Shown here: positions 1 to 64,000 of the stretch, piece after piece
Position numbering within the stretch: position 1 is the stretch's first letter
Layout of the letters: every line of letters begins with the position of its first letter
Source of the DNA: an uncultured Bdellovibrionales bacterium
GTDB taxonomy: Bacteria; Bdellovibrionota_C; UBA2361; SZUA-149; CAZDIO01
Direction of reading: 5' to 3'
Length of the DNA stretch: 64,000 bases
Assembly: GCA_964505555.1 (NCBI GenBank)
Contig: CAZDIO010000102.1
Location: 13,355-77,354 of the forward strand
Translations under genes and position numbers: made by a program
The notes under the pieces: model-generated
Seen by the model: the letters and a program-made list of their open reading frames with translations, nothing else
Told to the model about the DNA's origin: nothing
Database searches by the model: none

Positions 1-955
1 TTGTAAGTAGGCGGTAGTGAGAAAAATTACCGTTCCACTACAAAACAGTAAGATCACTTCTTGTTGATGATTAAAGGCGATAAGAAAAAAAAGTGCTGCG
101 ATCTCTCTCCATCTGCTTGACTGACCAGAAAAGAGTTCTATCAATACGGTGAGTGCTCGAAAGTACGCTGCGTAGGCAATAATTGTCGAAGAAAGTGCAT
201 AGTAACGAACTCCAAATGAACTTGTGCCAAAAATGCAAAAAAAAGCGATAACATGAACATAGGCGCTCCACTTTGAAAAACGCAGTGTTCTTGCAAAAAG
301 ATAAAGCTGATACGCAAGTAAGAGCTGACTACAAGCACTAAGAAGATCAAGGGCTTCTCGCCTTGAAAGTAACGGAATAAAACGCAAAAAGCTCCAAAAA
401 AAGAAATAGGAAAACTTTCCCCTTAGGTCATGTTCACCGATTGTTGTCGCAGAGGTCCAAGAAAAAATCCGCCTCACATGCTCCCATGGATCAGAAGGGT
501 ATTCTAGGTACGCACCTGGGAGAAATAACAGCAAGAAAATTAGTAGCCAAAAAAGAACATCGAACACTTGAAAAGAGGAGATTCGCTTGAGACAAAAAAG
601 CAAAAACAGCAGACAAAACCCCACATGAAGGACAGTAAAAATCGAAAGAATGATAGATATTTTGAGATTCAAAACCCATCCAAAAAGATACACGGCTAGA
701 TAAGGGATAAAGAAACTCACTCCATCCCTAAAAAGATTAACGGAGATTTTATCGATTATTTTCTGACATTGCGTCATACAATTTTGTCTGGAATGGCACC
801 GATCAATTATCGATTCTTTATATGGTCATTGCACTAACACACCCCCACGAGAAGCCACAATCTTGTTGAGTCGCTTGCAATCGTTCTGACCTCAATTTGA
901 ATCCATTTCCTCCTTATGCTATGAAAAAATTGAGTCTAAAAGAACGTAAACTACT

Positions 956-1828
956 TTGACAATGTTAGAAGTTTTGAAAAAGCAAGAATCGAACGTGGTA
1001 AATATCGAGCGTCAAGCAGTTGAGCTGCAACCATTTACTCTGCTACTTTCAATCCGCAAACGATACCTGCTTTTTTTATCGCTCTTGATACTTGCTATTA
1101 CTGCTAGCGTGGTGAGCTACTATCTTACTCCTCCACAGTTTGAAAGTAGGGTTGTCGTTATAATTCCAAAAATAACCGATGACGCATTTAATGTGTTTCC
1201 AAATGTAGCGAGTGTTACCTCGAGTTTTATTGAAAAATACGATGTGACCAATGCTCGTCGATCCACAAGAAAGCTGCCTTATATAAATTCTGTGCATCCT
1301 ACTTCTGGTGCTTATGTCAAAGACAGTGATGCAATAGCAATCTCTGCTCGCGGGACAACGATTGGAGAATCAGAGCACTACCTCACTATCGTCGCCAAAC
1401 AGCTCGTTGAGGAACTAAACCTCCCTCTTACTATGGTAAAAAAGAATTGGACCGATTATCTTGATTGGATAACAAGAGAGAGCATTTCATTAGAAGGATC
1501 GATAAAGGATCTCGAAACAAAAACAGCGAATCTTTCTGGAGAAAATGTAGCATTTCATGCGCTGTTGACATTAGAACAAGCAAAAGCTCGCGATAACCTC
1601 TCTGAAATGCGCTCAAAGCTTGCCGCAACGAAGCGACAGTTAGTAATCGCCGATACCTATGCAGCCTCGATCCTTGTAGGACCAAGTCCCGTCTTCGATG
1701 GCAAACCTGTGACACCACGATTTAATGAATTTTTGTTTTTCGGAGTTTTCTTTGGTCTTTTCTTGGCGTGTGTCGGTATATTAGCCGCTGAATGTCTTCC
1801 GCGTATCTCCATTTTTAAGCGGACCTGA
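956..1828 (+). CDS. Wzz-like polysaccharide chain-length determinant (PCP) protein. The real ATG start is probably at 962.
   Basis: 290 aa with an N-terminal TM (LLFLSLLILAITASVVSYYL) and a C-terminal TM (FLFFGVFFGLFLACVGILAA). A hydrophilic, coiled-coil-like periplasmic region lies between them. It sits in a glycan cluster. Confidence 0.45.
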   Translation: MTMLEVLKKQESNVVNIERQAVELQPFTLLLSIRKRYLLFLSLLILAITASVVSYYLTPPQFESRVVVIIPKITDDAFNVFPNVASVTSSFIEKYDVTNARRSTRKLPYINSVHPTSGAYVKDSDAIAISARGTTIGESEHYLTIVAKQLVEELNLPLTMVKKNWTDYLDWITRESISLEGSIKDLETKTANLSGENVAFHALLTLEQAKARDNLSEMRSKLAATKRQLVIADTYAASILVGPSPVFDGKPVTPRFNEFLFFGVFFGLFLACVGILAAECLPRISIFKRT

Positions 1829-2656
1829 GCATTCAAACACCATCTTGAAGCTATATGGTTCGAGCAACAAAAAACGTTGCATCAGACCCTTATCAAGCTC
1901 ATCAATCAAAGCAAAAAGTTTCTTACAGAGCTTTTCTGGAAGGAGGTGGCGAAGGGGTGCAATGCAAGGCAGAAAAAAATGGAAATGTTTTTTTTCCGCC
2001 CTTGAAAATGAACTTTCAAGTAGAGTAAAATCTTGAGTTTTCATAACGTGCGAAGCCGCCCATCGAGTTCGCGTTCCGCGCCAAACTCCAACCGACCGAT
2101 TGAGGTTAAATATCGGGTTATGACCCAAACATTCGATTCCAAGGAGAACCCCTCGAGGACTTAGCACCCGACACATCTCTTTTAGTGCAGAGGGAAGATT
2201 AAAACTCGAAAATGCTTCATGGTTAATCACGACATCAAAACTATCATCCGCAAAATTGAGTGTGTCCGTATCCATCGTCTGAAACGAAACCTTTTGATGC
2301 AAGCCCCGCTCAAAAGCTCCCTGCGAGGCAACTTGCACAGCCGCTGGAGCGATATCAATACCGATTACTGAAGCAGCACCAAAAGCACCTGCCAAGATAC
2401 TATGTTTTCCAGTTCCACAGCCAACCTCAAGAATTCGTGCTCCCTGACAGATCGCACGAAGCCGGGTAAGAAAAAAATCTTCACTCCTATGGAGGATCTG
2501 TTCGCGCACCTCTGGCGAAGTAAAGTGACGAGAGGCCGCATAAAGCTCTTGATAGACCTCCCGTTCAGTCGCCTTCCACGGATCCTCTGGTAGTAATTCT
2601 CGACCGGAATTAACCACAGTGATCTCTTCCATCGGTCGTTCTTTGGAACTTTGCAT
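1781..2656 (-). CDS. Class I SAM-dependent methyltransferase
   Basis: Motif I ILEVGCGTGKHSILAGAFGA followed by VIGIDIAPAAV. It is convergent with the wzz-like gene and overlaps it. Confidence 0.7.
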   Translation of the reverse strand: MQSSKERPMEEITVVNSGRELLPEDPWKATEREVYQELYAASRHFTSPEVREQILHRSEDFFLTRLRAICQGARILEVGCGTGKHSILAGAFGAASVIGIDIAPAAVQVASQGAFERGLHQKVSFQTMDTDTLNFADDSFDVVINHEAFSSFNLPSALKEMCRVLSPRGVLLGIECLGHNPIFNLNRSVGVWRGTRTRWAASHVMKTQDFTLLESSFSRAEKKHFHFFLPCIAPLRHLLPEKLCKKLFALIDELDKGLMQRFLLLEPYSFKMVFECSGPLKNGDTRKTFSG

Positions 2657-2865
2657 TACTCTTTCTTATGAACTCTAGCACTGTATTTTTGACACTATAG
2701 AAGAAGGATAAAGAGAAGACAAATTCTCCACTCCTCTGTAAGCCTTGAATTTGTTATGTAATAAAATATCATCAAATGAGTGCAAAACAAGTGCCCTTAT
2801 GTTATGTAGTGCGGCTTAATCAGTATGGTCAAGCTGAGATTATTGTTGGAGATTATTAAGACCTT

Positions 2866-3969
2866 ATGAAGCAAATTCCCTATTTTGACTATCCTCATAC
2901 CTTTCGTTCAGAAGAAGAATCTCTTCTTGCGATTATTACTGATATCGGGCGAAGAGGAGCGTTTGTCCTGCAAAACGATCTCACACAGTTTGAAAAGAAT
3001 TTGGCGATCTTTGCAGAGTCCCCCTTCGCGGTAGGAGTTGCAAATGCCACAGATGGACTAACTATCGCTCTGCGAGCAGCAGGGATTGGTCCTGGTGATG
3101 AGGTAATCTTTTGCTCACACACCTTTGTGGCAACTGCTGCTGCAATTCACCATACGGGTGCTACGCCGGTGCCTGTTGAATGCCAAGCTGATCATTTGAT
3201 CGATCCTCACTCAGTGAAAAAAGCGATAACAAAACGCACAAAAGCGATCCTTCCTACACAGCTCAATGGGCGAACCGCAGAAATGGATCTCTTGATGGCG
3301 ATCGCCGAAGAAAACAATCTCCTCCTTATTGAAGATGCGGCACAAGCTCTTGGCTCTCGTTTTAGGGGGAGACAAGCAGGCACTTTTGGGGTTGCCTCAG
3401 CAATTAGCTTTTTCCCTGCAAAATCGCTTGGCTGCTTAGGAGATGGTGGCGCAGTACTTGTTCGAAATGAAGAGCTCTATCACAAAATACGATTAATGAG
3501 AGATCACGGTCGAAGCGCAACCGGTGAAGTTGTGATGTGGGGGGTTAATTCCCGCCTTGATAATTTACAAGCAGCGATATTGGATTATCGATTAAAATCT
3601 TTCGATACGGTCATTGCGCGCCGCAGAAAGATCGCTCAAATCTATCAAGAAGAACTAGAAGCAACGTCCCAAGTTGTTCTCCCACCCGGGCCAAATGCAA
3701 ACAGTGATCACTTTGATACCTTTCAAAATTATGAGATCGAGGCCGAACTGAGAGATGCTTTAAAGAATTTTCTTCGTGAGCAAGGTGTGGGCACTTTGAT
3801 TCAATGGGGAGGAAAAGCGGTACATGAATTTCCAGCGCTGGGATTTCAGGTGAAACTTCCCTTCACAGAAAAAATGTTTGAACGATGTTTGATGCTCCCG
3901 ATGAACATGTCTCTAGCGGATGAAGATGTTCGACATATTTGTACGGTGATAAGAAAGTTTTATGGCTAG
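2866..3969 (+). CDS. DegT/DnrJ/EryC1/StrS-family PLP-dependent sugar aminotransferase
   Basis: 367 aa. Typical DegT N-terminal region (GVANATDGLTIALRAAGIGPGDEVI...HTFVATAAAI) and the central SxxFFPxKxLG region (ISFFPAKSLGCLGDGG). Confidence 0.85.
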   Translation: MKQIPYFDYPHTFRSEEESLLAIITDIGRRGAFVLQNDLTQFEKNLAIFAESPFAVGVANATDGLTIALRAAGIGPGDEVIFCSHTFVATAAAIHHTGATPVPVECQADHLIDPHSVKKAITKRTKAILPTQLNGRTAEMDLLMAIAEENNLLLIEDAAQALGSRFRGRQAGTFGVASAISFFPAKSLGCLGDGGAVLVRNEELYHKIRLMRDHGRSATGEVVMWGVNSRLDNLQAAILDYRLKSFDTVIARRRKIAQIYQEELEATSQVVLPPGPNANSDHFDTFQNYEIEAELRDALKNFLREQGVGTLIQWGGKAVHEFPALGFQVKLPFTEKMFERCLMLPMNMSLADEDVRHICTVIRKFYG

Positions 3970-4807
3970 TAGTTTTGACGGCCTTGTGCCCGATCCCATC
4001 AGCTCGAAGGAGCTGGCAAAAAGGATTCGAATCCACGCATTAGAAATGGCAAACCGAGGCTCTAGCTCGCATATCGCTTCTAGCCTTTCTATTGCGGACA
4101 TTCTTGCCGTTCTTTATGGAGAGGTTTTGCAGGTAGACCCCACCAATCCTCAGTGGCCTGCTCGAGATCGCTTTATCTTGAGCAAAGGTCATGCTGGAGC
4201 AGCTCTTTATGCAACCCTGGCGGAAAGAGGGTTTTTCCCGCCTGAACGTCTCCTCTCACACTATCAGAATGGTTCCGATCTTAGTGGACATGTATCTCAC
4301 AAAGGTATCCCTGGGGTGGAGCTCTCCACGGGATCTCTAGGACATGGGCTTGGGGTCGGTGCCGGAATGGCATACGGAGCAAGACTTGATGCACAGACTC
4401 ATCGAGTCTTTGTGTTGATGAGTGATGGAGAGTGTGACGAAGGTTCAAATTGGGAAGCTATTTTATTTGCTGCACATCATCAACTTGATAACCTGGTGGC
4501 AATCATCGATTATAATAAGATACAAAGCCTTGCTCCTGTTTCAGAAACGTTGGGACTTGAGCCCTTCCGTGCAAAATGGGAGGCCTTTGGTTGGGAAGTA
4601 AAGGAATTAGATGGTCATCACCATCAGGAACTTTTTAGTGCTTTCTCAAAAATTCCTTTTGAAACAGGAAAGCCAAATTGCATTATTGCTCACACAACCA
4701 AGGGAAAAGGAGTTAAGTTCATGGAAGACTCTGTACTTTGGCACTACCGCACTCCTCAGGGAAGTGAATTTGAACGAGCATTAGCAGAGCTTCATTCTAC
4801 CTTATGA
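3962..4807 (+). CDS. Transketolase, N-terminal (thiamine-diphosphate-binding) subunit of a split transketolase
   Basis: Contains GHAGAALYATLAERGFF, GSLGHGLGVGAGMAYGA and DGECDEGSNWEA (TPP-binding). Its start overlaps the degT stop. Confidence 0.85.
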   Translation: MASSFDGLVPDPISSKELAKRIRIHALEMANRGSSSHIASSLSIADILAVLYGEVLQVDPTNPQWPARDRFILSKGHAGAALYATLAERGFFPPERLLSHYQNGSDLSGHVSHKGIPGVELSTGSLGHGLGVGAGMAYGARLDAQTHRVFVLMSDGECDEGSNWEAILFAAHHQLDNLVAIIDYNKIQSLAPVSETLGLEPFRAKWEAFGWEVKELDGHHHQELFSAFSKIPFETGKPNCIIAHTTKGKGVKFMEDSVLWHYRTPQGSEFERALAELHSTL

Positions 4808-5760
4808 GAGATTGTTTTATCTTTAGGCTCTGTCAGATCGCAGAACACAATCCGCGTGTCATGCTCCTTACTGGAGATCTCGGATTTGCGGTGTTTGATG
4901 AATTTCGCAGTCGGTTTCCTCGACAGTTTCTTAATGTCGGTGTTGCAGAACAGAACCTCACCGGGGTAGCAACTGGATTAGCTCTAGAAGGGCGCGTTGT
5001 GTTTACCTACTCAATTGGAAACTTTCCAACTTTGCGTTGCTTAGAGCAGATTCGAAGCGACGTGCTCTATCATAACGCCAATGTAAATATTGTATCCGTG
5101 GGCTCTGGCTTTAGTTATGGTGCGCTTGGAATGTCTCATCATGCGACTGAGGATATAAGCATTATGCGCGCACTCCCTGGTCTGACGATCATGTCCCCAG
5201 GTGATGATTGGGAAGCTGAAGAATGCACCCAGGCACTGGTCATGAAGCAAGGTCCTGGATATCTACGGCTCGATAAATCAAGCGCTGGAAACACAAAAAA
5301 GCCTGGCGAAATCTTTCAATTAGGCCAAGGCCGGGTACTTCGCGAGGGGAATAACGCAACTTTGATTACGACAGGTGGAATTTTGAAGTTAGTGCTTGAA
5401 GTCGCTGATCAACTTGCTCTTGCCAAGCTCCCTTGTCGAGTGATTAGTCTCCCAACTCTAAAACCGTTAGATTGGGGGCTTATTGAACGTGGAGCGATGG
5501 AAACAGGTGGAATCGTGACGATTGAAGAACATACCGTCGAGGGTGGGTTGGGAAGCCTCGTCGCAGAACACTTATTAGAATCAGGAATTATTCCAGAAAA
5601 GTTTTTCCGTATCGGATTGCGAGATGGATTTCCTACTGTCGTGGGAAGCCAGGAGTATCTACGATCAATATGTAAAATTGATTCTCGCAGTATTTTTGAA
5701 ACCCTCGCTAAGTTCCTTCAGCGCGAGGAAAAGCTCCCCCACAGAGGTGTAGCAAGATGA
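4804..5760 (+). CDS. Transketolase, C-terminal (pyrimidine-binding) subunit
   Basis: 318 aa with a transketolase-like pyrimidine-binding and C-terminal domain. ATGA overlap with the upstream N-terminal subunit gene. Confidence 0.85.
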   Translation: MRDCFIFRLCQIAEHNPRVMLLTGDLGFAVFDEFRSRFPRQFLNVGVAEQNLTGVATGLALEGRVVFTYSIGNFPTLRCLEQIRSDVLYHNANVNIVSVGSGFSYGALGMSHHATEDISIMRALPGLTIMSPGDDWEAEECTQALVMKQGPGYLRLDKSSAGNTKKPGEIFQLGQGRVLREGNNATLITTGGILKLVLEVADQLALAKLPCRVISLPTLKPLDWGLIERGAMETGGIVTIEEHTVEGGLGSLVAEHLLESGIIPEKFFRIGLRDGFPTVVGSQEYLRSICKIDSRSIFETLAKFLQREEKLPHRGVAR

Positions 5761-6527
5761 AGCGAACACTGGACATCATTGCGGCAACACTTGGACTCAC
5801 TTTTCTGGCTCCTATTTTATCGTGTCTCGCATTTGCAATATGGCTCCAAGATCGGCACTCCCCATTCTATATTAGTCAACGAGTAGGGCGTGGGGGTAAT
5901 GTGTTTCAGATGGTGAAGTTGCGTTCGATGATCGCCTTTGCAGATCGTGCGGGAATTGATTCCACATCAGCAACGGATTCGCGCATTACACCGCTTGGTC
6001 ATTTTATTCGACGGTATAAAATGGATGAGTTATGCCAACTTTGGAATGTTCTAAGAGGTGAGATGAGCTTAGTCGGACCAAGACCGAATGTTCAGTGGGA
6101 CACTCAGCGGTACACCACAGAAGAGAAAAAGCTTCTTACCGTCCGGCCTGGAGTTACTGACTTGGCTTCGATCGTCTTCTCAGATGAGGGAGAAATACTT
6201 CGAGACAGTAGCGATCCGGACCTGGATTACAGCCGCATCATTCGGCCTTGGAAAAATCGGCTTGGATTGATTTATATCGAAAACCAATCCTTTTTCCTTG
6301 ATCTTCGAGTTATTTATCTTACCTGCATTGCGATCATTTCTAAAGATCGCGCACTGCAATCAGTCGTCAAAATTCTTATCGGATTTGGCGCTGACCCACT
6401 CCTGATAAGAATGGCTAGCCGAAAAGAGGCCTTACTTGCATATCCTCCTCCAGGAAGTAACTCCATTGCCACTACAGGGAAACCCGCAGATGAGGGTGCT
6501 GCGATGCCTAAACGACAATGCGGTTAA
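5757..6527 (+). CDS. Small initiating phosphoglycosyltransferase (bacterial sugar transferase, PglC/WbaP C-terminal-like)
   Basis: One N-terminal TM (IIAATLGLTFLAPILSCLAFAIWL), then PFYISQRVGRGGNVFQMVKLRSM and DELCQLWNVLRGEMSLVGPRP, which are hallmark motifs of this family. Confidence 0.85.
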   Translation: MKRTLDIIAATLGLTFLAPILSCLAFAIWLQDRHSPFYISQRVGRGGNVFQMVKLRSMIAFADRAGIDSTSATDSRITPLGHFIRRYKMDELCQLWNVLRGEMSLVGPRPNVQWDTQRYTTEEKKLLTVRPGVTDLASIVFSDEGEILRDSSDPDLDYSRIIRPWKNRLGLIYIENQSFFLDLRVIYLTCIAIISKDRALQSVVKILIGFGADPLLIRMASRKEALLAYPPPGSNSIATTGKPADEGAAMPKRQCG

Positions 6528-6536
6528 AACACCAGA

Positions 6537-7292
6537 TTAGTCAATGAAGGCGTACGCCACATAAGGATCGAAATCAAAACGCCGGAGCCTCAATTTATTT
6601 GGTCCTAGCACATCGAGTAGAGCCCCTGTTTCGCCAGGCCAAATCGGATTGTCGAGTTCGTCAAATGCAATAACAGCTCCTTTCGGCATCCGGGGAACAA
6701 AATACTCAAGAGCAATCTTTGTCGGCTCATACAGATCAAGATCTAAATACAAAAGACTCACGACAGTGTGTTTGTTGTTTTCAATAAAAGTTGGGATCGT
6801 TTCACGAACATCTCCCCGGACAAGGTGTACTTTATCAACATGCCCAAGAAACCGGTTATCATCATAAATAGAGATGAGCTGCAAGATTTCATCATAAGAA
6901 TTAGCCGCAAGATCTCCTTTTTGTGGCAAATACTGCTTGCTGTGATCTCGTTGCGTAATTCCATTTAACCCTGAAAAACTATCAAATCCATATATTCTCC
7001 GGGTAAGATTATTTGGTTCAAGAACAGAAGAAAAATGTGCCCAACTCATTAAACCAAACCCCTGATTCACTCCACACTCTATGATTGAACCTTTGACAGG
7101 GAGGCAAAGTTTAAAAAGCTCATAGAGCGTAAGAAATCGTGTTACCTTTTGACGGCGAATGTATTTGGGAAAGTTCTCGAGATTCTGTTCTGTAATCAGG
7201 TTATTTCCGTTAAAGAGCGCCGCAATTCGTTCTCCGATCTCTGCTTCAGTTGTGGTTCTAAGCCCACCTTCAGGAACGACTGATGATTTCAT
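6537..7292 (-). CDS. TylF/MycF-like (macrocin-O-methyltransferase family) SAM-dependent sugar O-methyltransferase
   Basis: 251 aa with a GSIIECGVNQGFGLMSWAHF fold region and the C-terminal GAVIAFDELDNPIWPGETGAL typical of TylF-type MTases. Confidence 0.55.
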   Translation of the reverse strand: MKSSVVPEGGLRTTTEAEIGERIAALFNGNNLITEQNLENFPKYIRRQKVTRFLTLYELFKLCLPVKGSIIECGVNQGFGLMSWAHFSSVLEPNNLTRRIYGFDSFSGLNGITQRDHSKQYLPQKGDLAANSYDEILQLISIYDDNRFLGHVDKVHLVRGDVRETIPTFIENNKHTVVSLLYLDLDLYEPTKIALEYFVPRMPKGAVIAFDELDNPIWPGETGALLDVLGPNKLRLRRFDFDPYVAYAFID

Positions 7293-7457
7293 ATGTCTAA
7301 TTAAACACTAGCTTAGCGGTATTATTCGAGCCGTTTCCGCTCTTTCGTTGACATCCAAAAAGTTATACTCGGAATTAGTAGGCAATAGCAAGTTTTCTTC
7401 TAGAGAGAATTTCTCTCCTCAACCCTTCATTAGGCTCGAGAGAGCACTTTTTTTCAA

Positions 7458-8594
7458 CTATGCTGCCTCCCTCTTCTGTCTCCGATAAAACTCTTCGTAT
7501 CTGCTTGTAATCGCCTGAATGCTAAAAAAAGATTCTATTCGGACCCGAGCGGCGGCGCCTAAGGCTTCTTGTTCCGGTCGACTCATGACGATAATTTTCT
7601 CCCAGCCCTGTGCTAACGCCACAGGAGAGCCGATCGGAACAATGATACCGCTGCTACCGATAAGCGTTCTACAATCTCCGACGTCAGTAACCACGCATGG
7701 GATGCCACAAGCCATCGCTTCTCCAACCACGTTTGGGAAACCTTCACTCTTTGAGGATAAGGTAAAGATATTAAGTGCTGCCATAATTTTCTCAGCATCT
7801 TTTCGTTCCCCAAGCAGACGCACATGAGACGCAAGATCTAATCGCTCAATAATTTTTATAAGCTCAGCATTTGATGAATCAAAACCCTCTCCACAAAGAA
7901 GAAATGTGCATTGTTTGCAACTTTTTCGAAGCTCCGTTGCTGCATTTAAAAAGTTTTCAGGGTCCTTGATAGGATCGTATCGCGCAACCATCCCAATAAG
8001 CATCTCTGTAGGCCCAACATTTAACTCCCTTCTAATTTGCGCTCGTGCTTCTTGATCAGGACGAAACACCGTTGTGTCAAAACCGTTAGGAATTATCTCA
8101 AATCTCTTGGTGTTATATCCCAAACGTTTGTGACTTTCTTTTGCTGCTGAAGAGTTACAGATAATTGCCTTTGGGACACTGTATGAAAGCCACGCGCAGA
8201 GTTTCATTACCATCCATGTTGTCTTCTTTGTTCGTGAAATCTCCACATCACTTCGTCGACAATTCCAAATAACGGGAGCCTTACTTATCAATCGTGTTAC
8301 GACTCCACCAAGAAGATCGGCATGATACATCCATGTTTGAACAATATCTGGAGAAAAAGTTTTTATATAGCGCGCAAGTTTAAAGCTTGCTGATAAGTCA
8401 GGAACCCCTCTTTTCATATTAAGAGTTCTGACAACAATTCCAATCTCCTCAAGACGTTGAGCGATGGGGCCGGGAGAAATAAGAGAGATAACTTCGTTCT
8501 CGAATTCATCCCGATTCATATGTGCAAGCAATTTAAAAAGCATCATTTCAGCACCACCAACGTGCAAACCAGTGATGATGTGGAGGACCTTCAT
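7458..8594 (-). CDS. Glycosyltransferase family 4 (GT-B, retaining)
   Basis: N-terminus MKVLHIITGLHVGGAEMMLFKLL. C-terminal EGFPNVVGEAMACGIPCVVTDVG region typical of GT4. Confidence 0.85.
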   Translation of the reverse strand: MKVLHIITGLHVGGAEMMLFKLLAHMNRDEFENEVISLISPGPIAQRLEEIGIVVRTLNMKRGVPDLSASFKLARYIKTFSPDIVQTWMYHADLLGGVVTRLISKAPVIWNCRRSDVEISRTKKTTWMVMKLCAWLSYSVPKAIICNSSAAKESHKRLGYNTKRFEIIPNGFDTTVFRPDQEARAQIRRELNVGPTEMLIGMVARYDPIKDPENFLNAATELRKSCKQCTFLLCGEGFDSSNAELIKIIERLDLASHVRLLGERKDAEKIMAALNIFTLSSKSEGFPNVVGEAMACGIPCVVTDVGDCRTLIGSSGIIVPIGSPVALAQGWEKIIVMSRPEQEALGAAARVRIESFFSIQAITSRYEEFYRRQKREAA

Positions 8595-8673
8595 TACCTA
8601 AAACATCTCCTTGCTTTCATAAGAAAATCCATGTTTATTATATACTTCTGGAAAAATCTATAATTGCCATTAC

Positions 8674-9963
8674 ATGATATTCTCCTTACTTCCGATGTTT
8701 GTTGTCACCACCACTTCTGTCGTAATGCTCTTGGTATGGGGGCTTTCGCAACGTTTCAACCTGCACTCATTGCACAACATTTTTATCCTTATTTGGGCAT
8801 ACTATACGTTTTGTGTCCCGTTGGATTTGATGTTTTTCCCTGAATTACTTTCTCCCTCAGTCGGTGGCATGCCTAATCTCGGAGATGAAACCTTCGGAGA
8901 TGAGATAGGAATTACATTTTTTCATTATCTGATACTTGGCGGCTCATTTTTTTTAATCTACCACTTTCTGCCGGGTGGATCTCATAAAAACCCCAGGTGG
9001 AAATTATTGGAACTTCCTCTTCCCCCTCTCTGGGTGGTGATTACTTTAAATACGTTGGTCTTCGTAGCCTCAGTGGTGCTCATCGGCAGCCTTTCGCGAA
9101 GCGAAGCCGCGCTCTTGGGTGCGACAAATGTTTCATATAAGTTTTTTACGATCCTCACTACATTCGTTCAGGCGCTTAATATTATTTATGTTCATGAGAT
9201 TAACGACCGACGGAAAGCGCTTCTCATAGTACTTGCTTCATTTCTTTTTACACTCGCCACTGGTGGTCGAACGACTTTTGTAATTTTCATGCTCATCTTT
9301 CTCATCCGTTATGAAATACCGATTTCACGAGTTGGGCGAATTGTAACCGGAGTACTCGCCATTTGTTTTGCTGCTTTTTGGAAATTAATCTGGAGCAGTT
9401 TATCCCAGATGATTTTTTTTGGAGGCTCGGCTTCTGCGCTTTTAGACTTACCCTCTGTGACGGTTTCTAACTTTGAGGGGATCGGTCCCTATGAAATATC
9501 GGTATCCCTTCTTCGTCACTGGGGCTCCTCCCCTTGGTTACTGGGAGAGACCTATATCGTTACTCCGTTGCAATTATTGTTCCCACGTTTTCTTAGTTGG
9601 GAGCCGGTACAAACGCTTGCCGAATATTATGGTCAGTTATTCTCGCCAAACTTTGTTGCTCTTGGTGGTGGTATTGGTTTTTCAGCCGTTGGCGAGGCTT
9701 GGCTTAATTTTTCCCACTTTGGGCCTTTTTTACTCGGCTTGGTTTTTGGTTATATCGCTAAATATTATGACAGCCACCCGCGAGGATTGAGTTATTGGAT
9801 AGTCGTTATTGTTTTCTGTAGATTGTTTCGTTCAGATTTTGCTTCCATTTTTAAGAGTTGGTTGCTGATCTTGGGAATCTCTATACTTGTGGTAACAGTA
9901 TGTCTAAGGCTGCTTGGTGAGTTGCAGGCCAAAATGCTGACACAATGCAAGGAAAACCATTGA
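8674..9963 (+). CDS. Polytopic membrane protein, candidate O-antigen/oligosaccharide repeat-unit polymerase (Wzy-like)
   Basis: 429 aa with at least 10 predicted TM segments. Encoded divergently from the GT4 gene inside the glycan cluster. No motif-level confirmation. Confidence 0.35.
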   Translation: MIFSLLPMFVVTTTSVVMLLVWGLSQRFNLHSLHNIFILIWAYYTFCVPLDLMFFPELLSPSVGGMPNLGDETFGDEIGITFFHYLILGGSFFLIYHFLPGGSHKNPRWKLLELPLPPLWVVITLNTLVFVASVVLIGSLSRSEAALLGATNVSYKFFTILTTFVQALNIIYVHEINDRRKALLIVLASFLFTLATGGRTTFVIFMLIFLIRYEIPISRVGRIVTGVLAICFAAFWKLIWSSLSQMIFFGGSASALLDLPSVTVSNFEGIGPYEISVSLLRHWGSSPWLLGETYIVTPLQLLFPRFLSWEPVQTLAEYYGQLFSPNFVALGGGIGFSAVGEAWLNFSHFGPFLLGLVFGYIAKYYDSHPRGLSYWIVVIVFCRLFRSDFASIFKSWLLILGISILVVTVCLRLLGELQAKMLTQCKENH

Positions 9964-10010
9964 AGCAACCGGTTAATTTGGTGGTTTAACGTTAGCGTTA
10001 AAAAGAAACT

Positions 10011-11399
10011 ATGAGATACAGCACACGAATAATATTTCTTCTCTTTCTCTGCTACGTCGTGCTTTTTTGGCTCAATGGCTTAGGCTTTCGTCGGAAAGGA
10101 TACGTCCAAGATGATGCTCTTCAACATGTAATGTATGCTTACAATTTAGTTCATCACGGAGTAATCTCAGATGTACAATGCAGTAAGGAACCGGCCCCAG
10201 AAGCATGCAACCGCTCCCCAAGCGCCTATCGTGGTCCAGGCTATCCCTTCTTTCTCGCTCTCAACATTGCATTGAATCCCAAACTGCGCGCGCTTGACGA
10301 ACAACAGATTGTAAAACCTGAATTCCTTAATCCCCTTAGAAACAGTGAACTGTTGCTTCTCTGGCTCACTTCGATTTTCATTTATAAAATTGTATTTATT
10401 TTGACACAAAGAAGATTTCCCGCATTTGTTGCGCTCCTGAGCGTTGGTTTTAATCCGATTCTCCTAGACTATCAGAATGAATTTTATTCGGAAAATTTCG
10501 GCGCCCTTTTGGTTACAATCCTTTCTTACGCACTGCTCATGGCATACAGAAGTGGCCGATATAGATATTATGGATTGAGTGGATTTCTTACCGGTTGTTT
10601 GACATTAACGATCCCCATTTTTTACTACCTCCCATGGCTTTTTATAATCGTTTCCTTTGGTTTATCTCGAAGCAAAAAGATTCATTATCAACAATGGCTG
10701 AAAACTTCAGGGATATTTTTGATTTGTTTCGCGGGTGTTGTGCTTCCTTGGATGGTGCGTAACTACCTCCATTTTGATCGGTTCTACATTACAGAGCGTG
10801 CTGGAGCGATGCTCAACGTTCGTGCGGAGAAAGATCTCATGAATAAAAAAGAGTTTTTTGCGGCGTTTTGTTATTGGAGCAACTGTTCTTTTTTACAGAG
10901 TTTAAGAAAACCATTTGAGAATGATCCCGCATTTCATCGCCTTATTCGCGGCAATCCAGATAGTTTCTATCGAACCGGAAGAGTTCGCCGATTGGAACTA
11001 AACCGTGAGCATGGTCCGGTGGTGGCAGACAAACTATTACTTCGAGAAGCAGTAGAAAAAATTACTTCGCATCCATTTCGACATCTTGCAGTAACCCTCC
11101 CGGTGATGTTTCGTGGCATGGGAATGCAAAGCTGTGGACTAGATTTTATTCTTTTTGGAAGCACATTACTGTTGTTCCTTGCTTCAATTGCGAAACGTGA
11201 TGGACAACTTTTTATTCTCTTATTACCAACCGCTTACTGCTATGCTTTTTATAGCTTGGTAACTTACCATCTCCCACGGTACAGCCTACCACTTTTGCCA
11301 ATGTTTTGGGTCGCCACAATTGTGGCTCTTTATCGTCTGACAAAGAGAATGGAAACTAACAAAGACGATATGTTCCAAAGCTCTCTTACCAACACTTAG
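10011..11399 (+). CDS. Polytopic membrane protein, GT-C-like (ArnT/PMT-type) candidate glycosyltransferase
   Basis: 462 aa with many N-terminal TM helices and a short conserved acidic loop near the N-terminus (YVQDDALQHV). Assignment is by architecture only. Confidence 0.3.
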   Translation: MRYSTRIIFLLFLCYVVLFWLNGLGFRRKGYVQDDALQHVMYAYNLVHHGVISDVQCSKEPAPEACNRSPSAYRGPGYPFFLALNIALNPKLRALDEQQIVKPEFLNPLRNSELLLLWLTSIFIYKIVFILTQRRFPAFVALLSVGFNPILLDYQNEFYSENFGALLVTILSYALLMAYRSGRYRYYGLSGFLTGCLTLTIPIFYYLPWLFIIVSFGLSRSKKIHYQQWLKTSGIFLICFAGVVLPWMVRNYLHFDRFYITERAGAMLNVRAEKDLMNKKEFFAAFCYWSNCSFLQSLRKPFENDPAFHRLIRGNPDSFYRTGRVRRLELNREHGPVVADKLLLREAVEKITSHPFRHLAVTLPVMFRGMGMQSCGLDFILFGSTLLLFLASIAKRDGQLFILLLPTAYCYAFYSLVTYHLPRYSLPLLPMFWVATIVALYRLTKRMETNKDDMFQSSLTNT

Positions 11400-11438
11400 T
11401 ACATGACCACAATTCGTTATGGGTAACGAAAATGAATG

Positions 11439-12557
11439 CTATTGTTCCTTGGATACGGTGCGTGGAAAAGGACTTTGATGCAAGGAATCACTCCCGGGCG
11501 CCCCTGGAGATGAGTCTCCAAATGTCACCGTTCTTCCCAGCTTACGAGATTCGCTCGCAGCTTCCAAGAGCGAAACAACGTCAACACCAGAATTACCATC
11601 CGTAAGTGGGTTTTCATTGTTCACAATACAATGAATGAAATGCTCTGCTTCAACCTGAAGCGGCTCTCGAAATGAAAGTTTCGGAATGACAATATCTCCT
11701 GCTCGTTGAATCAGCGCAAACTGATCATAAGAGTGAAATGGTCTTGCACCCCAAGTATCTTTTACACTTTTTCGCTCAACTCCTTTGTCAAAAACAGTGA
11801 TTTTTTGATCTAGAGAGGTATCATCATAAATCACCATCTTTTTGCTTCCAACGAGTACCCCCTTTCGGGTCTTACTCGGGTCAAGCCAACTTACGTGGAT
11901 GTTGGCAAACTTTCCGCTCGGGAAGCGAAGACTTACGAAGGAGATATCGTCAATATCCTGTTGCAGGTAAGACATCCCGGTTGCGATTACTTCCGTGGGC
12001 TGCTCACCAAACCAGTAGAGCACAATAGAAAGATCATGTGGCGCTAAATTCCATAGCGCATCGACATCTTGCCTTACCTGACCCAAAGCCAAACGCTGCA
12101 TATACACGTAATAAATCTGGCCAAGCTCACCGTCATCAATAAACTTTTTAACCCACCGCACGGCATCGTTGTAAAGGAAGGTGTGTCCCACAGCGAGCTT
12201 AACGTTTTGAAGCTGTGCAAGCTCAACGAGTTCTTTGGCTTCTATTACGGTCGTAGCAAGTGGCTTCTCAACAAAAACATGCTTTCCTCGAAGGATCGCT
12301 GCTTTTGCCTGCCGATAATGTTCCTTTGCAGGACTAGCGATGATTACCGCCTCAATTTCTGATCGGGACAGAAGATCATCCAAAGAACGATCGATATATC
12401 GAACTCGTGGATATTTCTTCTCTATTTCTCTATGTTGCTCCTCTCGCGGCTCACAACAAGCAATAAGATCGCATCCTTCAAGAGAGGAAAAACAGCGCAG
12501 GAGGTTTGCACCCCAGTATCCATAGCCGATCAGTGCGCAATTTATTGTTCGTGACAC
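11439..12557 (-). CDS. Gfo/Idh/MocA-family NAD(P)-dependent oxidoreductase (WbpB-like sugar dehydrogenase candidate)
   Basis: N-terminal Rossmann ALIGYGYWGANLLRCF and a C-terminal Gfo/Idh/MocA alpha/beta domain. It sits among DegT and acetyltransferase genes. Confidence 0.8.
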   Translation of the reverse strand: MSRTINCALIGYGYWGANLLRCFSSLEGCDLIACCEPREEQHREIEKKYPRVRYIDRSLDDLLSRSEIEAVIIASPAKEHYRQAKAAILRGKHVFVEKPLATTVIEAKELVELAQLQNVKLAVGHTFLYNDAVRWVKKFIDDGELGQIYYVYMQRLALGQVRQDVDALWNLAPHDLSIVLYWFGEQPTEVIATGMSYLQQDIDDISFVSLRFPSGKFANIHVSWLDPSKTRKGVLVGSKKMVIYDDTSLDQKITVFDKGVERKSVKDTWGARPFHSYDQFALIQRAGDIVIPKLSFREPLQVEAEHFIHCIVNNENPLTDGNSGVDVVSLLEAASESRKLGRTVTFGDSSPGAPGSDSLHQSPFPRTVSKEQ

Positions 12558-12752
12558 CGAGTAATCCTTCTTCTGTAATCGCCTTTATTTGCAATCAGTT
12601 ATACGCGCTGGCTGGAGAAAAGAATACGCACCCAATAAATAAACCATCCCCACTAATTCTCACAGTAGACTTGTAATATTACTGGTGCTTGGATAATGTC
12701 AAGGCGAGCTTCAGTAGCCTTGAGATAAGGTGAATTTCGAGTAAAAAAATCG

Positions 12753-13727
12753 ATGCAACTAACGGGAAAAACAGTTCTTGTAACTGGTGGTGCAGGATTC
12801 ATTGGCAGTCATATCGTTGATGAATGCCTAAAGCGTGATGCAAAAAAAGTCATTGTGCTTGATAATTTTGTAATCGGCCACAATACCAATATTACCCATC
12901 TTGAGAATAATACTCGGGTGAAAATTGAAGCTGGGGATGTAAGAGATTTTGACTCTGTTTCTCCTCTTGTTCGCTCAGCTGACATTGTCTTTCATGAAGC
13001 AGCTTCCAAGCTTGTTGTTTCACGCACCCGACCTCGAATTGATCTGGAAACAAATGTAATCGGCACTTTCAATGTGCTTGAAGCCGCGCGGGGAAATAAT
13101 ACACTTATTGTTCACGCTTCTACAGGCTCTGTCCTAGGAAGCGGAGATGATGCAATGAAGGAGCAACACCCTCATAACCCAAGCACCCTTTATGGAATCA
13201 GTAAAAGCACAGCAGAACGGTACTGCCAATTCTATGCGCGCGAATTTGGGGTTCGAGTAGGAATCCTTCGTTACTTTCACGTTTTTGGCCCAAGACAAGA
13301 CTTCGATGGGGAGGCAGGCGTGGTAAGTATCTTTCTTGGTCGTGTACTTCGTAAAGAACCTCCAATTATCTTTGGAACTGGAGAGCAGATTAGATGCCTT
13401 ACTTTTGTAAAAGATGACGTGCAGGCTAATTTTTTACTGCTCAATGAACTTGCGAAAGGAAATTACCTTGGAGAAGTTTTTAATGTTGCCTCAAAAACAC
13501 GCATCGAAGTTGGTGAATTGGCCAAGATGATTATTAGCAAATATGGCCCGGTAAATATGAAACCACAATATGGTCCCTCTCGTCCGGGAGAAAATCTTCG
13601 TCCGATTCCAGATACAGCGAAGATTGAGAGCTTAGGTTTTCGTGAATCCGTAACTTTTGAGCAAGGGTTAGAACACACAAAACAGTGGGTAGAACAAAAA
13701 CTTCATCGGCCTACAGGTTCTTCATGA
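12753..13727 (+). CDS. NAD-dependent sugar epimerase/dehydratase (extended SDR)
   Basis: VLVTGGAGFIGSHIV and a catalytic YGISKSTAERY (YxxxK). Confidence 0.85.
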   Translation: MQLTGKTVLVTGGAGFIGSHIVDECLKRDAKKVIVLDNFVIGHNTNITHLENNTRVKIEAGDVRDFDSVSPLVRSADIVFHEAASKLVVSRTRPRIDLETNVIGTFNVLEAARGNNTLIVHASTGSVLGSGDDAMKEQHPHNPSTLYGISKSTAERYCQFYAREFGVRVGILRYFHVFGPRQDFDGEAGVVSIFLGRVLRKEPPIIFGTGEQIRCLTFVKDDVQANFLLLNELAKGNYLGEVFNVASKTRIEVGELAKMIISKYGPVNMKPQYGPSRPGENLRPIPDTAKIESLGFRESVTFEQGLEHTKQWVEQKLHRPTGSS

Positions 13728-14803
13728 AGAAGCTCAGTTGGCTACAGCTCGTTGGCGTAGTCATTATCGCGCGAATTATTTACAAGCTTGATTTTCAGCA
13801 ATTCTTATCTGTTTTTTCAAATGTTGATTTTCAAGCTCTTACTCTCTCCGCAATATGTTTACTGATTTTTGGTCTCAGTAAAAGTATTCGGTGGTATTCT
13901 TTTTTGCGAATACAAAAATTGCCGCTCCGATTGTTTCAAACGATTAACATCTATCTTATCGGCCAGCTATTTTCTCTTGTAACACCAGCAAAGCTTGGTG
14001 AATTTATCAAGGTTTTCTATGTTGAAAAAGAAACGCCAGTAAATCATTCGCAGGCACTTTCTAGTGTTGTTGCGGATCGTTTATGTGACTTACTCATGCT
14101 TTTTAGTATCGCAATCATTTGTATTCAAGAGAACTTCCTTCCAAAACCATACCAAACCCCGTGCGAGATTGTTAGCGGCCTACTTCTCCTTTCCCTCCTC
14201 CTTCTTCTTCACCGCCGTTCTGCCCTTGTACTGTACGACCTGATTAAGCGCTTGCCGTTTATTGGTTCATATTTCGCAATCAGCCGTAAATTTTTTTCTG
14301 ATTTCTATAATAGCTTCTCACAGTTTAAGTGTAGGATGGTAATCATTCCGATCGCCTTAACTTTTTCAGCTTATCTTTTTCTTTTCTTTCACGCATATTA
14401 CCTTGCTCAAGCCTTACGGATTGATATGACATTGAAAGAAACTGTTTTCTGTATCACGATTTCAAATATCGCAGCACTTCTTCCTATTTCAGTAGGAGGA
14501 TTAGGGCCACGAGAGCAAGCAATGAAGGAGTTTTTCACACGTGTACTTCCTCGGGGAAATACTCTCTCTACAGAAGCACTCTCGTATTTGAGCGCATCTG
14601 CTGTCGGCTTCTCACTTGCTTTTTATGGAATGTTTTTGCTCACTGCTGGTGTTTTTGGGTATATTGCATGGCTGCGAAATCCGGTAAGTTTGTCAAGCGT
14701 ACAACGCCTTGCTGACGAGATTCGATTACAAACAACAAAGCATCGACGAGAAGAAGTTTCTCTTGTGGAAGTAGGTGAGGTTAACGAGGCATGCCACCAA
14801 TAA
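13724..14803 (+). CDS. Integral membrane protein with a flippase-like (lysyl-PG synthase TM region / UPF0104-like) architecture
   Basis: Its ATG at 13724 overlaps the TGA of the epimerase gene (ATGA). About 8 TM segments. This family is often paired with GT2 polyprenyl-phosphate glycosyltransferases. Confidence 0.45.
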   Translation: MKKLSWLQLVGVVIIARIIYKLDFQQFLSVFSNVDFQALTLSAICLLIFGLSKSIRWYSFLRIQKLPLRLFQTINIYLIGQLFSLVTPAKLGEFIKVFYVEKETPVNHSQALSSVVADRLCDLLMLFSIAIICIQENFLPKPYQTPCEIVSGLLLLSLLLLLHRRSALVLYDLIKRLPFIGSYFAISRKFFSDFYNSFSQFKCRMVIIPIALTFSAYLFLFFHAYYLAQALRIDMTLKETVFCITISNIAALLPISVGGLGPREQAMKEFFTRVLPRGNTLSTEALSYLSASAVGFSLAFYGMFLLTAGVFGYIAWLRNPVSLSSVQRLADEIRLQTTKHRREEVSLVEVGEVNEACHQ

Positions 14804-15564
14804 ATTCTCAAGCTGCGGCAGTTGCATCTCCCGAATTGAACGCTCAAGCTCGACCGCGAGTCGCAGTCATTATTCCTGTCTATAATGAAGAAAAAGTTAT
14901 CGGACGAGTTCTTGATGCCATTCCACGAGAACATGTTGATGTGGTGATCGTGGTTGATGATGGTTCAACTGATTCGACCCCAACTGAATTAGAAAAAAGA
15001 GATGTTCAGGTCATCCGTCACGAGAAACAACTCTTTATCGGGGCGGCTATTCGAGATGGACTTCGGAAGGCAAAAGAGCTGGGAATAGACATTGTGTGCG
15101 TTTTTGCCGGGAACGGAAAGGACGATCCTCAAGAATTACCATTATTACTTCGACCGATCATCGAACAAGGTTATGATTTTGTCCAAGGCTCTCGCTATCT
15201 TCCGGGTGGGCGATCCGGAAAAATGCCTCGTCATCGTCGGATCGTAACAAAGGTTTACCCACTTCTTGTGAGATTTTTCACCGGAGTCAAGATTACTGAT
15301 GGAACTAATGGATTTCGGGCTTATCGCTTACAACTCCTTGATGATCCGGAGATAGATCTCGATCAGCCATGGCTCAGTGAGTGCCTAGAGTATTATTTTT
15401 CACTCAGAGTGTTTCAGCAAGGGTATTCAGTGACCGAAGTCCCTGTTTCAAAAATCTATCCTGATACTGCTGTGTATAGTGAGTATACAAAAGTTCGTCC
15501 CGGAATTGGATGGCTCAATCGCCTTAAACCACTTTTTTTTCTTGGTTTCCGCCTGAGAAAGTAA
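14791..15564 (+). CDS. Glycosyltransferase family 2 (DPM1-like polyprenyl-phosphate sugar synthase type)
   Basis: RVAVIIPVYNEEKVIGRVLDAIP...VVIVVDDGSTDST, with DxD-type motifs. Confidence 0.85.
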   Translation: MPPINSQAAAVASPELNAQARPRVAVIIPVYNEEKVIGRVLDAIPREHVDVVIVVDDGSTDSTPTELEKRDVQVIRHEKQLFIGAAIRDGLRKAKELGIDIVCVFAGNGKDDPQELPLLLRPIIEQGYDFVQGSRYLPGGRSGKMPRHRRIVTKVYPLLVRFFTGVKITDGTNGFRAYRLQLLDDPEIDLDQPWLSECLEYYFSLRVFQQGYSVTEVPVSKIYPDTAVYSEYTKVRPGIGWLNRLKPLFFLGFRLRK

Positions 15565-16825
15565 GCTCGCCTCGAATATCTTCGCGAAGGCTGATGAGAA
15601 AAATAACGGCGGCACCAACAAAAAAGACTGCACTTCCAGCCAGCGTTGCATATGCTGCTCCCTCCGTGGAAGTTTCAGGGATAAGGAGCAGTCCGATAGA
15701 AACGTTTATGATCAGCGATATTCCTGCAAGAACTCCTTGTATTCGAAGACGCCTCATGATGGTAATTGCTGCGTTGAGATATCCATAGAGATACATCATT
15801 GCAGCAGCAACCATGAAGATTCCGAGAATCTTTCCTGAGTGTGCAAGATCTTTTCCATAAATGAGCGACAATAGCTGATCCCCATAGGCAAAGCTGATTA
15901 CAATACCAACCGCACCGATACTGAGTGCAAATAATAACAACCCCCTTAGAAAAAATATGAACCGCTTTCGAGAAGCATGATACGTTTGAGCAAGCGGAGT
16001 AAGTGCCGATGCAGTTAACGCCTCACAGAGCGTCACGCCGATGTACATAAAGTAGCTCACCGCCGTATAGATTCCAAGCGAACCAAGACCTTGCAAACGC
16101 TCTAATAAATATCGAGGAGCATTCGTGTTAAGAGAAACCAGAAGTCGTCTTGCACCCAGAGGCGAGGCTTTTTTTGCAAGTAAAAAGAGCTGTTGATATC
16201 TAATTGGCTGAGCAAGTTCTCTCCATGAAAGATTTTCAGCAAGAAACGTGCGCGCACGTTTTGAAATGAAATACAGCACGATTCCACGCGAAAGAATGAG
16301 AAAAAACAACGCTGATATTAAATCACTAAAAAAATACATCCCAATCAAAATAGAAAGAACACTGAGTACTCCATTGATGATTTGAAACTTCGCAACTTCT
16401 CCTAAGCGTTCCTTGCGCTGAAAAAGTGCTTCGACCATATCGTGGAAGGAATCAACAACCTTTACCAAAGCAACAAGAAGTATCACCTGCCACTGCTCCA
16501 CATCTTTGGTGTAAGTAAAACCAACACCCATAATGACAATAAAGCAGATGATCGAGGTAAAGAAGCGGAGATGAAAATACGTACACGGTTCATTGTCACG
16601 ATTAATATCCGTAACCAGTAAATCCCGGGCACTAAAATTAAAAAATGCAAAAAATGGTGCGCTCAATGCAAGTGCGAGCCCAAAAAGGCCCACCATTTCT
16701 ACATCCCCTAACCACATCAGAATAACCAATATCATCCACTGCGAAAACGAGTAGAATACGTTTCCGATGAGCATCCAGACAAAATTTGACCCGATGCGGC
16801 TTTGTAGAGAAAACCACCTAACCAT
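15524..16825 (-). CDS. Wzx-like oligosaccharide flippase (MOP superfamily polysaccharide biosynthesis protein)
   Basis: 433 aa with about 12 TM segments. The periodicity is typical of polysaccharide-biosynthesis (Wzx) proteins. Confidence 0.65.
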   Translation of the reverse strand: MVRWFSLQSRIGSNFVWMLIGNVFYSFSQWMILVILMWLGDVEMVGLFGLALALSAPFFAFFNFSARDLLVTDINRDNEPCTYFHLRFFTSIICFIVIMGVGFTYTKDVEQWQVILLVALVKVVDSFHDMVEALFQRKERLGEVAKFQIINGVLSVLSILIGMYFFSDLISALFFLILSRGIVLYFISKRARTFLAENLSWRELAQPIRYQQLFLLAKKASPLGARRLLVSLNTNAPRYLLERLQGLGSLGIYTAVSYFMYIGVTLCEALTASALTPLAQTYHASRKRFIFFLRGLLLFALSIGAVGIVISFAYGDQLLSLIYGKDLAHSGKILGIFMVAAAMMYLYGYLNAAITIMRRLRIQGVLAGISLIINVSIGLLLIPETSTEGAAYATLAGSAVFFVGAAVIFLISLREDIRGELTFSGGNQEKKVV

Positions 16826-17014
16826 GAATTGTAAAGCCTCAGCTTTTTAAGTAGGAGCAGAACTCATATCACACGTCATTTGGCAGTGTCTATTATAGCT
16901 AGCAGGCGGACAGACCGTGGTTGTATTTTGGCACGCAAGAAGGTATTGAGAACGGTGTTATTTTTGTAGGTACATCAAATAATAACTAGCTCTTAAAGTG
17001 AAGGAAAATAGATC

Positions 17015-18118
17015 ATGAGCGGAGTCCCTTTTGCAGATCTCAGTAGACAGCATTCGTCGATGAAATCAGAGCTCCAAACTGCCTTTGATCGAGTTGTCGG
17101 TAAAGGTGATTTTATTCTTGGTGCAGAAGTAAAACATTTTGAAGAGGAGTGGGCAAACTTTACCGGCGCAAAAGCTGCTATCGGTTGCTCGAATGGAACA
17201 GATTCTCTCGTGCTGATCTTACTCGCATTAGGTATTGGTCCTGGTGATGAAGTCATCACTGTTTCACATACATTCTTTGCAACTGTTGAAGCAATTCAAA
17301 GCGTGGGTGCAACCCCTATTTTGGTTGACATTCTTCCACGCAATGGGTTGATGGATCCTCAATTAATTGAACCCGCTATTACTCCTCGGACAAAGGCGAT
17401 TATTCCAGTTCACCTCTATGGTCAGCCGGTTGAACTGGATGAGATTCTTGCAGTTTCAGAGAAGTATAATCTTTACTGTATCCAAGATGCCGCTCAAGCG
17501 CATGGTGCTCTCTATAAGAAAAAGCCACTTGCCAATTATGGTATCGCTTCATCATACAGTTTCTACCCGGGCAAAAATCTCGGCGCTCTTGGAGACGCAG
17601 GCGCTGTAGTCACTAATGATTTAGAACTTGCAAAGAGAATGAGATCGTTACGTGATCATGGGCGAAGCGAAAAATACAGTCACAATGAATTTGGCTGGAA
17701 TATGCGCATGGATGGTTTACAAGCGGCATTTCTATCTGCAAAACTCCCTAAGCTTTCCGGCTGGAACGATGATCGAAAGAAAGTTGCTGCAATGTACCTA
17801 GAAAGCTTGCGCGAACTACCAGGCCTTACCTTTCTGGAAATTTCTCGCCATGTCGATCACGTTTTTCATCTTTTTGTAGTTTGCCATGAACAACGAGACG
17901 ACCTCCAAAGGAAATTAAAAGCTGAAGGAGTCGCAACAGGAATTCACTACCCGTTAGGATGTCACCAACAAACTGCTTGGAAAAACCGCTACGGCGAGAT
18001 GAATCTTCCGCATACAGAGAAACTTGCCCGTACCTGTCTCTCGCTGCCGATCTTTGGAGAGATGAGGGAAGAGGAGGCAATGATGGTTGTCTCTGCACTT
18101 CGTCGCGTGCTTAGCTAA
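17015..18118 (+). CDS. DegT/DnrJ-family PLP-dependent sugar aminotransferase (second copy)
   Basis: GCSNGTDSLVLILLALGIGPGDEVITVSHTFFATVEAI and SFYPGKNLGALGDAG. Confidence 0.85.
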   Translation: MSGVPFADLSRQHSSMKSELQTAFDRVVGKGDFILGAEVKHFEEEWANFTGAKAAIGCSNGTDSLVLILLALGIGPGDEVITVSHTFFATVEAIQSVGATPILVDILPRNGLMDPQLIEPAITPRTKAIIPVHLYGQPVELDEILAVSEKYNLYCIQDAAQAHGALYKKKPLANYGIASSYSFYPGKNLGALGDAGAVVTNDLELAKRMRSLRDHGRSEKYSHNEFGWNMRMDGLQAAFLSAKLPKLSGWNDDRKKVAAMYLESLRELPGLTFLEISRHVDHVFHLFVVCHEQRDDLQRKLKAEGVATGIHYPLGCHQQTAWKNRYGEMNLPHTEKLARTCLSLPIFGEMREEEAMMVVSALRRVLS

Positions 18119-18156
18119 TTTTAAGAAGCATGCGTATCGTTTCGAGCAAAGAACGA

Positions 18157-18801
18157 TCACTTTCGTCCGAGGTGTATCGGACCTGAAGGTGAGGGAGAAA
18201 GAAGCACACAGCTTGTTTGATCAAGTGCATATTTAAGATCGCATCGGGGACAACTTACTTCGATCTTCACTGAAAAATCCTTCATCGCTCCAAGTTTTTC
18301 ACCGCATTCGCATATCCATCCAACCTGCTTTGCTGGAACACCAAGCATAAAAGCATAGTCGGGAACGTTTTTTGTTATAACTGCGCCAGCGGCAACAAAA
18401 GCGTGTTTCCCAATGGTGCGGCCACATACGACAGTGGCATTAGCACCGATCGAAGCACCTTCCCTAACGAGAGTCTTTTTATAAAATTCAGCTCCTCGTT
18501 GGGGATACTTAGAGCGGGGATCTAAAACGTTGGTAAACACCATCGAGGGGCCACAGAAGACAAAATCTTCAAGTTCAACCCCTTCGTACACAGAAACGTT
18601 GTTTTGAATTTTTACATAATTTCCAATTTTTACACCCTCTCCCACAACAACATTTTGCCCAAGAGAGCAATGAGCACCGATACTTGCATTTTTTTGCAGA
18701 TGACTAAAATACCAGATCTTTGTCCCCTCTCCAATGGTAACATCTTCATCGATAATGCTTGAGGAATGAACAAAATATGATTTCTTCTCTGCCACGTTCA
18801 T
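18157..18801 (-). CDS. Hexapeptide-repeat (left-handed beta-helix) sugar N-acetyltransferase (WbpD/PglD-like) with a C-terminal Cys4 zinc-ribbon-like tail
   Basis: Repeated [LIV]G-x4 hexapeptides (IGEGTKIWYFSHL..IGAHCSLGQNVVVGEGVKIGNYVKIQNNVSV). The C-terminus is CECGEKL...CPRCDL. Confidence 0.8.
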   Translation of the reverse strand: MNVAEKKSYFVHSSSIIDEDVTIGEGTKIWYFSHLQKNASIGAHCSLGQNVVVGEGVKIGNYVKIQNNVSVYEGVELEDFVFCGPSMVFTNVLDPRSKYPQRGAEFYKKTLVREGASIGANATVVCGRTIGKHAFVAAGAVITKNVPDYAFMLGVPAKQVGWICECGEKLGAMKDFSVKIEVSCPRCDLKYALDQTSCVLLSPSPSGPIHLGRK

Positions 18802-18825
18802 AACTATTCTCTCTGCTCTCTGAGT

Positions 18826-19965
18826 TTACTGATAGAAACTTTGTAACGTTTCAACTACATATTGTTGCATCTCGGTAGTAAGCTCCGGATATATCGGCAA
18901 GGCAAGTGAGTGCGCCGCTGCAAACTCGCTCTGTGGAAAATCTCCCTTTTTATAGCCGAGTGAGGAAAAACACTCTTGAAGGTGAAATGGGACTGGATAA
19001 TAAATCTCAGTTCCAACGTTATGGGCAGTAAGAAACGCCCGTAACTCGTCTCGTTTTTCACCTACAGAGATAACGTATTGGTTATAGATATGGTACTCAC
19101 GTTGATAGGCGATGGGCGGTTTCTTGATCTGTTCAACCTGAATATGTTGGTCATAAAAGGCGGCATTATTTTGCCTCATTTCATGCCACCTACTGAGGTG
19201 CCCAAACTTTACTAACAAGACCGCTGCCTGCAGGGTATCAAGACGAAAATTTCCGCCAATGAGCGAATGATAATATTTTGGGTTTGCACCATGGTTACGA
19301 AGAGAAGTAATTTTTTCTGCAAAAGCTTTATCATTTGTTACCACCATCCCACCATCACCCATCGCACCTAAGTTTTTACTAGGAAAAAACGATAGGCATC
19401 CCGCAAGGCCGATGCTCCCCGCTTTTTTCACTCCGTGTTTTGATGGATAACGTGCTCCAATTGCCTGTGCAGAATCTTCAATAATAGGAATACCGTAAAG
19501 TTCCCCTACCTCCTTTATTGGATCCATATCCGCACACTGTCCATAAAGATGAACAGGAATAATTGCTTTGATCTTACCTTTTTTGTCTGAGTGCTCGAGA
19601 AACGTTGCTAATGCTCTCGGGCAAATATTATAGGTCAGCGGATCAATATCGACAAAAAGAGGTGTGGCACGAAGCCTTGCAACAACACCTGCGGTCGCAA
19701 AAAAAGAATACGGTGAGGTAATAACGAACTCTCCGGGTTCGAGATCAAGTGCCATCAGCGAAACCAACAAGGCATCAGTCCCCGAAGAAACCGCTATTCC
19801 AAACTGTGAATCACAGTAGGTAGAGATAGTTCTTTCGAGCTTTCCTATCTCTGGTCCCATTATATAGGCAGTAGAATTGATTACTGCCTCGATCGCCGGG
19901 TTTAGTTCAGGACGAATGGACTCAAGTTGAGCTTGGAGATCAAGAAGTGGTACCTTCAATGGCAT
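18826..19965 (-). CDS. DegT/DnrJ-family PLP-dependent sugar aminotransferase (third copy)
   Basis: SSGTDALLVSLMALDLEPGEFVITSPYSFFATAGVV and SFFPSKNLGAMGDGG. Confidence 0.85.
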   Translation of the reverse strand: MPLKVPLLDLQAQLESIRPELNPAIEAVINSTAYIMGPEIGKLERTISTYCDSQFGIAVSSGTDALLVSLMALDLEPGEFVITSPYSFFATAGVVARLRATPLFVDIDPLTYNICPRALATFLEHSDKKGKIKAIIPVHLYGQCADMDPIKEVGELYGIPIIEDSAQAIGARYPSKHGVKKAGSIGLAGCLSFFPSKNLGAMGDGGMVVTNDKAFAEKITSLRNHGANPKYYHSLIGGNFRLDTLQAAVLLVKFGHLSRWHEMRQNNAAFYDQHIQVEQIKKPPIAYQREYHIYNQYVISVGEKRDELRAFLTAHNVGTEIYYPVPFHLQECFSSLGYKKGDFPQSEFAAAHSLALPIYPELTTEMQQYVVETLQSFYQ

Positions 19966-20101
19966 TCCTTATTTCACGGTGTAGTATAGTATCGTGTATC
20001 TGAATTTTCCAGCGTATCTAATTTGCCGGTGCTTAATATTGATCTTCGAGACAAAAAAGTAAAGGCACTAAAAACCCCGGATTTCACGATCGGTCTTTAA
20101 A

Positions 20102-21352
20102 TCACAGTAACAAAATTACGTTACCACTAAAGAGCATTACTATAAAAAAAACACTGGGAATCAATGGTGCCCACCTTTCGCAAACACCTACTTTTAAAAG
20201 CAACTGCGAATTCAAAATGATTGCAAAGAGAATAAAGAACGCTCCTAATTGCAACAATAGTCGTCCTTGAATTGCTAACTCCGTAGTGAGCGCAAGGGGA
20301 AGGTATGTCGATACAAGGAGCACTGGAGTAGCAAAAAGAATCAATCGAGAGACACCAGGACAGATAGTCTTCCCGCTTAGTTCCATTCCAAAGACTGCTC
20401 CAAAAAGTGCTAAAATATATGCCATCATCAAGGAGACTAAATACCACTCGGGAAGACTTCCAAGCTGTCGCCATCCACCCCAGGTCGTTCTCCATACGTA
20501 AGGAAGCTCCTTGATACGGCGTTTTGTTAGTTCTTCATTGAAGTATGCTCCAGGAATCTCAAGCGTTCCCTCTCCTTTAAATGTTGAGCGCATCAGCGCT
20601 AAGTGATCTTTACCAGCAAGAATATGTCCATTCCCAAGTTCTTTATATACCCAAAAATGAAACCAACCAGAAAATACGAGGGGAAGAGCAAGAGCAAGAC
20701 CGATGCTTCGCCATTTGAAAGAAAATTTCTCTGATCCTTTTACCATGCGATAAAGAAAAACTCCCAAGAGAAGAACTCCCACAGGAAAAGTGTTGTATTT
20801 TGCATGAGCAATCAGCGAAAGTGCTAATCCAACAAGAACTCCCTCTCGGAGATGGAACTTCGTGGTTTGCACTACACGAAAGAGAACAACTATTCCAAAT
20901 GTCGCGGCACAGATTGAAAATGAATCTGCATTTATGTAACCATGAATATAGCGAAGTTGAGGGATTAAGTTAATGCTTAGCGCTGATAATAACGATACGG
21001 TTTTTGAATAAAATATCTGCTGCGTTAGCGCTAAACAGAGAAAAAATTGAATCAATGCATAGACACAGCCTCCTAGTCGAATTACGGTTCTCTTTGAAGC
21101 GGTATCTACGTGTTTTGATATCCAAGCAAAGGGAAGATAGATCAGATACGGCACAGGAGAAAATAAATGATAGGCATGTCCACGATGTGTTCCGTACTGA
21201 GTATCTTTCCAAGAAGCAAGCCGTAATTGAACAGCATAATGCTCTACCATATGGAGGTGATTCCCCTCATCCGGAGCATCCTTTATACGAAAGGCTAAAA
21301 AGGCCGATATTGAGACTACCAAAAAACACGCCACCAGTATTGAACCCTTCAT
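20102..21352 (-). CDS. Polytopic membrane protein (GT-C-like candidate), last gene of a four- or five-gene minus-strand operon
   Basis: 416 aa with more than 10 TM segments. The start overlaps the upstream gene by 4 nt. Confidence 0.3.
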   Translation of the reverse strand: MKGSILVACFLVVSISAFLAFRIKDAPDEGNHLHMVEHYAVQLRLASWKDTQYGTHRGHAYHLFSPVPYLIYLPFAWISKHVDTASKRTVIRLGGCVYALIQFFLCLALTQQIFYSKTVSLLSALSINLIPQLRYIHGYINADSFSICAATFGIVVLFRVVQTTKFHLREGVLVGLALSLIAHAKYNTFPVGVLLLGVFLYRMVKGSEKFSFKWRSIGLALALPLVFSGWFHFWVYKELGNGHILAGKDHLALMRSTFKGEGTLEIPGAYFNEELTKRRIKELPYVWRTTWGGWRQLGSLPEWYLVSLMMAYILALFGAVFGMELSGKTICPGVSRLILFATPVLLVSTYLPLALTTELAIQGRLLLQLGAFFILFAIILNSQLLLKVGVCERWAPLIPSVFFIVMLFSGNVILLL

Positions 21353-22146
21353 AGCATCTCCAAGGAAACTCGGTGAATGACTGCTTTTGTTTTTGTTTCG
21401 CTAGTACTGCGATGAATAAGATCGATTATGACCTCTTTACTTTTTGTTCCTTTCCTTTGTTCTTCATTGAGATCAAAGCGAAAGTCTAATCGAAAGGGGT
21501 TTTCTACTACACGTTTTAAAGTAAATGAGCTTTGCTCGATCGCCCGATTATGACTCTTCACCGCGATCTCAATTACGCTTTCATTTTTCTTATTTCTGAC
21601 AAATGCCTCCACAGAAAAACGATACGACCCCTCTGTAAGAACGTAATGAAATTGTCGATGCTCATTCACATTCAGCATCGTACTTTCATAAAGCGGCGAA
21701 TAGAGAAACGGTCGGCTATATTCGATAGGAATCTCCTCTCCAGAACGAAGAGGAGTAAGCGCGGCTTTTTCCAGATCAAAAAAGACAAGATGCCAGTTTT
21801 TAAAAGTACTCGTATGAGACGAAACGTCAGGGAATTGTTGTAAAACATCTTCTCTCATTATCGCTGCAGGGACTTGATGAACTGAGAAAAATTGTAGGGA
21901 GAGCCTCTCCTCATGATACAAGACCGGAGTAATTTTCTGATTGAGAAACGATGAGACCTGATCTCTCATTTCAAATGGTATTCCTACCCGAGCGGGTTCC
22001 TTCAAGGATACTTTGGATAAAAGGTTTTTGGTAATCTGCTGGTAGATATGTTTGTTCCATGCATGAGACCCAACAACACTCAAGGCAATGGCAAAAACAA
22101 AAAGAATGAAGAGATCAATTAAATAGAGATAACCCGTTTTGCTCAT
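21349..22146 (-). CDS. Membrane-anchored hypothetical protein (N-terminal TM, extracytoplasmic domain)
   Basis: A single N-terminal TM (YLYLIDLFILFVFAIALSVV). No recognisable motif. It is tightly packed between the sulfatase gene and the membrane-protein gene. Confidence 0.4.
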   Translation of the reverse strand: MSKTGYLYLIDLFILFVFAIALSVVGSHAWNKHIYQQITKNLLSKVSLKEPARVGIPFEMRDQVSSFLNQKITPVLYHEERLSLQFFSVHQVPAAIMREDVLQQFPDVSSHTSTFKNWHLVFFDLEKAALTPLRSGEEIPIEYSRPFLYSPLYESTMLNVNEHRQFHYVLTEGSYRFSVEAFVRNKKNESVIEIAVKSHNRAIEQSSFTLKRVVENPFRLDFRFDLNEEQRKGTKSKEVIIDLIHRSTSETKTKAVIHRVSLEML

Positions 22147-22152
22147 AAGATT

Positions 22153-24027
22153 CTACGGAACCCCAGCGAAAAGTGCTGGGTCAAACCCCTTTGCTGTAAG
22201 GTGCCCGAGTAAGAATCCTCTCATTTCTTCTCCTGAAGGGATTTCTTTTTTGGGACATGAAGCAGTGTGTCCTTTGATGTGCTTAGTAACAAAGCGTTTT
22301 TTTCTAAAATCGAGTTGAAATATCTGATCACAAACCACACTACCAATCGAGCCGATACTCTGTATCGGGGAAAGTGAGGGGAACTTCTCAAATCCTCTAT
22401 TGCCCCGCCTGTGAAATGCACTATTTGAAGCAACACTAATGATTGGGCGTTGTTTCCCTTCTCCATTTTTGAGTAACGACTCTCCTTCCATCCAGTGGGG
22501 CTTTTCAATACCAAGATAGTCCAAGATAGTCGGCGCAATATCTAAGTTCTGAACATTCCGGGTTATTCTTCCCTGATATGTTTTTTTCGGGAACCGGACG
22601 AGTAAGGGAAGTCTTTCATCTGTTTTAAAACCCTTTCCATGATCGGTATGCACAATAAGTAAGGTATCTTCTAAAAGATCTTCTTTTATTAGCAACGAAA
22701 CCATCTGCTCTAGATAGTGATCAAAATCAAGAATGGCGTCATCATAAAAATCTCTCATCCATTCCTTTGTCTGCTCCCTTCCTCCTGAGAACATTTGGGT
22801 GGTTGGAAGATACTTTGGTCCATGGGTTCCGATAAGATGGAGATGAATAAAAAAGGGGCGCGGCAGACGGGTGATGTTTTTTAAAACTAACTCTATCCTT
22901 TCGGGATCCAGTTGATGAATATAGTTTGCCTGCACGACCTGATCGTACTCGTTAATCATGTTTCGAATTCCGTACGCATGAAACAGCCGATCTTCAAGTC
23001 GGTGATAGATCTGACTTAGAAAATACTCAACAAGTCCAAATCGCTTAAAAAAACTAAATTTTGTCTCACGGATCTGTCGATTATTTGCCTCATCAAATGC
23101 ATCCCTCATTCCCAGATCGTAAGGGTCAGCATAGTGCCTCATACTAATATCGACGTTGTAGTACCCTTGGCGACGAAGAATTCCGGGGAGATGTTCATAC
23201 GCGGCACTTCCTCGCAAAATATCAGGGGGATAGAGAAGCTTTGTCTCAGTAGGAAGTTTCCCAGTAAGAATCGAAGCTAGTGAGCACCCGGTATTAGCGC
23301 AATTGGTAAATGCATTTTCAAAAACGAGACTCTCCTCACCAAGTTTTTGAAGATACTCCGTCGTTTTTCGTTCATACCCATAGAGCGATAAATTCGATGC
23401 ATTTAAACCATCAGAGGAGATAAGCATAATATTTGGAAGTAAATCGTGAGGAGAATTTTTTGGGTGCGAAGTTTCATTCAATGCTATTGAGCCCCCACGA
23501 AAGTTTGAAACACAGAGGATTCCTAAAGAGAGAACGAAGAACGAAAGTGCCACTCTATGCTGAACTTTTAAAGATCGTTCTTCGCCGTCGTTTTTAGCCA
23601 TCGTTCTATAGATTCCAAAAAACAAAACGATAAACAGCCCCCCATAGAGAAATCGCCAAGAACCTGCGGTAGAGATTACCCCGAGATGAAATACTGAATA
23701 AGTGAAATTATCGATTAAAAGAAATATTGAGGAGGTAAGCACCACGGCTGAAAAAATCGTCACCAACGTAACGATTCTTTTTTTCCCAAAAAACACGGCG
23801 AGAGGAAGAGAGAAGACAAGAAGAAACAGTGCTCCAAAAAAAATCCCCACAAGGGGGGAGAGCGAAAGAACAAGGAGCTTTTCACCCCATGAGACAGGGG
23901 AGAGAAACGATGGTTTGGTTACAAAAAATAACCACTCCATCGAGACAAGAAAATAACAACTGAGAATCGCTGGAGAAGTTAACAGAATAATTCGTTTGAC
24001 ATTCACTTCGCAAACTGGCGCACGCAC
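22153..24027 (-). CDS. Membrane-anchored sulfatase / alkaline-phosphatase-superfamily transferase (LtaS/EptA/OpgB-like)
   Basis: An N-terminal block of about 5 TM segments, then a sulfatase-type domain (MLISSDGLN...; HLIGTHGPKY metal or nucleophile region). Confidence 0.7.
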   Translation of the reverse strand: MRAPVCEVNVKRIILLTSPAILSCYFLVSMEWLFFVTKPSFLSPVSWGEKLLVLSLSPLVGIFFGALFLLVFSLPLAVFFGKKRIVTLVTIFSAVVLTSSIFLLIDNFTYSVFHLGVISTAGSWRFLYGGLFIVLFFGIYRTMAKNDGEERSLKVQHRVALSFFVLSLGILCVSNFRGGSIALNETSHPKNSPHDLLPNIMLISSDGLNASNLSLYGYERKTTEYLQKLGEESLVFENAFTNCANTGCSLASILTGKLPTETKLLYPPDILRGSAAYEHLPGILRRQGYYNVDISMRHYADPYDLGMRDAFDEANNRQIRETKFSFFKRFGLVEYFLSQIYHRLEDRLFHAYGIRNMINEYDQVVQANYIHQLDPERIELVLKNITRLPRPFFIHLHLIGTHGPKYLPTTQMFSGGREQTKEWMRDFYDDAILDFDHYLEQMVSLLIKEDLLEDTLLIVHTDHGKGFKTDERLPLLVRFPKKTYQGRITRNVQNLDIAPTILDYLGIEKPHWMEGESLLKNGEGKQRPIISVASNSAFHRRGNRGFEKFPSLSPIQSIGSIGSVVCDQIFQLDFRKKRFVTKHIKGHTASCPKKEIPSGEEMRGFLLGHLTAKGFDPALFAGVP

Positions 24028-25436
24028 GAATAGAGAATTCTTGTGTTTGACTGAAGCTGTTCTTTCTTTTCAATACGATAATACTTACTCAAACAAGTTT
24101 CAAAATTCTCAATACTATAGTCCCAATAGATGTCCTCTTTATTCTGGAGGAGTCTTTTTACCATTACATCTTCTTTGGTGACAAACTCGATCACGAGATC
24201 TGATTCGAGAGTTGAAAGCCACTGAACAAGCTCATCAAGAGGAATATTTGCAGAGATCACCAGGTGATGAATCAATGCGAGTGCTAAGATGAGTTCCGGT
24301 TTTTCTCGATTGGTGATGCTCTTTCGTTCTAATCCACGCCAACCAAGATTCGGTGAAGGATCAGAGATATCAGAAACTAACGGAAGAATTTTTCTATTCC
24401 CCTCCTCCGCAAGTTGTCGATACAAACGCTCTATCGAGAGATGATCACTATCAAAAGCAACTACGTAGTCCGCGTTCTTTGCAGCAATTCGTGAATACCT
24501 TCCCGTATTGCACCCAAGATCCCACACAAGGTGTCGATGCTTCTGACTTACTACCGTATCAACAAATCGCACCTTTGCTTGATCATCTGCATCGGTATAG
24601 CTTGTCTGCGTAACATAATCTGCCCACACGGAGGTAGATTCCTTCCAAGTCAACGAGGAAACAAGTGCTCGTAACCGTTTTGCGTTTGCCTGAATAAGCT
24701 CGTGATGAAACCCTGCGGCTTTTAATTCGGCTTTTATATTTGTCTTTGTTCCAGAAAGTGCGTTTTTTAATTTATTATGGAGATAGACATGCTTAAAAAC
24801 GCCTCCTTTAAAAAGATCAAAGAAGCCAAGTAAGCGGTTCATCTCTTCAATTTCAATCCCATCGAGTCTCCCTCGGAGCCATCGTTGAAAAGAAACGTTC
24901 TTATACGCCTGAAGAAACAGCGGATAGAGAAACAATTGACAGAACTGTCGGTACCCTGCCCAGGGAGTTCCCGGTTGCCATTTTTCAAAGGAACAAACAT
25001 CAATAAATACTGGGAGGCACCCTTGCCATTGAACATTAAAAGAAGAGGCATCTTTTAATGTCATCTGCTCCTTGAGCGCAGCAATCAAGAGATCAAGCTG
25101 CAAAAGTGCTGCAGCTTTGAGCATGCTAAAGCTCCATTCATACGGATAAGAAAGAAAGGGAATTCGTTCATGTCGTAACACTCCGTGCCATTCTTGGTCG
25201 AAGCGCACTCCCTCAAACGTCGCCTCTTTAGTAGCAACAAGCTGACCGGTGTTAAGAAAGCTCTGAAAGAAATGTGTCTTTTTTAGAAAGAGAAAATCAT
25301 CGTATGCTTTCTTACTCAGCACCCGATAAACTTCCCCATCCCGATAGACAACCCTCCCTTCTCGATCACGAAAGGAGCCCGGCTCATAGATTAATTCTGG
25401 AGCGCTTTCTACGCTTTTCACTCCGAGGACAGACAT
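24003..25436 (-). CDS. Two-domain protein: unknown N-terminal domain (about 270 aa) fused to a class I SAM-dependent methyltransferase
   Basis: C-terminal motif I VWDLGCNTGRYSRIAAKNADYVVAFDSD. It overlaps the sulfatase gene by 25 nt. Confidence 0.5.
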   Translation of the reverse strand: MSVLGVKSVESAPELIYEPGSFRDREGRVVYRDGEVYRVLSKKAYDDFLFLKKTHFFQSFLNTGQLVATKEATFEGVRFDQEWHGVLRHERIPFLSYPYEWSFSMLKAAALLQLDLLIAALKEQMTLKDASSFNVQWQGCLPVFIDVCSFEKWQPGTPWAGYRQFCQLFLYPLFLQAYKNVSFQRWLRGRLDGIEIEEMNRLLGFFDLFKGGVFKHVYLHNKLKNALSGTKTNIKAELKAAGFHHELIQANAKRLRALVSSLTWKESTSVWADYVTQTSYTDADDQAKVRFVDTVVSQKHRHLVWDLGCNTGRYSRIAAKNADYVVAFDSDHLSIERLYRQLAEEGNRKILPLVSDISDPSPNLGWRGLERKSITNREKPELILALALIHHLVISANIPLDELVQWLSTLESDLVIEFVTKEDVMVKRLLQNKEDIYWDYSIENFETCLSKYYRIEKKEQLQSNTRILYSCVRQFAK

Positions 25437-25441
25437 ATAAA

Positions 25442-25705
25442 CTACTTTGAAGCGGCCCGTTTTGGAGTTTGGTTTTCATCCTCAGAAGAGAGTTCCTCAT
25501 TGGAGGCATCCTTACTTCCCTTTGAGTGAAAAAATCCCATAATCCTCCCCCAGAACAATTTAAAAACAACTCCCGCTCCTGCAACACCAGCAAGGATAGC
25601 TTGTAGCAAAATACTTCCCGTTCCTGGATCAAGATAAGCAAACGCTTTGGTGGGATAGAACAGAGGAGAGAAAACAAATAGGGCTATTAAGAACAATACT
25701 CTCAT
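25442..25705 (-). CDS. Small membrane or secreted protein heading the operon
   Basis: 87 aa. N-terminal hydrophobic segment MRVLFLIALFVFSPLF, a conserved-looking AYLDPGTGS motif, a Gly/Ala-rich TM segment, and an acidic, Ser-rich tail. Confidence 0.35.
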   Translation of the reverse strand: MRVLFLIALFVFSPLFYPTKAFAYLDPGTGSILLQAILAGVAGAGVVFKLFWGRIMGFFHSKGSKDASNEELSSEDENQTPKRAASK

Positions 25706-25788
25706 AGAAAGCTCCGCAATTTAGTAATTGAACCTAAGCCCTACAAATTTTTAGAAGCATAGTCAAGATATTCGGTCTCCTGCCGCCG

Positions 25789-26904
25789 ATGTATTTGCGA
25801 AGACACTATGGAAACACTGTGGAGCCCCTAAGATTCTTGAAGTTTATACTGATGGAAGCTATAAAAGCCCAAATGAAAGTGGTAATTCAGATCCCCTGCT
25901 TCAATGAAGCAAGCACTCTTCCCCTTGTTTTTAACGACATGCCTCGTTCTATTCCTGGAGTCGATATCCTCGAGTATCAGATCATTGATGATGGCTCTAC
26001 AGATGGAACCGCTGAGGTTGCTCGTAAATTAGGTGTCCATTATGTCGTAAATGTTGGTTCGCCAAATCGTCGATGGCTTGGAAGGGCATTTAAGTTAGGG
26101 ATTGATAATGCACTCAAAAATGGCGCGGACATCGTTGTCAACACTGATGGAGATAACCAGTATCCATCGTTTCTTATCCCAACACTCATCGAACCGATCC
26201 TCAATGGACGCGCTGACATCGTCATCGGAGATAGAGATCCGGGAGCTGTTGAAGAGTTTTCTATGCTCAAACGTTTCTTACAAAGACTCGGAAACCGCAC
26301 TATCCAGTATTTGACAGGAGAGCCTGCGCGAGATGCCGTCAGTGGCTTTCGTGCCTACAGTAGAGAGGCACTTTTAAAACTTCATGTTTTTACAAACTAT
26401 ACCTACACGGTAGACACCTTGATCCAGGCGAGAAAAAAAGGTTTAGAGATCGCCTGGATAAAAGCAAGCCCGAATAGAAAAACGCGAGATTCCCGATTAA
26501 TTACGAGTTTAAGCAGTAAGGTGCGGAAATCTGTGGCAACAATTCTCCGGCTGACTACTGTGTATGAGCCCTTTAAAACATTTTTATTTTTTAGCATCGC
26601 TTTCTTGCTTCCTGGGCTTCTCCTCTTGTCTCGATTTGGGTACTACTATTTCTTTGTGCCATTTGAGGCTAAGGGGCATATCCAATCGGTAGTAGTAGGA
26701 TGTGTGCTCATTGTAATCGCTGTGCAGATGTTTGTACTTGGGATATTAGCGGATCTGCTTGCTGTCAATCGACACTTCGTTGAAGAGCTCTTGACCCGAA
26801 TGCGACGTCTTGAAATTACAATCGAAAAATCTCATAAGTTCCCAGAAGCAAAAGAGCACGGATTAACACAAACCGAGAACGAAAAATTACGCATTAACGC
26901 TTAA
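25789..26904 (+). CDS. GT2 polyprenyl-phosphate glycosyltransferase with C-terminal TM anchor (GtrB/ArnC-like). The true start is probably the internal Met (MEAIKAQMKVVI...).
   Basis: VVIQIPCFNEASTLP...IIDDGSTDGT catalytic domain plus two C-terminal TM helices, as in GtrB/ArnC. Confidence 0.8.
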   Translation: MYLRRHYGNTVEPLRFLKFILMEAIKAQMKVVIQIPCFNEASTLPLVFNDMPRSIPGVDILEYQIIDDGSTDGTAEVARKLGVHYVVNVGSPNRRWLGRAFKLGIDNALKNGADIVVNTDGDNQYPSFLIPTLIEPILNGRADIVIGDRDPGAVEEFSMLKRFLQRLGNRTIQYLTGEPARDAVSGFRAYSREALLKLHVFTNYTYTVDTLIQARKKGLEIAWIKASPNRKTRDSRLITSLSSKVRKSVATILRLTTVYEPFKTFLFFSIAFLLPGLLLLSRFGYYYFFVPFEAKGHIQSVVVGCVLIVIAVQMFVLGILADLLAVNRHFVEELLTRMRRLEITIEKSHKFPEAKEHGLTQTENEKLRINA

Positions 26905-26923
26905 GGAAAAAAGGAGAGGAAAA

Positions 26924-27412
26924 ATGTTTCGCTCAAAGTTTACAAAGAAGGTGCTGGTAATTCTCATCATCGTTTTTTTATTGAGTGGTTGTAGTAGCAT
27001 GCGCTCAGCAAAGCCAACACGAGAGATGCAGATTGCCGTAGCCCTGGTCGCCTTTGAGTACCTTAATAACGTCATTCAAACCAATATCGGCTATCTTCAA
27101 TCTGCGGTGGTCTGGGATGATTATTCAAAAAATATTGGGGTCTCCAAAGATCAGTACCGTTCTCAGTTAGCATTACTTCGAGACACCTCCACTCCGACAA
27201 CTCACCCCCTGGTGGATCTCGATCTTGTTGAGACAAAAATTCATGGTGACGATGCAGAGGTTCTTGTTCAAAAGCATAAACAACCAGATGCCCCGATAAT
27301 TTCAATCAAGCTTCACTGGTCAGGGGAAGCTTGGTTAGTGGTTGAAGATTCGATTTTTGGAAGAAACGGACTTATCGCAACTCACGCTGCAAAAAACAAA
27401 ACGGTAAGTTAA
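26924..27412 (+). CDS. Lipoprotein of unknown function
   Basis: Signal peptide with lipobox LLSGCSS. 162 aa. Confidence 0.5.
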   Translation: MFRSKFTKKVLVILIIVFLLSGCSSMRSAKPTREMQIAVALVAFEYLNNVIQTNIGYLQSAVVWDDYSKNIGVSKDQYRSQLALLRDTSTPTTHPLVDLDLVETKIHGDDAEVLVQKHKQPDAPIISIKLHWSGEAWLVVEDSIFGRNGLIATHAAKNKTVS

Positions 27413-27421
27413 GTATTCCGA

Positions 27422-29185
27422 GTGTCACTTCTTTACCGCGATCTTCGGAGCTTTCTCCAAGCACTTCAAAAAGAAAAGGTGCTTGTGGAGATTCATGCGC
27501 CAGTGGACCCACACTTAGAGCTTGCAGAAATTCATCGCAGAGTTATCGAACAAAACGGACCTGCTCTTTTATTTACTCAGGTAAAAGGAGGTCGTTATCC
27601 GGTTGTTACAAATCTCTTTGGAACAAAAAAACGGGTGGATCTCGCCTTTGGTCAAAACGGTCCTGCTCTTGTTCAGCAAGCCGTAGAGCTCGTATGGGAG
27701 CTTTTTCCCCCAAGCTACTCAGCACTTTGGGAGAAACGAAATCTGCTCAAACAATTCTTCTCTTTGGGCAGCGACTCAATTAAAAATGCTCCTGTCCTTG
27801 AGGTCCATGAAAGCCCGCCAATGTTATCTCAGCTCCCTCTTCTTACCACCTGGGAACAAGATGGTGGACCGTTTATAACACTCCCTCTCGTGTACACTGA
27901 GCACCCAGAGACTGGCATTTCAAATCTCGGCATCTATCGCATGCAGCGCTACGACGATCAAACCACCGGGATGCATATGCAGATCGGAAAAGGCGGGGGA
28001 TTTCATCTTGCCCGTGCAAAAGAGTTAGGGAAAAAACTCCCGGTGAATGTTTTTGTAGGAGGCGCCCCAGCAACAATTCTTGCCGCTATTGCTCCATTAC
28101 CTGAAAATATCCCAGAGATTCTCCTTGCCTCGTTTGTGCTTGGGGAAAAGCTTCGTGTTACAAAAAACCCTGCTGGTTCCCTACCCCTCTTTGCGGATGC
28201 GGAGTTTGCGCTTACAGGTTTTGTTGATCCTTTAGAAACTCTTCCAGAAGGACCATTTGGTGATCACTACGGGTATTATTCGCTCAAGCATGATTTCCCC
28301 GTATTTCGTTGCCAGTCAGTATTTCATCGAAAAGACGCGATCTATCCGGCAACCGTCGTTGGAAAACCACGACAGGAGGATTTTTTTATTGGCGATTACT
28401 TACAGGAACTCCTCGCCCCAATTTTTCCAATCGTCATGCCCACGATAAAAAATATCTGGAGTTACGGCGAAACCGGTTTTCATTCCCTTGCTGCTGCCGT
28501 AATTACAGAACGTTATAAGAGAGAAGCAATGGTCAGCGCTTTTCGAATCCTTGGAGAAGGTCAGTTGTCACTAACAAAGTTTCTCCTTCTTGTTGATCAA
28601 GCACTTGATTTAAAAGATTTCCGCTCTGTCTTTGAGCATGTTCTTGAACGAGCAGATTTTCGCTCCGATCTCTACGTATTTTCTCACACTTCGATGGATA
28701 CTCTTGATTATACCGGTCCAAGACTCAATGAAGGGAGTAAAGGGGTGCTCCTCGGAATTGGAAACCCAATTCGTTCACTCCCTGCTGAGTTTCATGAAAC
28801 ACCACCAAATGATATTGATGCCGTTTTTGTGTTTTGCCGGGGATGTCTTGTCATCAGTGGACCAAGCTACACTGCGGATAAAGATGCTCCCCAACGTCTT
28901 GCAAATCATCCCGCATTTTCAAAGTGGCCAATAATAGTCCTCTGCGATAACGCTGAATTTACTGCAAAAGAAAGTAGCTCATTTCTTTGGAGTACGTTTA
29001 CTCGATTTGAGCCCGCTTCAGATATCTATGCAAAGCAGGTATCTCTTCGAGCTTTACATCCAAGTTTTGAATCTCCGATCGTCATTGATTCGCGAATGAA
29101 GCCAAATTATCCTGAAGAACTTTTTTGTGATCCAAACACAAAAAAACTCGTCGACGATCGCTGGTCGGAATACTTTAAAAGCTAG
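27422..29185 (+). CDS. UbiD-family (prenylated-FMN-dependent) decarboxylase
   Basis: N-terminus DLRSFLQALQKEKVLVEIHAPVDPHLELAEIHRRV and GGPFITLPLVYTEHPETGISNLGIYRMQ match UbiD-family architecture. 587 aa. Confidence 0.7.
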   Translation: MSLLYRDLRSFLQALQKEKVLVEIHAPVDPHLELAEIHRRVIEQNGPALLFTQVKGGRYPVVTNLFGTKKRVDLAFGQNGPALVQQAVELVWELFPPSYSALWEKRNLLKQFFSLGSDSIKNAPVLEVHESPPMLSQLPLLTTWEQDGGPFITLPLVYTEHPETGISNLGIYRMQRYDDQTTGMHMQIGKGGGFHLARAKELGKKLPVNVFVGGAPATILAAIAPLPENIPEILLASFVLGEKLRVTKNPAGSLPLFADAEFALTGFVDPLETLPEGPFGDHYGYYSLKHDFPVFRCQSVFHRKDAIYPATVVGKPRQEDFFIGDYLQELLAPIFPIVMPTIKNIWSYGETGFHSLAAAVITERYKREAMVSAFRILGEGQLSLTKFLLLVDQALDLKDFRSVFEHVLERADFRSDLYVFSHTSMDTLDYTGPRLNEGSKGVLLGIGNPIRSLPAEFHETPPNDIDAVFVFCRGCLVISGPSYTADKDAPQRLANHPAFSKWPIIVLCDNAEFTAKESSSFLWSTFTRFEPASDIYAKQVSLRALHPSFESPIVIDSRMKPNYPEELFCDPNTKKLVDDRWSEYFKS

Positions 29186-29232
29186 AACCATCCTACGGCC
29201 ATTAAATTAAGGATCTGAAAGAAAGATCTATA

Positions 29233-29305
29233 GAACCACAGAGACACAGAGCCGCAGAGAAGATTAATAAAATCCCTTTCCTCTGTGTCTCTGCGCCTCT
29301 GTGGT
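29233..29305. repeat. Palindromic repeat, family B copy 1 (core aaccacagagacacagagccgcagagaag ... cctctgtgtctctgcgcctctgtggtt). Conserved flanks extend the unit to about 29215-29335.
   Basis: Read directly. A second copy with the same arms and flanks is at 63098-63189. Confidence 0.8.
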
Positions 29306-29353
29306 TTAATAAAGAATCTTTAACTTAATGGCCGTGAGAATCCTCCTAACGTT

Positions 29354-29427
29354 AGCTGTAACAAGAACCCCGGTCGTTGCGAGCCGGGAAACCTCCGCTC
29401 GCAACGACAGGGGTTCTTGTTACAGCT
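29354..29427. repeat. Near-perfect 31-nt-arm palindrome, family C copy 1 (agctgtaacaagaaccccggtcgttgcgagc ... gctcgcaacgacaggggttcttgttacagct)
   Basis: Read directly, one mismatch between arms. It shares the motif gctcgcaacgacagg with elements at 56134-56235 and 59767-59782. The flanking motif ctaaagtggaa recurs at about 34950. Confidence 0.8.
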
Positions 29428-29501
29428 AAAGTGGAATTGCTTTTAGTGTTTAAAATCTTATCGTGAGGACGCGTTGACTAGTGCTAGAACAACTCGAATG
29501 T

Positions 29502-29675
29502 TTAATTGCCGTGCATCGCGTTTTCCATCTCTGTTGCAGTATGTTCCAGATCTTGATTTAACGATTGGCCAAAGTTTGCAACTCCTGCCAAACAAACAAG
29601 CAACACAGAAGCTGCAAGTAGCAGATACTCAAGTAACGATGCTCCACGCTCGTTTTTTCGAATGTTCAATACCAT
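29502..29675 (-). CDS. flp: Flp/Fap-family type IVb prepilin (57 aa; below the ORF-track length cutoff)
   Basis: Manual translation of the minus strand gives MVLNIRKNERGASLLEYLLLAASVLLVCLAGVANFGQSLNQDLEHTATEMENAMHGN. It has the Flp signature G/ASxxEYxLL after a short basic leader. Confidence 0.55.
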   Translation of the reverse strand: MVLNIRKNERGASLLEYLLLAASVLLVCLAGVANFGQSLNQDLEHTATEMENAMHGN

Positions 29676-29822
29676 AACCTCTCCTTTCCGGTGGCTAACC
29701 CCCTTCCAGCCTTATTATGCACGCGAATGCCTAAGGAATTAATCGAGAAATTATGGGAAAATCTTTAGATAAACTTGAAATCTTTGAATTGAGAAAAATA
29801 CTTAACTTACTGAAATAACTAG

Positions 29823-30071
29823 TTAATTACTCCAGTACTGCCCACCCTTTTTAGTAACTCCCCGCCTAAACTGCCAATCTTTCCATGCAAAGGCGAGAAA
29901 AAACATCCCAGATACAATAAACAAACTAGCAACCATAGCCGCAAGAATCCGTGGAAACTCAAGGATCAGTAACCCAAGTGCCACAAAACAAATTCCGAGG
30001 GTGAAAAACATTGAAGTCAGCCCACCCCAAAAATTTGATGCTCTTTGAAAAAACACAACTTGTCGAAACAT
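29823..30071 (-). CDS. Small two-TM membrane protein, unknown function
   Basis: 82 aa with two hydrophobic helices. Confidence 0.3.
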   Translation of the reverse strand: MFRQVVFFQRASNFWGGLTSMFFTLGICFVALGLLILEFPRILAAMVASLFIVSGMFFLAFAWKDWQFRRGVTKKGGQYWSN

Positions 30072-30321
30072 CTTTTTATCTCTTACGTAATTAATCTATT
30101 TGAAGTCTGCTATCATCTCGTAAGCACCCCTTGGAAGATAAGGACGTAAGCCAACTTTGGCAAGAGCCGCACCAAGAAAAGCTCTCTTCTGAAGATAGCT
30201 GGGCAAACAGCATTTGATAAAAACTATCGTCAAATACGGTAAATCCGTCGCTACCCCTTCCTGTAGTAGCACTGGGTGTAGATAGAGATACTATCAAAAA
30301 GGGGGGTAAGTGTCATTCCTA

Positions 30322-30380
30322 CCCTTTGGGAATAACAAAGAGGCAGTGGGGTAGCGTTCTACCCTACTGCCTCTTTAATA
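30322..30380. terminator. Hairpin terminator downstream of the flagellin gene (probably bidirectional)
   Basis: A perfect 10-bp stem aagaggcagt/actgcctctt enclosing an inner sub-stem, followed by a T-rich tract on both strands. Confidence 0.5.
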
Positions 30381-30395
30381 GTCTTTTTTAATTGT

Positions 30396-31259
30396 CTACT
30401 GCAGCAACGTCAACGCCAAGGCTGGCTGTTGATTTGCTTGTGCTAATACTGAAGCACTTGCTTGCTGGAGAATATTTAGTCGCGTAAGTTCCGCCGCTTC
30501 GAACGCTACGTCAACGTCACGGATTCGACTTTCTGCAGCGAGGAAGTTTTCTCGAGCCACTTGCAAGTTACTAATCGCCACATTCAGCCGACTCTCGGTA
30601 GAACCCAATGTTCCTCGAGACGCTGTCAAACTTCCGATGGCGAGGTTAATAGCATCAAGAGCTGATCGTGCAGAGATCTGAGATTCATTCGCCGTTGCCG
30701 CCAAGATCGAAAACAACGGTATAGAACTCCCCTCAACTGCCAACCCAATTGATGCCAAGGTAGCAGAAACTGCAGAGTAGGATACCTGTGAGGTAGTCTG
30801 CCCATCAAACCCTACCTGAAACACCGTCTGTGCTCCTCCAGAGAGAAGGTTTACACCGTTAAATTCAGTTGTTAAGGCGATTCGCTCAATTTCGCTTGAG
30901 AGCGCGAGAAACTCTAAATGCAACGCAGAACGTTGGGTGTTACTAAATACACCGTTGGCTGATTGTTCAGCAAGCTCTGCAAGCCTTGTTAATACGTTTC
31001 CGATCTGCTCCATCGCACCGTCAGTAATGGAGATCATCGAAACACCATCGCTTGCGTTTCGTATGGCGACAGTAGCTACTCGAGAATCTGAACGCAGCTG
31101 ATCGGCGATCGCAAGTCCAGCAGCATCGTCTGATGCTTTGGTAATTCGCAAACCGGACGACAACCGCTCATAGGCTTTCTGTAAACGATCCGTTGTTGAA
31201 CTTAAGTTTCTCTGCGCAGTAAGCGAGGAAACGTTAGTCCGTATATTAATTGTACCCAT
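30396..31259 (-). CDS. fliC: Flagellin
   Basis: 287 aa. The N-terminal D0/D1 region (INIRTNVSSLTAQRNLSSTTDRLQKAYERLSSGLRITKASDDAAGLAIADQL) and the C-terminal helix (ESRIRDVDVAFEAAELTRLNILQQASASVLAQANQQP) are the canonical flagellin termini. Confidence 0.9.
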   Translation of the reverse strand: MGTINIRTNVSSLTAQRNLSSTTDRLQKAYERLSSGLRITKASDDAAGLAIADQLRSDSRVATVAIRNASDGVSMISITDGAMEQIGNVLTRLAELAEQSANGVFSNTQRSALHLEFLALSSEIERIALTTEFNGVNLLSGGAQTVFQVGFDGQTTSQVSYSAVSATLASIGLAVEGSSIPLFSILAATANESQISARSALDAINLAIGSLTASRGTLGSTESRLNVAISNLQVARENFLAAESRIRDVDVAFEAAELTRLNILQQASASVLAQANQQPALALTLLQ

Positions 31260-31485
31260 TTCTTACCCTCCTTGACACCCTTACACCTCCTCCGAGACCT
31301 CTACTACAACCGATACTGCTCCTAGGAACTCGATCCGTATCCAGCACGGAGATAGGTTTCAGCACTTTTGTGCATGTTAACCAATAAAACGCTCAAGATA
31401 TGTATCGCTAAACTGCTCTGACCAAACAGCTACTACCGTAAGACTACTCCTAGCACTTCTCGTGCCAGGTTTTGTGATCAGCGTC

Positions 31486-32490
31486 TTAGGCGATATTTTG
31501 AAATGGAGTTTCCCGTTTGAGTGCGGCTCGAAGTTCTGCAACACGCGTCACATAAGCCCGAGTACTCGCGGGTAAGTGCGGTTCGATGCTTTCAAAGTTT
31601 GTCGGATCTTTTCCTAAACGAAGTGCCTTCGCTTGTGCTTTTGCAACATTTCCTTCACCTGCGTTAAAGGCAGCGATGGCAAGTTTTTCCAAATCGTCGG
31701 CACTTTTAGCCGGCACGGTTTTTAATCCCGGTCTTAAAAATGTTTCTCGACTAAAAATGTCGTGGAGTTTTCGTAAATACCCCACTCCTAAGTGTGCATT
31801 GAGTCGGGGATCAAAGGGATCATAACCTGCAGGCATTTTGTAACGAACAAGCATCTCACTTGCGGTTTGATCCAGAAGCTGAAATAGCCCCTTTGTTTCA
31901 TGACCATCTTTACTCACCACATGTGGCCTCAGTGATGACTCTGCTTTCGCAACCGCAATACTTAGCTCAGGATCTACACCATGGTACTTCCCTGCTGTCT
32001 TAATAATCTCCTTTATATCCTGACGAGAGTAATCGCTATAAGGCTTAATACTTGCTCGATCTGGGTACACCCTCTTAGCGCTTACAAAAAGTGGGGTGAT
32101 CGGCTTTTCTACTTTTTCTACCGCTGATATTTTTTTGACACTCTCGCTCACCGGATTGACACGGAGCGAGGCATGAATAACCCCACTACTTCCACTTCCA
32201 GAAACTGCAGTAGCGTTCTTTATTAAGGGAGGAAGGTCTGCTTCAAGCATACCGTGCTCTTTGGTGTTAAGATTAGAAACTATCTCACCTGAAGGATTTA
32301 TGGAGGGTGTAGCTTGCTTTAAGTCTTCAGAAGGAGTTGATTTTGCAGCACGCTTTTCAATATCTGAAAGGAGCTCAGAGAAATCCTTCTGATTTGAGCC
32401 ATGGGTGGCCGTATCATTACCGGAGCGACCCCTTGGGGAGTCGATCCTGTTTTGATTTTTCTCGTAGCCTACATTAAATATCGTTGTCAT
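31486..32490 (-). CDS. Lytic transglycosylase (SLT domain) with an N-terminal low-complexity region
   Basis: SLT family-1 motifs AESSLRPHVVSKDGHETKGLFQLL and AFNAGEGNV in the C-terminal half. Adjacent to the flagellin gene. Confidence 0.6.
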   Translation of the reverse strand: MTTIFNVGYEKNQNRIDSPRGRSGNDTATHGSNQKDFSELLSDIEKRAAKSTPSEDLKQATPSINPSGEIVSNLNTKEHGMLEADLPPLIKNATAVSGSGSSGVIHASLRVNPVSESVKKISAVEKVEKPITPLFVSAKRVYPDRASIKPYSDYSRQDIKEIIKTAGKYHGVDPELSIAVAKAESSLRPHVVSKDGHETKGLFQLLDQTASEMLVRYKMPAGYDPFDPRLNAHLGVGYLRKLHDIFSRETFLRPGLKTVPAKSADDLEKLAIAAFNAGEGNVAKAQAKALRLGKDPTNFESIEPHLPASTRAYVTRVAELRAALKRETPFQNIA

Positions 32491-32578
32491 CTGAACTAAT
32501 CCTTCACACTACTAGTGGAGTATTAAAGGATAAGCACGATCCATACCAAACACTTCCTACTAAAAAAGGCAGTTTAAT

Positions 32579-33031
32579 ATGTCACATCACACAGCTGCGA
32601 TTTACTGGAAAAGAGCTACCCCCACATTTACCTACGATGCATATAACCGCGATCATGAGTGGCGCTTTGATAACGGAGTAAAAATAGCGGCATCAGCAAC
32701 CCAAGCCTATCGGGGTAATCCCGCTAACATCGATCCTGAAGAGGCGTATGTCGCCTCACTCTCAAGTTGCCACATGCTGACCTTCTTGGCGTTGTGTTCA
32801 AGAGCAAAGTTCGTTGTTGATACGTACGAAGACACCGCCGAAGGATTATTAGAAAAAAACGCCGCAGGAAAATTAGCGATCACCAAAGTTGTTTTGCGAC
32901 CAAAGATCACCTTTAGTGGAGACAAAGTTCCAAATAGTGCGGAACTAGAGAATCTCCATCACCGCTCCCATGAAGAGTGCTTCATTGCAAATTCCGTCAA
33001 CACAGTGGTGAGTGTTGAGGAGGCTAGCTAG
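32579..33031 (+). CDS. OsmC/Ohr-family peroxiredoxin-like protein
   Basis: 150 aa. Paired-cysteine OsmC fold signatures (LSSCHMLTFLALCS... ; ...ECFIANS). Confidence 0.7.
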   Translation: MSHHTAAIYWKRATPTFTYDAYNRDHEWRFDNGVKIAASATQAYRGNPANIDPEEAYVASLSSCHMLTFLALCSRAKFVVDTYEDTAEGLLEKNAAGKLAITKVVLRPKITFSGDKVPNSAELENLHHRSHEECFIANSVNTVVSVEEAS

Positions 33032-33063
33032 AGTTGCTCTACGTAACTTCTGGTCAATTTGGA

Positions 33064-33126
33064 TTGAACACAGAGTTTCACAGGGTTACACAGAGTAAAG
33101 ATTTTAAAATTCAACTCTGTGTTCAA
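33064..33126. repeat. Family A palindromic repeat, copy 1 (right arm truncated)
   Basis: ttgaacacagagtttcacagggttacacagagt + loop aaagattttaaaattca + actctgtgttcaa. It sits between convergent genes. Confidence 0.85.
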
Positions 33127-33171
33127 ATAAGATCGGAATGACCTTAGAGCTACCTTCATATTTCTTATTCA

Positions 33172-33408
33172 TTATATCCACTCTTTCATCAGTCGTTTGA
33201 TCTGACTCTGATACGGCACATTTTGTAGATCACATTTATGCCGAAACGCAGCAAGAAGGGTCTGGGGAATTTTTATACTAATGAGTTTACTCTTTTCTGG
33301 CCGTTCATTCATGAGCCGAAAATCTTCAAGAAAACGTGCTATTTCATCCGGAGAGAGCTTCTTTGAATGATGAAGATACTCTTTAGAAAAAAACTGAACA
33401 CTTTTCAT
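33172..33408 (-). CDS. BrnA/CopG-like small protein (putative antitoxin)
   Basis: 78 aa. The C-terminus ISIKIPQTLLAAFRHKCDLQNVPYQSQIKRLMKEWI resembles the BrnA (COG3514) ribbon-helix-helix antitoxin signature ...PYQTLI... Confidence 0.45.
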   Translation of the reverse strand: MKSVQFFSKEYLHHSKKLSPDEIARFLEDFRLMNERPEKSKLISIKIPQTLLAAFRHKCDLQNVPYQSQIKRLMKEWI

Positions 33409-33414
33409 CTCTTC

Positions 33415-33882
33415 TTACTCTCTACTTAATTCTTGTAGCGCTTCAATATCGGCGAGATCTTGTGGTCGACCCGCTTCTTGTTTCATTCGAATAAGATCTG
33501 ACAATGAAAGAAGGGAGATACTTGTTTGCTGAACCCGAACACGTTTTGTTCTTTGGGTCGAAAGATCATGGGTAATAATGATGTCAACAAGCTCTGCTGG
33601 AGTACGCGGATTTACAAAACTCCATGCAGTAAGGTTTCGATTCTTAATGTACTCCTTTCGAAATTTAAACACCTCTTTGGCGGTGATCGGAAGCTTTGCT
33701 TGAAGGCCGATACTATTTAGCGCCGCTTCCGCCTTTATAAACTGCTCCTCTTCAAAACGAAGAATAATGTCAATGTCGAGCGTTCCTCGTACCGCCCCAT
33801 GAAGAGATACGGCATATCCACCAACAAGTGCATACTTAACGTGGTTCGTATCTAAGGCCTTAATAACGCTTAAAAGAAACAT
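33415..33882 (-). CDS. Minimal nucleotidyltransferase-fold protein (MNT/AbiEii-like), possible TA component
   Basis: YALVGGYAVSLHGAVRGTLDIDIIL carries the GG...G-x-R-x-T-x-D-x-D pattern of pol-beta-type nucleotidyltransferases. Directly upstream of the BrnA-like gene. Confidence 0.45.
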   Translation of the reverse strand: MFLLSVIKALDTNHVKYALVGGYAVSLHGAVRGTLDIDIILRFEEEQFIKAEAALNSIGLQAKLPITAKEVFKFRKEYIKNRNLTAWSFVNPRTPAELVDIIITHDLSTQRTKRVRVQQTSISLLSLSDLIRMKQEAGRPQDLADIEALQELSRE

Positions 33883-33997
33883 GGTATATACTAGTATATA
33901 CCTAGAGCGTTATTAATACAATGCTTATTTTTTTGCTCCGTTATTTAGTTTAAATCCCATAACAAGGTAGCTGTACGGTATTTCATAAGGGGGTTTT

Positions 33998-34882
33998 ATG
34001 TCACGTTTTGCAGCGCTTCGCGCTATTGCTACGTCTGCGGGGGTAGACGGTCCAGGCACCTATCTTCCAAAAGTAATAGAGAAAATTCCGAGAGATCAAT
34101 TACACCTTCCAAATGCAGCGAGCGTCTCAGATCAAAGCGAACCAAATAATACCGAACAAAAAAGCATCATTGAGTGGAATAAAACCCCTCCTCCTGTTGT
34201 CGCTCAAGAAAACGTAAGAGGGGGTATCGAAATCGGGGCTGGTGAGGATCTTCAAAATCCGCAGGTATCTAATAAAGTCGCCACCGCCCAAAAAGCTTTA
34301 GCTCGTGTAAATGAAGTGCAAAAAGAGATCTGGTCAAATGCCCACCTCTGGAGCTCTCTTCCTAACGTTGATGATTTTAAAGAGAGAAGTTCTCAACAGA
34401 TTCAACAATTAACAAATGGCCTTACTAGTCCTGATCTCAGTGGGGTGTTTGCCGATTTAAATCAATCGGTACAGGAGAAGGCAAATAGGATTGAGCTCCG
34501 TCTAAAACAACTTGGAGTTGATCCAGCTGAGGCCGGTCATTGTAAGGAGCTGTTCTTAACAGTCGATCCGTTAAGTGGCTTTGCTAAAAACCTCCCGCAA
34601 GATAGCGCGGGACTAAAACAACAGTTGTCTCTAATGACCCCTGACTCAAGGCGGCTAGCCCTTCAAGCTTGGGTATCTAAAGAAACTGCAAAAGCACTCG
34701 AGCCAGTTGTGGGAAGGGAAAACTCTGCGCGGATTGAAACGATCTTACATCAACTGAGTTTTGAAGTTGATCGTTCGCTCGGACAGGTAGCAGCAACAAT
34801 TGCAGTTCGTCGAGAGTTTCCTGCTCAGACGCCCCATTTCATAACGAATGACGCGGTAAACCAGATGTGGGGAAAAAAGTAG
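33998..34882 (+). CDS. Hypothetical soluble protein, Gln/Ser/Pro-rich, no TM, no recognisable domain
   Basis: 294 aa. Low-complexity N-terminal third. Confidence 0.3.
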   Translation: MSRFAALRAIATSAGVDGPGTYLPKVIEKIPRDQLHLPNAASVSDQSEPNNTEQKSIIEWNKTPPPVVAQENVRGGIEIGAGEDLQNPQVSNKVATAQKALARVNEVQKEIWSNAHLWSSLPNVDDFKERSSQQIQQLTNGLTSPDLSGVFADLNQSVQEKANRIELRLKQLGVDPAEAGHCKELFLTVDPLSGFAKNLPQDSAGLKQQLSLMTPDSRRLALQAWVSKETAKALEPVVGRENSARIETILHQLSFEVDRSLGQVAATIAVRREFPAQTPHFITNDAVNQMWGKK

Positions 34883-35075
34883 CGCGGGAATGAATAGTAG
34901 TAAACCGGACCGTTTTAAGTTTGCAAGAACTTGTCTTTCTGTCGTTGCGATACCTAAAGTGGAACTGCTCTAGTCACATCTTATGAAAAATCAAAATTAC
35001 TTAATTACAGGAGACACATGTAGATAAAAAACAGCCATAACTATTAATGAAAGTTGATGATGTAAAGGTTACCAG

Positions 35076-35095
35076 TTACGAAAATTTTCGTAACC
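35076..35095. promoter_or_regulatory. Perfect 20-bp palindrome gttacgaaaattttcgtaac about 22 bp upstream of the start codon at 35118. Candidate operator.
   Basis: Read directly. It lies between the putative promoter and the RBS (agggggag) of the Cys-rich peptide gene. Confidence 0.4.
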
Positions 35096-35117
35096 ATAAT
35101 TTAGTAGGGGGAGATAT

Positions 35118-35306
35118 ATGAGACAGTTAATTAGCGCCTTTGTTCTCTTAAGCATGTTGATAGCGTTTTGTACTTCAAACGCTTTTGCGGCACATATTAG
35201 AGAAGAAACTTATTGCGTAAAGGATCTGGGGTGTTTTTCATGCATGGTGTCAGGCTTTATTGATAATCAGACAGGACGCATCATTGGTGGATGCTATCCT
35301 CTGTAG
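35118..35306 (+). CDS. Small secreted Cys-rich peptide (signal peptide plus a mature peptide of about 38 aa with four Cys)
   Basis: MRQLISAFVLLSMLIAFCTSNAFA | AHIREETYCVKDLGCFSCMVSGFIDNQTGRIIGGCYPL. Strong RBS. Confidence 0.35.
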   Translation: MRQLISAFVLLSMLIAFCTSNAFAAHIREETYCVKDLGCFSCMVSGFIDNQTGRIIGGCYPL

Positions 35307-35387
35307 ATTGTCAAAAAGAAAGCGTGTAGCGAACTGCCAAAAAAAACAGCGCCAGCTCTTTGAGGTCGCTGACGTTTCCTGAGATCA

Positions 35388-36614
35388 CTACATCCGAGAA
35401 ACCATTGCCTCAGCAAACCCTGAGCAGGACACCTCGGTCGGTTTCTCCATTCCTCGGGCAAGGTCGTATGTGACGATCCCCTCCCCGATTGTTTTAGCAA
35501 AGGAATCCTCAATAAGTTTTCCAACCTCTGTCCACCCAAGATGCTCAAACATCATCTTCCCAGAGAGCATTAACGAACCGGGGTTGACCTTATCCTTTCC
35601 TGCATACTTCGGAGCAGTACCGTGCGTTGCTTCAAAAATGGAGGCTTCAACACCGATATTTGCTCCCGGTGCAAGACCAAGTCCTCCAACTTGAGCAGCA
35701 AGTGCGTCAGAGAGATAATCTCCATTTAAGTTCGTGGTGGCGATTACTGAATAGTCCTTCGGTCGGGTTTGAACCTGTTGAAACATGTTATCTGCGATAC
35801 AGTCCTTAATGAGGATCTTCCCTGGTGGCACAGCTCCGTTATGATTTTTGTTTACCTCTTCTTCTGAGATCGTAAAGGGAGCAAACTTCTCTTTTGCAAG
35901 TTTATACCCCCACTCACGAAACCCTCCTTCGGTAAACTTCATAATATTACCTTTGTGAACAAGGGTAACACTGGTGCATCTCATCGCCACCGCATACTCA
36001 ATGGCCATCGCAATTAATCTTTTTGAACCAAACTCACTAATCGGTTTAATCCCTATCGCACTCCCCTCTCGAATTTTTTTCCCTGAGATCTCTTCAATAG
36101 TTTGTGCGAGTTTTTTTGCCTCAGCGCTTCCGGCCTGAAATTCAATCCCCGCATAGACATCTTCTGTGTTTTCGCGAAAGACGATCATGTTTACATCTTG
36201 AGGACGTTTTGCTGGACTAGGCACTCCAGGAAAATATCGAATTGGCCGCACACAAGCGTAGAGATCAAGAACTTGACGAAGCGTTACATTAATTGAACGC
36301 ACCCCTCCCCCAACCGGTGTTGTGAGCGGACCTTTGATCGCAACTTTGTGTTCCTTAATGGCTGTTAAGGTATCATCTGGAAGCCAATTCCCGGTTTGAT
36401 TAAAGGATTTCTCTCCTGCAAGAATCTCAACCCAGGTAACTGATCTCTTTCCTTGAAAGGCACGTTTTATTGCAGCATCAAACACCATCTGTGAAGCTCG
36501 CCACACATCGGGTCCAACCCCGTCCCCTTCAATGTATGGGATCAGCACCTGGTCAGGAACTCGCAACTTCCCTCCCTCACCAAGTGTTATTTTCTGTGCG
36601 CTTCCTTCAGCCAT
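35388..36614 (-). CDS. icd: NADP-dependent isocitrate dehydrogenase (homodimeric prokaryotic type)
   Basis: 408 aa. N-terminus [31 protein letters not shown] and the isocitrate/isopropylmalate dehydrogenase C-terminal region [27 protein letters not shown]. Confidence 0.9.
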
Positions 36615-36657
36615 GAATTCTCCTTTCCAAGAGCGGTGCTAAGTTTTATCAGCCCCG

Positions 36658-38235
36658 CTAAACGCTACGATTCCTTTCTCGTTTTCTTTTCCAAGTTTCA
36701 AAGTCTACTACCGCAATTTTTTTTGCAAGCTCCTCACGAACACATCCTTCAACCGCTTCATGAAGACTTCTTCGATCAAGAGCGGTTTTTAAGCAGTTCA
36801 TCTTCTTTTCAACCTGATCATAGAGGTTTGAAAGAGACTCAGAAGAGAGTGTTTTTCGATAGCGATCGACTTCGGTAGAGAGGTATTCCTGATACTCTTT
36901 TTTCTCAACTGGATTGGCCTCTCCCCGCCCGCTAGAGATTGGGGCTTTTGGAAAGTCCCGCCCAGTATTTTTAAGGATTTTCTCTTCAAAACTCCGGGGA
37001 ATAATGAATTTATGTGGAGTTTCTACTGCCCGATAGAGAAAACCTACCCGATTTTTTGAGACTTTCGTATCATTTGTTTGCACAAGAAAATCGTAATAGG
37101 AGATGATTTTATCAACTTGTAAAAGTTCTGCGGCGTTTTTTTCACTGAGCAGCCGTTTTGCTTGCGAGAGATGAATGCCTCGCGAAAGCAGAGCTTCAAT
37201 GGCTCCTTGTCGTTGTGATTCTAGATCAGTAGAACTGCGTTGGGAGGAATCTTTTTGAAAAACAGGGGGCGAAGAAAGGATAAAGCTTCCTTGCTGCGTG
37301 TGATTTCTAGGAAGAGGGCTCTCTGTTTGCTGGAGATGTTTTTGAGATACGATCTCTTTTCCGGAATGAAAGCGCACAACGGTCTCTACGCCCCTACCTG
37401 CAAACTCATAACTTGAGAGAAACCCAAGCGCTTTTAACTCCTCGCACGCTGGTTCAATTTGTTGCTTAATCTGGGAGATGTATTGATAACTTCGAGAAAG
37501 TCCTAACTTCTCAAAGGCAAAGGTAACAAGTGGTTTTTCAATACTTGATTTGTAGTAAAAATGCTTATCAAGATACCGGTAGAGCCTTCGACTTACAGCA
37601 CTTCGAAGTGAGAAATAAAGGGTTAAATCAAGCTTTTTTATAAACCCTGATTTAAAAGAATGAAAAAGTGCCTCACTCCAAATAAAATAACTCTTTGAAG
37701 CCTCAGCCCCAGAGAGGGCTTTGTTCCCTCGCCCATCGTTTATTTCGTAGGCATCGATAATTCCGAAATTTCTTGTTTGATAGGCTTTTGAAGCATTATC
37801 AAAAAACGCATTTGCTGCCCGAATTCGAACCCCGCTTAAGCGATCAAGTGATTTTGTAAGGCGGGAGTAGCTTCGCCCTTCTGTGGTCCAGCGTAAGATT
37901 CCTAAAAGCTCATACCGGGTAAAATATACCTTTCGGTTTCGAAACCCTTGATCCATCGTTAACCGCATCAAGCCAAGAAGGACATCATCATCCGTAGCGG
38001 TGGGGAGTCCAAACTTGTCTGCCCCGGTAATAATCCACTGGCGTTCAATCACCTCCCCACTGGGGAGCCGTTGGTTGTCACGAAACTCAAGGGTTTTTAC
38101 CTTTGAGTTTGTGCGTGTCGAGAGAACCGCGAGGGGAAACTCTGCAAGGTTCATCTCATCACGTGAGGTAAGCACTACCTCGGATGAGGAGACTTCACGA
38201 TCTTCGGCTCTTTGTTGGTAGAGGGTTTGCTGCAT
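36658..38235 (-). CDS. Replication initiator protein A (RepA/RPA-family)-like protein
   Basis: The N-terminal region NLAEFPLAVLSTRTNSKVKTLEFRDNQRLPSGEVIERQWIITGADKFGLPTATDDDVLLGLMRLT resembles plasmid RepA-family initiators. It faces a 900-bp non-coding region followed by parAB. Confidence 0.5.
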   Translation of the reverse strand: MQQTLYQQRAEDREVSSSEVVLTSRDEMNLAEFPLAVLSTRTNSKVKTLEFRDNQRLPSGEVIERQWIITGADKFGLPTATDDDVLLGLMRLTMDQGFRNRKVYFTRYELLGILRWTTEGRSYSRLTKSLDRLSGVRIRAANAFFDNASKAYQTRNFGIIDAYEINDGRGNKALSGAEASKSYFIWSEALFHSFKSGFIKKLDLTLYFSLRSAVSRRLYRYLDKHFYYKSSIEKPLVTFAFEKLGLSRSYQYISQIKQQIEPACEELKALGFLSSYEFAGRGVETVVRFHSGKEIVSQKHLQQTESPLPRNHTQQGSFILSSPPVFQKDSSQRSSTDLESQRQGAIEALLSRGIHLSQAKRLLSEKNAAELLQVDKIISYYDFLVQTNDTKVSKNRVGFLYRAVETPHKFIIPRSFEEKILKNTGRDFPKAPISSGRGEANPVEKKEYQEYLSTEVDRYRKTLSSESLSNLYDQVEKKMNCLKTALDRRSLHEAVEGCVREELAKKIAVVDFETWKRKRERNRSV

Positions 38236-39130
38236 GAAAAAAAATGAAACAAAAAAATTTTAAATTAACTTCAAGTCGTTTGTTATTTTGGTACAACGTA
38301 CATCATAGTTCTTCAACAAGAAGTTTTTTTATAAGTACGTACGTTAGGAGAGAAATTATTCAATCTTTCTAGTAAGTTAAGCCAGAAAATTTCTTTCGAT
38401 TCCCGAATCTTTTGGGCTCAGATCACGATGGACTTGAAGTCAATTCACTTGAGCACTTATCTCATTTCATGAGATTTTTATTCTCCTGCCTAACTTTCTT
38501 ACTTCGACTCTCGACATTGTGAAACCAAAAGCGCGAGATTTTTATGTAAGGCTCTCTGGAGCCTCTAACATGAGTCAGATAGCCAAACATTCCGGAGAAA
38601 ACGGTAGGTGGTCACGGTCATTAAGTTAGTTCCTGTCCATAAAAGCCAATTTTGAGTCCAAGGTCGATTGAACGGCCACTACTTCTAAACTTACTCTGTG
38701 GTTTTATAAAATCTTCTTTCAGACCCTTAATGACCGTGGGTAAGAAACTCTATTTTAGTAAAGTCTCTTAGTTCATTACTCGAACCCTTATTTCAATACA
38801 CGCCTATTTGACCATTTTTGGTTATTCCATTTCACGAACAGCAGCCAAACAAAAACCACAAGATATTCTAACATATTGAAATTATTAATATAATCAGATA
38901 TTCGTGGTTTAATTGACCTCCAAAGATCGCATTATTCTGGGAATGTTCGAGCTTCGAAATAAGTACTGATCACGTTTATAAGCGAGCTTTTGAAAGATGA
39001 TTATTTCAAAGCACGCTACTTTTTGGCCACTAGGTAGGTTTCTTTACTGTTTGGAAGCTTTAGTTTAAACCAGTTATTGTTTAATTTAACCTCTGCCAAA
39101 ATCTCAACTCTTGAGTAACGAAGCTGTAAG
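38236..39130. promoter_or_regulatory. About 900-bp AT-rich non-coding region between the RepA-like gene and parA. Candidate replication origin / partition site region.
   Basis: No ORF of 60 aa or more on either strand. Contains the inverted repeat ggtcacggtcattaag (38611-38626) / cttaatgaccgtgggtaag (38726-38744) and several A/T tracts. Confidence 0.4.
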
Positions 39131-39913
39131 GTGGCCATGGCAAAAGTCTTTGCAATAGTGAATCAAAAGGGGGGAGTTGGAAAAACTACCACCGCTGCAA
39201 ATTTGGCCGCCGCGCTATCTGAGCGAGGTCAAAAAGTGCTTGTTATTGATCTTGATGCTCAAGCAAATCTCTCTGCTCATTTTGGAAGTTCCGTAGATGA
39301 TCAGAGTGAGCAGCTTACAATGTATGATGTGCTCAGGCACAACGCCCCGATTGAAAAAGCAATAATAAACCTCTCTTCGAACTTAAGTATCGTTCCTGCA
39401 AGCCTCCTACTAAGTGCTGCAGATTTAGAGCTTGGTGGTGTTATCGGTCGTGAGTTACTTCTTAAAAAAGCTCTTCAACCGGTAATTGATGACTATGATT
39501 ACACGATCATTGATTGCCCACCCTCACTGGGGATGCTCTCCCTCAATGGGCTTGTTGCTGCTTCACGAGTTATCGTTCCTGTTCAAAGTGAGTTTTTAGC
39601 CCTTCACGGCGTAAGGCAGCTTCTTGATACGATTGACCAGGTACGAAGTGCCTACAACCCCTTACTTGCTGTGGGTGGAGTTCTTCTCTGTCTTCATGAT
39701 TCAAGAAGGAGACTGGCGCGGAGTGTTGCCGATACGGTGCGCGAATATTTTGGAGATCTTGTTTTTGAAACTGTCATTCGCACAAACGTTGCCCTTGCTG
39801 AAGCACCTGCCCAGGGGGACTCAATTTTTCAATACGACCGCCGCTCAAGCGGTGCTGAAGATTATGCTAGCCTTGCAGAGGAGATACTAAGCCGTGGCAA
39901 AAAAGAAGGTTAA
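39131..39913 (+). CDS. parA: ParA/Soj-family partition ATPase
   Basis: Deviant Walker A KVFAIVNQKGGVGKTTTAANLAAAL. 260 aa. Confidence 0.9.
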   Translation: MAMAKVFAIVNQKGGVGKTTTAANLAAALSERGQKVLVIDLDAQANLSAHFGSSVDDQSEQLTMYDVLRHNAPIEKAIINLSSNLSIVPASLLLSAADLELGGVIGRELLLKKALQPVIDDYDYTIIDCPPSLGMLSLNGLVAASRVIVPVQSEFLALHGVRQLLDTIDQVRSAYNPLLAVGGVLLCLHDSRRRLARSVADTVREYFGDLVFETVIRTNVALAEAPAQGDSIFQYDRRSSGAEDYASLAEEILSRGKKEG

Positions 39914-40814
39914 ATTCAGTGTAAACCCACTTCTTGGGGGACCAAGTCTTGCATCACGAGCAAAGATGGGGAGCCCTTATCGGGAGCTTTTAATCGACGA
40001 GATCGATTTTGATCCTGATCAACCGCGACGAGTATTTAATGAAGAGCGACTTCAAGAGCTCGCTGATTCAATTAAAGAACACGGAATCATCTCACCAATA
40101 CTTGTTAAAGTAACAGAAGGGGGAACCTATAAGCTTGTATCTGGAGAGAGAAGACTTCGTGCCTCAAAAATTGCTGGATTAGAATCGATCCCCGCAGTTA
40201 TTGAAGACGATGATAAAAGTAGTGATGTAACCCTTCCTAAGCAGCTTGTAGAAAATCTCCAACGAGAAGATCTCACCGTAATGGAGAGGGCGATCGCTAT
40301 TGGCCAACTACGAGATGCTTACAAATTGAGCATTCGTGAGATCTCCTCAAAGCTTTCCATTTCAAAAGGACTCGTTCAGAGAAGCCTTGAAGTTCTCGAT
40401 CTCCCAGACGATCTTCAAGCAGCGTTAATAAACGGTGCCTCAGAGACGAAGATTCTCGTTTTAGCGAAAGTTTCGAATCGTGAATTGAGAAAAGAATTTA
40501 TCGCTCAACTTGATAATTTCACCCGAGCACAACTTGAAGAAGAGGTAGATCGGGTTACGACACTCTTAAATGGCGACAAAGAAGAGGTGTACCACGGTGG
40601 TACACCTCGTAGTCGAAAAAATGGAAGAAATAAACTTTCCCCTCAAGATGAGCAGTTAATTAATGATTTAAAAAACAAACTAGGAACAAGAGTTTCTTTA
40701 ATGCGCAGTCGTGGCAAAGAGGGGCAGGGGAAGCTGATGATCGAGTTCTATTCAGATAACGATCTAAGCGAGATCTTTCGACGACTTTGTCGAACCGCTA
40801 GCGATTCTCTTTAA
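39894..40814 (+). CDS. parB: ParB/Spo0J-family partition protein
   Basis: ParB N-terminal box ISPILVKVTEGGTYKLVSGERRLRASKIAGLESIPAVI and a central HTH. It overlaps the parA stop. Confidence 0.85.
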   Translation: MAKKKVKFSVNPLLGGPSLASRAKMGSPYRELLIDEIDFDPDQPRRVFNEERLQELADSIKEHGIISPILVKVTEGGTYKLVSGERRLRASKIAGLESIPAVIEDDDKSSDVTLPKQLVENLQREDLTVMERAIAIGQLRDAYKLSIREISSKLSISKGLVQRSLEVLDLPDDLQAALINGASETKILVLAKVSNRELRKEFIAQLDNFTRAQLEEEVDRVTTLLNGDKEEVYHGGTPRSRKNGRNKLSPQDEQLINDLKNKLGTRVSLMRSRGKEGQGKLMIEFYSDNDLSEIFRRLCRTASDSL

Positions 40815-40888
40815 GCGATTACATTTGTGCGCCAACTGTACCACGGCGGTACACTAATAACAGCACAACAACACAGGAAATTATCCAG

Positions 40889-41716
40889 TTGTCCGTAAAT
40901 TTCTCTAATAATTACAGTCAGTTACAAGAGATTATTGAATCTGCTGTTGTCAGTTCTCTTGAAAACAGTGGTCCACTCTCTGAAGTAATGAGCTATGCCG
41001 TGCTCTCTCCGGGAAAGCGAGTTCGACCAGTCTTAACCCTTGCTGTTTCAGAACTTATAGAGGTGGATAAGAAAAGGTTGATTCCTTTTAGTCTCGCAGT
41101 TGAGTTTATTCACTCAGCGTCACTGATCCATGATGATCTTCCCGCGCTTGATAATGATACTTTAAGACGGGGAAAGCCAACCGCGCATGTTCGATACGGA
41201 GAAGCGTTAGCACTTCTTGGAGGGGATGCGCTTTTTGGAAAAGCATTTCAAATCGTCTCCTCCTCTGGAGAGGATCCAGAGATGATTACCAAACTAAATT
41301 CCCTTCTTAGCCAGACCCTTTTTGATCTGTGTGAGGGACAGGCGATGGAGTTTGCGTATGACAAAGAGGAGATGCTGAATGAAGAGGACATTCGAAATAT
41401 TCATCTGAAAAAAACAGCCTCATTGCTCTCTGCAAGCGCTGCTGCTCCAGGGCTGTTTTTTGACAAAAACCCAAGTCTTTACGGCATCTTAGCCGAGTTT
41501 GGCAGTTGTCTCGGGCTTCTCTTTCAGATTACAGATGATATCCTTGATCAAGATGAAGAAAAGAAGACAACCTACATCCATGCGATCGGACTTGAGGGAA
41601 GTAAGGACCGGGCAAGAGAGGAGCACAGTAAGCTCCTTCAAATATTAAAACCCTTCGGTGAAAGGGCTTGGTTTCTTAGAGAGCTTTGTGACTATGTTCT
41701 CAATCGACAACAGTAA
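40889..41716 (+). CDS. Polyprenyl diphosphate synthase (trans-IPPS; FPP/GGPP synthase-like)
   Basis: First Asp-rich motif LIHDDLPALDNDTLRRGKPTAH and second motif QITDDILD. Confidence 0.85.
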   Translation: MSVNFSNNYSQLQEIIESAVVSSLENSGPLSEVMSYAVLSPGKRVRPVLTLAVSELIEVDKKRLIPFSLAVEFIHSASLIHDDLPALDNDTLRRGKPTAHVRYGEALALLGGDALFGKAFQIVSSSGEDPEMITKLNSLLSQTLFDLCEGQAMEFAYDKEEMLNEEDIRNIHLKKTASLLSASAAAPGLFFDKNPSLYGILAEFGSCLGLLFQITDDILDQDEEKKTTYIHAIGLEGSKDRAREEHSKLLQILKPFGERAWFLRELCDYVLNRQQ

Positions 41717-41734
41717 CGAAATAAGTCTGACAAA

Positions 41735-42571
41735 ATGAATCCTCCCTTTAGAAGATATCGATTTCTAAACACCCGCCCCAAACACCAGGCAGCATCTCTT
41801 TCAGAAATAGTTGTTAAAAACGGTGGAGAAGTAGTGGAGCTTCCCACACTTGAGATCTGTGCAGTTGAAGCTTCTCTCCAGAGAGATTTTGCAGAGGCGT
41901 TGCGCTCACTTCGAACAGGAGATTGGGTGTTTTTTACAAGTGCAAACGGAGTGAGAGAGGTTTGTAATTACCTGGAGAAGGAAAATCAGGAGGCACTAAA
42001 GGTGCTTTCTCAAGTAGGGATAGCCGTAGTGGGGGAGGTAACGAAAGAGGCTCTCTTTGAATTTGGAATTAAGGCCAGTTTCTGTGGGAAAACCGCTACT
42101 TCAAAATCACTTGGAGAGGAGTTTTTAGCGCAGCTTGGACAGAAGAGAAGGGGACAAAAAGCCCTTCTTTTTCAAGCAAAAAACGCCTCAGCAGAGCTTT
42201 CTGCGCTTTTGGAGGAGGGAGGATTTGAGGTGATAAACAGCGTGGTTTATTACTCAATCTGTCCTGAGGTTAGTAATGACCTGAGGGAGCAAGTGTATCG
42301 TTTAGTAAGAGAGAAGGCGCTTGATGGGATATTTTCTACAAGTAGTGAAGCGCTTCGAAATCTTAGTACTTTTTTTGAAGGTCATCTCCTTGAAGTGATA
42401 AGGAACACCCCTCTCTTTGTTATCGGCTCACAAACCGAAGCGACAGCGATGAAGCTTGGATTTAAGGAGATCTATCAGTCCCCTCATCCAAAGGTGAACT
42501 CTCTTGTAGAGACAGCTTTTCATTACTTTTCTACACAAAATCAATTACTGGAAGGAGGAGGACGAGTATGA
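41735..42571 (+). CDS. hemD: Uroporphyrinogen-III synthase
   Basis: 278 aa. N-terminus FLNTRPKHQAASLSEIVVKNGGEVVELPTLEI. HemD-like two-domain organisation directly upstream of hemB. Confidence 0.65.
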   Translation: MNPPFRRYRFLNTRPKHQAASLSEIVVKNGGEVVELPTLEICAVEASLQRDFAEALRSLRTGDWVFFTSANGVREVCNYLEKENQEALKVLSQVGIAVVGEVTKEALFEFGIKASFCGKTATSKSLGEEFLAQLGQKRRGQKALLFQAKNASAELSALLEEGGFEVINSVVYYSICPEVSNDLREQVYRLVREKALDGIFSTSSEALRNLSTFFEGHLLEVIRNTPLFVIGSQTEATAMKLGFKEIYQSPHPKVNSLVETAFHYFSTQNQLLEGGGRV

Positions 42572-43539
42572 GTTTTCCTAACACTCGGATGCGAAGACTA
42601 CGACAGAATATCGCTCTTCGTGCCCTTACGGAAGAAACGAAACTTTCAAGTAAGGATTTTATCGCTCCCCTTTTTATTGTTCCAGGAAGGGGAGTAAAAA
42701 AAGAGATCTCCTCGCTTGAGGGGCAGTTTCATCTAAGTGCTGATGCGGCTGTTGAAGAGGTGTATACGCTTAGGAAACTCGGGGTTAAATCGGTATTACT
42801 CTTTGGACTTCCTGAAAAAAAAGATGAGCGAGGGGAGGTAAGTTGTCTTCCCGATGGAGTAGTACAGCAAGCAATTAGTGCGATAAAGAAGGAAGTTCGT
42901 GAGGTGGCCATTATCGCTGACCTCTGTTTTTGTGAATACACAACCCATGGTCATTGCGGAATTATTGTTGATGGGGATGTGGATAATGATCTGACCTTGG
43001 AGATGACCGGAAAGCAGGCGATCTCCCTTGCTCGCGCTGGAGCGGACATTATCGCTCCATCGGGGATGATGGATGGGATGGTGCAAACGATCCGTTTAGC
43101 ACTGGATAAAGAACAATTTATAAACACGGCCATTATGAGCTACTCCGCTAAGTACTGCTCCTCTTTTTATGGGCCATTTCGAGAAGCGGTAGCCTCTTCC
43201 CCCTCTTTTGGGGACAGAAAAACGTATCAGATGAATCCTGCAAATAGCGAGGAAGCACTACGAGAAGTAGCTCTCGATCTGGAAGAGGGTGCTGATATTG
43301 TAATGGTAAAGCCAGCCCTCTCGTATCTGGATATTATTTCCCGAGTAAAAGAGAGATTTCATGTACCACTTGCTGCATACAACGTCAGTGGTGAGTATGC
43401 GATGGTGAAAGCCGCCGCAGAGAAAGGTCTTATTGATGGCGAAAAGGTAATGATCGAAACCCTCCTCTCTATAAAACGCGCCGGTGCAGATACGATCATC
43501 ACCTACTTTGCAAAGGAAGCAGCAACTTTTTTATCTTAG
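42568..43539 (+). CDS. hemB: Porphobilinogen synthase (delta-aminolevulinate dehydratase)
   Basis: Active-site region with metal-binding cysteines DLCFCEYTTHGHCG, VKPALSYLDII and AYNVSGEYAMVK. Confidence 0.9.
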   Translation: MSFPNTRMRRLRQNIALRALTEETKLSSKDFIAPLFIVPGRGVKKEISSLEGQFHLSADAAVEEVYTLRKLGVKSVLLFGLPEKKDERGEVSCLPDGVVQQAISAIKKEVREVAIIADLCFCEYTTHGHCGIIVDGDVDNDLTLEMTGKQAISLARAGADIIAPSGMMDGMVQTIRLALDKEQFINTAIMSYSAKYCSSFYGPFREAVASSPSFGDRKTYQMNPANSEEALREVALDLEEGADIVMVKPALSYLDIISRVKERFHVPLAAYNVSGEYAMVKAAAEKGLIDGEKVMIETLLSIKRAGADTIITYFAKEAATFLS

Positions 43540-43541
43540 AG

Positions 43542-43718
43542 GCTGTATCAAAACCTCAAGAAACCTTAGACTTAGGGTCTTTAAGCCTTCGACTTAAACT
43601 ACACTTAGCCTTGCTCCTGCACTTGCTAAGTGTAGTTTAAGGAGAGGTCGAAGTGAAAGTCTAAGATAGTGTATAAAAACTTTCAGAGCCTTTGATTTAG
43701 AAGGTTTTGATACAGCGT
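43542..43718. repeat. Nested imperfect palindrome (about 180 nt) downstream of hemB
   Basis: Outer arms ggctgtatcaaaacct / aggttttgatacagc. Middle arms cttagactt / aagtctaag. Inner 17-bp perfect arms cttaaactacacttagc / gctaagtgtagtttaag. Confidence 0.6.
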
Positions 43719-43781
43719 CCAAGTAAACACCTGTTTCTCTCTAGGGCGGGTTGGCTAAAGTACGTCGGGCTGTTTTTTTAA

Positions 43782-43869
43782 TGAACACAGAGTTTCACAG
43801 AGATCCACAGAGTAAAGAAAAAAGCTTTTAGATTTAACTCTGTGTAACCCTGTGAAACTCTGTGTTCAA
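43782..43869. repeat. Family A palindromic repeat, copy 2 (left arm degenerate)
   Basis: tgaacacagagtttcacagagatccacagagt ... aactctgtgtaaccctgtgaaactctgtgttcaa. Confidence 0.85.
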
Positions 43870-44020
43870 ACCTACTAAATGAAACGACGCTAGTTGAAAC
43901 CACCTCTATTTGACCCATATAAACCCTAGGGAACTTAAGCTTTAAATCATCGATAAAGATTATGAGGGCAATTCGTCTCTCATCACTATTACGAAATAGA
44001 CTTCAAATAGGGAGGCCATC

Positions 44021-45376
44021 ATGATCGTTACTGATTCACCATTTCGCACGCAATATAGCGCCAATAACGTTGCAATTCGAAACGGAGCAACAAGTACTAC
44101 GCCGGCGCAATTTAGTAATCTTTCTTTTCTTCGATCGACACCACCTTCTTTACCTTCAAGCAATCTCCTTGCCCCATCAAGTAGCGGAGGATTTGTTTCT
44201 CAAGTGCAGTCGATGCTGCAGCAAGTTTCGGTGCTGATGGATCTCATCGGTGCCGCAAGACAATCAGATCAAAGTGCTGGGGTTAGTCTCCTCGATGGGG
44301 CGAAACTCTTTTCTCAAAATGTTTCTCAGGAGCTTTTTAACCTTCAGACAAGAGGAGGTATCGGAGGGGTTTTTGATGCTGTTCCGACCTCTATAGATAG
44401 TCTTGGTACTGCCGCTCAACAGTACGTTCTTGGGAACCTCAAGCGAGAGTTTTTTGACGCAGTTGGTGAGGCGTTTGGGGTGGATGTTTCACAGCTTTCT
44501 GTAACAGATCTTGCCAATTTGGCTTATGAAAGCGTTTTTGGAGAGGGAACATCGCTCTCTAGTACCCTCTCAGATGGGGTGGCAGGAATCTTCTCCGGTC
44601 AGGATCCCTTTGTAGCAGGAGAACTTAGTGGAGAAATTGGTGGAGAAATAAGCACTGAAGTAGGCGGGGCAACTTCAGGAATTGGCCAATTTACAGGCGC
44701 TTTAGCAACCGCGTATTCTCTCTATGGAATAATTAATGACTGGGGAAAGAGCACCCCAGCCATGGGTGCGATGCGAGGTGCTACGGCTGGAGCGTACATC
44801 GGGAGTATTATTCCAGGAGTTGGAACTCTTATCGGAGGTGCCATCGGTGGGGTTGCGGGGGCGATCTCTGGATTGTTTCATAGTGGGAAGCATAAAAACC
44901 AGATTCAACGCGATCAGGTTCGAGAGTTTTTAAGAAATGCCCAAATTATCGATTCAGATAACTCCCTTCAGTTAGCAAATGGTGAACGTTTTGATATCGG
45001 AAAAGATGGAGGTGCTCGCTATCTTGGACTTGACGGAGTTGAGAGACGACCCTACGTGACTGACCCTTCAAATCCACTTACCGCTGAGGCGATAGGGCTT
45101 GTAAATCCGTTAGCAATAATTCTCACCGGAGGTGATCCTGGACTTTCTTCAGCTTTTGCAGGGTATTTTAGTAATGCCATCGTCAGTAACGCACAAGATC
45201 TCGAAGGCGTCCGCCAAAATGCCTTGGCGATATTCTCAAAATTTCAGGTTACCCCAGAGCAATTGATCGCTGGCTTAGAAAATCTTACTGCCTCCGGCAA
45301 AATCCCCCCAGAAGATTTTGCTGCATACGCAAACGGGGTAAGAACTCTCCTTGAAGGGTTTTCTTCACCTTCATAA
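44021..45376 (+). CDS. Hypothetical Gly/Ser-rich protein with a central glycine-zipper hydrophobic segment
   Basis: 451 aa. The central segment GATAGAYIGSIIPGVGTLIGGAIGGVAGAISGLF has a GxxxG-zipper pattern. Flanked by family A repeats on both sides. Confidence 0.3.
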   Translation: MIVTDSPFRTQYSANNVAIRNGATSTTPAQFSNLSFLRSTPPSLPSSNLLAPSSSGGFVSQVQSMLQQVSVLMDLIGAARQSDQSAGVSLLDGAKLFSQNVSQELFNLQTRGGIGGVFDAVPTSIDSLGTAAQQYVLGNLKREFFDAVGEAFGVDVSQLSVTDLANLAYESVFGEGTSLSSTLSDGVAGIFSGQDPFVAGELSGEIGGEISTEVGGATSGIGQFTGALATAYSLYGIINDWGKSTPAMGAMRGATAGAYIGSIIPGVGTLIGGAIGGVAGAISGLFHSGKHKNQIQRDQVREFLRNAQIIDSDNSLQLANGERFDIGKDGGARYLGLDGVERRPYVTDPSNPLTAEAIGLVNPLAIILTGGDPGLSSAFAGYFSNAIVSNAQDLEGVRQNALAIFSKFQVTPEQLIAGLENLTASGKIPPEDFAAYANGVRTLLEGFSSPS

Positions 45377-45390
45377 GAAGCGTTAGATTA

Positions 45391-45479
45391 TTGAACACAG
45401 AGTTTCACAGGGTTACACAGAGTTTGAACTATCTTACTTATCCCACACTCTGTGTAACCCTGTGAAACTCTGTGTTCAA
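45391..45479. repeat. Family A palindromic repeat, copy 3 (full length)
   Basis: ttgaacacagagtttcacagggttacacagagt ... cactctgtgtaaccctgtgaaactctgtgttcaa. Its right end overlaps the higB start. Confidence 0.9.
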
Positions 45480-45708
45480 CCTTCCTTTTTTGCTCAAAAA
45501 GTTTAAAAACATCTTTACTGCTATATCGAATAGTGATATTAATCTAGTGGTGATTCGATCGTACAAAAACATTGGCACACGTGATATTGCTGAGAATTCG
45601 AAAGCAGCGCGGCGACTGTTGCCGCAACCATTTAATGCTCAGTATCGCATTTGCTTTCTTTGGAATGGCATTGATGCTGACGCAGTTGAAATAGTGGATT
45701 ATCACTGA
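45472..45708 (+). CDS. higB: HigB-like (RelE/ParE superfamily) toxin. The start is uncertain and may lie a few codons downstream at a TTG.
   Basis: The C-terminus NAQYRICFLWNGIDADAVEIVDYH matches the HigB (plasmid maintenance system killer) signature. Confidence 0.6.
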   Translation: MFNLPFLLKKFKNIFTAISNSDINLVVIRSYKNIGTRDIAENSKAARRLLPQPFNAQYRICFLWNGIDADAVEIVDYH

Positions 45709-45732
45709 GAGATTACAAAAAAGGGCTTCAGC

Positions 45733-46026
45733 ATGTTGAAACCTAGGCGTGTTATAGCAGTGCATCCTGGAGAGATGCTTGAAGAGGTTCTTAAACAGAA
45801 CAAGATTAGCCAATCTTCCCTTGCCGCTCATCTCGGAGTTACTCAAGCAAAGATCAACGAAATCTGTCGTGGTAAGCGAGGAGTGACGCCAGATATGGCG
45901 ATGAAGTTCGGTAAAGCTTTTGGACAGAGCCCAATGTTTTGGATAAATATCCAAAAAAATTGGGAGATGAGCCAGCTCGATGAATCTGATTACAAAGACA
46001 TACAACGGATAAAATGTCGTGCGTAG
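45733..46026 (+). CDS. higA: HigA-like XRE-family HTH antitoxin
   Basis: IAVHPGEMLEEVLKQNKISQSSLAAHLGVTQAKINEICRGKRGVTPDMAMKFGKAFGQSPMFWINIQ, the canonical HigA antidote pattern. Confidence 0.75.
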   Translation: MLKPRRVIAVHPGEMLEEVLKQNKISQSSLAAHLGVTQAKINEICRGKRGVTPDMAMKFGKAFGQSPMFWINIQKNWEMSQLDESDYKDIQRIKCRA

Positions 46027-46142
46027 AAAGCAAGTAAAAGGATTTTACTGGACTTCTGCTGATGCACGGCGACTGCATTTGCTCTCTATTTGAATCCCGA
46101 CTGAGGATCTGGAGAGTTTTATTAAATTACAGCTTATGATTA

Positions 46143-46232
46143 TTGAACACAGAGTTTCACAGGGTTACACAGAGTGTGGGAATAATTAAGATAATTTAAA
46201 CTCTGTGTAACCCTGTGAAACTCTGTGTTCAA
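46143..46232. repeat. Family A palindromic repeat, copy 4 (full length)
   Basis: Same arms as copy 3. It shares the extended flanks gattattgaacac and caaccttccctttttgc with copy 3. Confidence 0.9.
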
Positions 46233-46482
46233 CCTTCCCTTTTTGCCTGTGGGCATGTGGAGTTACCGATTGCTCTAAGAAAAATCATTGATGAAGGCCA
46301 ATTAAGCTGAGGCAAATTGCCTCAGTAGATTCAAAATGCATCAGCGATCATTATTCTAACCCTCTGAAACTGTTCAGATCTTCTTTCACACCAAAGTTGG
46401 CATGACCTTGCAATAGAAACGGTAGGTTCTTGCTACAGGTTCTTTTTGTTTTTTAGTCAGAAAACTTAGCAAGGAGGACTTT

Positions 46483-47196
46483 GTGGTGAAAGGGACAACG
46501 GAAAAATTAACTGAAGAGCAGATTCCCCTCGTAATTGAAAATATTCTTTATGCAAAAAAACTGGCGAGGCAGTTTTATCAACAACGAAGCCACTTCGGTT
46601 TCGATGTTGAGGATTTTGAAGGCGCAGCATTGTTTGGATTATGTGACGCTGCAAGGAGGTTTGAGCCTGATAAGACACTTCATTTTAGAACATTTTCCTA
46701 TTTTCGCATTCGGGGTGCGATGTATGATCTGCTGCGACATGGGGGGGGAATTTCGAAGAAACACTTCAAGTGTTTCATTGAAAATCGAAATCAAACGGGA
46801 GAGGGGACAAAACCTCGAGCAGAGGAAGAAGGGAGCCTCCCCTATTCATTTGCAAGAACTGCTGAGGAGTTATCGAGCATTATTGCCACGATTGAAGAGA
46901 TCGATATCGCTGTGCATGTCAGCACGGACAGCGAGATTCCTGAACTCAGCTACGCACGAGACCTAAATCCTGAAGAGATCAATACCATTCGTGCAACCCG
47001 GTCCTATATTAGAAAACTTATCTCTCAACTTCCCACTGAACAACGAACCGTAATTGAACTTCGCTACTACAATGGCGCTACCTTTGATGAAATTAGCGCA
47101 AATCTCGGTGGGCACTCACGGAGTTGGGTTTCACGAACCCATGTTCGAGCTCTTGATAATTTGCGAGGGATGATTCTTAGCGAAAGGAGAGTGTAA
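46483..47196 (+). CDS. fliA: Sigma-28-type (FliA/WhiG family) RNA polymerase sigma factor
   Basis: Region 2 (FDVEDFEGAALFGLCDAARRFEPDKTLHFRTFSYFRIRGAMYDLLR) and region 4 HTH (TVIELRYYNGATFDEISANLGGHSRSWVSRTHVRALDNLR). 237 aa. Confidence 0.8.
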   Translation: MVKGTTEKLTEEQIPLVIENILYAKKLARQFYQQRSHFGFDVEDFEGAALFGLCDAARRFEPDKTLHFRTFSYFRIRGAMYDLLRHGGGISKKHFKCFIENRNQTGEGTKPRAEEEGSLPYSFARTAEELSSIIATIEEIDIAVHVSTDSEIPELSYARDLNPEEINTIRATRSYIRKLISQLPTEQRTVIELRYYNGATFDEISANLGGHSRSWVSRTHVRALDNLRGMILSERRV

Positions 47197-48131
47197 TGAC
47201 ATCCTCAAAATGGAAAGGAATTTTTCTTGCGCTCGTAGCGTTTTTTCAGGTCAGTTGTAAAGAGACCGTTCTTCATAACTTAGATGAGGTGCGAGCCAAT
47301 CAGGTAAAAGTAACACTAGAGAAACGAGGAATTACTGCGCAAAAGCTTTTTGAAGGGAGCGGATGGAGTATTCGAGTCAAGCGTGCTGACGAAACAGAGG
47401 CACTCTCGATTCTTGAAGAAAGCAGAGTTCTCAAACGGAATCTCCGAACCCCGATAGAACCACCAAAGGGGCTTATTCCAAGCCGAGAGGAACGAGCATC
47501 ATTTTCAGAACGGCAACTGGCGGCAAGTTTAGAAAGTACTCTTGAGCGCTTACCCTATGTGCTAGAAGCTCGAGTTCATCTGAACTTAAATGCCGAAGAG
47601 AACCTTCAAATGGTTTTGCCAAAAGAGGGCCATACGGGAAGTGCTCTGATTGTCACCGATGATCATATGCCTGATCATTTAGCAATTCAAAAATCTCAAG
47701 TACAACAACTCATTGCAGGAGCATCAGGAGTAAACCCACAATCAATCTCGGTAGTAATCGCCAAAGCAAGTGCTGAAAACTACGCAGAGCCACAGATCCA
47801 TAAAGTAGCAAAGCCAGTAGAGACGACGAAAAAAGATACTCCCTCCCATTCTCCATCGTGGATAAAAAAGCTGATAGTGCATGCTCGACAGTATCAAACA
47901 TTTTTAATCTATCTCGCTGGGGTATTAATTGCAGTTCTTGCACTCCGATTGATTTTTCGAAAAAACCCATTTCGAAGTGAGCAAACAATACCGAGTTTTC
48001 AAATGCCTCCTCTGAAGAACTCAAAAAATACCGTCTCCTCTGGTGTTCTGGTCAACGGTACCCAACACGGAAATGGCAGTCAGTTTAAACTGCAACCAAA
48101 CAAACAACATGAAACATTGGAGGTGTACTAA
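47196..48131 (+). CDS. sctJ: SctJ (YscJ/PrgK/EscJ/CdsJ-family) type III secretion inner-membrane ring lipoprotein
   Basis: Lipobox FFQVSC, SctJ-conserved blocks (ARVHLNLNAEEN; VQQLIAGASGVNPQSISVVI) and a C-terminal TM. 311 aa, which is injectisome-size, not FliF-size. Its ATG overlaps the fliA stop. Confidence 0.8.
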   Translation: MTSSKWKGIFLALVAFFQVSCKETVLHNLDEVRANQVKVTLEKRGITAQKLFEGSGWSIRVKRADETEALSILEESRVLKRNLRTPIEPPKGLIPSREERASFSERQLAASLESTLERLPYVLEARVHLNLNAEENLQMVLPKEGHTGSALIVTDDHMPDHLAIQKSQVQQLIAGASGVNPQSISVVIAKASAENYAEPQIHKVAKPVETTKKDTPSHSPSWIKKLIVHARQYQTFLIYLAGVLIAVLALRLIFRKNPFRSEQTIPSFQMPPLKNSKNTVSSGVLVNGTQHGNGSQFKLQPNKQHETLEVY

Positions 48132-48132
48132 G

Positions 48133-48408
48133 ATGATGGCTTCTTCTTTAAATATCCATTGCTCACGGCGATGTGAATTGCTTCTCTGCTTAAGTTATCT
48201 CCTTACCCCAGAAGCAGTTACTTCCATCGCCTCAAAATTAGCAACCAATCGCGATCAAGCCGCGAGAAACCTTGCTCAGGCGATGATGTCACTCTCTCCT
48301 CAGTATGTACGAGACCTGAGTTTAAAAACACTTGCCAATGCCGGAATGAGTATCGGTAATTATAAAAACCAAACGCATGCTCACGGGGTAGCCTCGAGGA
48401 AGTTGTAA
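48133..48408 (+). CDS. Small T3SS-associated protein of unknown role (about 92 aa)
   Basis: An ATG immediately after the sctJ stop. No clear motif. Called by position only. Confidence 0.3.
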   Translation: MMASSLNIHCSRRCELLLCLSYLLTPEAVTSIASKLATNRDQAARNLAQAMMSLSPQYVRDLSLKTLANAGMSIGNYKNQTHAHGVASRKL

Positions 48409-48409
48409 A

Positions 48410-56267: not shown

Positions 56268-57695
56268 TTACCGAAAGAACAAAAACAAAAGAAGGAAAGT
56301 TCCTCCGTTTACCAAAGCGTGAGCAAGCATTGGGGCGATTAGGGAATTTCTCCACTCTCGAAGGAACGCTAACATCATTCCCACGATAGTCAGCGGAACT
56401 ACTCCGATCGGGCCTTGGGGGTGAACTGCCGCAAATATTACGGCTGAGGCAAAGATTGAAAACCCTGCTCCAAAGTGGTCCCGCAGCCATGAATAGAGTG
56501 CACCCCGAAACATGAGTTCCTCAACAAATGGTGCGACTACCACCCCAAGTACCAGTATCAGGAACACTGTTTTATTATCTGCAGAAAGAAGCATCGGAAC
56601 TACCGGATGAGCTCCTTGGTTGAGGTCCACTCCAAGAGCTTCAAGAGCGAGTGAATAAGGAACGATGACAATGAAGATGATCGTCCATAACGCAAGATAG
56701 GAGATAACGGCAGTTCCCGCGTTTCCAAAAAACCATCGAATTCCGCCACAGGTAATTCCTAACATCTTTTTTATCTCTACCCATTGTACCTTAAAAAATT
56801 TGGGCCAAAGCACAAGTAAGGAGAGGCTTACAATACCTACAAGATTTACTAACAAGGGATCTACAGAGGGGTTTCTTACCGCTACAAACCTCAACCCCAC
56901 AGAGGCGATCAACATCCCAAGAAGATAGAGACAAAAGATCTCCAGTCCATAGGGAGAAACACCGGGGACCTGTTGAAACCGAAAGTGAAACTTTCCCCGA
57001 ATAAGCTGTATTCCAAGAATGAGCGCGGAGAGAAAACTTATTACGGCTAAAATAATAAAGATAAAAAGTGCAACGAAAACCTTCATAAAGGTGTAATTTG
57101 CCTCCTCATATAAAGAGGACTCAAGCGCAGACAGCGTTTCCTTTGTGTCTTTTGCCAGAGCTACAACATAGAGCTTTCCAAACCACCCCCAACTGTTTAC
57201 CGCAACGGTAGCTTCTGCTTCGCTGAGGGGTGTATCTTTTGTGAGTATTTCATTCTTTTTAGGATCGTTATTTTGGGATAATTTCCCTCTCAGTTCAGTT
57301 ACAACATCGGAGAGTCCGAAATACTTTGCAGCGATAATCTTTCTTATAAGCAATGCTTGAGCAGAGGCATTATCTGATTTGTTCAATGGAGATTCTGCGC
57401 GGAGGATAGATCGAAACATCTCTCGCGCTTGTGCGCTGACCTCTTTTACCTCCTCTGGGCTATCTGCGATCTCTGTGGGATTTGCTTCGATGTAGCGAAG
57501 TGCACCGATGACCAACTGGGTTTGAATGGTAAAGAGCTTGATCTCTAAATCAGTACGAAAATCAATGGTTTGCGAGGGATCAGGGAGCGTTTTTGGTGCG
57601 GGGGACTTTTGCCAGGAACTAACGATCGTTAGCCCAAGGAGCACAACAAATAGTGATAAAAAAAAATATCTTCTTTTCTTTTCCATAAAGAACAA
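56268..57695 (-). CDS. CPBP-family (CAAX protease / bacteriocin-processing, Abi) intramembrane metalloprotease with a large N-terminal extracytoplasmic domain
   Basis: C-terminal motifs VVAPFVEELMFRGALYSWL, FAAVH and AHALVNGG correspond to CPBP motifs 1-3. The likely real start is MEKKRRYFFLSLFVVLLGL. Confidence 0.75.
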   Translation of the reverse strand: MFFMEKKRRYFFLSLFVVLLGLTIVSSWQKSPAPKTLPDPSQTIDFRTDLEIKLFTIQTQLVIGALRYIEANPTEIADSPEEVKEVSAQAREMFRSILRAESPLNKSDNASAQALLIRKIIAAKYFGLSDVVTELRGKLSQNNDPKKNEILTKDTPLSEAEATVAVNSWGWFGKLYVVALAKDTKETLSALESSLYEEANYTFMKVFVALFIFIILAVISFLSALILGIQLIRGKFHFRFQQVPGVSPYGLEIFCLYLLGMLIASVGLRFVAVRNPSVDPLLVNLVGIVSLSLLVLWPKFFKVQWVEIKKMLGITCGGIRWFFGNAGTAVISYLALWTIIFIVIVPYSLALEALGVDLNQGAHPVVPMLLSADNKTVFLILVLGVVVAPFVEELMFRGALYSWLRDHFGAGFSIFASAVIFAAVHPQGPIGVVPLTIVGMMLAFLREWRNSLIAPMLAHALVNGGTFLLLFLFFR

Positions 57696-57768
57696 TGTGC
57701 ACTCTCTTCGTTTCGGATATATAACTGAGGAAACGTAACATTGTTTGTACGCGAATTAAAAGCTTATT

Positions 57769-58488
57769 TTGGTAACAAGAGTTTTTCATAGGGATTTAGA
57801 ACTGCTCTTCATCAGAGCGGTACGAACCCTTTTTGGCTATATTTTGAGCTCTACAGAGAGCAAGCTCCTTGTTGGGCTCCCCGGTGGAAGAAGTGTCACG
57901 CCGTTTCTTGAGCAGCTTGTGCGGCTTCATGATGAATTAGGAAGAAGGGAGTGGGAGAGACTGCACTTTTTTTTTGTAGATGAAAGAATGGTTTCACTTC
58001 AGTCACCAGAGAGTAATTATCACTTAGTGCAGAGTGTGTTTTTTGAACCTGCCCTCAATGAGGGGTTTCTTACTGAAAGTCAGATTCATCCCTTTATCTA
58101 CGATCAAGAAAAAAAAGATGAGGGACTCTCAGACTATAATGATGCCTTTAATTCTTTGGGGGGAAGGTTTCACATCGTCATCTTAGGAGTAGGGGAGGAT
58201 GGTCATATCGCCTCACTTTTTCCAAAGCACCCTTCGATACGAGAGACCGTTGAGCGATTTGTTTTTACCGAGAACTCACCAAAACCTCCCCTTCGAAGAA
58301 TTACAGCGACACGTTCGATGCTTTCAAAGGCTGAGTGTGGAATGGCGATCTTTGTAGGAGAGGGGAAGATGGAGGCGTATCAGCGCTTCTATAATAACGA
58401 TCTTACGGTAGAAGAATGTCCAGTAAAGCTCTTAAAAGATATTGACGAAATGTATCTCATTACTAATCTCCCCGGTAAGGATGAATGA
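57769..58488 (+). CDS. pgl: 6-phosphogluconolactonase (NagB/Pgl family)
   Basis: LVGLPGGRSVTPFLEQL and HIVILGVGEDGHIASLFP. Confidence 0.75.
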   Translation: MVTRVFHRDLELLFIRAVRTLFGYILSSTESKLLVGLPGGRSVTPFLEQLVRLHDELGRREWERLHFFFVDERMVSLQSPESNYHLVQSVFFEPALNEGFLTESQIHPFIYDQEKKDEGLSDYNDAFNSLGGRFHIVILGVGEDGHIASLFPKHPSIRETVERFVFTENSPKPPLRRITATRSMLSKAECGMAIFVGEGKMEAYQRFYNNDLTVEECPVKLLKDIDEMYLITNLPGKDE

Positions 58489-59705
58489 GCAACACCTCTT
58501 TTCCCAAGCAAAAGTTAAAGATCTTAATTCTTGAAAACATTGATCATATCGCCTGTGTGCGGTTTCAAGAAGCGGGATACTCCCCAGAGGAGATAACTCG
58601 TTCTCTTAAAGAGGATGAGTTACTAGAGGCGATTGAAGATGCTCATGTTCTTTGCATCCGTTCAAAAACCAAGGTCACGAAGGAACATTTAAAAAAGGCA
58701 AAACGACTTCTGGTTATTGGGTGCTTTGGTGTGGGCACCAATCAGGTTGCAACCGAAGAGGCAACAAATCTAGGAATCCCAGTTTTTAATGCGCCCTACA
58801 GTAGCACACGAAGTGTTGCAGAACTTGCGATCGGATGTGTAATTATGCTTGCCCGGAATGCTTTTTCTGCAAGTGAAAAGATGCATCAGGGGATGTGGGA
58901 GAAGAGTTCCTCAGGATCCTATGAGGTCCGAGAAAAAGTTATCGGTATCGTTGGCTATGGTCATATCGGTCAACAGGTGGGGCTTCTTGCAGAAGCACTT
59001 GGTCTTCAGGTACTTTTTTATGACTCCATAAAGAAGCTCCCCCTTGGTCGGGCACGCCAGGTCTCCTCACTTCAGGAGTTATTAAAAGAATCAGATTTTG
59101 TATCGCTTCATGTGCCCGGGCTTTCTCGCGAACTTCTTGGGGCAAGTGAGCTCTCCTTAATGAAGCAAGGAAGTTATCTGTTGAACTTCTCTCGAGGAAA
59201 CACCGTATCTCTTGCCGCATTAAAAGAAGCTCTTCAATCGAACCACCTTGCAGGGGCAGCGATTGATGTTTACCCAAATGAACCAAAAACAAACAAAGAA
59301 CCGTTTCAGTGTGAACTTGCCACCCTCAATAACGTAATTCTTACTCCGCACATCGGAGGAAGTACGGAAGAAGCACAATATAAAATTGCGTTAGAGGTAA
59401 GTGCCTCTCTTCTTGGATATATTGAGTCAGGAGCTACAATGGGCGCAGTGAATTTTCCTCAAGTCAATCTTCCCCCATTTCCAAATTCCCACCGCATTCT
59501 CAATATTCACCGAAACGTTCCTGGGGTGTTGAGTGAGGTAAATAAAATCATCTCCGATCTTGGGGCGAATATAGATGCTCAACACCTCAGCACCTATAAA
59601 GAGATAGGGTATCTAATCATGGATATCAATAAAACACTCTCTGACGAAGTGAGGGAGAGTATCTCACGACTTGATAGCAATCTTAAAACGCGGGTGTTGT
59701 ACTAA
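58485..59705 (+). CDS. serA: D-3-phosphoglycerate dehydrogenase with a C-terminal ACT domain
   Basis: 2-hydroxyacid dehydrogenase NAD-binding VIGIVGYGHIGQQVG and a catalytic His region. The C-terminal part of about 80 aa is ACT-like. 406 aa. Confidence 0.8.
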   Translation: MSNTSFPKQKLKILILENIDHIACVRFQEAGYSPEEITRSLKEDELLEAIEDAHVLCIRSKTKVTKEHLKKAKRLLVIGCFGVGTNQVATEEATNLGIPVFNAPYSSTRSVAELAIGCVIMLARNAFSASEKMHQGMWEKSSSGSYEVREKVIGIVGYGHIGQQVGLLAEALGLQVLFYDSIKKLPLGRARQVSSLQELLKESDFVSLHVPGLSRELLGASELSLMKQGSYLLNFSRGNTVSLAALKEALQSNHLAGAAIDVYPNEPKTNKEPFQCELATLNNVILTPHIGGSTEEAQYKIALEVSASLLGYIESGATMGAVNFPQVNLPPFPNSHRILNIHRNVPGVLSEVNKIISDLGANIDAQHLSTYKEIGYLIMDINKTLSDEVRESISRLDSNLKTRVLY

Positions 59706-59979
59706 CTGACCATCCCTTGGTCATTCCTGTTCCTACGACCCGAATATCCTGGATGATGCGCCCCTTCGCTCGCAACGACAGGATTCTTGCCACCCTTAAG
59801 GTAGAACACTCTAGTTTAGAAGCGAGCAGCGGTTTGACCCATATGGAGAGTTCTGTTACTTCGAGGGCACCTCGATGAGGTGTTGTTATCACTGGTTGTT
59901 CTTTTCATGATTCCAATTTTCTTTGGGTATTTGACTAAAGACATTCCCTTCCTTTCTTACGTTTCGCAAACGTTGGAGA

Positions 59980-60450
59980 GTGCGGGTATGTCTGTCTATG
60001 GGGGTTGAAGAAAGGAGGAGAAAGGCTGTGAATGTTTTAGCGTATGGGACGTTGATGTTTCCTGAAGTTATGGAAGCACTTACCGGGAAGCAGTTTCCCT
60101 CTGAAGCATATGAGCTGAAGGGGTTTGTGCGGAGAAGATTGATCGGCCAACTCTATCCAGGTCTTATAGAGAAGGTTGGAGAAACAGTTTGCTGTTCTCT
60201 CTATTTTGATATCGATCCAGCTTCGTTGCAAATTCTCGATCAGGCCGAAGATCAATGTTACGAACGTAGAATGATGGAGGTTGTTTCGGTATCAAGAGGA
60301 GCTCTCTCCGCGCGAGTCTACGTAATACCTCTGACACGTGCGCGCTTGTTGAGTGAGGAGAGGTGGGATCATGAAGCATTCAGAGAGAGGCACTTAACTG
60401 AGTATGTCATGCTGTGTAAGCAGCATCGACAGAGTCTGGGAAGTCAGTAA
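59980..60450 (+). CDS. AIG2/gamma-glutamylcyclotransferase-like protein. The likely start is the GTG at VNVLAYGTLM.
   Basis: YGTLMFPEVMEAL...GFVRRRL...YPGLIE follows the GGCT-like YGTL...G.......YP pattern. Confidence 0.5.
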   Translation: MRVCLSMGVEERRRKAVNVLAYGTLMFPEVMEALTGKQFPSEAYELKGFVRRRLIGQLYPGLIEKVGETVCCSLYFDIDPASLQILDQAEDQCYERRMMEVVSVSRGALSARVYVIPLTRARLLSEERWDHEAFRERHLTEYVMLCKQHRQSLGSQ

Positions 60451-60677
60451 AGGGTGCGGACGCTAGAGAGTTCTTGGTTTTAAGAAAGGAGGTTAAAACG
60501 AACCATCATAGCGCACTATCCGCACTTTATCTTCCATTTTATCTCTTACGTTTTTCATTCTATTGCTAGAAATTACGAATATCGTTTAAAAATATTTAAT
60601 GTTGTAAAGGGGTTTGGGCAGACTTCGAGAGGATAGGGGGTTTTACTTACAGCGCTTTTTTCAGTCTCGCCCAAAGG

Positions 60678-61130
60678 TTGCCGATACACCCATGGAGCTT
60701 CCATCATAGAGAGGGTTTCTTGGAAGAAAACGAAATAGCAAATTACACCGTACTAGTTGCAGAAGACGAGAGCATATCACTCTATGTTCTTGGAACTCTT
60801 GTCCAATGGGCGGGAGGCGTTCCGATTCTTGTGCGAGATGGAAAGGAGGCATGGGAGTATCTTGAAAGTGGTGCTTCCTGCGATGCGCTCCTTACCGATC
60901 TCAAAATGCCAAATATGAGTGGAGAAGAACTTATCGCAAAAATTCGAAAAACTCCCTCACTTGCAAAACTTCCAATTATTATTGTTTCTGGAGTCAATAA
61001 CGAAGAGGTTGCTCCCTATCTTAGTGACCCTCATACCGCATACTTAGAAAAACCTATCGACCACACCACCTTTAAACGTGTATTGTCAGAAATGACGCCG
61101 CTCAATCCCTTTCGACCGTTACATTCCTAG
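60678..61130 (+). CDS. Single-domain response regulator (CheY-like receiver)
   Basis: VLVAEDE acidic pocket, phospho-acceptor in LLTDLKMPNMSG, and a conserved Lys region (KLPIIIVSG). Confidence 0.75.
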   Translation: MPIHPWSFHHREGFLEENEIANYTVLVAEDESISLYVLGTLVQWAGGVPILVRDGKEAWEYLESGASCDALLTDLKMPNMSGEELIAKIRKTPSLAKLPIIIVSGVNNEEVAPYLSDPHTAYLEKPIDHTTFKRVLSEMTPLNPFRPLHS

Positions 61131-61169
61131 AAAGCGGCTCTCTGGTAAGTAAAACAATAGTTTTAGACA

Positions 61170-61649
61170 TTGATGAGAAACAATCTACCTACCTCCATTA
61201 TTTCTGGTCTTATCTGTGGAATAGTGGGTTTGTTTGCTGTGATGCATAGTGTCGGGATCGGCTTATTTTCGATGGGGTCCTTTCTCAAAGTCCCTGCGTA
61301 CTTACGGGTTATCGTTTCTCAAGCTAAAGAACCACTCGATGTTCAACTAGCTAAGAAGCTCAGTCGACGTGAAAATGTCGATTATCTTTCGCCTGTTCTC
61401 GCCCTTCGTGCTCTTTCTACAAATTGTATCGGTGTAACACAAAAGGCCCGCAGCGCTTTAGAAGAGGAACTCTATTTTTATCGTTATTTCTTGATGGAGA
61501 AGCAATTAGTTTTTACAGAAACGTATGTTGAAGATCAATTGCTTCCATGTTCTCATTTTATTTTAACCACGAAAGAGGCAGCAAATTACGAAACTTCGCT
61601 AAAGACTCTGCAGATATTAACTACATCACTTCGATTATATCAGAGATGA
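61170..61649 (+). CDS. Hypothetical protein with an N-terminal TM segment
   Basis: 159 aa. No recognisable motif. Confidence 0.3.
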   Translation: MMRNNLPTSIISGLICGIVGLFAVMHSVGIGLFSMGSFLKVPAYLRVIVSQAKEPLDVQLAKKLSRRENVDYLSPVLALRALSTNCIGVTQKARSALEEELYFYRYFLMEKQLVFTETYVEDQLLPCSHFILTTKEAANYETSLKTLQILTTSLRLYQR

Positions 61650-63070
61650 AGATCGTTATTCTTCTAAGTTTTTTTCTTCCAGGTTTAGTGCTCTTCTACG
61701 GCGCACGCATTGATTTCGTGTTGAAGGTTCTTTTTGCTCTCGTCTACTCAATGGGAATTACCGTGCTTCTGTATTTAACAATTCTTGTTATCTCACCAGC
61801 ACCGATCGGGACAAACCTCACACTGACAATGCTTTTTGGGATAATGCTTAGTATTTACCTGCGAACAGCTGTTTTTTCCGAAGTAAAGAGAGAACATTTC
61901 CCGGATAATAAGAATCATCAAACGATAAAAAATATTGTGTTTGGATGCTCTTGTCTTCTTTTAGGTGTTCACCTGCTTTCAACACTTGCTGCAATCAAGA
62001 TCTCACCAGGAGTTGAGTGGGATGAGTTTGTTATTTGGAATATTCGGGGAAGGAGTATCTTCCAAACACAATCGTTAGCCGCAAATGTAAACTTCTTAGA
62101 TTATCCAGGATACCCCCCTCTCTGGCCTGCTCTTCTTTCAATCTGTTGGTATTTTGATGAACATTGTACCTATTTTCTTTCCCCCATTCTTTTAATGTTT
62201 ACAGTGCTTTTCTGCCTGCGGTGGATGCAGGAGCGAAGTCGATCAACAGTATTTCAGTTTCTTCTTCTTGGGTTTGCTCCAATAGTATATGGGCACTTCT
62301 TTCTTTGGGGAAACTCCTATCAACTGTATATCCCGTATGCAAATGTATGTGCGGGATGTTTTTTTACGATCGGTGTTCTCTGCTCTCTCTCGTATCTAGA
62401 AACAAAAGCACCACACGAGCTACTTCTTGGAGCGCTGAACTTGGCAGTAACCGTGTTGGTTCGTCCAGAAAGTTTGATCCATGTGTTGATTTTTTTTGGA
62501 TTGTTTACCCCAGTTCTTGTCAAGACCTTTCAAAAAGCGGGGATGGGAAAAAAAATAATTACCAAACGGGTTGTTCAACTGTTTTGTCCTGCAGGTGGTT
62601 TTTGGATCGTCTGGTCGGGATATCGAACGCTTTTTAAACTTGAAAATATCGGAGATCGGTACTTACAACGAGGAATTTCAGAGACATTTGCCATGTCTCT
62701 ATCTGACATAGTGTTTAAAATAAAATCTATTTTTGCCTACAGTTTTACACCATCTCGGCTTATTACTCCTTTTGAAAAGGAATTTTGTTTTTTACTGTTT
62801 CTTGTTTTCTTTATCTTAGGAAGTGGGATGTATTTTGTGGCAAAAAAGAGAGCGATGTTTCCTTCGCTATTTTTAGGGGTGTTGGTTTTTCTGCAGATAA
62901 GTGCGGTAATGATGATCTACTTAGTAACTTCAAACGTTAAGCCAATTGATTGGTGGTTAGTAACAGGCTACTGGCGAATGACCGCTTCTTACATGCTCTT
63001 ACTTTTTGTTTTTCTCTTTGAAACAGCCAATGGGATATTTTCTAGAGTAGAACAACATCACGGCGATTAG
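61547..63070 (+). CDS. Polytopic membrane protein (GT-C-like candidate). The real start is probably near 61649 (MKIVILLSFFLPG...).
   Basis: At least 11 TM segments, between a receiver-domain region and a GT2 gene. Confidence 0.3.
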   Translation: MFSFYFNHERGSKLRNFAKDSADINYITSIISEMKIVILLSFFLPGLVLFYGARIDFVLKVLFALVYSMGITVLLYLTILVISPAPIGTNLTLTMLFGIMLSIYLRTAVFSEVKREHFPDNKNHQTIKNIVFGCSCLLLGVHLLSTLAAIKISPGVEWDEFVIWNIRGRSIFQTQSLAANVNFLDYPGYPPLWPALLSICWYFDEHCTYFLSPILLMFTVLFCLRWMQERSRSTVFQFLLLGFAPIVYGHFFLWGNSYQLYIPYANVCAGCFFTIGVLCSLSYLETKAPHELLLGALNLAVTVLVRPESLIHVLIFFGLFTPVLVKTFQKAGMGKKIITKRVVQLFCPAGGFWIVWSGYRTLFKLENIGDRYLQRGISETFAMSLSDIVFKIKSIFAYSFTPSRLITPFEKEFCFLLFLVFFILGSGMYFVAKKRAMFPSLFLGVLVFLQISAVMMIYLVTSNVKPIDWWLVTGYWRMTASYMLLLFVFLFETANGIFSRVEQHHGD

Positions 63071-63097
63071 TTAGGGTTCTGGAAGAAAGATTATAAA

Positions 63098-63189
63098 ACC
63101 ACAGAGACACAGAGTCGCAGAGAAGATCAACAAAATCCTTTTCTCCGTATTCTATCTCTGTGTCTCTGTGTCTCTGCGTCTCTGTGGTT
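63098..63189. repeat. Family B palindromic repeat, copy 2. Conserved flanks extend the unit to about 63085-63225.
   Basis: aaccacagagacacagagtcgcagagaag ... tctctgtgtctctgtgtctctgcgtctctgtggtt. Flank similarity to copy 1 (gaaagat.tata...ataaa.aatctttaa.tta.tggc.gt). Confidence 0.8.
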
Positions 63190-63459
63190 TTATTAAAAAT
63201 CTTTAATTTATGGCTGTAAAAGCGAGAGGACTTCTATATCTAAATTGTTTACACACTAATCAAGTCGACAATCCTTCTGCAATTGTCTATCCAAAAACCG
63301 TATTTCGACACTATTTCTTATCGTCATGCATCAAAAAAGAATGATCAAAAGCCATAGTTTTGCCTGAATTTTTAGGGAGTTGTGAGTTGTTTTGTAGGTG
63401 ACTGTAATCCGGGCGATCCAGAAGGGCGATAATAATTTTTCAGAAACGGAAATTCCACC

Positions 63460-64000
63460 ATGACAAAAGACCAAGTGTTGGTAGTTGTGCCTAATTACAA
63501 CGGTGGAAAAATCGTATTGGAATGTATCCAATCAATTTTAAAACAAACCTACCCACACATTGAACTGGTTGTTGTTGATAATGCCTCCACAGATGGCTCT
63601 CGTGCTGAAATAGAAAAAACATTTCCACAACTCCGAATCATCGATTCCGGATACAACGCGGGATGGGGTATCGCCTGTAACATCGGAATGAAGGCAAGTG
63701 AAAGCGAATACATCGTTCTTGTAAATAATGACGCTGTTTTAGATCCTCACTGCGTAGAGGAGATGGTCAAAGTTGTTACTTCAGACAAACGTTGTGGTTC
63801 GGTAGCAAGCCGTATTTTGTTGATGGATAAACCAGATACCATCGAAGTATGTGGCTTGGTAATTTATCGAGACGGTTTTTCCTGCGGACGGGGTCGGCTT
63901 GAGAGCGCAAACCGTTACTTAGAAGCTGAAGAGGTATTTTGTGCCAACGACTGTTGTTGTCTCTACCGTCGTGAGATGATTAACGACATTGGAGATTACG
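63460..64000 (+). CDS. Glycosyltransferase family 2 (5' partial, runs off the window end)
   Basis: Manual translation from the ATG at 63460 gives MTKDQVLVVVPNYNGGKIVLECIQSILKQTYPHIELVVVDNASTDGS... No stop before the window end, which is why it is absent from the ORF track. Confidence 0.75.
   Translation, partial: MTKDQVLVVVPNYNGGKIVLECIQSILKQTYPHIELVVVDNASTDGSRAEIEKTFPQLRIIDSGYNAGWGIACNIGMKASESEYIVLVNNDAVLDPHCVEEMVKVVTSDKRCGSVASRILLMDKPDTIEVCGLVIYRDGFSCGRGRLESANRYLEAEEVFCANDCCCLYRREMINDIGDY

Follow-up and report, generated by a model that had tools for sequence, protein, structure and literature searches.

Five tightly packed genes occupy positions 20102-25705 of the window, the 64,000-nucleotide stretch of DNA from an uncultured Bdellovibrionales bacterium that was analysed as a whole. 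Do they encode a single pathway, and what would it modify? An earlier note, made from the letters alone, had read them as one envelope-decoration pathway. All five ORFs (87, 477, 624, 265, and 416 aa) were confirmed in the ORF list as a tightly packed minus-strand series. The region is one co-directional gene string, probably co-translated, made of two joined units:

25442..25705, minus strand: small membrane protein, 87 aa
24003..25436, minus strand: NoeA-type kinase-methyltransferase, whole ORF, 477 aa
24612..25436, minus strand: kinase-like domain, residues 1-275, the N-terminal part of the kinase-methyltransferase
24003..24611, minus strand: class I SAM-dependent methyltransferase domain, residues ~276-477, its C-terminal part
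22153..24027 as listed (624 aa, GTG start), 22153..24006 likely, minus strand: NoeB-type membrane phosphotransferase (Pfam Sulfatase)
21349..22146, minus strand: anchored 265-aa protein with one TM segment and no Pfam or NCBIfam match
20102..21352, minus strand: polytopic DUF2142 protein, 416 aa (Pfam DUF2142)
25789..26904, plus strand: divergent polyprenyl-phosphate-type GT2 (Pfam Glycos_transf_2), context only

Judged by homology, unit 1 (22153-25705) is a NoeA/NoeB (Lani_1193-1195) module; unit 2 (20102-22146), the anchored protein and the DUF2142 protein, is a separate, lineage-specific pair. Domain searches on each protein returned Sulfatase, DUF2142, and weak methyltransferase matches, and none for the small protein or the 265-aa protein (Pfam and NCBIfam) or for the first ~270 aa of the kinase-methyltransferase (Pfam).

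Going from 25705 to 20102, the listed coordinates leave gaps of 5 nt at the first junction and 6 nt at the third, and overlaps of 25 nt at the second and 4 nt at the fourth. The two gaps and the 4-nt overlap between the anchored-protein and DUF2142 genes stand; the 25-nt overlap does not. Another GTG in the frame, at 24006, shares 4 nt with the methyltransferase stop (GTGA) and lies 22 residues ahead of the conserved MEWLFF, a length that matches orthologues L001 (22) and L087 (20), so that GTG 24006 rather than 24027 is the likely start and the true overlap is probably 4 nt. The next gene after 20102 is a DegT gene, with a weak promoter-like site ahead of it at 20011-19983. Terminator prediction placed no intrinsic terminator at any junction of the five-gene series or immediately past 20102, and this, with the 4-6 nt spacings and the position in a glycan cluster that has a polyprenyl-phosphate GT2 alongside, favors a single pathway in which the DUF2142 and anchored proteins are obligatory for one methylated phospho-glycan.

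Comparison across genomes argues against that reading, which we consider rather unlikely: only the first three genes travel together. The trio of small protein, kinase-methyltransferase, and phosphotransferase forms a module found in at least 10 phyla, its phyla and classes including Proteobacteria, Acidobacteriota, Binatia, Nitrospirota, Bacteroidota, Planctomycetota, and Actinomycetota. In 73 of 78 related loci the small gene stands upstream in the same orientation, a gene of the alkaline phosphatase (AP) family lies within 4 kb in 51 of 54, and both are present in 49 of 54. The trio is likewise present in all four loci that were drawn independently, starting from the small protein. Because gene order is kept across phyla, this is more than a chance arrangement for the three genes. 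By contrast, none of the 84 trio loci and none of the four further sampled loci contains the 265-aa or the DUF2142 gene, the pair was found alone in another organism, and no neighbor beyond the trio members is conserved in related trio loci. A GT2 43-50% identical to that of the window does lie near the trio in seven Thermoleophilaceae loci, where further polytopic membrane proteins follow, which favors the single pathway, but those proteins have no similarity to DUF2142. In loci L038, L049, L079, and L082 the GT2 is on the opposite strand, ~1 kb or less upstream of the small gene, divergent as in the window.

The proposal that the layout is unlike standard O-antigen, LTA, opgB, eptA, or arnT loci held, NCBIfam scores being far below every equivalog cut-off (for the phosphotransferase, e.g., EptA at 25.6 bits versus 561). 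A known operon nevertheless covers part of the string: the trio, though not the five-gene series, is that of the nodL-noeA-noeB operon of Sinorhizobium meliloti pSymA (Ardourel et al. 1995, PMID 8801423), where the three core genes follow one another as in the window. Between nodL and noeA lies a 71-aa ORF, annotated hypothetical, that carries AYLDPGTGS and is 46% identical to the window small protein across the motif. NoeA (476 aa) is 33% identical to the window kinase-methyltransferase over 474 aa (E 2e-84), the positions identical to the window being GSFRD 21, YPYEW 97, D129, FID 144, DLGCNTG 307, and HH 391. NoeB (553 aa) has a Sulfatase domain, the nucleophile motif TQVSVP, and the metal motif GDHG, and represents a divergent alphaproteobacterial subfamily whose pairwise similarity to the window phosphotransferase is marginal. 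The operon is described as lying under a nod box, after the acetyltransferase gene nodL, and as having an effect on host range for certain Medicago species. Unlike that of S. meliloti, the window trio lies in a Wzx/Wzy-type glycan cluster, with the genes for the anchored and DUF2142 proteins coming next.

The trio family has already been described bioinformatically: in 2022 the kinase-methyltransferase family and its two neighbors were published for Legionella anisa, where the Lani proteins were treated as possible secreted effectors (Krysinska et al., Sci Rep 12:21782, PMC9758233). In the published kinase-like domain Arg replaces the beta3 Lys and the counterparts of D166, N171, and D184 are conserved, in agreement with what was found independently here, and a class I methyltransferase is fused in 94% of Lani_1194-family homologues (PMC9758233). 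As in the window, a small hypothetical neighbor lies upstream and an EptA/YejM-like AP-fold neighbor downstream, in 65% and 38% of 816 neighborhoods by BLAST (PMC9758233) versus 94% each by our profile and six-frame searches. The AYxDPxxGS motif, the small-protein topology, the Thr nucleophile, and the WbdD His-His match set out below are not part of that description (PMC9758233). In the literature, no biochemical activity is known for any trio-family member.

The small protein, whose counterpart in L. anisa is Lani_1193, consists of a signal-peptide-like segment ending in AFA, the sequence AYLDPGTGS, a single TM helix (ILLQAILAGVAGAGVVF), a basic juxtamembrane stretch, and an acidic tail. Its homologues fill at least 7677 clusters, and every source-named entry among the 120 listed is labelled 'hypothetical protein'. 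The invariant motif is A-Y-x-D-P-x-x-G-S, with Y24, D26, P27, G30, and S31 unchanged in 22 diverse homologues. Diderm versions begin with a signal-like segment terminating in AxA, actinobacterial versions start only 5-8 residues ahead of the motif, and all carry basic residues after the TM helix. The motif is predicted to lie at the outer face of the cytoplasmic membrane.

The kinase-methyltransferase, a family of at least 7229 clusters, had been credited with an uncharacterised 270-aa N-terminal domain. That domain does escape Pfam, but its fold can be named: among PDB matches it is protein-kinase-like, and the conserved Arg38 (replacing the beta3 Lys), Asp129, Asn134, and Asp146 are candidate catalytic residues. 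In the C-terminal part, where the only Pfam match is a weak one to methyltransferases at residues 304-358, motif I reads WDLGCNTG, and both an Arg-rich loop (SPNLGWRGLER) and the pair H390-H391 are invariant. The pair aligns with H132/H133 of WbdD in a match that is not statistically significant (E ~0.05); in WbdD these residues are essential for phosphate methylation (PMC3482155). The pair also occurs outside the phosphate methyltransferases, in NodS or RebM. WbdD, of E. coli O9a, is likewise a bifunctional kinase-methyltransferase, with the domain order reversed, methyltransferase first (PMC3482155); it differs in having a C-terminal coiled coil and in lacking conserved partners of the small-protein or AP-transferase kind, and no equivalent of its R203 was identified in the window protein. 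The methylated phospho-substituent that the earlier note suggested thus gains indirect support from the kinase-like fold and the WbdD-aligned His-His pair, envelope decoration itself being neither proven nor refuted.

Among PDB matches, the fold is nearer to Ser/Thr protein kinases than to small-molecule kinases, and protein arginine methyltransferases are among the weak PDB sequence matches. Both observations would suit a regulator that modifies the loops of the AP-transferase or the tail of the small protein as a switch, with the small protein as tether. The architecture also parallels BcsE-BcsF-BcsG, in which a cytosolic protein (the c-di-GMP-binding regulator BcsE) and a small single-pass protein accompany an AP-superfamily transferase that decorates a periplasmic glycan (phosphoethanolamine cellulose); the tripartite likeness is an analogy only, and BcsE is not a kinase-methyltransferase. 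The fold ranking is non-discriminating because the PDB is biased to eukaryotic-type protein kinases, an invariant fused methyltransferase with a WbdD-like His-His pair would be unusual for a regulator, and the cytoplasmic loops and tail are poorly conserved, leaving regulation an unlikely role.

The third gene product matches Pfam Sulfatase (PF00884, 3e-33) and has five N-terminal TM segments ahead of the catalytic domain. With numbering from GTG 24027, its nucleophile is Thr246 and its metal ligands are D206, H397, H402, D462, and H463; these columns are conserved in 46-55 of 55 neighboring homologues. Sulfatase is its top Pfam match and its best PDB sequence matches are carbohydrate sulfatases, as would be expected of a true formylglycine sulfatase desulfating a glycan. 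The formylglycine motif C/S-x-P-x-R is absent, however: its position reads T-G-C-S-L in the alignment to 5g2v, and Thr fills the nucleophile column in 53 of 55 homologues. Thr at the formylglycine position, the conserved metal ligands, and the five TM helices make it more likely, from sequence, that the protein is an EptA/LtaS-like AP-superfamily transferase with an extracytoplasmic catalytic domain, the class to which it had first been assigned, than a sulfatase. EptA/MCR-1, LtaS, and OpgB share the five N-terminal TM helices, the extracytoplasmic AP-superfamily domain, a Thr nucleophile in T-x-x-(S/A)-x-P, and Asp/His metal ligands; the window enzyme differs from them in its obligatory pairing with a cytoplasmic kinase-methyltransferase and a small membrane protein. 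Pgl/BREX type 2 also joins a kinase, a methyltransferase, and an AP-fold protein, PglZ, and the trio could on that count be a BREX/Pgl-like anti-phage system. PADLOC gave only a marginal match for the methyltransferase domain (2.9e-5) and left the remaining four proteins unmatched, the AP domain is predicted to lie outside the cytoplasm, following five TM helices, and no phage homologues were found. The sulfatase and BREX/Pgl readings are both disfavored, as very improbable. Consistent with the transferase class, Lani_1195 matches full-length EptA by HHpred (PMC9758233).

Unit 2 begins with the 265-aa protein, whose TM segment spans residues 7-25. A word-index homologue search found nothing, and exhaustive HMMER recovered 37 distant representatives at 22-35% identity; the protein is an N-terminally anchored member of a small, sparse family, translationally coupled to the DUF2142 gene by the 4-nt overlap. 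Downstream of its nearest relative, and again overlapping by 4 nt, lies an ORF that over its first 42 residues shares 55% identity with the N-terminus of the window DUF2142 protein. The latter (PF09913 at 5.6e-10, 39 bits against a gathering cut-off of 30.1 bits; at least eight TM segments) is a putative GT-C-type glycosyltransferase or polymerase that would use a polyprenyl-phosphate-linked sugar at the membrane's outer face. In lactococci and streptococci, the DUF2142 proteins WpsI and WpsJ are proposed cell-wall polysaccharide polymerases or transferases, and WpsI is paired with the single-TM partner WpsH (PMC12599335, PMC9746298). There too DUF2142 stands beside a single-TM protein whose extracytoplasmic part is large, and GT2 genes belong to the same glycan cluster (PMC12599335, PMC9746298); the Wps systems are Gram-positive, and the window pair is likened to WpsH/WpsI by architecture, its function following by analogy only. 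The GT2 (Glycos_transf_2, 1.2e-19) has two C-terminal TM helices (262-280 and 301-319), and its best NCBIfam matches, all below cut-off, are AglJ, dolichyl-phosphate hexose transferase, PpgS, PgfS, and ArnC. It is the likely supplier of a lipid-linked sugar for DUF2142, and the pair probably works with it inside the surface-glycan cluster, in which GT4, Wzy-like, PMT_2, Wzx-like, DegT, and acetyltransferase genes surround the string.

What, then, does the trio modify? Glycan genes lie within 8 kb in 15 of 49 trio-related loci and near three of the four loci sampled from the small-protein side; NodL is a trio neighbor in Sinorhizobium and OafA in Legionella. The substrate may be no glycan, because about 70% of related loci have no glycan genes nearby. 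Across phyla the kinase-methyltransferase is 43-59% identical and the AP enzyme 22-42% (matched segments), a disparity that a universal substrate or the small protein fits better than variable glycans. The trio might modify only its own small protein, the Thr transferase placing a phospho-substituent on Ser31 or Tyr24 of AYxDPxxGS and the kinase-methyltransferase acting on the cytoplasmic tail or making the donor, with the modified peptide as product. Phospho-substituents on proteins have precedents in PptA on pilin and EptC on FlgG. The module is self-contained in unrelated genomic contexts, so that its substrate should be universal or module-encoded; the invariant motif residues, the much stronger conservation of small protein and kinase-methyltransferase than of AP enzyme, their similar family sizes, and a YidC-type insertase gene inserted inside the Mesorhizobium module all agree with this. 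Self-modification nonetheless leaves the recurrent embedding in glycan clusters unexplained, and the small-protein cytoplasmic tail is not conserved in sequence; we hold it possible but doubtful.

Our preferred reading, to which we give a probability of about 0.5, is that the trio is a two-sided phospho-decoration machine with WbdD-like phosphorylate-then-methylate chemistry, joined here to unit 2 in one string. It builds on the observed gene structure, folds, catalytic-residue conservation, synteny, and noeA/noeB homology, from which we infer topology, substrates, methyl-phosphate chemistry, and physical coupling. At the cytoplasmic face, the kinase domain would phosphorylate a hydroxyl of a membrane-associated glycoconjugate or lipid, and the methyltransferase domain would then methylate the same phosphate in the manner of WbdD. 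At the outer face, the Thr-nucleophile enzyme would take a phospho-substituent from a lipid donor and pass it to an acceptor. As membrane partner, the small protein would couple both sides, and possibly also be that acceptor. In this bacterium, unit 2 and the divergent GT2 would add a sugar to the surface glycan of the surrounding Wzx/Wzy-type cluster.

Five minus-strand open reading frames (ORFs) lie in one string, and the ORF listing agrees exactly with the coordinates that an earlier note on this DNA had given for them. They are listed here with the divergent neighbour:

25442-25705, minus strand, small protein, 87 aa
24003-25436, minus strand, kinase-methyltransferase, 477 aa
22153-24027, minus strand, sulfatase-type protein, 624 aa, GTG start
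21349-22146, minus strand, anchored protein, 265 aa
20102-21352, minus strand, DUF2142 protein, 416 aa
25789-26904, divergent, family 2 glycosyltransferase (GT2), best family matches all polyprenyl-phosphate glycosyltransferases (AglJ, PpgS, PgfS, ArnC)

In the order listed, the first two genes are separated by 5 nt and the second and third overlap by 25 nt; a gap of 6 nt and an overlap of 4 nt follow. The listed ORFs use the first in-frame start, and the 25 nt shared by the methyltransferase and sulfatase genes are probably an artefact of that choice, since the alternative GTG at 24006 overlaps the upstream stop codon as GTGA and leaves 22 residues ahead of the conserved MEWLFF motif, as in orthologues from two related loci (22 in L001, 20 in L087). 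No terminator-like sites were found between the five genes, and 136 nt, with a weak promoter-like site, separate the string from the next gene, which encodes a DegT aminotransferase. The GC content of the string is uniform with its surroundings, and those window proteins that were checked are all singletons at 90% identity.

At least 598 related loci turned up in a scan that took one genome for each GTDB species, and 80 of them were fetched. These came from the Gamma-, Alpha- and Deltaproteobacteria, Acidobacteriota, Binatia, Nitrospirota, Thermodesulfovibrionia, Bacteroidota/Rhodothermales, Planctomycetota and Actinomycetota. Neighbours were counted by profile searches of six-frame translations. 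Of the 78 loci with sufficient sequence, 73 encode the small protein upstream of the kinase-methyltransferase and on its strand. In 51 of 54 loci a sulfatase-family ORF is no more than 4 kb from the kinase-methyltransferase, and in 49 of 54 the small protein is present as well. The sulfatase-family ORF follows in the same direction in 42 loci and in the opposite one in 7; it lies upstream and divergent in 13, and upstream but co-directional in 7. The same loci contain only 4 more such ORFs, at greater distance. Four of four loci sampled independently through the small protein gave the same order of small gene, gene for a protein of ~470 aa and Sulfatase gene. Clustering of all neighbours revealed no other broadly conserved gene beside the trio, and the DUF2142 and 265-aa genes were near it in 0 of 84 loci. 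The interpretation of the earlier note, which had joined all five genes in one envelope-decoration pathway, is thus supported in part: the first three genes travel together as a unit, but the last two do not travel with them. In one locus (L024:6829-7688) an inverted, truncated second copy of the small gene with the first ~225 kinase-methyltransferase codons lies 2.3 kb upstream of an intact module and looks like a duplication remnant.

The first three genes (22153-25705) are a NoeA/NoeB-type module, an assignment to which we give a probability of about 0.9. The link to noeA came solely from a tblastn search of annotated plasmids, in which 65 records matched and 57 were Sinorhizobium pSymA plasmids with the gene annotated as noeA. 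NoeA and the window kinase-methyltransferase are 33% identical over 474 of 477 residues (BLASTP, E 2e-84), with motifs at equal positions. NoeB carries PF00884 (2e-10), a TQVSVP nucleophile motif and a GDHG metal motif; its BLASTP match to the window transferase is marginal and confined to the metal-motif region (HGDHG versus HTDHG, E 0.01). Alphaproteobacterial NoeB-type proteins form a separate BLAST cluster, yet they are joined to the others by an iterated profile. In S. meliloti the gene order is nodL, a 71-aa hypothetical ORF, noeA and noeB. The sequence of the 71-aa ORF includes ...VPAHAYLDPGTGSMLVQ... and is 46% identical to the window small protein across the motif. In S. meliloti ml47 pSymA (L089:5787-6002) this ORF carries AYLDPGTGS and overlaps the noeA start by 23 nt, so what has always been described as the nodL-noeA-noeB operon appears to have four genes, the additional one conserved. 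In Sinorhizobium and Legionella the module has a gene for an acetyltransferase or acyltransferase next to it.

The family had already been described, as Lani_1194, in a 2022 survey of Legionella kinases (PMC9758233), which reported a kinase-like domain with R38 and the equivalents of D166, N171 and D184, and a fused methyltransferase in 94% of about 2000 homologues. According to the same survey, the small, hypothetical Lani_1193 accompanies it in 65% of neighbourhoods, and Lani_1195, with an alkaline phosphatase (AP) fold and an HHpred match to EptA, in 38% of 816 neighbourhoods; homology to NoeA/NoeB was noted and the family was compared with WbdD (PMC9758233). Both neighbours are present in the window, as the small protein (25442-25705) and an AP-fold membrane protein (22153-24027). 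noeA and noeB are host-range nodulation genes whose phenotype is known from S. meliloti only, and a nodL mutant polar on them makes Nod factors altered solely by loss of O-acetylation.

Domain searches against Pfam and NCBIfam, proposed by the earlier note, assigned Sulfatase and DUF2142 to two of the proteins, and left the small protein, the 265-aa protein and the first ~270 residues of the kinase-methyltransferase without a match. For the last of these, no Pfam family could be assigned in 40 family members even at E<=5, and the kinase fold was revealed by fold comparison only: the domain is protein-kinase-like, with Arg at the beta3 Lys site and the equivalents of PKA D166, N171 and D184 kept. 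The same chain ends in a class I SAM methyltransferase, for which Pfam and NCBIfam gave weak matches only (residues 304-358).

This arrangement recalls WbdD of E. coli O9a, the characterised kinase-methyltransferase, which adds a phosphate to the terminal mannose of a lipid-linked glycan and next methylates the phosphate it has added (PMC3482155). Both proteins combine kinase and methyltransferase on one chain and share an aligned His-His pair, but WbdD has the methyltransferase first, then the kinase and a C-terminal coiled coil, whereas the window protein starts with the kinase and lacks the coiled coil. In the profile alignment the invariant 'IHHLV' of the family (H390/H391) falls on 'FHHIV' of WbdD (H132/H133), and 'VIEFVTKEDP' on 'ILELAVKEEP'. 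H132, H133 and R203 of WbdD are essential for methyl transfer and were proposed to confer the use of a phosphate nucleophile (PMC3482155). The profile match itself (E 0.046-0.065) is below statistical significance and the His-His pair is also present in NodS or RebM; the resemblance is therefore a lead, not proof. A kinase and a methyltransferase could also serve a phosphocholine route, as ethanolamine kinase and phosphoethanolamine N-methyltransferase, and this was set aside by reasoning, because the module has no cytidylyltransferase.

The third gene matches Pfam Sulfatase (PF00884, 3e-33). A true formylglycine (type I) sulfatase was rejected: C/S-x-P-x-R is absent, and at the site aligned with a solved sulfatase the reading is T-G-C-S-L. 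Among neighbouring homologues the nucleophile column holds Thr in 53 of 55 and Ser in 2 of 55, with no Pro-x-Arg, and the metal-ligand and active-site columns are kept at D206 (55/55), T246 (53/55), H397 (54/55), H402 (54/55), D462 (54/55) and H463 (46/55; numbering from GTG 24027). The five N-terminal transmembrane (TM) segments have basic residues on alternate, predicted cytoplasmic loops, which puts the catalytic domain on the extracytoplasmic side. By its sequence features the 'sulfatase' is a predicted Thr-nucleophile transferase of EptA/LtaS architecture, sharing with EptA, LtaS and OpgB the Thr nucleophile, the Asp/His metal ligands, the 5-TM N-terminus and the extracytoplasmic catalytic domain. 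It differs from characterised EptA-type enzymes in scoring far below all curated family cut-offs (NCBIfam bits versus cut-off: EptA 25.6 versus 561, CptA 21.6 versus 404, MCR-5 16.4 versus 1250), while the LtaS and OpgB models gave no match in the same search. On these scores a match to an eptA, opgB, arnT or ltaS operon was rejected, in agreement with the earlier note, which had seen no standard O-antigen or LTA layout here. A BREX/Pgl-like defence system was likewise rejected: PADLOC returned a single marginal methyltransferase-domain match (mad2, 2.9e-5), the other four proteins had none, the PglW, PglX and PglZ models were unmatched, and a search for phage homologues found none.

Partner AP-family proteins are often 850-1010 aa long, with a long C-terminal extension (L002:11392-14412, and similarly in loci L013, L036 and L048) that neither the window protein (617-624 aa) nor the alphaproteobacterial NoeB type (540-577 aa) has. 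The lengths suggest three or more subfamilies, possibly with different acceptors. Three high-GC loci (L036, L054, L066) show what look like kinase-methyltransferase::sulfatase fusion ORFs; these were read as artefacts, because the frame of the downstream gene happens to stay open upstream.

In the small protein, Y24, D26, P27, G30 and S31 are invariant across 22 diverse sequences, with the consensus AYLDPGSGSMxLQxxLGGxAGxxVxxKLYWxR. Small proteins of diderms have a hydrophobic segment of 20-40 residues ending in a small-x-small site followed by the Tyr, those of Actinomycetota start 5-8 residues ahead of the motif, and in both, basic residues follow the TM helix. One predicted topology is thus reached in two distinct ways, an argument that the AYxDPxxGS motif may work on the external side of the membrane, beside the AP domain. 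The family comprises at least 7677 clusters, and the source-named ones among 120 listed are all 'hypothetical protein'; a literature search on the motif strings (YLDPGSGS and similar) found no paper. In Mesorhizobium sp. AaZ16 (L081:11441-12169) a gene for a 242-aa YidC/60KD_IMP-type insertase lies between the kinase-methyltransferase and sulfatase-family genes, and may bear on how the small N-out protein is inserted into the membrane.

The remaining two genes of the string present a different picture. The 265-aa protein appeared to be an ORFan in a word-index search, but an exhaustive HMMER search found 37 distant representatives. The gene for the nearest of these overlaps the following ORF by 4 nt, as in the window, and that ORF matches the N-terminus of the window DUF2142 protein at 55% identity over its first 42 residues; behind a more distant one an MFS-type protein follows instead. 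The DUF2142 match (residues 50-365) scores 39 bits against a gathering cut-off of 30.1, and the protein, a putative glycosyltransferase, has at least 8 hydrophobic segments. For lactococcal DUF2142 proteins a role as glycan polymerases or transferases has been proposed, and one of them is paired with a single-TM partner (PMC12599335, PMC9746298). Because the nearest relative keeps the 265-aa/DUF2142-like pair, and given the lactococcal precedent, 20102-22146 is read as a separate GT-C unit, probably fed by the divergent GT2, which has two C-terminal TM helices.

The surrounding window is a surface-glycan cluster with GT4, Wzy-like, PMT_2 GT-C, oxidoreductase and epimerase/dehydratase genes, an LPG_synthase_TM and GT2 pair, a Wzx-like flippase, two DegT aminotransferases and a hexapeptide acetyltransferase. 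The PMT_2 GT-C-type protein (10011-11399) and the Wzy-like polymerase (8674-9963) imply at least two periplasmic-face glycosyl-transfer steps besides DUF2142. At 13685-15564 the LPG_synthase_TM (flippase-like) gene overlaps a second GT2 gene, and this pairing also adjoins the trio in Thermoleophilaceae (L065:14163-15125), where the polytopic proteins show no similarity to the window DUF2142, PMT_2 or Wzy-like proteins. After the divergent GT2, at spacings of 9-20 nt, come a 162-aa lipoprotein-like ORF (weak LA7/P22 match) and a UbiD-family decarboxylase gene (26924-29185, plus strand), and in other loci neither was found to be related to the module. The window further holds an SctV/HrcV-type type III export-gate gene (50429-52507), scoring better with the non-flagellar model than with FlhA and under both cut-offs, and a flagellin gene (30396-31259).

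Of 49 related loci, the window excluded, 15 have glycan genes (GT2, GT4, Wzy_C, Bac_transf) at a distance of up to 8 kb, as do 3 of the 4 loci sampled through the small protein; most related loci are without them. A GT2 at 43-50% identity is near the trio in seven Thermoleophilaceae loci, and in four it is divergent and directly upstream, as in the window. Conservation is much higher in the kinase-methyltransferase and the small protein than in the AP enzyme. With most loci lacking glycan genes and the AP enzyme less conserved, a universal lipid, or the small protein itself, fits as substrate at least as well as variable glycans.

A two-sided phospho-decoration mechanism with methyl-phosphate chemistry is a reasoned but tentative proposal. 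A fuller version, which we consider improbable, would have the trio span the membrane as a self-contained machine for attaching methyl-phosphate (or a related methylated phospho- group), with the small protein as covalent acceptor or carrier. The kinase-methyltransferase would build a methylated phospho-headgroup on a universal membrane lipid in the inner leaflet, the EptA-like Thr enzyme would move the headgroup on the outer face, and the AYxDPxxGS protein would accept or carry it covalently through Ser31 or Tyr24.

The NoeA/NoeB-type family itself is known: the role of noeA/noeB has been a question since 1995, and the wider family was flagged in 2022 as a conserved unit. What belongs to this genome is the fusion of the module to a lineage-specific GT-C pair, and the surface-glycan cluster of a Gram-negative bacterium is a new setting for it. 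The claims sharpened here are a near-obligate trio that includes a tiny 'hypothetical' gene, a predicted outer-face motif, a Thr-nucleophile 'sulfatase' and a WbdD-type His-His pair. If the methyl-phosphate machine were true, it would be an envelope or peptide modification of a class not known before, present in thousands of bacterial lineages, and would explain the host-range effect of noeA/noeB without detectable change in Nod factors. Confirmation of the chemistry would give a three-gene annotation to thousands of soil, sediment and symbiont genomes, in which these genes are now labelled 'hypothetical', 'class I SAM-dependent methyltransferase' and 'sulfatase'.

Follow-up and report, generated by a model that had tools for sequence, protein, structure and literature searches.

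The 57-codon gene on the minus strand of the window, by which we mean the whole 64,000-nt stretch of DNA analysed here, genuinely encodes a prepilin of the Flp family (type IVc, Tad-type), a family already known (Table 1). We consider it likely that a prepilin peptidase processes its product and that a Tad machine with genes elsewhere in the genome assembles it, with expression of the gene probably driven by a sigma-28-type promoter of its own. In this scheme, the inner membrane would take up the 57-aa precursor, which would then be cut after Gly11 by a prepilin peptidase, either of the TadV/CpaA type or a type IVa PilD, as is the case for Bdellovibrio Flp1. This would leave a 46-aa all-helical mature pilin, carrying Glu5 and Tyr6, as the subunit from which the Tad machine (TadA ATPase, TadB/C platform and RcpA secretin), with its genes elsewhere in the genome, would build a thin pilus, and the Flp gene would be expressed together with a motile or attack-type programme. 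In this proposed pathway, the cutting and polymerisation of the pilin, the sigma factor named and the presence of Tad genes elsewhere are all predictions.

Table 1. Features of the Flp locus in the window, and the orthologous genes from related metagenomic loci
Feature	Position or source	Strand	Basis or details
Flp-type (type IVc/Tad) prepilin gene	29502..29675	-	ORF; Flp_Fap; phmmer relatives; subfamily profile; synteny; pN well below pS
Predicted leader MVLNIRKNERG, residues 1-11, with the invariant Gly at its end	29643..29675	-	19 homologs; alignment to 8U2B/8U1K
Predicted mature pilin, 46 aa (ASLLEYLLLAASVLLVCLAGVANFGQS...), with Glu5 and Tyr6	29505..29642	-	E16/Y17 invariant; AlphaFold2; solved pilins of 45 aa
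Shine-Dalgarno sequence AAGGAGAGG	29678..29686	-	Read from the sequence; ends 2 nt 5' of the ATG
FliA-like/sigma-28 motif TAAAG-N16-TCGATT	29741..29767	-	Kept upstream of all five orthologs; predicted function
Palindromic hairpin, with the convergent Flp and UbiD genes on either side	29353..29429	.	RNA fold
Two-TM protein, 82 aa (MFRQVV.F.R...), weakly HdeD/DUF308-like	29823..30071	-	Directly 5' of the Flp ortholog in five loci
Ortholog L003	ENA		P0002; 57 aa; 71% identity to the window protein (phmmer)
Ortholog L004	JGI, 103-kb contig		P0003; 61 aa; 58% (phmmer)
Ortholog L005	Logan, 68-kb contig		P0004; start miscalled; 58% (phmmer)
Ortholog L009/L010/L012	ENA, Logan and metagenome-collection contig; one organism		60 aa; 49% (alignment)

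Family assignment of the 57-aa protein

The ORF list and the window sequence agree on a reading frame of 57 codons plus a stop, with an ATG start, whose product is MVLNIRKNERGASLLEYLLLAASVLLVCLAGVANFGQSLNQDLEHTATEMENAMHGN. The original prediction had been of a 57-aa minus-strand ORF with the Flp/Fap hallmark, namely MVLNIRKNERG followed by ASLLEY and a hydrophobic stretch, and this is exactly what the sequence contains. The leader is short, basic and ends in Gly, followed by the G/XXXXEY pattern. A six-frame scan for G-x4-E-[YFHW] plus a hydrophobic run returned two sites in the window, one of them in the Flp ORF and the other within the adjacent 82-aa ORF, inside a transmembrane segment; judged from the sequence, the match in the Flp ORF is well above chance.

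A search with the Pfam Flp_Fap model (PF04964) had been proposed as a check, and its outcome is divided: the match is significant (E=1.6e-5, covering model positions 3-44 of 46), but its 25.1 bits fall below the gathering score of 32.2. The NCBIfam search of the 57-aa protein gave no Flp match. The relatives of the protein speak more clearly. A phmmer search against 1.84 billion representative proteins produced 32 matches at E<=1e-3, the best at 3e-13 and most of them 54-79 aa long, and the 20 of these 32 that were read all have an Flp-type leader, the G-x4-EY motif and a hydrophobic helix. In an alignment of 19 sequences, drawn from the phmmer relatives and the orthologous loci, G11, E16 and Y17 are invariant, as they are in the four closest orthologs; 16 of the 19 aligned relatives match Flp_Fap at E<=0.01, with a best value of 7.9e-16. 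The length of the protein also lies within the range of Flp/Fap prepilins (roughly 50-80 aa), at 57 aa in the window and 57-61 aa among the orthologs.

Homology to experimentally established Tad pilus subunits comes from a profile of this subfamily, which aligns over the full mature chain with the solved structures 8U2B (E=1.4e-9) and 8U1K (E=1.1e-8). In both alignments, the residue facing mature residue 1 is Ala12, which supports cleavage after Gly11 and a mature pilin of 46 aa with Glu5 and Tyr6. The relationship is visible to the profile search only, as BLASTP of the 57-aa protein against the 8U2B sequence gave no alignment. Matches of the profile to geopilins were marginal (E=0.02-0.16). 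A hydrophobic segment of about 20 residues follows the motif, and AlphaFold2, run with the alignment, modelled a single long helix over residues 14-55 with a mean pLDDT of 82.8, as expected for an all-alpha-helical pilin. Foldseek with this predicted single helix gave one match at E=8.9, which is uninformative.

Other pilin classes were also considered. Type IVa and IVb pilins and T2SS pseudopilins (N_methyl) are marked by a G-[FM]-[ST]-L-[IL]-E N-terminus and by a globular C-terminal domain longer than 100 aa. The protein does not fit this class, having Ala at position +1, EY at +5/+6 and a mature part of only 46 residues, and the N-terminal motif is absent from all six frames of the window.

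Conserved position and annotation of the Flp gene

The gene occupies the same position in five related metagenomic loci, on contigs independent of one another, in which a gene of about 80 codons for a two-TM protein is followed by the Flp gene, convergent with the gene for a UbiD-family decarboxylase. Where the relatives' contigs reach, the order of the flagellin, SLT transglycosylase, RPA-like and ParA/ParB genes is also as in the window. The orthologous proteins are 47-63% identical when aligned (58-71% by phmmer). Between the Flp orthologs, pS is 0.65-0.95, that is, saturated, whereas pN is only 0.29-0.47, and dN/dS is 0.16-0.45 where computable; on these sequence comparisons, the Flp gene is under purifying selection.

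These data bear directly on the simplest alternative, in which a chance ORF in an intergenic region would merely resemble an Flp leader. The ORF is indeed very short, its Pfam score is below threshold, and a 67-aa ORF overlaps it on the opposite strand. However, orthologs that keep 47-63% identity despite saturated synonymous change, a conserved position, the presence of an RBS and a terminator, and a best phmmer E of 3e-13 against 1.8 billion proteins leave this reading with almost no probability. Indeed, because saturated pS is set against low pN across the orthologs, the conservation data refute it, and as judged from the coding sequences we regard it as excluded.

The local signals support an independent gene. 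Downstream, 70-150 nt 3' of the Flp gene, lies a hairpin with a near-perfect stem of about 33 bp (-77 kcal/mol, z = -8.7), whose arms have no second copy in the window and which is likely to act as a bidirectional terminator for the Flp and UbiD genes. With its own RBS, a promoter-like element and this strong terminator, the Flp gene is probably monocistronic. A different long palindrome is inserted in the spacer 5' of the Flp gene of L005; the palindromes of the window and of L005 may either terminate transcription in both directions or represent small mobile palindromic elements.

The gene had been described as unannotated, which does not hold for this record: the NCBI and Logan collections already contain an identical 57-aa protein with a precomputed PF04964 match, and the L004 ortholog is named 'Flp pilus assembly pilin Flp' by JGI. 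Gene callers nevertheless missed the ortholog in two sister assemblies, L009 (ENA) and L010 (Logan). In L009, the gene for the 60-aa Flp ortholog (11760-11942, minus strand) runs 23 nt into the end of the convergent UbiD gene. A profile scan of metagenome contigs with the ortholog alignment found only the L009 organism again, as L012. The sole match in contigs of GTDB-representative genomes, L006, was rejected as spurious, being a ComEA-like protein whose signal peptide fits the pattern.

The subfamily has a more distant member in L007 (JGI 3300015615), where P0014 (about 51% identity) is encoded at 10001-10174, alone between gidA and gidB. It is surrounded by an origin-proximal gene set, with rnpA, yidC, trmE and parAB nearby and an SLT gene close, and no tad genes were found within 10 kb of it.

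Flp genes of about 57 codons are thus called inconsistently and can sit far from tad genes, and for these two reasons pilus inventories based on loci will undercount Flp in uncultured Bdellovibrionota-like bacteria.

Neighbouring genes, upstream motif and missing assembly genes

The left half of the window holds polysaccharide and glycosylation genes. In the middle, the order is UbiD, Flp, two-TM, flagellin, SLT, OsmC, isocitrate dehydrogenase, RPA-like, ParA/ParB, polyprenyl synthetase and haem synthesis; next comes a small T3SS-like cluster, and then more housekeeping genes. Rfam and tRNA scans of the window gave no matches. The RPA-like gene encodes a 525-aa protein (36658-38235, minus strand) with a Replication initiator protein A (PF10134) domain; it adjoins parAB (39131-40814) amid otherwise chromosomal-looking housekeeping DNA, an unusual neighbour for a partition locus, and this arrangement is kept in L005, L009 and L013. 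Between the flagellin and two-TM genes, at 30099-30275 on the minus strand, lies a remnant of about 59 aa that derives from a class I/II aminotransferase gene (tblastn against the intact L003 gene: 51% identity over residues 278-336, E=1e-13). The intact gene stands between flagellin and the two-TM ORF in L003, L005 and L009; in the window, it is deleted to this fragment.

Regarding the host lineage, the named best homologs of the UbiD protein (60-67% identity) are mostly labelled as Deltaproteobacteria, Oligoflexia, Bdellovibrionales and Bdellovibrionota MAGs, with one homolog each labelled Proteobacteria and Planctomycetota. Judged from these neighbour-gene names and from the gene order in common with L011, the host is probably a Bdellovibrionota-like bacterium. 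A chlamydial origin, at first suspected because the SctV-like protein is closest to PDB 7ALW, was dropped in view of the UbiD names and the synteny with L011.

The most constant companion of the Flp gene is the two-TM ORF of about 80 aa (MFRQVV.F.R...GLLIL.FP..L.A), which stands directly 5' of it in all five loci and is itself under purifying selection, with synonymous sites saturated as they are for Flp. Its only family hint is HdeD/DUF308, from an NCBIfam HdeD match at E=4.8e-4, far below the cut-off. We considered whether it could be a minimal prepilin peptidase and rejected this, as the protein lacks an invariant Asp, falls well short of the length needed and looks HdeD-like.

This constant pairing allows another reading of the locus, namely that the product is an Flp-like bitopic membrane peptide, uncleaved or differently processed, which forms no pili and acts with the HdeD-like two-TM protein. 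The co-occurrence of the two genes in all five loci, the lack of assembly genes near any locus and a Pfam score below the gathering threshold would all be in keeping with it. We nevertheless consider it very improbable: the residues for processing and assembly (Gly-1, Glu5 and Tyr6) are invariant, the resemblance to solved Tad pilins covers the whole chain, and the more distant relative P0014 has no two-TM partner. Moreover, the two-TM gene lies only 38-39 nt 3' of the aminotransferase gene in L003 and L009, and a promoter-like motif stands between the two-TM and Flp genes, so that these need not form one unit.

That motif is the main reason for proposing a sigma-28-type promoter for the predicted prepilin gene. 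The spacers between the two-TM and Flp genes measure 86-401 nt and cannot otherwise be aligned, but T[ATC]AAG-N16-[TC]CGA[TC] occurs with identical spacing in those of all five loci, and TAAAG-N17-CGATWA has an exact match in the window at 29741-29767 (minus strand) only. The B. bacteriovorus attack-phase promoter consensus, TTAAG-N16-CCGATA, has been attributed to FliA (PMC3627812). The motif matches this B. bacteriovorus consensus with 2-3 mismatches over 11 positions, the copy in the window having 3. The degenerate motif on its own is not remarkable, with 2 occurrences found in one genome against 1.2 expected, and three or fewer mismatches to the consensus are reached by about 15% of random 150-nt windows. 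It is because the motif is conserved across loci that we call a promoter here, putatively of the sigma-28/FliA type. A sigma-70-like alternative upstream in the window (TTAATT-17-CATAAT, found by eye) was discarded because it is not kept in the orthologous spacers. The flagellin upstream regions hold no conserved copy of the sigma-28-like motif, and as it is missing 5' of the flagellin genes we do not claim that the Flp gene belongs to the flagellar regulon. The FliA-like motif suggests a link with a motile or attack-phase programme that can be put to the test.

The Tad machine itself would have to be encoded elsewhere. The window had been noted to show no tad/cpa genes, and Pfam scans and six-frame motif scans bear this out: among all substantial ORFs of the 64 kb, Pfam found no Tad ATPase/T2SSE, T2SSF platform, secretin, TadE/G pseudopilin or A24 peptidase, and the six-frame scans of the window found no T2SSE Walker A, A24 peptidase or type IVa pilin signature. 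Similarly, no tad, cpa or prepilin-peptidase genes were found within 10 kb of any ortholog. The linkage of the Flp gene to TadA/CpaF, TadB/C, RcpA/CpaC and TadV/CpaA is thus absent from the window and the ortholog loci. Such linkage is usual but not obligatory, and unlinked flp genes have been documented (PMC5430801).

Comparison with two further relatives shows that the interval between UbiD and flagellin changes its content. In the syntenic relative L013 (664-kb contig), the UbiD and flagellin genes are directly convergent and only 67 nt apart; the Flp and two-TM module is absent, with no Flp-like ORF there, and the module is therefore dispensable in that genome. In L011 (GCA_046328905.1, JAXLVP010000002.1), a more distant relative whose UbiD protein is labelled 'Bdellovibrionota bacterium' at NCBI, the interval at 14949-17866 holds a three-gene operon of TadG-like (PF13400), TadF-like (G-x4-EF) and TadE-like genes. 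L011 and the window have the order GT2, an ORF of about 160 aa and UbiD in common. The operon of L011 adjoins a histidine kinase, Hpt and response-regulator set. Its TadEFG-like genes give the one indirect hint of a Tad machine in the host genome of the Flp gene. Depending on the lineage, the cargo of the interval is an aminotransferase gene, AAA_14/DUF4143 or TadEFG-like genes. Given Flp in the clade of the window and a TadEFG-like operon in L011, the UbiD-flagellin interval is variable in content, and in two lineages its cargo is pilus-related.

Such variability would suit the main rival reading, in which the Flp gene is real but a spare paralog, or a minor or silent one, comparable to flp3 in B. 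bacteriovorus, the major pilin being encoded in a tad locus elsewhere and the Flp copy here being accessory cargo of the variable UbiD-flagellin region. Besides the loss of the module in L013 and the changing cargo among lineages, this reading is favoured by the presence of several flp genes in each genome of Bdellovibrio and like organisms (BALOs), of which flp3 is silent and dispensable (PMC5430801). We rate it as unlikely, since purifying selection and a cleavage motif that is invariant across diverged orthologs argue against it, as do the conserved promoter-like motif and RBS, and the stand-alone genes flp4 (Bdellovibrio) and kilP (Myxococcus) have proved essential.

The T3SS-like cluster (46483-53146, plus strand) comprises a FliA/WhiG-like sigma factor, SctJ, four ORFs without matches, a SctQ-like protein, SctV and a TPR protein. 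The sigma factor (46483-47196) matches TIGR02479 at E=1e-23, below the cut-off, and SctJ is matched at E=1e-21; SctV scores higher with the hrcV model than with FlhA, and the PDB entry that it matches best is 7ALW, 'Low calcium response protein'. Genes for SctN, SctRSTU and a secretin were not found in the window. By analogy with the Myxococcus T3SS*, the cluster could encode an apparatus that is reduced or 'needleless'. The TPR protein (52529-53146) had been likened to TadD, a comparison that finds no specific support: the ORF has generic TPR repeats and a lipobox-like N-terminus (...LSTGC), its best NCBIfam match is PilW at E=1e-11 with 44.9 bits against a cut-off of 154, and no secretin gene accompanies it in the window.

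A bolder proposal can be built from these pieces, namely that the Flp and two-TM genes are the major pilin module of a predation-type, Kil-like Tad pilus, in an uncultured Bdellovibrionota-like lineage, driven by a FliA-type sigma factor and working with the reduced, perhaps needle-less, T3SS-like apparatus 17 kb away. We consider this improbable; if true, it would be a parallel to the Myxococcus Kil/T3SS* pair in a different phylum, with a new small accessory membrane protein.

Comparison with known Tad systems

The pilins of solved structure, 8U2B ('Flp family type IVb pilin') and 8U1K ('PilA'), have mature chains of 45 aa as against 46 aa for the window pilin, with which they have in common the A-x-x-x-E-Y N-terminus, the hydrophobic helix and the amphipathic C-terminal half. 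Unlike them, the subfamily of the window has a conserved LAGVAN(F/L)G segment of its own. The genes for the 8U2B and 8U1K pilins presumably adjoin their own cpa/tad genes.

In the predatory bacteria, flp genes have been found both inside and outside the TAD locus in every BALO genome examined (Avidan et al. 2017, PMC5430801). One of them, flp4 ('bd4000'), was originally an unannotated intergenic ORF and is required for predation, and another is flp3 (bd3297) (PMC5430801). Likened by description, flp3, flp4 and the window Flp gene are all small, encode G-XXXX-EY plus a hydrophobic stretch, lie away from tad and are easily missed, and flp3 and flp4 belong to the lineage suggested by the genes around the window gene. 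The TAD operon and flp1 depend on FliA, whereas the flp3 and flp4 promoters are unresponsive to it (PMC5430801). The window gene, unlike flp3 and flp4, has a conserved FliA-like motif, and a two-TM partner has not been described for those two genes; nor is such a partner among the Tad components described in PMC5430801 or bioRxiv 10.64898/2026.07.08.737194.

In its upstream motif, the window gene rather resembles flp1 (bd0119) of B. bacteriovorus, the gene for an Flp major pilin with a sigma-28-type promoter. The motif of the window gene has the same two boxes at the same 16-nt spacing, although as a predicted promoter it deviates from the attack-phase consensus at 2-3 of 11 positions. In contrast to the window gene, which has no linked assembly gene, flp1 heads an operon with tadA, tadB, rcpA and rcpC. 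In Bdellovibrio, the tad genes are reported to be scattered over at least six regions, with TadV missing and PilD processing Flp1 (bioRxiv 10.64898/2026.07.08.737194).

A further parallel is KilP (mxan_5121), the major pilin of the Tad-like Kil system of M. xanthus, which by description is likewise an Flp-type, fully helical pilin with a G/XXXXE site, at 97 aa as against the 57 aa of the window protein. Its locus tag is far from those of the kil genes named in PMC12075869, and it was found by a genome-wide search after a first candidate, KilK, had proved inessential (Herrou et al. 2025, PMC12075869). The Kil pilus cooperates with a needle-less T3SS* (PMC12075869); Myxococcus has a reduced 'needleless' T3SS-like apparatus and the window a partial T3SS-like cluster, a likeness in gene content.

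The Flp gene of the window leaves the current understanding of Tad pili unchanged. Given the unlinked flp genes of BALOs, the dispersed tad loci of Bdellovibrio and the precedent of KilP, a stand-alone flp gene without nearby tad genes in a Bdellovibrionota-like genome is the expected pattern and not an anomaly. Moreover, since stand-alone flp genes are essential for prey invasion or killing in cultured predators, the window Flp gene would be a reasonable marker to follow if this lineage is cultured.

What the first reader, a model, noticed from the sequence alone, without database searches (positions are those of the whole stretch)
36658..40814. RepA-like initiator + 900-bp non-coding region + parAB: the signature of a plasmid, chromid or secondary replicon amid housekeeping genes
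A 525-aa protein with a RepA/RPA-family-like N-terminal region is encoded divergently from parA-parB across about 900 bp of AT-rich DNA with no ORF. That region contains a 16/19-nt inverted repeat pair (38611-38626 / 38726-38744). Chromosomal parAB normally sits next to gidAB, rnpA or dnaA, not next to a Rep protein. The surrounding genes (icd, a polyprenyl synthase gene, hemD, hemB, pgl, serA) are core metabolism. This would fit a chromid or megaplasmid carrying essential genes, or an integrated plasmid.
Basis: partly seen in the sequence, partly recalled or inferred. Interest (0 to 1): 0.7.

Follow-up and report, generated by a model that had tools for sequence, protein, structure and literature searches.

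The report
Plasmid-type chromosome origin: RepA, iterons, parAB
This is a plasmid-style replication origin (RepA initiator, about ten 20-nt repeats partly in 22-bp phase, partition genes) inherited vertically among housekeeping genes across a whole uncultured branch of Bdellovibrionota, so it starts replication of a megabase-sized chromosome that is either an unrecognised second chromosome or a main chromosome that no longer uses a DnaA-type origin.

Summary
A 525-aa PF10134 (RPA) initiator at 36658-38235 (-) faces parA-parB (39131-40814, +) across 895 bp of ORF-free DNA with 35% GC.

The spacer holds ten copies of a 20-nt asymmetric repeat (consensus TTAttTCaAttCACGA), five of them in 22-bp phase. 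The window's cumulative GC-skew minimum lies there.

The same module (repA, iterons, parA-parB, FPP synthase) occurs once per genome in 80 of 80 inspected assemblies, and 117 GTDB species carry a RepA relative. All are uncultured Bdellovibrionota/Oligoflexia MAGs with 31-58% GC, on contigs up to 1.87 Mb. The skew minimum falls within 2 kb of the spacer in 32 of 40 loci.

The model of RepA has the tandem winged-helix fold of RctB, RepE and pi. No DnaA boxes, no dnaA within 10 kb, and no canonical parS were found.

It is therefore an active, vertically inherited iteron-type origin of a large essential replicon, not an integrated plasmid. I could not test whether these genomes also carry dnaA. 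A chromid (about 0.5) and a main chromosome with a displaced oriC (about 0.35-0.4) both remain open. Neither has been described for this phylum in the literature I could search.

The parts
36658..38235 (-). repA: 525-aa replication initiator. N-terminal tandem winged-helix DNA-binding region (about res 24-290), disordered linker (295-333), conserved all-helical C-terminal domain (335-525).
38236..38388 (.). AT-rich spacer (68-85% AT over most of it, 62% at the array edge) between repA and the iteron array. Candidate DNA-unwinding element plus repA promoter (promoter-like site 38286-38257 on the - strand). Holds a diverged copy of the clade-wide element AAGATTGTTTAACTAACTAAAA at about 38350-38385.
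   Evidence: The function is inferred, not shown.
38389..38516 (+). Iteron array A: five direct 20-nt repeats at 38389, 38411, 38433, 38455 and 38497. Spacing is 22, 22, 22 and 42 bp.
   Evidence: PWM scores 10.2-15.9 bits. 22 bp is the dominant spacing clade-wide (182 neighbour pairs).
38613..38738 (.).
   Evidence: Absent from all related spacers. Role unknown.
38766..38839 (+). Iteron group B: three direct repeats at 38766, 38786 and 38820.
   Evidence: PWM scores 12.4-16.8 bits.
38856..38895 (.). Second AT-rich patch (80% AT).
38945..39018 (.). Pair of iterons in inverted orientation (38945-38964 on -, 38999-39018 on +) upstream of parA. Relatives carry inverted iteron pairs or a CACGTG-centred iteron palindrome at the same place.
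   Evidence: A role as operator or centromere is inferred.
39131..39913 (+). parA: Soj-type Walker ATPase, 260 aa.
   Evidence: Pfam AAA_31/CbiA. 205 bits to the 'ParA family protein' chain 8ray_B and 177 bits to the 'segregation protein' chain 1wcv, which I take to be Thermus Soj.
39894..40814 (+). parB: ParB_N (GERRLRAS motif) + HTH + C-terminal dimerisation domain, 306 aa. The recognition helix is non-canonical.
40476..40495 (-). Best iteron match of the whole window (20.9 bits), inside parB (codons for NRELRKE). Conserved at the same codon position in L002, L007 and L037.
   Evidence: It may be a regulatory RepA site or a coding coincidence.
40889..41716 (+). FPP synthase (ispA-like), part of the conserved origin-proximal synteny.
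   Evidence: NCBIfam FPPsyn. Found downstream of parB in 55 of 81 loci.

Best explanation
The locus is the active, bidirectional, iteron-type replication origin and partition locus of a large, vertically inherited replicon. That replicon is at least 1.87 Mb in one relative. It belongs to an uncultured clade of Bdellovibrionota/Oligoflexia.

Proposed mechanism. Shown by analogy only: RepA monomers bind through their two winged-helix domains to the 20-nt asymmetric iterons, which sit in 22-bp (two helical turns) direct arrays. Inferred: the resulting nucleoprotein complex melts the adjacent AT-rich stretch between the array and repA. The conserved C-terminal helical domain then helps recruit the replicative helicase. 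Forks leave in both directions, which produces the GC-skew switch. Inferred: inverted iteron pairs at the parA promoter, and scattered single iterons on the parB side, give autoregulation and titration or handcuffing control. This would resemble the inc iterons of F and P1 and the extra RctB sites of Vibrio Chr2. ParA (Soj-type) and a ParB with a non-canonical recognition helix segregate the origin region through a non-canonical, still unidentified centromere, possibly the iterons themselves.

I cannot tell whether the replicon is a second chromosome beside a DnaA chromosome (my lean, about 0.5) or the only chromosome (about 0.35-0.4).

For: Iterons. Ten PWM hits of 10 bits or more lie in the 895-bp spacer, against 8 in the other 63 kb. 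Clade-wide there are 687 hits in 72 spacers (12.3/kb) against 0.33/kb outside. The modal spacing is 22 bp, and 556 hits are on one strand against 131 on the other. Phased runs occur in 67 of 80 genome loci and in 37 of 47 independent metagenome loci. They occur in 0 of 11 loci with more distant RepA homologues. Planctomycete plasmids with related RepA carry 22-bp-phased repeats just upstream of repA and no adjacent parAB, so the repeats go with RepA.

Origin activity. The window's cumulative GC-skew minimum is at 37-39 kb. In 45 species the parAB side is negative in 45 of 45 and the repA side positive in 40 of 45. The skew minimum lies within 1 kb of the spacer in 25 of 40 loci and within 2 kb in 32 of 40. 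A side effect of 0.03-0.045 remains after gene strand is separated out. 78% and 57% of flanking coding sequence is co-oriented with the forks.

Vertical inheritance and size. There is one locus per assembly in 80 of 80 assemblies, and 117 species carry a relative. Synteny is conserved. Locus GC ranges from 31 to 58%. RepA-N identity correlates with ParB (r 0.79) and IspA (r 0.74), and RepA-N is the most conserved protein segment of the locus. Contigs reach 1.87 Mb, 709 kb and 322 kb. Flanks encode icd, hemB/D, FPP synthase, a folC-like ligase, a class-I W/Y-family tRNA synthetase (PF00579), AddAB-like nuclease/helicase, menaquinone genes and flagellar genes.
Against: There is no experimental evidence, and all genomes are MAGs. 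The PWM was trained on the same spacers it was first scored on, although it was validated on independent loci. The locus on the 1.87-Mb contig (L037) shows no GC skew. Gene orientation on the repA side is only weakly biased. The protein that binds the repeats is assigned by analogy. In Deinococcus ChrII and its megaplasmid, similar repeats upstream of parAB were reported to bind ParB and DnaA. No centromere was identified. tRNA genes are nearly absent from the flanks.
Confidence: 0.85

Rival explanations
1. Secondary chromosome (chromid). The RepA/iteron/ParAB module maintains a second essential replicon that co-exists with a DnaA-oriC main chromosome carrying canonical ParB and parS, as in Vibrio Chr2 or Deinococcus ChrII.
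For: The architecture (initiator gene divergent from parAB across an approximately 0.9-kb iteron origin) is that of known chromids. RPA-family Rep genes occur on the 412-kb D. radiodurans replicon, which I take to be ChrII, and on Deinococcus/Thermus megaplasmids. The ParB recognition helix is non-canonical, and no canonical parS lies within 10 kb in 81 loci or in the 64-kb window. That is what is expected of a replicon that must avoid cross-talk with a main chromosome. The closest non-clade ParAB relatives sit next to T4SS genes or an integrase. tRNAs are nearly absent from the flanks. This has strong precedent.
Against: A dnaA-bearing partner replicon was not shown. The replicon is at least 1.87 Mb, which is large for a secondary replicon in a phylum whose cultured members have genomes of roughly 3-4 Mb (my own knowledge). 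Conservation across a clade this deep (IspA mean identity 33%, GC 31-58%) would, to my knowledge, exceed that of known chromids. The flanks are dense in core metabolism.
Confidence: 0.5
2. Main-chromosome origin. A plasmid-derived RepA/iteron/ParAB module has displaced DnaA-oriC as the origin of the only chromosome in this clade. dnaA is either lost or retained for other roles.
For: The contig sizes, deep vertical inheritance and housekeeping flanks listed above apply here too. RepA-N is conserved like an essential core protein, at 70% mean identity and above ParA. DnaA boxes are not enriched in the spacers: 16 with at most 1 mismatch against 17.8 +/- 4.1 in shuffles, and none in the window's spacer. 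No dnaA lies within 10 kb in 81 loci or in the 64-kb window. ParA is Soj-type.
Against: I know of no precedent in free-living bacteria, so the prior is low. Absence of dnaA from the genomes was not tested. The non-canonical ParB and the missing canonical parS are more simply explained by a secondary replicon. The 1.87-Mb contig is labelled contig '-2' of its bin, so other large contigs may exist.
Confidence: 0.37
3. Integrated plasmid or ICE remnant in an ordinary chromosome. The Rep/par genes are passengers and replication starts elsewhere at oriC.
For: Chromosomal RPA homologues in Planctomycetes have been interpreted this way. RepA's nearest characterised relatives are plasmid proteins.
Against: The module is single-copy and at the same syntenic position in at least 70 species. 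No integrase or transfer genes appear among the recurrent flank families. The GC-skew minimum and gene-orientation switch lie at the spacer. Iteron arrays and the RepA DNA-binding domain are under strong conservation.
Confidence: 0.05
4. Ordinary chromosomal soj/spo0J next to an unrelated DNA-binding regulator, with the repeats being its operator sites.
For: ParA and ParB are Soj/Spo0J-like in sequence.
Against: The protein passes the PF10134 cut-off and has the Rep tandem-WH fold. It comes with 22-bp phased arrays of 5-8 repeats next to an AT-rich tract, and the skew switch is there. parAB is not in the usual rsmG/mnmG context. Canonical parS is absent.
Confidence: 0.02

Closest known systems
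Vibrio cholerae chromosome 2 origin (ori2, RctB, parAB2)
   Different: There is no sequence homology: RctB is its own family, while this protein is PF10134. Iterons here are 20 nt at 22-bp phase rather than methylated 11/12-mers. No DnaA box is present. ParA here is a short Soj-type protein. By my own knowledge, ParA2 is the long plasmid type. The clade is a different phylum, and no partner DnaA chromosome has been shown.
RPA-family (PF10134) plasmid initiators, e.g. Planctomycetes plasmids pISOP01 and pEP7_04, and pBTK45
   Same: Same Pfam family, at 31-34% identity over residues about 22-417. They carry 22-bp-phased direct repeats immediately upstream of repA. By my own alignment, the pEP7_04 repeat matches the clade iteron at 11 of 18 positions. 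The family is described as iteron-associated plasmid initiators.
   Different: Those are 24-130-kb plasmids with patchy distribution. Here the module lies among housekeeping genes on Mb-scale contigs. It is single-copy, syntenic and co-diverging with the host genes in at least 80 species, and it carries a replication-type GC-skew switch.
Deinococcus radiodurans chromosome II and megaplasmid cis elements (cisII, cisMP)
   Same: These are secondary essential replicons encoding RPA-family Rep proteins at about 24% identity. They carry 8-11 direct 18-bp repeats upstream of parAB, reported to have both origin and centromere function.
   Different: The Deinococcus repeats were reported to bind DnaA and ParB and to overlap DnaA boxes. 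Here DnaA boxes are not enriched. The Rep gene here is adjacent to the repeats. The relationship is distant.
Classical iteron plasmids (F RepE, R6K pi, pPS10 RepA, RK2 TrfA)
   Different: There is an extra, conserved helical C-terminal domain of about 190 aa. No DnaA boxes are present. The context is chromosomal.

Membership tests
Iteron-type Rep initiator, Pfam RPA (PF10134) | Sequence match to the family model above the curated cut-off | tested here: met
   67.5 bits against a cut-off of 27, E 1.6e-18, residues 25-226. All 120 listed homologues carry PF10134.
Iteron-type Rep initiator, Pfam RPA (PF10134) | Tandem winged-helix fold as in RepE, pi and RctB domains 2-3 | tested here: met
Iteron-type Rep initiator, Pfam RPA (PF10134) | Cognate direct repeats (iterons) in helical phase next to the gene | tested here: met
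   Ten sites lie in the window spacer, five of them at 22-bp phase. 687 sites lie in 72 spacers, about 37-fold enriched, with a 22-bp modal spacing. Validated on independent loci.
Iteron-type Rep initiator, Pfam RPA (PF10134) | AT-rich unwinding element adjacent to the iterons | tested here: inconclusive
   38236-38388 is mostly 68-85% AT and lies between the array and repA. A conserved AT-rich element is at the same place in 39 relatives. Unwinding was not tested.
Iteron-type Rep initiator, Pfam RPA (PF10134) | Rep binds the iterons and drives replication of the linked origin | not testable with these tools
   Needs EMSA or footprinting and a mini-replicon assay.
DnaA-oriC chromosomal origin | Cluster of DnaA boxes (TTATCCACA-like) | tested here: not met
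   None with at most 1 mismatch in the window spacer. 16 in 72 spacers against 17.8 +/- 4.1 in shuffles.
DnaA-oriC chromosomal origin | dnaA (usually with dnaN) adjacent to the origin | tested here: not met
This says nothing about the rest of the genomes.
Chromosomal ParABS (Soj/Spo0J with canonical parS) | Soj-type ParA and a ParB with N-terminal CTP-binding (by my knowledge of the GERRxR motif), HTH and dimerisation domains | tested here: met
   GERRLRAS is present.
Chromosomal ParABS (Soj/Spo0J with canonical parS) | Canonical parS (TGTTTCACGTGAAACA) near parAB | tested here: not met
   0 sites with at most 3 mismatches in the 64-kb window. 0 sites with at most 1 mismatch in 81 loci totalling 1.29 Mb. 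The ParB recognition helix differs from the canonical GKSRxHVxNxLRLL, a motif I quote from memory.
Chromid / secondary chromosome | Plasmid-type replication and partition system | tested here: met
   RepA (PF10134) with iterons and parAB.
Chromid / secondary chromosome | Carries core or housekeeping genes and is conserved across the taxon | tested here: met
   icd, hemB/D, FPP synthase, a folC-like ligase, a class-I W/Y-family tRNA synthetase (PF00579) and others lie in the flanks. Present in 117 species.
Chromid / secondary chromosome | Co-exists with a larger primary chromosome that has dnaA/oriC | not testable with these tools
Integrated plasmid / ICE | Patchy distribution, variable insertion site, integrase or transfer genes, no replication-associated skew switch | tested here: not met
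   One copy at the same syntenic site in the loci examined. No integrase or T4SS among recurrent flank families. The skew minimum is at the spacer.

The most novel reading that the evidence does not exclude
In this uncultured Bdellovibrionota/Oligoflexia clade, the main and only chromosome is replicated from a plasmid-derived RepA/iteron origin. The ancestral DnaA-oriC origin, and the canonical ParB-parS system, have been displaced. As far as I know, this would be the first free-living bacterial lineage whose chromosome initiator is a plasmid-type Rep protein.
Probability: 0.35. Interest if true: 0.93.

Novelty: new variant of a known kind. Interest (0 to 1): 0.72.

Why it matters
DnaA-oriC is regarded as nearly universal for bacterial chromosomes. 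Plasmid-type initiators are known on secondary chromosomes in only a handful of lineages, such as Vibrio, Burkholderia, Rhizobiales and Deinococcus.

Here a Rep/iteron origin is fixed across a deep clade of at least 117 species, in a phylum for which my literature searches found no multipartite genome and no DnaA-independent chromosome.

On the conservative reading, this is a new and unusually ancient chromid family with a fully predictable cis/trans pair: a conserved iteron consensus and a hyper-conserved winged-helix domain. That makes it a clean system for studying how plasmid origins are domesticated. It could also be a ready-made replicon for genetic tools in Bdellovibrionota.

On the bold reading, it is a natural replacement of DnaA-oriC. 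That would bear directly on how essential and irreplaceable the bacterial initiator is.

Both readings are testable with existing public MAGs and metagenome read depth.

Tried and rejected
1. Canonical parS search in the window and in 81 loci: none found. A search for perfect palindromes shared across species also found none. The only recurrent palindrome is two iterons head to head around CACGTG, near parA. The centromere remains unidentified.

2. DnaA boxes and dnaA by tblastn: nothing near the locus.

3. Rfam and tRNA scans of the window: nothing. tRNA scan of 44 loci: 2 genes. This is not informative because the loci are syntenic.

5. The iteron motif as a ParB site rather than a RepA site was considered, because it contains TTCACG and TATTTCA, which resemble parS half-sites. 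Single sites are also scattered on the parB side (169 beyond parB against 24 beyond repA). I judged this less likely. Related plasmids carry 22-bp arrays next to repA without parAB, and several scattered sites sit in conserved codons. It is not excluded.

6. An attempt to show that the locus is orthologous to a main-chromosome par region through the nearest non-clade ParAB. The sister lineage has no RepA, iterons, DnaA or gid genes nearby, and it is partly next to transfer genes. The result is inconclusive.

7. Sequence search of RepA against PDB chains: no hit.

8. Literature searches for a described DnaA-less or multipartite Bdellovibrionota, or for the MAG STL-BDEC1: nothing found.

9. Metagenome contig scan hoping for a near-complete chromosome: the longest contig was 149 kb.

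10. The presence of dnaA elsewhere in the RepA-bearing genomes could not be tested.

Full report
OBSERVATION

The ORF map matches the finding. A 525-aa ORF lies at 36658-38235 (-). parA is at 39131-39913 (+) and overlaps parB at 39894-40814 (+). The spacer is 895 bp with 35.3% GC, against 43.3% for the window, and no frame exceeds 58 codons.

The 525-aa protein matches Pfam PF10134 'Replication initiator protein A' (E 1.6e-18, 67.5 bits, cut-off 27) and weakly TrfA. It has no NCBIfam hit. ParA and ParB carry their usual domains. The flanks encode NADP-isocitrate dehydrogenase, FPP synthase, HemD, HemB, flagellin and a menaquinone decarboxylase. Further out lie flagellar export genes, a SerA-like dehydrogenase and a large glycosylation cluster.

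It is not present in any related spacer.

First, the cumulative GC skew of the 64-kb window has its minimum at 37-39 kb, exactly at the spacer.

Second, the spacer contains ten copies of a 20-nt asymmetric motif. Five are direct copies at 38389, 38411, 38433, 38455 and 38497, spaced 22, 22, 22 and 42 bp. Three more are at 38766, 38786 and 38820. An inverted pair sits at 38945 (-) and 38999 (+) in front of parA. The rest of the window (63 kb) has only eight hits at the same threshold. One of them, the best of all at 20.9 bits, lies inside parB.

Between the phased array and the repA start lies a mostly 68-85% AT stretch.

THE MODULE IS CLADE-WIDE AND VERTICALLY INHERITED

The protein has more than 1000 homologues at 45-70% identity in public data. 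Every named one comes from a MAG labelled Bdellovibrionota, Bdellovibrionales, Oligoflexia or 'Deltaproteobacteria'. Some are on contigs of 1.87 Mb, 322 kb and 274 kb.

A scan of one genome per GTDB species found relatives in 117 species. The 80 loci returned come from 80 different assemblies, so there is one copy each, and all are uncultured.

In every locus with enough upstream DNA, repA is divergent from parA-parB (73 and 70 of 81 loci). FPP synthase follows in 55. A folC-like Mur ligase lies between parB and ispA in 40.

Locus GC ranges from 31 to 58%. Across 41 species the RepA N-terminal domain is the most conserved protein segment of the locus. Its mean pairwise identity is 70%, against ParA 67%, ParB 52% and IspA 33%. 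Its divergence tracks that of ParB (r 0.79) and of the housekeeping neighbour IspA (r 0.74). This is the behaviour of a resident, selected, vertically transmitted gene, not of a mobile element.

THE REPEATS ARE ITERONS

K-mer counting over 72 spacers led to a position weight matrix with consensus ntTTAttTCaAttCACGAta (16.4 bits). It gives 687 hits in the spacers (12.3 per kb) against 0.33 per kb elsewhere in the loci. There are 2 to 15 hits per spacer, with a mode of 10. 556 hits are on one strand and 131 on the other. The neighbour spacing is dominated by 22 bp (182 pairs), then 23, 50, 21, 44 and 45.

Runs of at least three phased copies occur in 67 of 80 genome loci and in 37 of 47 metagenome loci that played no part in building the matrix. 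They occur in none of 11 loci encoding more distant RepA homologues at 33-37% identity.

Two Planctomycetes plasmids encode the closest plasmid relatives of this RepA (31-34% identity). They carry 4 and at least 10 direct repeats at 22-bp phase just upstream of repA, with no parAB nearby. By my own alignment, the pEP7_04 unit matches the clade consensus at 11 of 18 positions. A preprint on Planctomycetes plasmids describes the same association of RPA initiators with iterons, and it cites functional identification of the family in pBTK45.

THE SITE BEHAVES AS AN ORIGIN

In 45 species with at least 5 kb on each side, the parAB side has negative skew in 45 of 45 and the repA side has positive skew in 40 of 45, in the repA-plus orientation. 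The smoothed cumulative minimum falls within 1 kb of the spacer midpoint in 25 of 40 loci and within 2 kb in 32 of 40. By my own estimate, about 10% and 20% would be expected if its position were uniform.

Splitting genes by strand shows a side-specific component of 0.03-0.045 on top of the coding-strand component. The switch is therefore not just a by-product of divergent transcription. Beyond parB, 78% of coding sequence is co-oriented with the outgoing fork. Beyond repA the figure is 57%.

A conserved AT-rich element, AAGATTGTTTAACTAACTAAAA(G/C)TAAG, lies between the array and repA in 39 loci and always points towards repA. It is a candidate unwinding element or repA promoter.

WHAT IT IS NOT

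It is not a DnaA-type oriC. The window spacer has no DnaA box with at most 1 mismatch. The 72 spacers show no enrichment, with 16 boxes against 17.8 +/- 4.1 in shuffles.

It is not an ordinary soj/spo0J locus. Canonical parS is absent from the 64-kb window and from all 81 loci. The ParB recognition helix, SKLSISKGLVQRSLEVLDLP, departs from the canonical GKSRxHVxNxLRLL. I quote that motif from memory.

It is not a recently integrated plasmid, for the reasons of synteny, copy number, co-divergence and skew given above.

THE OPEN QUESTION

I could not determine whether the RepA-bearing genomes also carry dnaA/oriC on another replicon.

Arguments for a chromid:
- The architecture is that of Vibrio Chr2.
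- RPA-family Rep genes occur on the 412-kb D. radiodurans replicon, which I take to be ChrII, and on Deinococcus/Thermus megaplasmids. Repeats upstream of parAB in Deinococcus ChrII and its megaplasmid were reported to act as both origin and centromere.
- The non-canonical ParB and centromere are what a second replicon needs.
- The nearest non-clade ParAB relatives (ParA 50%, ParB 44-49% identity) lack RepA and iterons, and they sit partly beside transfer genes or an integrase.

Arguments for the main chromosome:
- The replicon is at least 1.87 Mb.
- The flanks are dense in core metabolism.
- The clade is very deep.
- RepA-N is as conserved as a core protein.
- No DnaA boxes assist the origin.

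I put the chromid at about 0.5, the main chromosome at about 0.35-0.4, and an inactive relic at 0.05 or less.

COMPARISON AND NOVELTY

The protein is a member of the PF10134 Rep family. The locus works like an iteron plasmid or chromid origin. The closest functional analogue is Vibrio ori2/RctB/ParAB2, and the closest relatives by family are Planctomycetes RPA plasmids.

Four things are new. The module is fixed in a deep, uncultured Bdellovibrionota clade on Mb-scale replicons. It has a clade-wide conserved iteron. It has a Soj-type ParA with a ParB of non-canonical specificity. It has no DnaA boxes. Five literature searches found no description of a multipartite or DnaA-independent genome in this phylum.

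I rate it a new variant of a known kind. A substantial minority probability remains that it is something categorically more surprising.

Noticed in passing
window 40476-40495 (-), inside parB; same codon position in L002, L007, L037: The best iteron match in the window (20.9 bits, TCTTTTCTCAATTCACGATT) lies in the parB coding sequence (NRELRKE). It is conserved in the nearest relatives. It could be a RepA titration or handcuffing site, or a coding coincidence.
   Followed up: partly
loci L026, L049, L052, L058, L062, L065 etc., 0.5-4 kb beyond parB and inside parA: Single full-length iteron-like sites recur at conserved positions in the folC-like gene, in the parB-folC spacer and in parA (codons VLLCLHDS). 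There are 169 hits beyond parB against 24 beyond repA. This is reminiscent of the extra RctB sites or datA-like titration loci.
   Followed up: partly
L005, L023, L011, L015, L010, L012, L016-L018, L081 and others, 20-190 bp upstream of parA: A palindrome made of two iterons head to head around CACGTG (e.g. TTATGTCAGTACACGTGTACTGACATAA) sits at the parA promoter in one sub-clade. The other sub-clade has an inverted iteron pair about 50 bp apart at the same place. This is a candidate RepA-dimer operator or centromere.
   Followed up: partly
39 related loci (e.g. L050, L055, L058), between the iteron array and repA; diverged copy at window about 38350-38385: An almost invariant AT-rich element, (A)TAACATGT...AAGATTGTTTAACTAACTAAAA(G/C)TAAG, is conserved in genomes of 31-58% GC. 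It is a candidate DUE or repA promoter.
   Followed up: partly
window parB residues about 150-170; L144 and L147 ParB: The ParB recognition helix reads ...SKGLVQRSLEVLDLP instead of the canonical KSRxHVxNxLRLL. A RepA-less sister ParAB lineage shares this. No canonical parS was found anywhere nearby, so the true centromere is unknown.
   Followed up: partly
L080 15533-16105, L062 15412-15975 and 8 other loci: A stand-alone gene of about 188 aa combines an RRM_1 RNA-binding domain with a ribosomal protein S18 domain. It is not in an rpsF-ssb-rpsR operon. This fusion is unusual, or it may be an ORF-calling merge.
   Followed up: no
L065 3246-4226 and 13 other loci, about 5 kb beyond parB: A conserved ankyrin-repeat protein of about 305 aa is encoded near the origin in one sub-clade. 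Ankyrin repeats in bacteria often mark host- or prey-interaction proteins.
   Followed up: no
window 956-25436: A roughly 25-kb cluster of sugar-modifying genes lies upstream of the flagellin gene at 30396-31259. It includes three DegT-type aminotransferases, a split transketolase, glycosyltransferases, methyltransferases and an epimerase. It is possibly a flagellin or surface glycosylation island.
   Followed up: no
window 8674-9963, 10011-11399, 15524-16825, 44021-45376: Four long ORFs (429, 462, 433 and 451 aa) have no Pfam match at the thresholds used (E 1e-8 for the first three, 1e-6 for the last).
   Followed up: no
L128-L131, L134, L135, L137, L140 (outgroup RepA loci); repA codons for SRDE: The iteron core TCACGA also occurs in the codons of the invariant SRDEMNLAEFPL motif at the start of the RepA DNA-binding domain. 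This gives one PWM hit 13 nt into each outgroup gene. It is probably coincidence.
   Followed up: no
L144 8570-10001; L145 and L146 equivalent: The RepA-less sister ParAB lineage has a gene-free, AT-rich region of 1.4-1.9 kb upstream of parA. It has a few 22-bp-spaced two-copy repeats and no DnaA boxes. Its function is unknown.
   Followed up: partly

Follow-up and report, generated by a model that had tools for sequence, protein, structure and literature searches.

The window analysed here is a 64,000-nt stretch of DNA, of which the segment 43782-46232 occupies 2.45 kb between hemB and a T3SS operon headed by a sigma28 gene. The segment contains, in order, repeat A2, ORF451, repeat A3, a higB remnant, higA and repeat A4. 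To the left of the segment, at a distance of 5-7 kb, is the replication origin of a RepA(RPA)/ParAB replicon; the cumulative GC skew is lowest there, at 38-40 kb, between RPA and parA. The features of the segment and its surroundings, together with the remaining copies of the repeat, are:

33064-33126, no strand: repeat copy A1, right arm shortened, 33 nt past the stop of an OsmC-like gene
43535-43723, no strand: single-copy nested palindrome of ~190 nt, starting in the hemB stop codon, not family A
43782-43869, no strand: repeat copy A2, subfamily 1, left arm with 3 substitutions
44021-45376, + strand: ORF451, with a polar disordered N-terminus, a helical part (~59-173), a Gly/Ser-rich linker, a glycine-zipper hairpin and a conserved C-terminal domain
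44756-44884, + strand: glycine-zipper hydrophobic hairpin of ORF451, residues ~246-288 (PF13488, PF13441 and PF13436, all below cut-off)
44888-45355, + strand: conserved C-terminal domain of ORF451, residues ~290-445 (~155 aa), the family hallmark, common to phage proteins
45379-45493, no strand: repeat copy A3, subfamily 2, palindrome 45391-45479
45550-45708, + strand: HigB remnant, 52 aa, with an in-frame internal deletion of ~43 residues that includes the conserved toxin core
45733-46026, + strand: HigA antitoxin / HTH regulator, intact, 97 aa (TIGR02607, PF01381)
46131-46246, no strand: repeat copy A4, subfamily 2, palindrome 46143-46232, sister of A3
46483-47196, + strand: FliA/WhiG-like sigma factor gene, heading a conserved sigma-sctJ-...-sctV-TPR operon that runs to 53146
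53184-53272, no strand: repeat copy A5, 38 nt past the TPR gene stop
54378-54459, no strand: repeat copy A6, left arm one decamer shorter, between convergent genes

The layout given in the first-pass annotation is confirmed for the ORF and the repeats. The 451-aa ORF is present on the + strand (44021-45376), it is bracketed by family A repeats (43782-43869 and 45391-45479) and a further copy (46143-46232) follows the higBA genes. The T3SS operon with a FliA-type sigma factor at its head is likewise found downstream of the segment, with sigma28, SctJ and SctV present. The sigma factor is FliA/WhiG-like at 83.8 bits, under the family cut-off of 189.6, and is followed by SctJ (PF01514), a needle-like small ORF, SctV (FHIPEP, 547 bits) and a TPR protein. 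The operon begins 1.1 kb past ORF451; the TPR gene, at 52529-53146, is 7 kb from ORF451, past the operon. On the hemB side of the segment the nested palindrome folds with -78.8 kcal/mol (z -7.7; inverted repeats I13 and I16). Each of its arms is unique to that site in the window, and an Rfam search with it gave no family match.

Family A has six copies in the 64 kb, its 33-nt arm matching 9 times where 0 matches are expected. The unit is ~90-115 nt long; three CACAGRG heptads in 10-nt phase make up each 33-nt arm, and the arms are 97-100% complementary. The three copies in the segment are 33-bp hairpins of -42 to -61 kcal/mol (z -8.7 to -14.7). All copies are intergenic, at unrelated genes, and all six, together with both copies of family B, are in 3' gene flanks, with six of these eight at 15-44 nt past a stop codon. 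Copy A2 is located 243 nt past the hemB stop and 152 nt ahead of the ORF451 start, A3 begins 15 nt past the ORF451 stop and A6 lies 41 nt past the stop of a GT2 gene. Arms, flanks and an inverted loop distinguish A3 and A4 from A1, A2, A5 and A6: their arms are identical, their flanks (with GATTA and CCTTCCTTTTTTGC shared, as seen in A3) are 92-98% identical and the A4 loop is the reverse complement of the A3 loop. A short-read contig (L013) stops inside copy A4, at window position 46212.

In its behaviour family A resembles a lineage-specific element of the MITE/REP kind that sits just past stop codons. Like the Correia, RUP, ERIC, REPIN and Rickettsia palindromic elements it is short, non-coding, multi-copy and intergenic, with long inverted arms, very stable hairpins, subfamilies and an expansion in one lineage. 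It differs from them in having no visible target-site duplication, no common direct duplication being found around the six copies, and no partner transposase or RAYT in the window; unlike those of REPINs, its arms are not themselves palindromic, the heptads in their 10-nt phase forming 33-mer stems. Neither family A nor family B repeats were found in the relatives, and an exact 27-mer of the arm had no match in the metagenome or viral collections; the core motif is found again in many metagenomic genomes that are unrelated. In Rfam the repeat matched nothing but generic miRNA hairpins, below threshold, and a literature search on the heptad motif returned nothing relevant. The element probably acts as a terminator-type or mRNA-stabilising hairpin itself, or else targets such hairpins. 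The A-repeat hairpins were not called as terminators in the promoter/terminator scan of the region, since their stems and loops are larger than the scan allows.

Each unit here has a palindromic repeat after it, and the higBA-sized unit measures 752 nt, so that the repeats might be read as attC-like sites and the region as an integron-type array of cassettes, one of them a TA cassette, like those of Vibrio superintegrons. The repeat termini (...TTGAAC / GTTCAA...) also fit RYYYAAC / GTTRRRY at 6 of 7 positions. However, neither IntI nor any other tyrosine recombinase is present in the window, the perfect 33-bp stems are without the extrahelical bases that attC needs, and the 'cassettes' would include the 7-kb T3SS operon and a 10.7-kb stretch with the replication origin and minus-strand genes. 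The integron array was rejected on these grounds and can be regarded as effectively refuted.

For the HigB/HigA pair, only the antitoxin is genuine as annotated. HigA, on the + strand, scores 82.8 bits against TIGR02607 (cut-off 47.7) and 36 bits against PF01381, whereas 'HigB', which had no Pfam or NCBIfam match even at E=10, is a 52-aa remnant without the toxin core. Aligned with three intact HigB proteins it is missing 43 central columns, retaining the N-terminus VIRSYKN... and the C-terminus YRICFLWN..VEIVDYH and lacking the conserved core PPGNRLE..L.GDR.GQ.SIRIN. The 78-aa ORF listed at 45472-45708 begins within the repeat, and the native higB start is the GTG at 45550. In its toxin-first order with close spacing (45708 is the last position of the remnant and 45733 the first of higA) and in a HigA above the NCBIfam cut-off, the locus is like type II HigBA systems (Rts1 / Vibrio cholerae type; PF05015 + TIGR02607). 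The start of the remnant matches Shinella HigB at 7/7 residues and its last 24-26 residues are 62-67% identical. What sets it apart from those systems is the absence of a full-length RelE-fold toxin (PF05015, ~92 aa). As HigB is a remnant, the two genes do not form a functional pair but an orphan antitoxin locus, where HigA has most likely been kept as an orphan repressor or anti-toxin. With the toxin internally deleted, higBA cannot enforce retention of its surroundings, and the suggestion that it stabilises the segment does not hold. Since the 0.75-kb higB'A piece is bounded by the sister repeats A3 and A4, direct 115-nt units with flipped loops, it was probably inserted or duplicated via recombination at the repeat.

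The junction at which these elements lie separates two blocks that are conserved in relatives, flagellin-SLT-RepA-parAB-ispA-hemD-hemB and sigma28-sctJ...sctV-TPR-GT2. The nearest relatives retain either the hemD-hemB block or the sigma28-T3SS block, never the junction of the window. In L138, the closest relative found (HemB 72% identical), the order is kept from flagellin to hemB and then diverges, while L006, L014 and L015 keep the sigma28-T3SS operon with other genes upstream. The segment is missing at the corresponding sites in all four, which are only 42-73% identical to the window in marker proteins. L014 has vapBC and parDE where the window has A repeats, and L006 has an intact higBA pair 1.3 kb upstream of its sigma28 operon, which might reflect a conserved association and not a coincidence. 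Among GTDB species genomes a related sigma28-T3SS operon occurs in one alone, a Bdellovibrionales MAG; a named ORF451 homologue is from Bdellovibrionota and the named HemB matches are Polyangia or 'Deltaproteobacteria'. On these grounds a chlamydial origin, which the GC content and the sigma28+T3SS arrangement had suggested, was rejected; the host, an uncultured bacterium, is probably Bdellovibrionota-like.

The segment had been proposed to be a horizontally acquired cassette. Its GC content is uniform with that of the flanks (0.440 vs 0.433), its codon usage is flank-like (z of -0.13 for ORF451 and +1.02 for higA) and its tetranucleotide distance is median-like, ranking 58 of 124 windows. No tRNA gene was found in the window, nor any integrase or transposase among the ORFs scanned there. 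The repeats that flank the segment are present at three unrelated loci in the window as well, after the OsmC, TPR and glycosyltransferase genes, and as members of a dispersed family they are not specific to an island and do not mark its borders. With native composition, dispersed repeats and no mobility genes, horizontal acquisition is not borne out, and the case for a mobile effector cassette is weak, nothing in the analysis showing one. A recent insertion with already ameliorated composition is nevertheless possible given how distant the closest relatives are: no close relative of the genome is present in the collections, where the best matches are 51% identical for sigma28, 73% for HemB and 38-45% for ORF451. 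The segment is accessory and variable, and we lean towards seeing it as a variable gene junction that holds three unrelated things and not as a discrete mobile cassette.

ORF451 is preceded by a Shine-Dalgarno sequence, GGGAGG, 6 nt upstream of its ATG. No sigma70-type site was found upstream of it in the promoter/terminator scan, and a scan for sigma28 promoters (TAAA-N14-16-CGAWA) found none upstream of ORF451 or of the flagellin gene. The protein is indeed Gly/Ser-rich (G 13.1%, S 11.1%, A 10.4%) and contains no Cys. Neither a signal peptide nor a lipobox was found, and 52% of the first 40 residues are S/T/P/N/Q, against 29 +/- 8% in the other genes of the window; this polar N-terminus makes a secreted membrane-inserting protein plausible. 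About 245 residues precede the first hydrophobic segment. That segment, described as a single central GxxxG stretch, is the sole hydrophobic one, spans residues ~253-288 and carries stacked GxxxG motifs, with the Kyte-Doolittle maximum of 1.61 at residues 260-285 and conserved glycines at G253, G257, G261, G268, G272, G276 and G280. The model places two zipper helices, at 246-261 and 268-283, and its confidence there is low (pLDDT ~50). By contrast the C-terminal domain is modelled at pLDDT 91-98. It has the motifs GKHxDQxxRDxVR, DIGKDG, NPL and GYFxNAAxSNA, with K290, R297 and D298 invariant, and no fold neighbour in the PDB or BFVD. The statement that the protein has no enzymatic motif stands, the HMM search giving no enzymatic or housekeeping domain. 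In Pfam it matches glycine-zipper models only, none of them at threshold (PF13488 reaches 20.9 bits where 25 are required), and Pfam, NCBIfam and PADLOC together gave only glycine-zipper noise.

A word-index protein search gave only 5 homologues of ORF451, as if it were an orphan. This was misleading: the exhaustive profile search against cluster representatives found 2182 at E<=1e-3 and 334 at E<=1e-30. The family is characterised by a Cys-free, polar, signal-less N-terminus, the glycine-zipper hairpin and the ~155-aa C-terminal domain. Among 105 relatives, 20 match a glycine-zipper model at E<=1e-4 and three have an N-terminal lytic transglycosylase (an SLT domain from residue ~10, no signal peptide). 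Members mostly occur as lone chromosomal genes, in contigs as long as 1.9 Mb, and in seven bacterial contexts the homologue is a single gene amid housekeeping genes with no T3SS genes, in one case overlapping the end of a TamB-Omp85 fusion gene. The family is also carried by 15 IMG/VR contigs, 13 of which have the fixed order MCP...g232-g287-FAM-g547(Mx8 p52-like)-...-LT protein, FAM being the family gene, which places the C-domain at a fixed position among the tail genes of Mx8-like podoviruses. ORF451 matches one viral member by BLASTP at E 5e-18 and the viral profile by hhalign at E 1.2e-42. The PHROG matches to 'tail associated lysin' (E 8e-8) and 'tape measure' (E 2e-7) cover residues 111-293 and are modest, over low-complexity Gly/Ala-rich sequence. 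Searching deposited phages and plasmids by tblastn with ORF451 and two viral homologues gave no match. It may be that the family gene of the phages is a moron and encodes no virion component.

ORF451 had been likened to T3SS translocators (SctE/SctB: YopB/YopD, IpaB/IpaC, SseC, chlamydial CopB), which it resembles in its ~450 aa, the absence of a Sec signal, the helical N-terminal part, the central hydrophobic hairpin and its position near T3SS genes. The likeness goes no further: no SseC/IpaB/YopB/YopD homology was detected by Pfam, NCBIfam, PDB sequence or fold search, with Pfam giving no SseC, IpaB or YopB-type match even at E<=0.1, and ORF451 is not beside a class II TPR chaperone, the TPR gene of the operon starting only at 52529. 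The linkage to the T3SS is not kept in relatives either, whose T3SS loci hold no ORF451-family gene, and the family occurs in phages as well. Literature on glycine zippers, T3SS and Bdellovibrionota yielded nothing relevant. The earlier picture, in which repeats bound a horizontally acquired cassette that carries a T3SS translocator or effector and is held by higBA beside the T3SS operon, can draw on the 1.1-kb distance, on the signal-less, Cys-free protein with its polar N-terminus, long helices and hydrophobic hairpin, and on the absence of ORF451 from the corresponding locus in relatives. Set against it are the native codon usage and composition, the inactivated HigB, the dispersed repeats, the seven homologue contexts without T3SS neighbours and the podovirus tail-gene modules, and we consider it very unlikely.

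The place of the family gene among podovirus tail genes could instead mean that a prophage has decayed here until only ORF451, perhaps together with higB'A, was left of it, the gene having once encoded a virion or ejection protein; TA modules are common prophage cargo and the segment lies at a synteny breakpoint. Yet no other phage gene, integrase or att-like tRNA was found in the 64 kb, the codon usage is native and most family members are isolated genes in a housekeeping setting, the contigs reaching 1.9 Mb. ORF451 is moreover intact and full length, with an N-terminal region conserved in ~60 representatives, which makes such an origin highly doubtful. As a protein it does share Gly/Ala-rich zippers and the lack of a signal peptide with phage tape-measure, tail-associated lysin and ejection proteins such as T7 gp16 (PHROG 1047, 167, 342), and some family members have LT fusions at the N-terminus and viral homologues inside the tail-gene block. 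It differs in that the family is of 375-500 aa against 900-1500, consists mostly of lone chromosomal genes and has a C-domain that was not found in any of the deposited phage genomes.

ORF451 might also be a resident of the cell's own inner or outer membrane, a SlyB/Pcp-like glycine-zipper protein with no role in attack or secretion. The matching glycine-zipper models are those of OM lipoproteins and OmpA-like proteins, and the housekeeping contexts and the overlap with the TamB-Omp85 fusion gene would agree with this. It would seem rather unlikely, however, for a protein with no signal peptide or lipobox and ~245 residues before its first hydrophobic segment, whose SLT-fused relatives are likewise without signal peptides and whose homologues are found among phage tail genes. 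The stacked GxxxG hairpin of ~40 residues, predicted to enter the membrane, is common to SlyB/Pcp, CdzC/D and the T6SS toxins Tse4/Ssp6, but those are small, or lipoproteins with signal peptides, and have no counterpart of the 245-aa N-terminal region and the C-domain. Xanthomonas T4SS effectors (X-Tfe) with a C-terminal XVIPCD (PMC10933484) similarly combine a variable N-terminal module, possibly a signal-less peptidoglycan hydrolase, with a conserved C-terminal domain; they show no sequence match to ORF451, which has no adjacent immunity gene and no T4SS in view, so that the comparison is an analogy only.

From these features we infer that ORF451 may be an envelope protein that is exported by a route other than Sec and inserts into membranes, a proposal based on sequence features, domain fusions and the position of the phage gene. 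The protein would leave the cytoplasm by a non-Sec route, its zipper hairpin would enter a membrane from outside, as in phage tail-lysin, tape-measure and ejection proteins, and the C-domain would be the conserved head, with a working or targeting function. The neighbouring T3SS might be the route of export, though this is unsupported. In its widest form, which we regard as quite improbable, the proposal makes ORF451 the representative of a class not yet described, that of signal-less glycine-zipper 'membrane-entry' proteins with a new-fold C-domain, the class being common to the tail/ejection apparatus of Mx8-like podoviruses and to Bdellovibrionota-like bacteria. It would then be a domesticated phage protein serving as an exported envelope-breaching factor, here possibly a T3SS substrate.

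As an 'island' the locus is ordinary, with dispersed hairpin repeats and a decaying TA pair at a variable junction, though family A is a clean example of a heptad-phased hairpin element. ORF451 is the entry to a sizeable family without a Pfam model, comprising hundreds of 50%-identity clusters, whose C-domain ties lone bacterial genes to a fixed gene of the podovirus tail block and to lytic-transglycosylase fusions. If ORF451 is an exported membrane-inserting factor, it would bear on how envelopes are breached by phages and perhaps by predatory or host-associated Bdellovibrionota-like bacteria.

The genes and repeats of the segment (43782-46232), its flanks and the remaining repeat copies are laid out as follows.

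Features of the segment, its flanks and the repeats
29229-29327 and 63092-63210: the two elements of repeat family B, related to family A, 8-nt phase
33064-33126: hairpin repeat A1, one arm shortened
42568-43539: hemB
43535-43723: nested palindrome of ~190 nt, single-copy in the window, starting in the hemB stop codon
43782-43869: hairpin repeat A2
44021-45376, plus strand: ORF451, encoding 451 aa, with a GGGAGG ribosome-binding site ahead (ORF scan and sequence)
45391-45479: repeat A3
Between A3 and higA: HigB-like short ORF, native start GTG at 45550
45733-46026: higA
46143-46232: repeat A4
46483-47196: FliA/WhiG-like sigma-factor gene
53184-53272: repeat A5, perfect stem
54378-54459: repeat A6, one arm shortened

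The first-pass annotation had read the segment as possibly a horizontally acquired effector or translocator cassette, bracketed by repeats, stabilised by higBA and lying next to the T3SS operon. Of this anatomy, ORF451, the repeats, HigA and the T3SS operon are in place, while HigB is reduced to a remnant. The palindrome at the end of hemB has outer arms of 22 nt and perfect inner arms of 17 nt, folds at -78.8 kcal/mol (z -7.7) and gave no match in an Rfam search.

No Pfam or NCBIfam model matched the HigB ORF, even at E=10, and in a tblastn search of plasmids only its last 24-26 residues matched RelE/ParE-family toxins upstream of HigA genes. A 78-aa version of the ORF was rejected as an ORF-calling artefact, its start falling inside repeat A3. 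Alignment with three intact HigB proteins, from Shinella, Sulfurimonas and a Bdellovibrionales MAG (locus L006; 60 bits on PF05015), showed that the N-terminus VIRSYKN..., identical to that of Shinella, and the C-terminus YRICFLWN...VEIVDYH are retained and that 43 central columns, including the conserved PPGNRLE-L-GDR-GQ-SIRIN core, are missing in frame. Judged from this alignment HigB is a remnant; HigA is intact (TIGR02607, 82.8 bits). The toxin-antitoxin part of the segment, higB'A, belongs to the well-known HigBA family in decayed form. With no working toxin the module cannot stabilise anything by post-segregational killing, and the proposed stabilisation of a cassette by higBA is not supported.

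The 33-nt arm of the family A repeats, TTGAACACAGAGTTTCACAGGGTTACACAGAGT, occurs nine times in the window against zero expected, and six family A elements are present. Full-length copies fold into a 33-bp stem with a loop of 17-24 nt; the stems of A3, A4 and A5 are perfect (-59 to -61 kcal/mol, z -11.5 to -14.7) and that of A2 has mismatches (-42 kcal/mol, z -8.7). Each arm is made of three CACAGRG heptads in a 10-nt phase. All eight elements of families A and B lie in gene 3' flanks, six of them beginning 15-44 nt past the stop codon (of ORF451, the OsmC-like, TPR, GT2 and UbiD genes and an unnamed ORF). This placement might reflect insertion at terminator-like sites or a role as a terminator or mRNA-stabilising hairpin; stems of the family A length lie outside the range of the consensus terminator scan. 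No Rfam family fits the repeats, their exact sequence was not found in the metagenome and viral collections, and none of the related loci compared carries such repeats. A contig from an independent short-read assembly (Logan SRR13076517), 100% identical to window positions 46212-47618, ends inside A4, which fits an element present in several copies. In their behaviour the repeats resemble MITE/REP-type elements, but they show no target-site duplication, no partner enzyme was seen in the window and their heptad phasing is unusual. An integron/attC reading was rejected on every defining feature. Six copies scattered through the window after unrelated genes form a dispersed family rather than the island borders they had been taken for.

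One detail does favour a repeat-mediated event around higB'A. The copies on either side of it, A3 and A4, are mutual closest relatives, with identical arms, common outer flanks (GATTA on the left, CCTTCCYTTTTTGC on the right; 92-98% identity) and a loop sequence unlike that of the other four family A copies. They are direct 115-nt units, 752 nt apart, in which arms and outer flanks are direct and the loops (45424-45446 in A3, 46176-46199 in A4) are reverse complements. These flip-flop loops are an inversion across the perfect 33-bp stem, and the pattern is what would be expected if the repeat had recombined or been duplicated and its loop had then inverted. ORF451, unlike higB'A, is bounded by copies from two different subfamilies.

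A degenerate form of the repeat core, AACACAGAG-N3-CACAGNG-N3-CACAGAG (22 fixed bases), was present on at least 120 metagenome contigs; no literature on this motif was found. Most of the matches listed are arrays of three to six [NNN]CACAGAG decamers, and 19 of the 128 listed have an inverted CTCTGTG array no more than 120 nt away. In those 19 the heptads are conserved and only 35% of the positions in the 3-nt spacers are complementary, which suggests a phased protein-binding array and not selection for pairing. Runs of the heptamer TAACTGA also occur on several of these contigs.

Downstream of the segment, 46483-53146 is a non-flagellar T3SS operon headed by the FliA/WhiG-like sigma factor, which scores 83.8 bits on TIGR02479, under the family cut-off of 189.6. 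The genes that follow encode SctJ (PF01514), a small SpoA/SctQ-like protein, a needle-like protein of 100 aa, SctV (FHIPEP, 547 bits) and a TPR protein. The order sigma28-like, sctJ, two unknown genes, SpoA-like, needle-like, one unknown gene, sctV, TPR is common to four lineages (the window and loci L006, L014 and L015), among which the sigma factor is only 42-51% identical. As the window also holds a flagellin and an SLT gene (30396-32490), the organism possesses flagellar as well as non-flagellar T3SS components. The sequence TTGGCATGACCTTGCA (46397-46412), some 70 nt ahead of the sigma28 start, resembles a sigma54 -24/-12 promoter with a GG-to-GC spacing 1 base under canonical; in L015 a sigma54 activator gene lies a few kb from the T3SS operon.

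A plasmid-type initiator, RPA (PF10134, minus strand), and then parA-parB occupy 36658-40814 (intergenic 38236-39130). The cumulative GC skew, negative on the left side and positive on the right, has its minimum between RPA and parA, at 38-40 kb, which places a replication origin here, and a weak iteron-like sequence, TTATTTCAAWRCACG, has about four copies nearby. Since the order RPA-parAB-ispA-hemD-hemB and the flagellin/SLT flanks recur in a related locus, L138, this is a conserved RepA-type replicon (chromid or chromosome) with housekeeping and T3SS genes. Positions 1-29000 hold a polysaccharide/O-antigen-type cluster, with DegT aminotransferases, GT1/GT2/GT4 glycosyltransferases, Wzy-like and Wzx-like proteins, an epimerase, a split transketolase and a sulfatase.

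In composition the segment does not depart from the rest of the window. Its GC is 0.440 (whole window 0.433), the codon-usage likelihood z, with the 51 other window genes as reference, is -0.13 for ORF451 and +1.02 for higA, and its tetranucleotide distance ranks 58 of 124 among all 2.45-kb windows. Searches of the window gave no transposase, integrase or tRNA gene. Native composition, dispersed repeats and the lack of these genes all speak against a horizontally acquired cassette.

No close relative of the source genome was present in the collections searched. When 185,579 species genomes were scanned for the sigma factor, one matched, a Bdellovibrionales MAG at 42% identity; the best metagenomic homologues were 51% identical for the sigma factor and 73% for HemB. 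L138 (HemB 72%) has flagellin-SLT-RepA(RPA)-parA-parB-ispA-hemD-hemB in window order and unrelated genes past hemB. The sigma28-sctJ-...-sctV-TPR operon is kept in L014, L015 and L006, with different genes upstream of sigma28 in each; L014 additionally retains GT2 and an Rce1-like gene. At the corresponding sites of these four loci there is no ORF451 homologue. In L014, vapBC follows the TPR gene and parDE follows GT2 (16253-16944, 18489-19067), exactly at the junctions that hold A repeats in the window, and L006 carries intact higBA (8038-8635) 1.3 kb upstream of its sigma28 gene; such junctions gather toxin-antitoxin modules and repeats in this group. The segment thus sits at a breakpoint between two conserved blocks, which at this evolutionary distance (marker identity only 42-73%) does not separate insertion from ordinary rearrangement. 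All four loci lack the segment at the corresponding sites.

ORF451 is, as first described, rich in glycine and serine (Gly 13.1, Ser 11.1, Ala 10.4%), has no cysteine and contains a single hydrophobic stretch, residues 253-288, with stacked GxxxG motifs. The HMM search that had been proposed returned only glycine-zipper models, all below threshold. While a quick search gave five homologues, an exhaustive profile search gave 2182 cluster representatives at E<=1e-3, 976 at E<=1e-10 and 334 at E<=1e-30; about 60 match over the full length, and in more distant ones the similarity is confined to the zipper and the C-terminal ~160 residues. Lys290, Arg297 and Asp298 are invariant in the family, and Gln294, Arg301, Asp329, Gly330, Arg342, Pro352, Pro363, Tyr382, Asn385, Ser389 and Asn400 nearly so. 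An AlphaFold2 model from a 123-sequence alignment predicts residues 290-445 at pLDDT 91-98 as a bundle of alpha helices plus a small beta element, and is uncertain for the N-terminal part and the zipper. No credible structural neighbour was found with Foldseek against the PDB (best E 0.5) or in BFVD (best E 8e-3, poor TM-scores), and a PDB sequence search was empty except for an OmpA-like glycine zipper. The family is unnamed, and the modelled C-domain fold has no solved relative. ORF451 is a real, conserved gene of native composition; its product has one glycine-zipper hydrophobic hairpin and no Sec signal.

The neighbourhoods of seven homologues all differ and are mostly housekeeping (QueF/RluB, RtcB/AspS, a TamB-Omp85 fusion, GreA/FliS), with no T3SS genes and no conserved partner. 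In one of them (L136, 4327-11566) the gene of a 521-aa homologue and the end of the gene for a 1895-aa TamB-POTRA-Omp85 fusion overlap by 14 nt, which might link part of the family to the outer membrane. The first 40 residues of ORF451 are 52% S/T/P/N/Q (window genes 29 +/- 8%; family mean 44%); this polar N-terminus and the lack of cysteine are compatible with T3SS export and, to the same degree, with export by another route. Only its position beside the T3SS genes links ORF451 to such a system, and the linkage is not conserved. ORF451 does not pass as a T3SS translocator, and its delivery by the T3SS seems improbable.

Two further lines of evidence lead in a different direction. In three of 105 family members the N-terminus is formed, from residue ~10 onwards, by a lytic transglycosylase (SLT, E 1e-30), leaving no signal peptide. 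The PHROG families 'tail associated lysin' (E 8e-8) and 'tape measure protein' (E 2e-7) weakly match residues 111-293 of ORF451. The family was not found in deposited phages or plasmids; a scan of IMG/VR gave 15 viral contigs whose family proteins, of 373-495 aa, have this zipper and C-domain too (BLASTP E 5e-18 between ORF451 and one member; 100% probability, E 1.2e-42 in profile-profile comparison). In 13 of these, with capsid proteins 65-100% identical, the family gene has a fixed place in the order major capsid protein, three small genes, g232, g287, family gene, a 547-aa Mx8 p52 homologue, two genes and an 898-aa protein. The 898-aa protein has a lytic transglycosylase end, and part of g287 resembles a cyanopodovirus tailspike. 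Through their capsid and p52-like proteins the contigs are linked to Myxococcus phages Mx8/Mx9, Brucella podophages and Stenotrophomonas phage BUCT555. The conserved C-domain is common to ORF451, to proteins encoded among phage tail genes and to signal-less muralytic fusions.

Since both large domains flank the putative two-helix hairpin and there is no signal peptide, the simplest topology would have the whole protein leave by a non-Sec route. Once exported, the hairpin would enter a membrane from the outside, as tape-measure, tail-lysin and ejection proteins are thought to do, with the C-domain as the conserved working or targeting part. That ORF451 is an exported, membrane-inserting protein as such is a tentative proposal, somewhat less probable than its opposite. 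What survives of the original reading is an accessory, variable segment and, possibly, a secreted membrane protein; a mobile effector cassette and a translocator are not supported. Of lasting interest are the ORF451 family and its phage connection.
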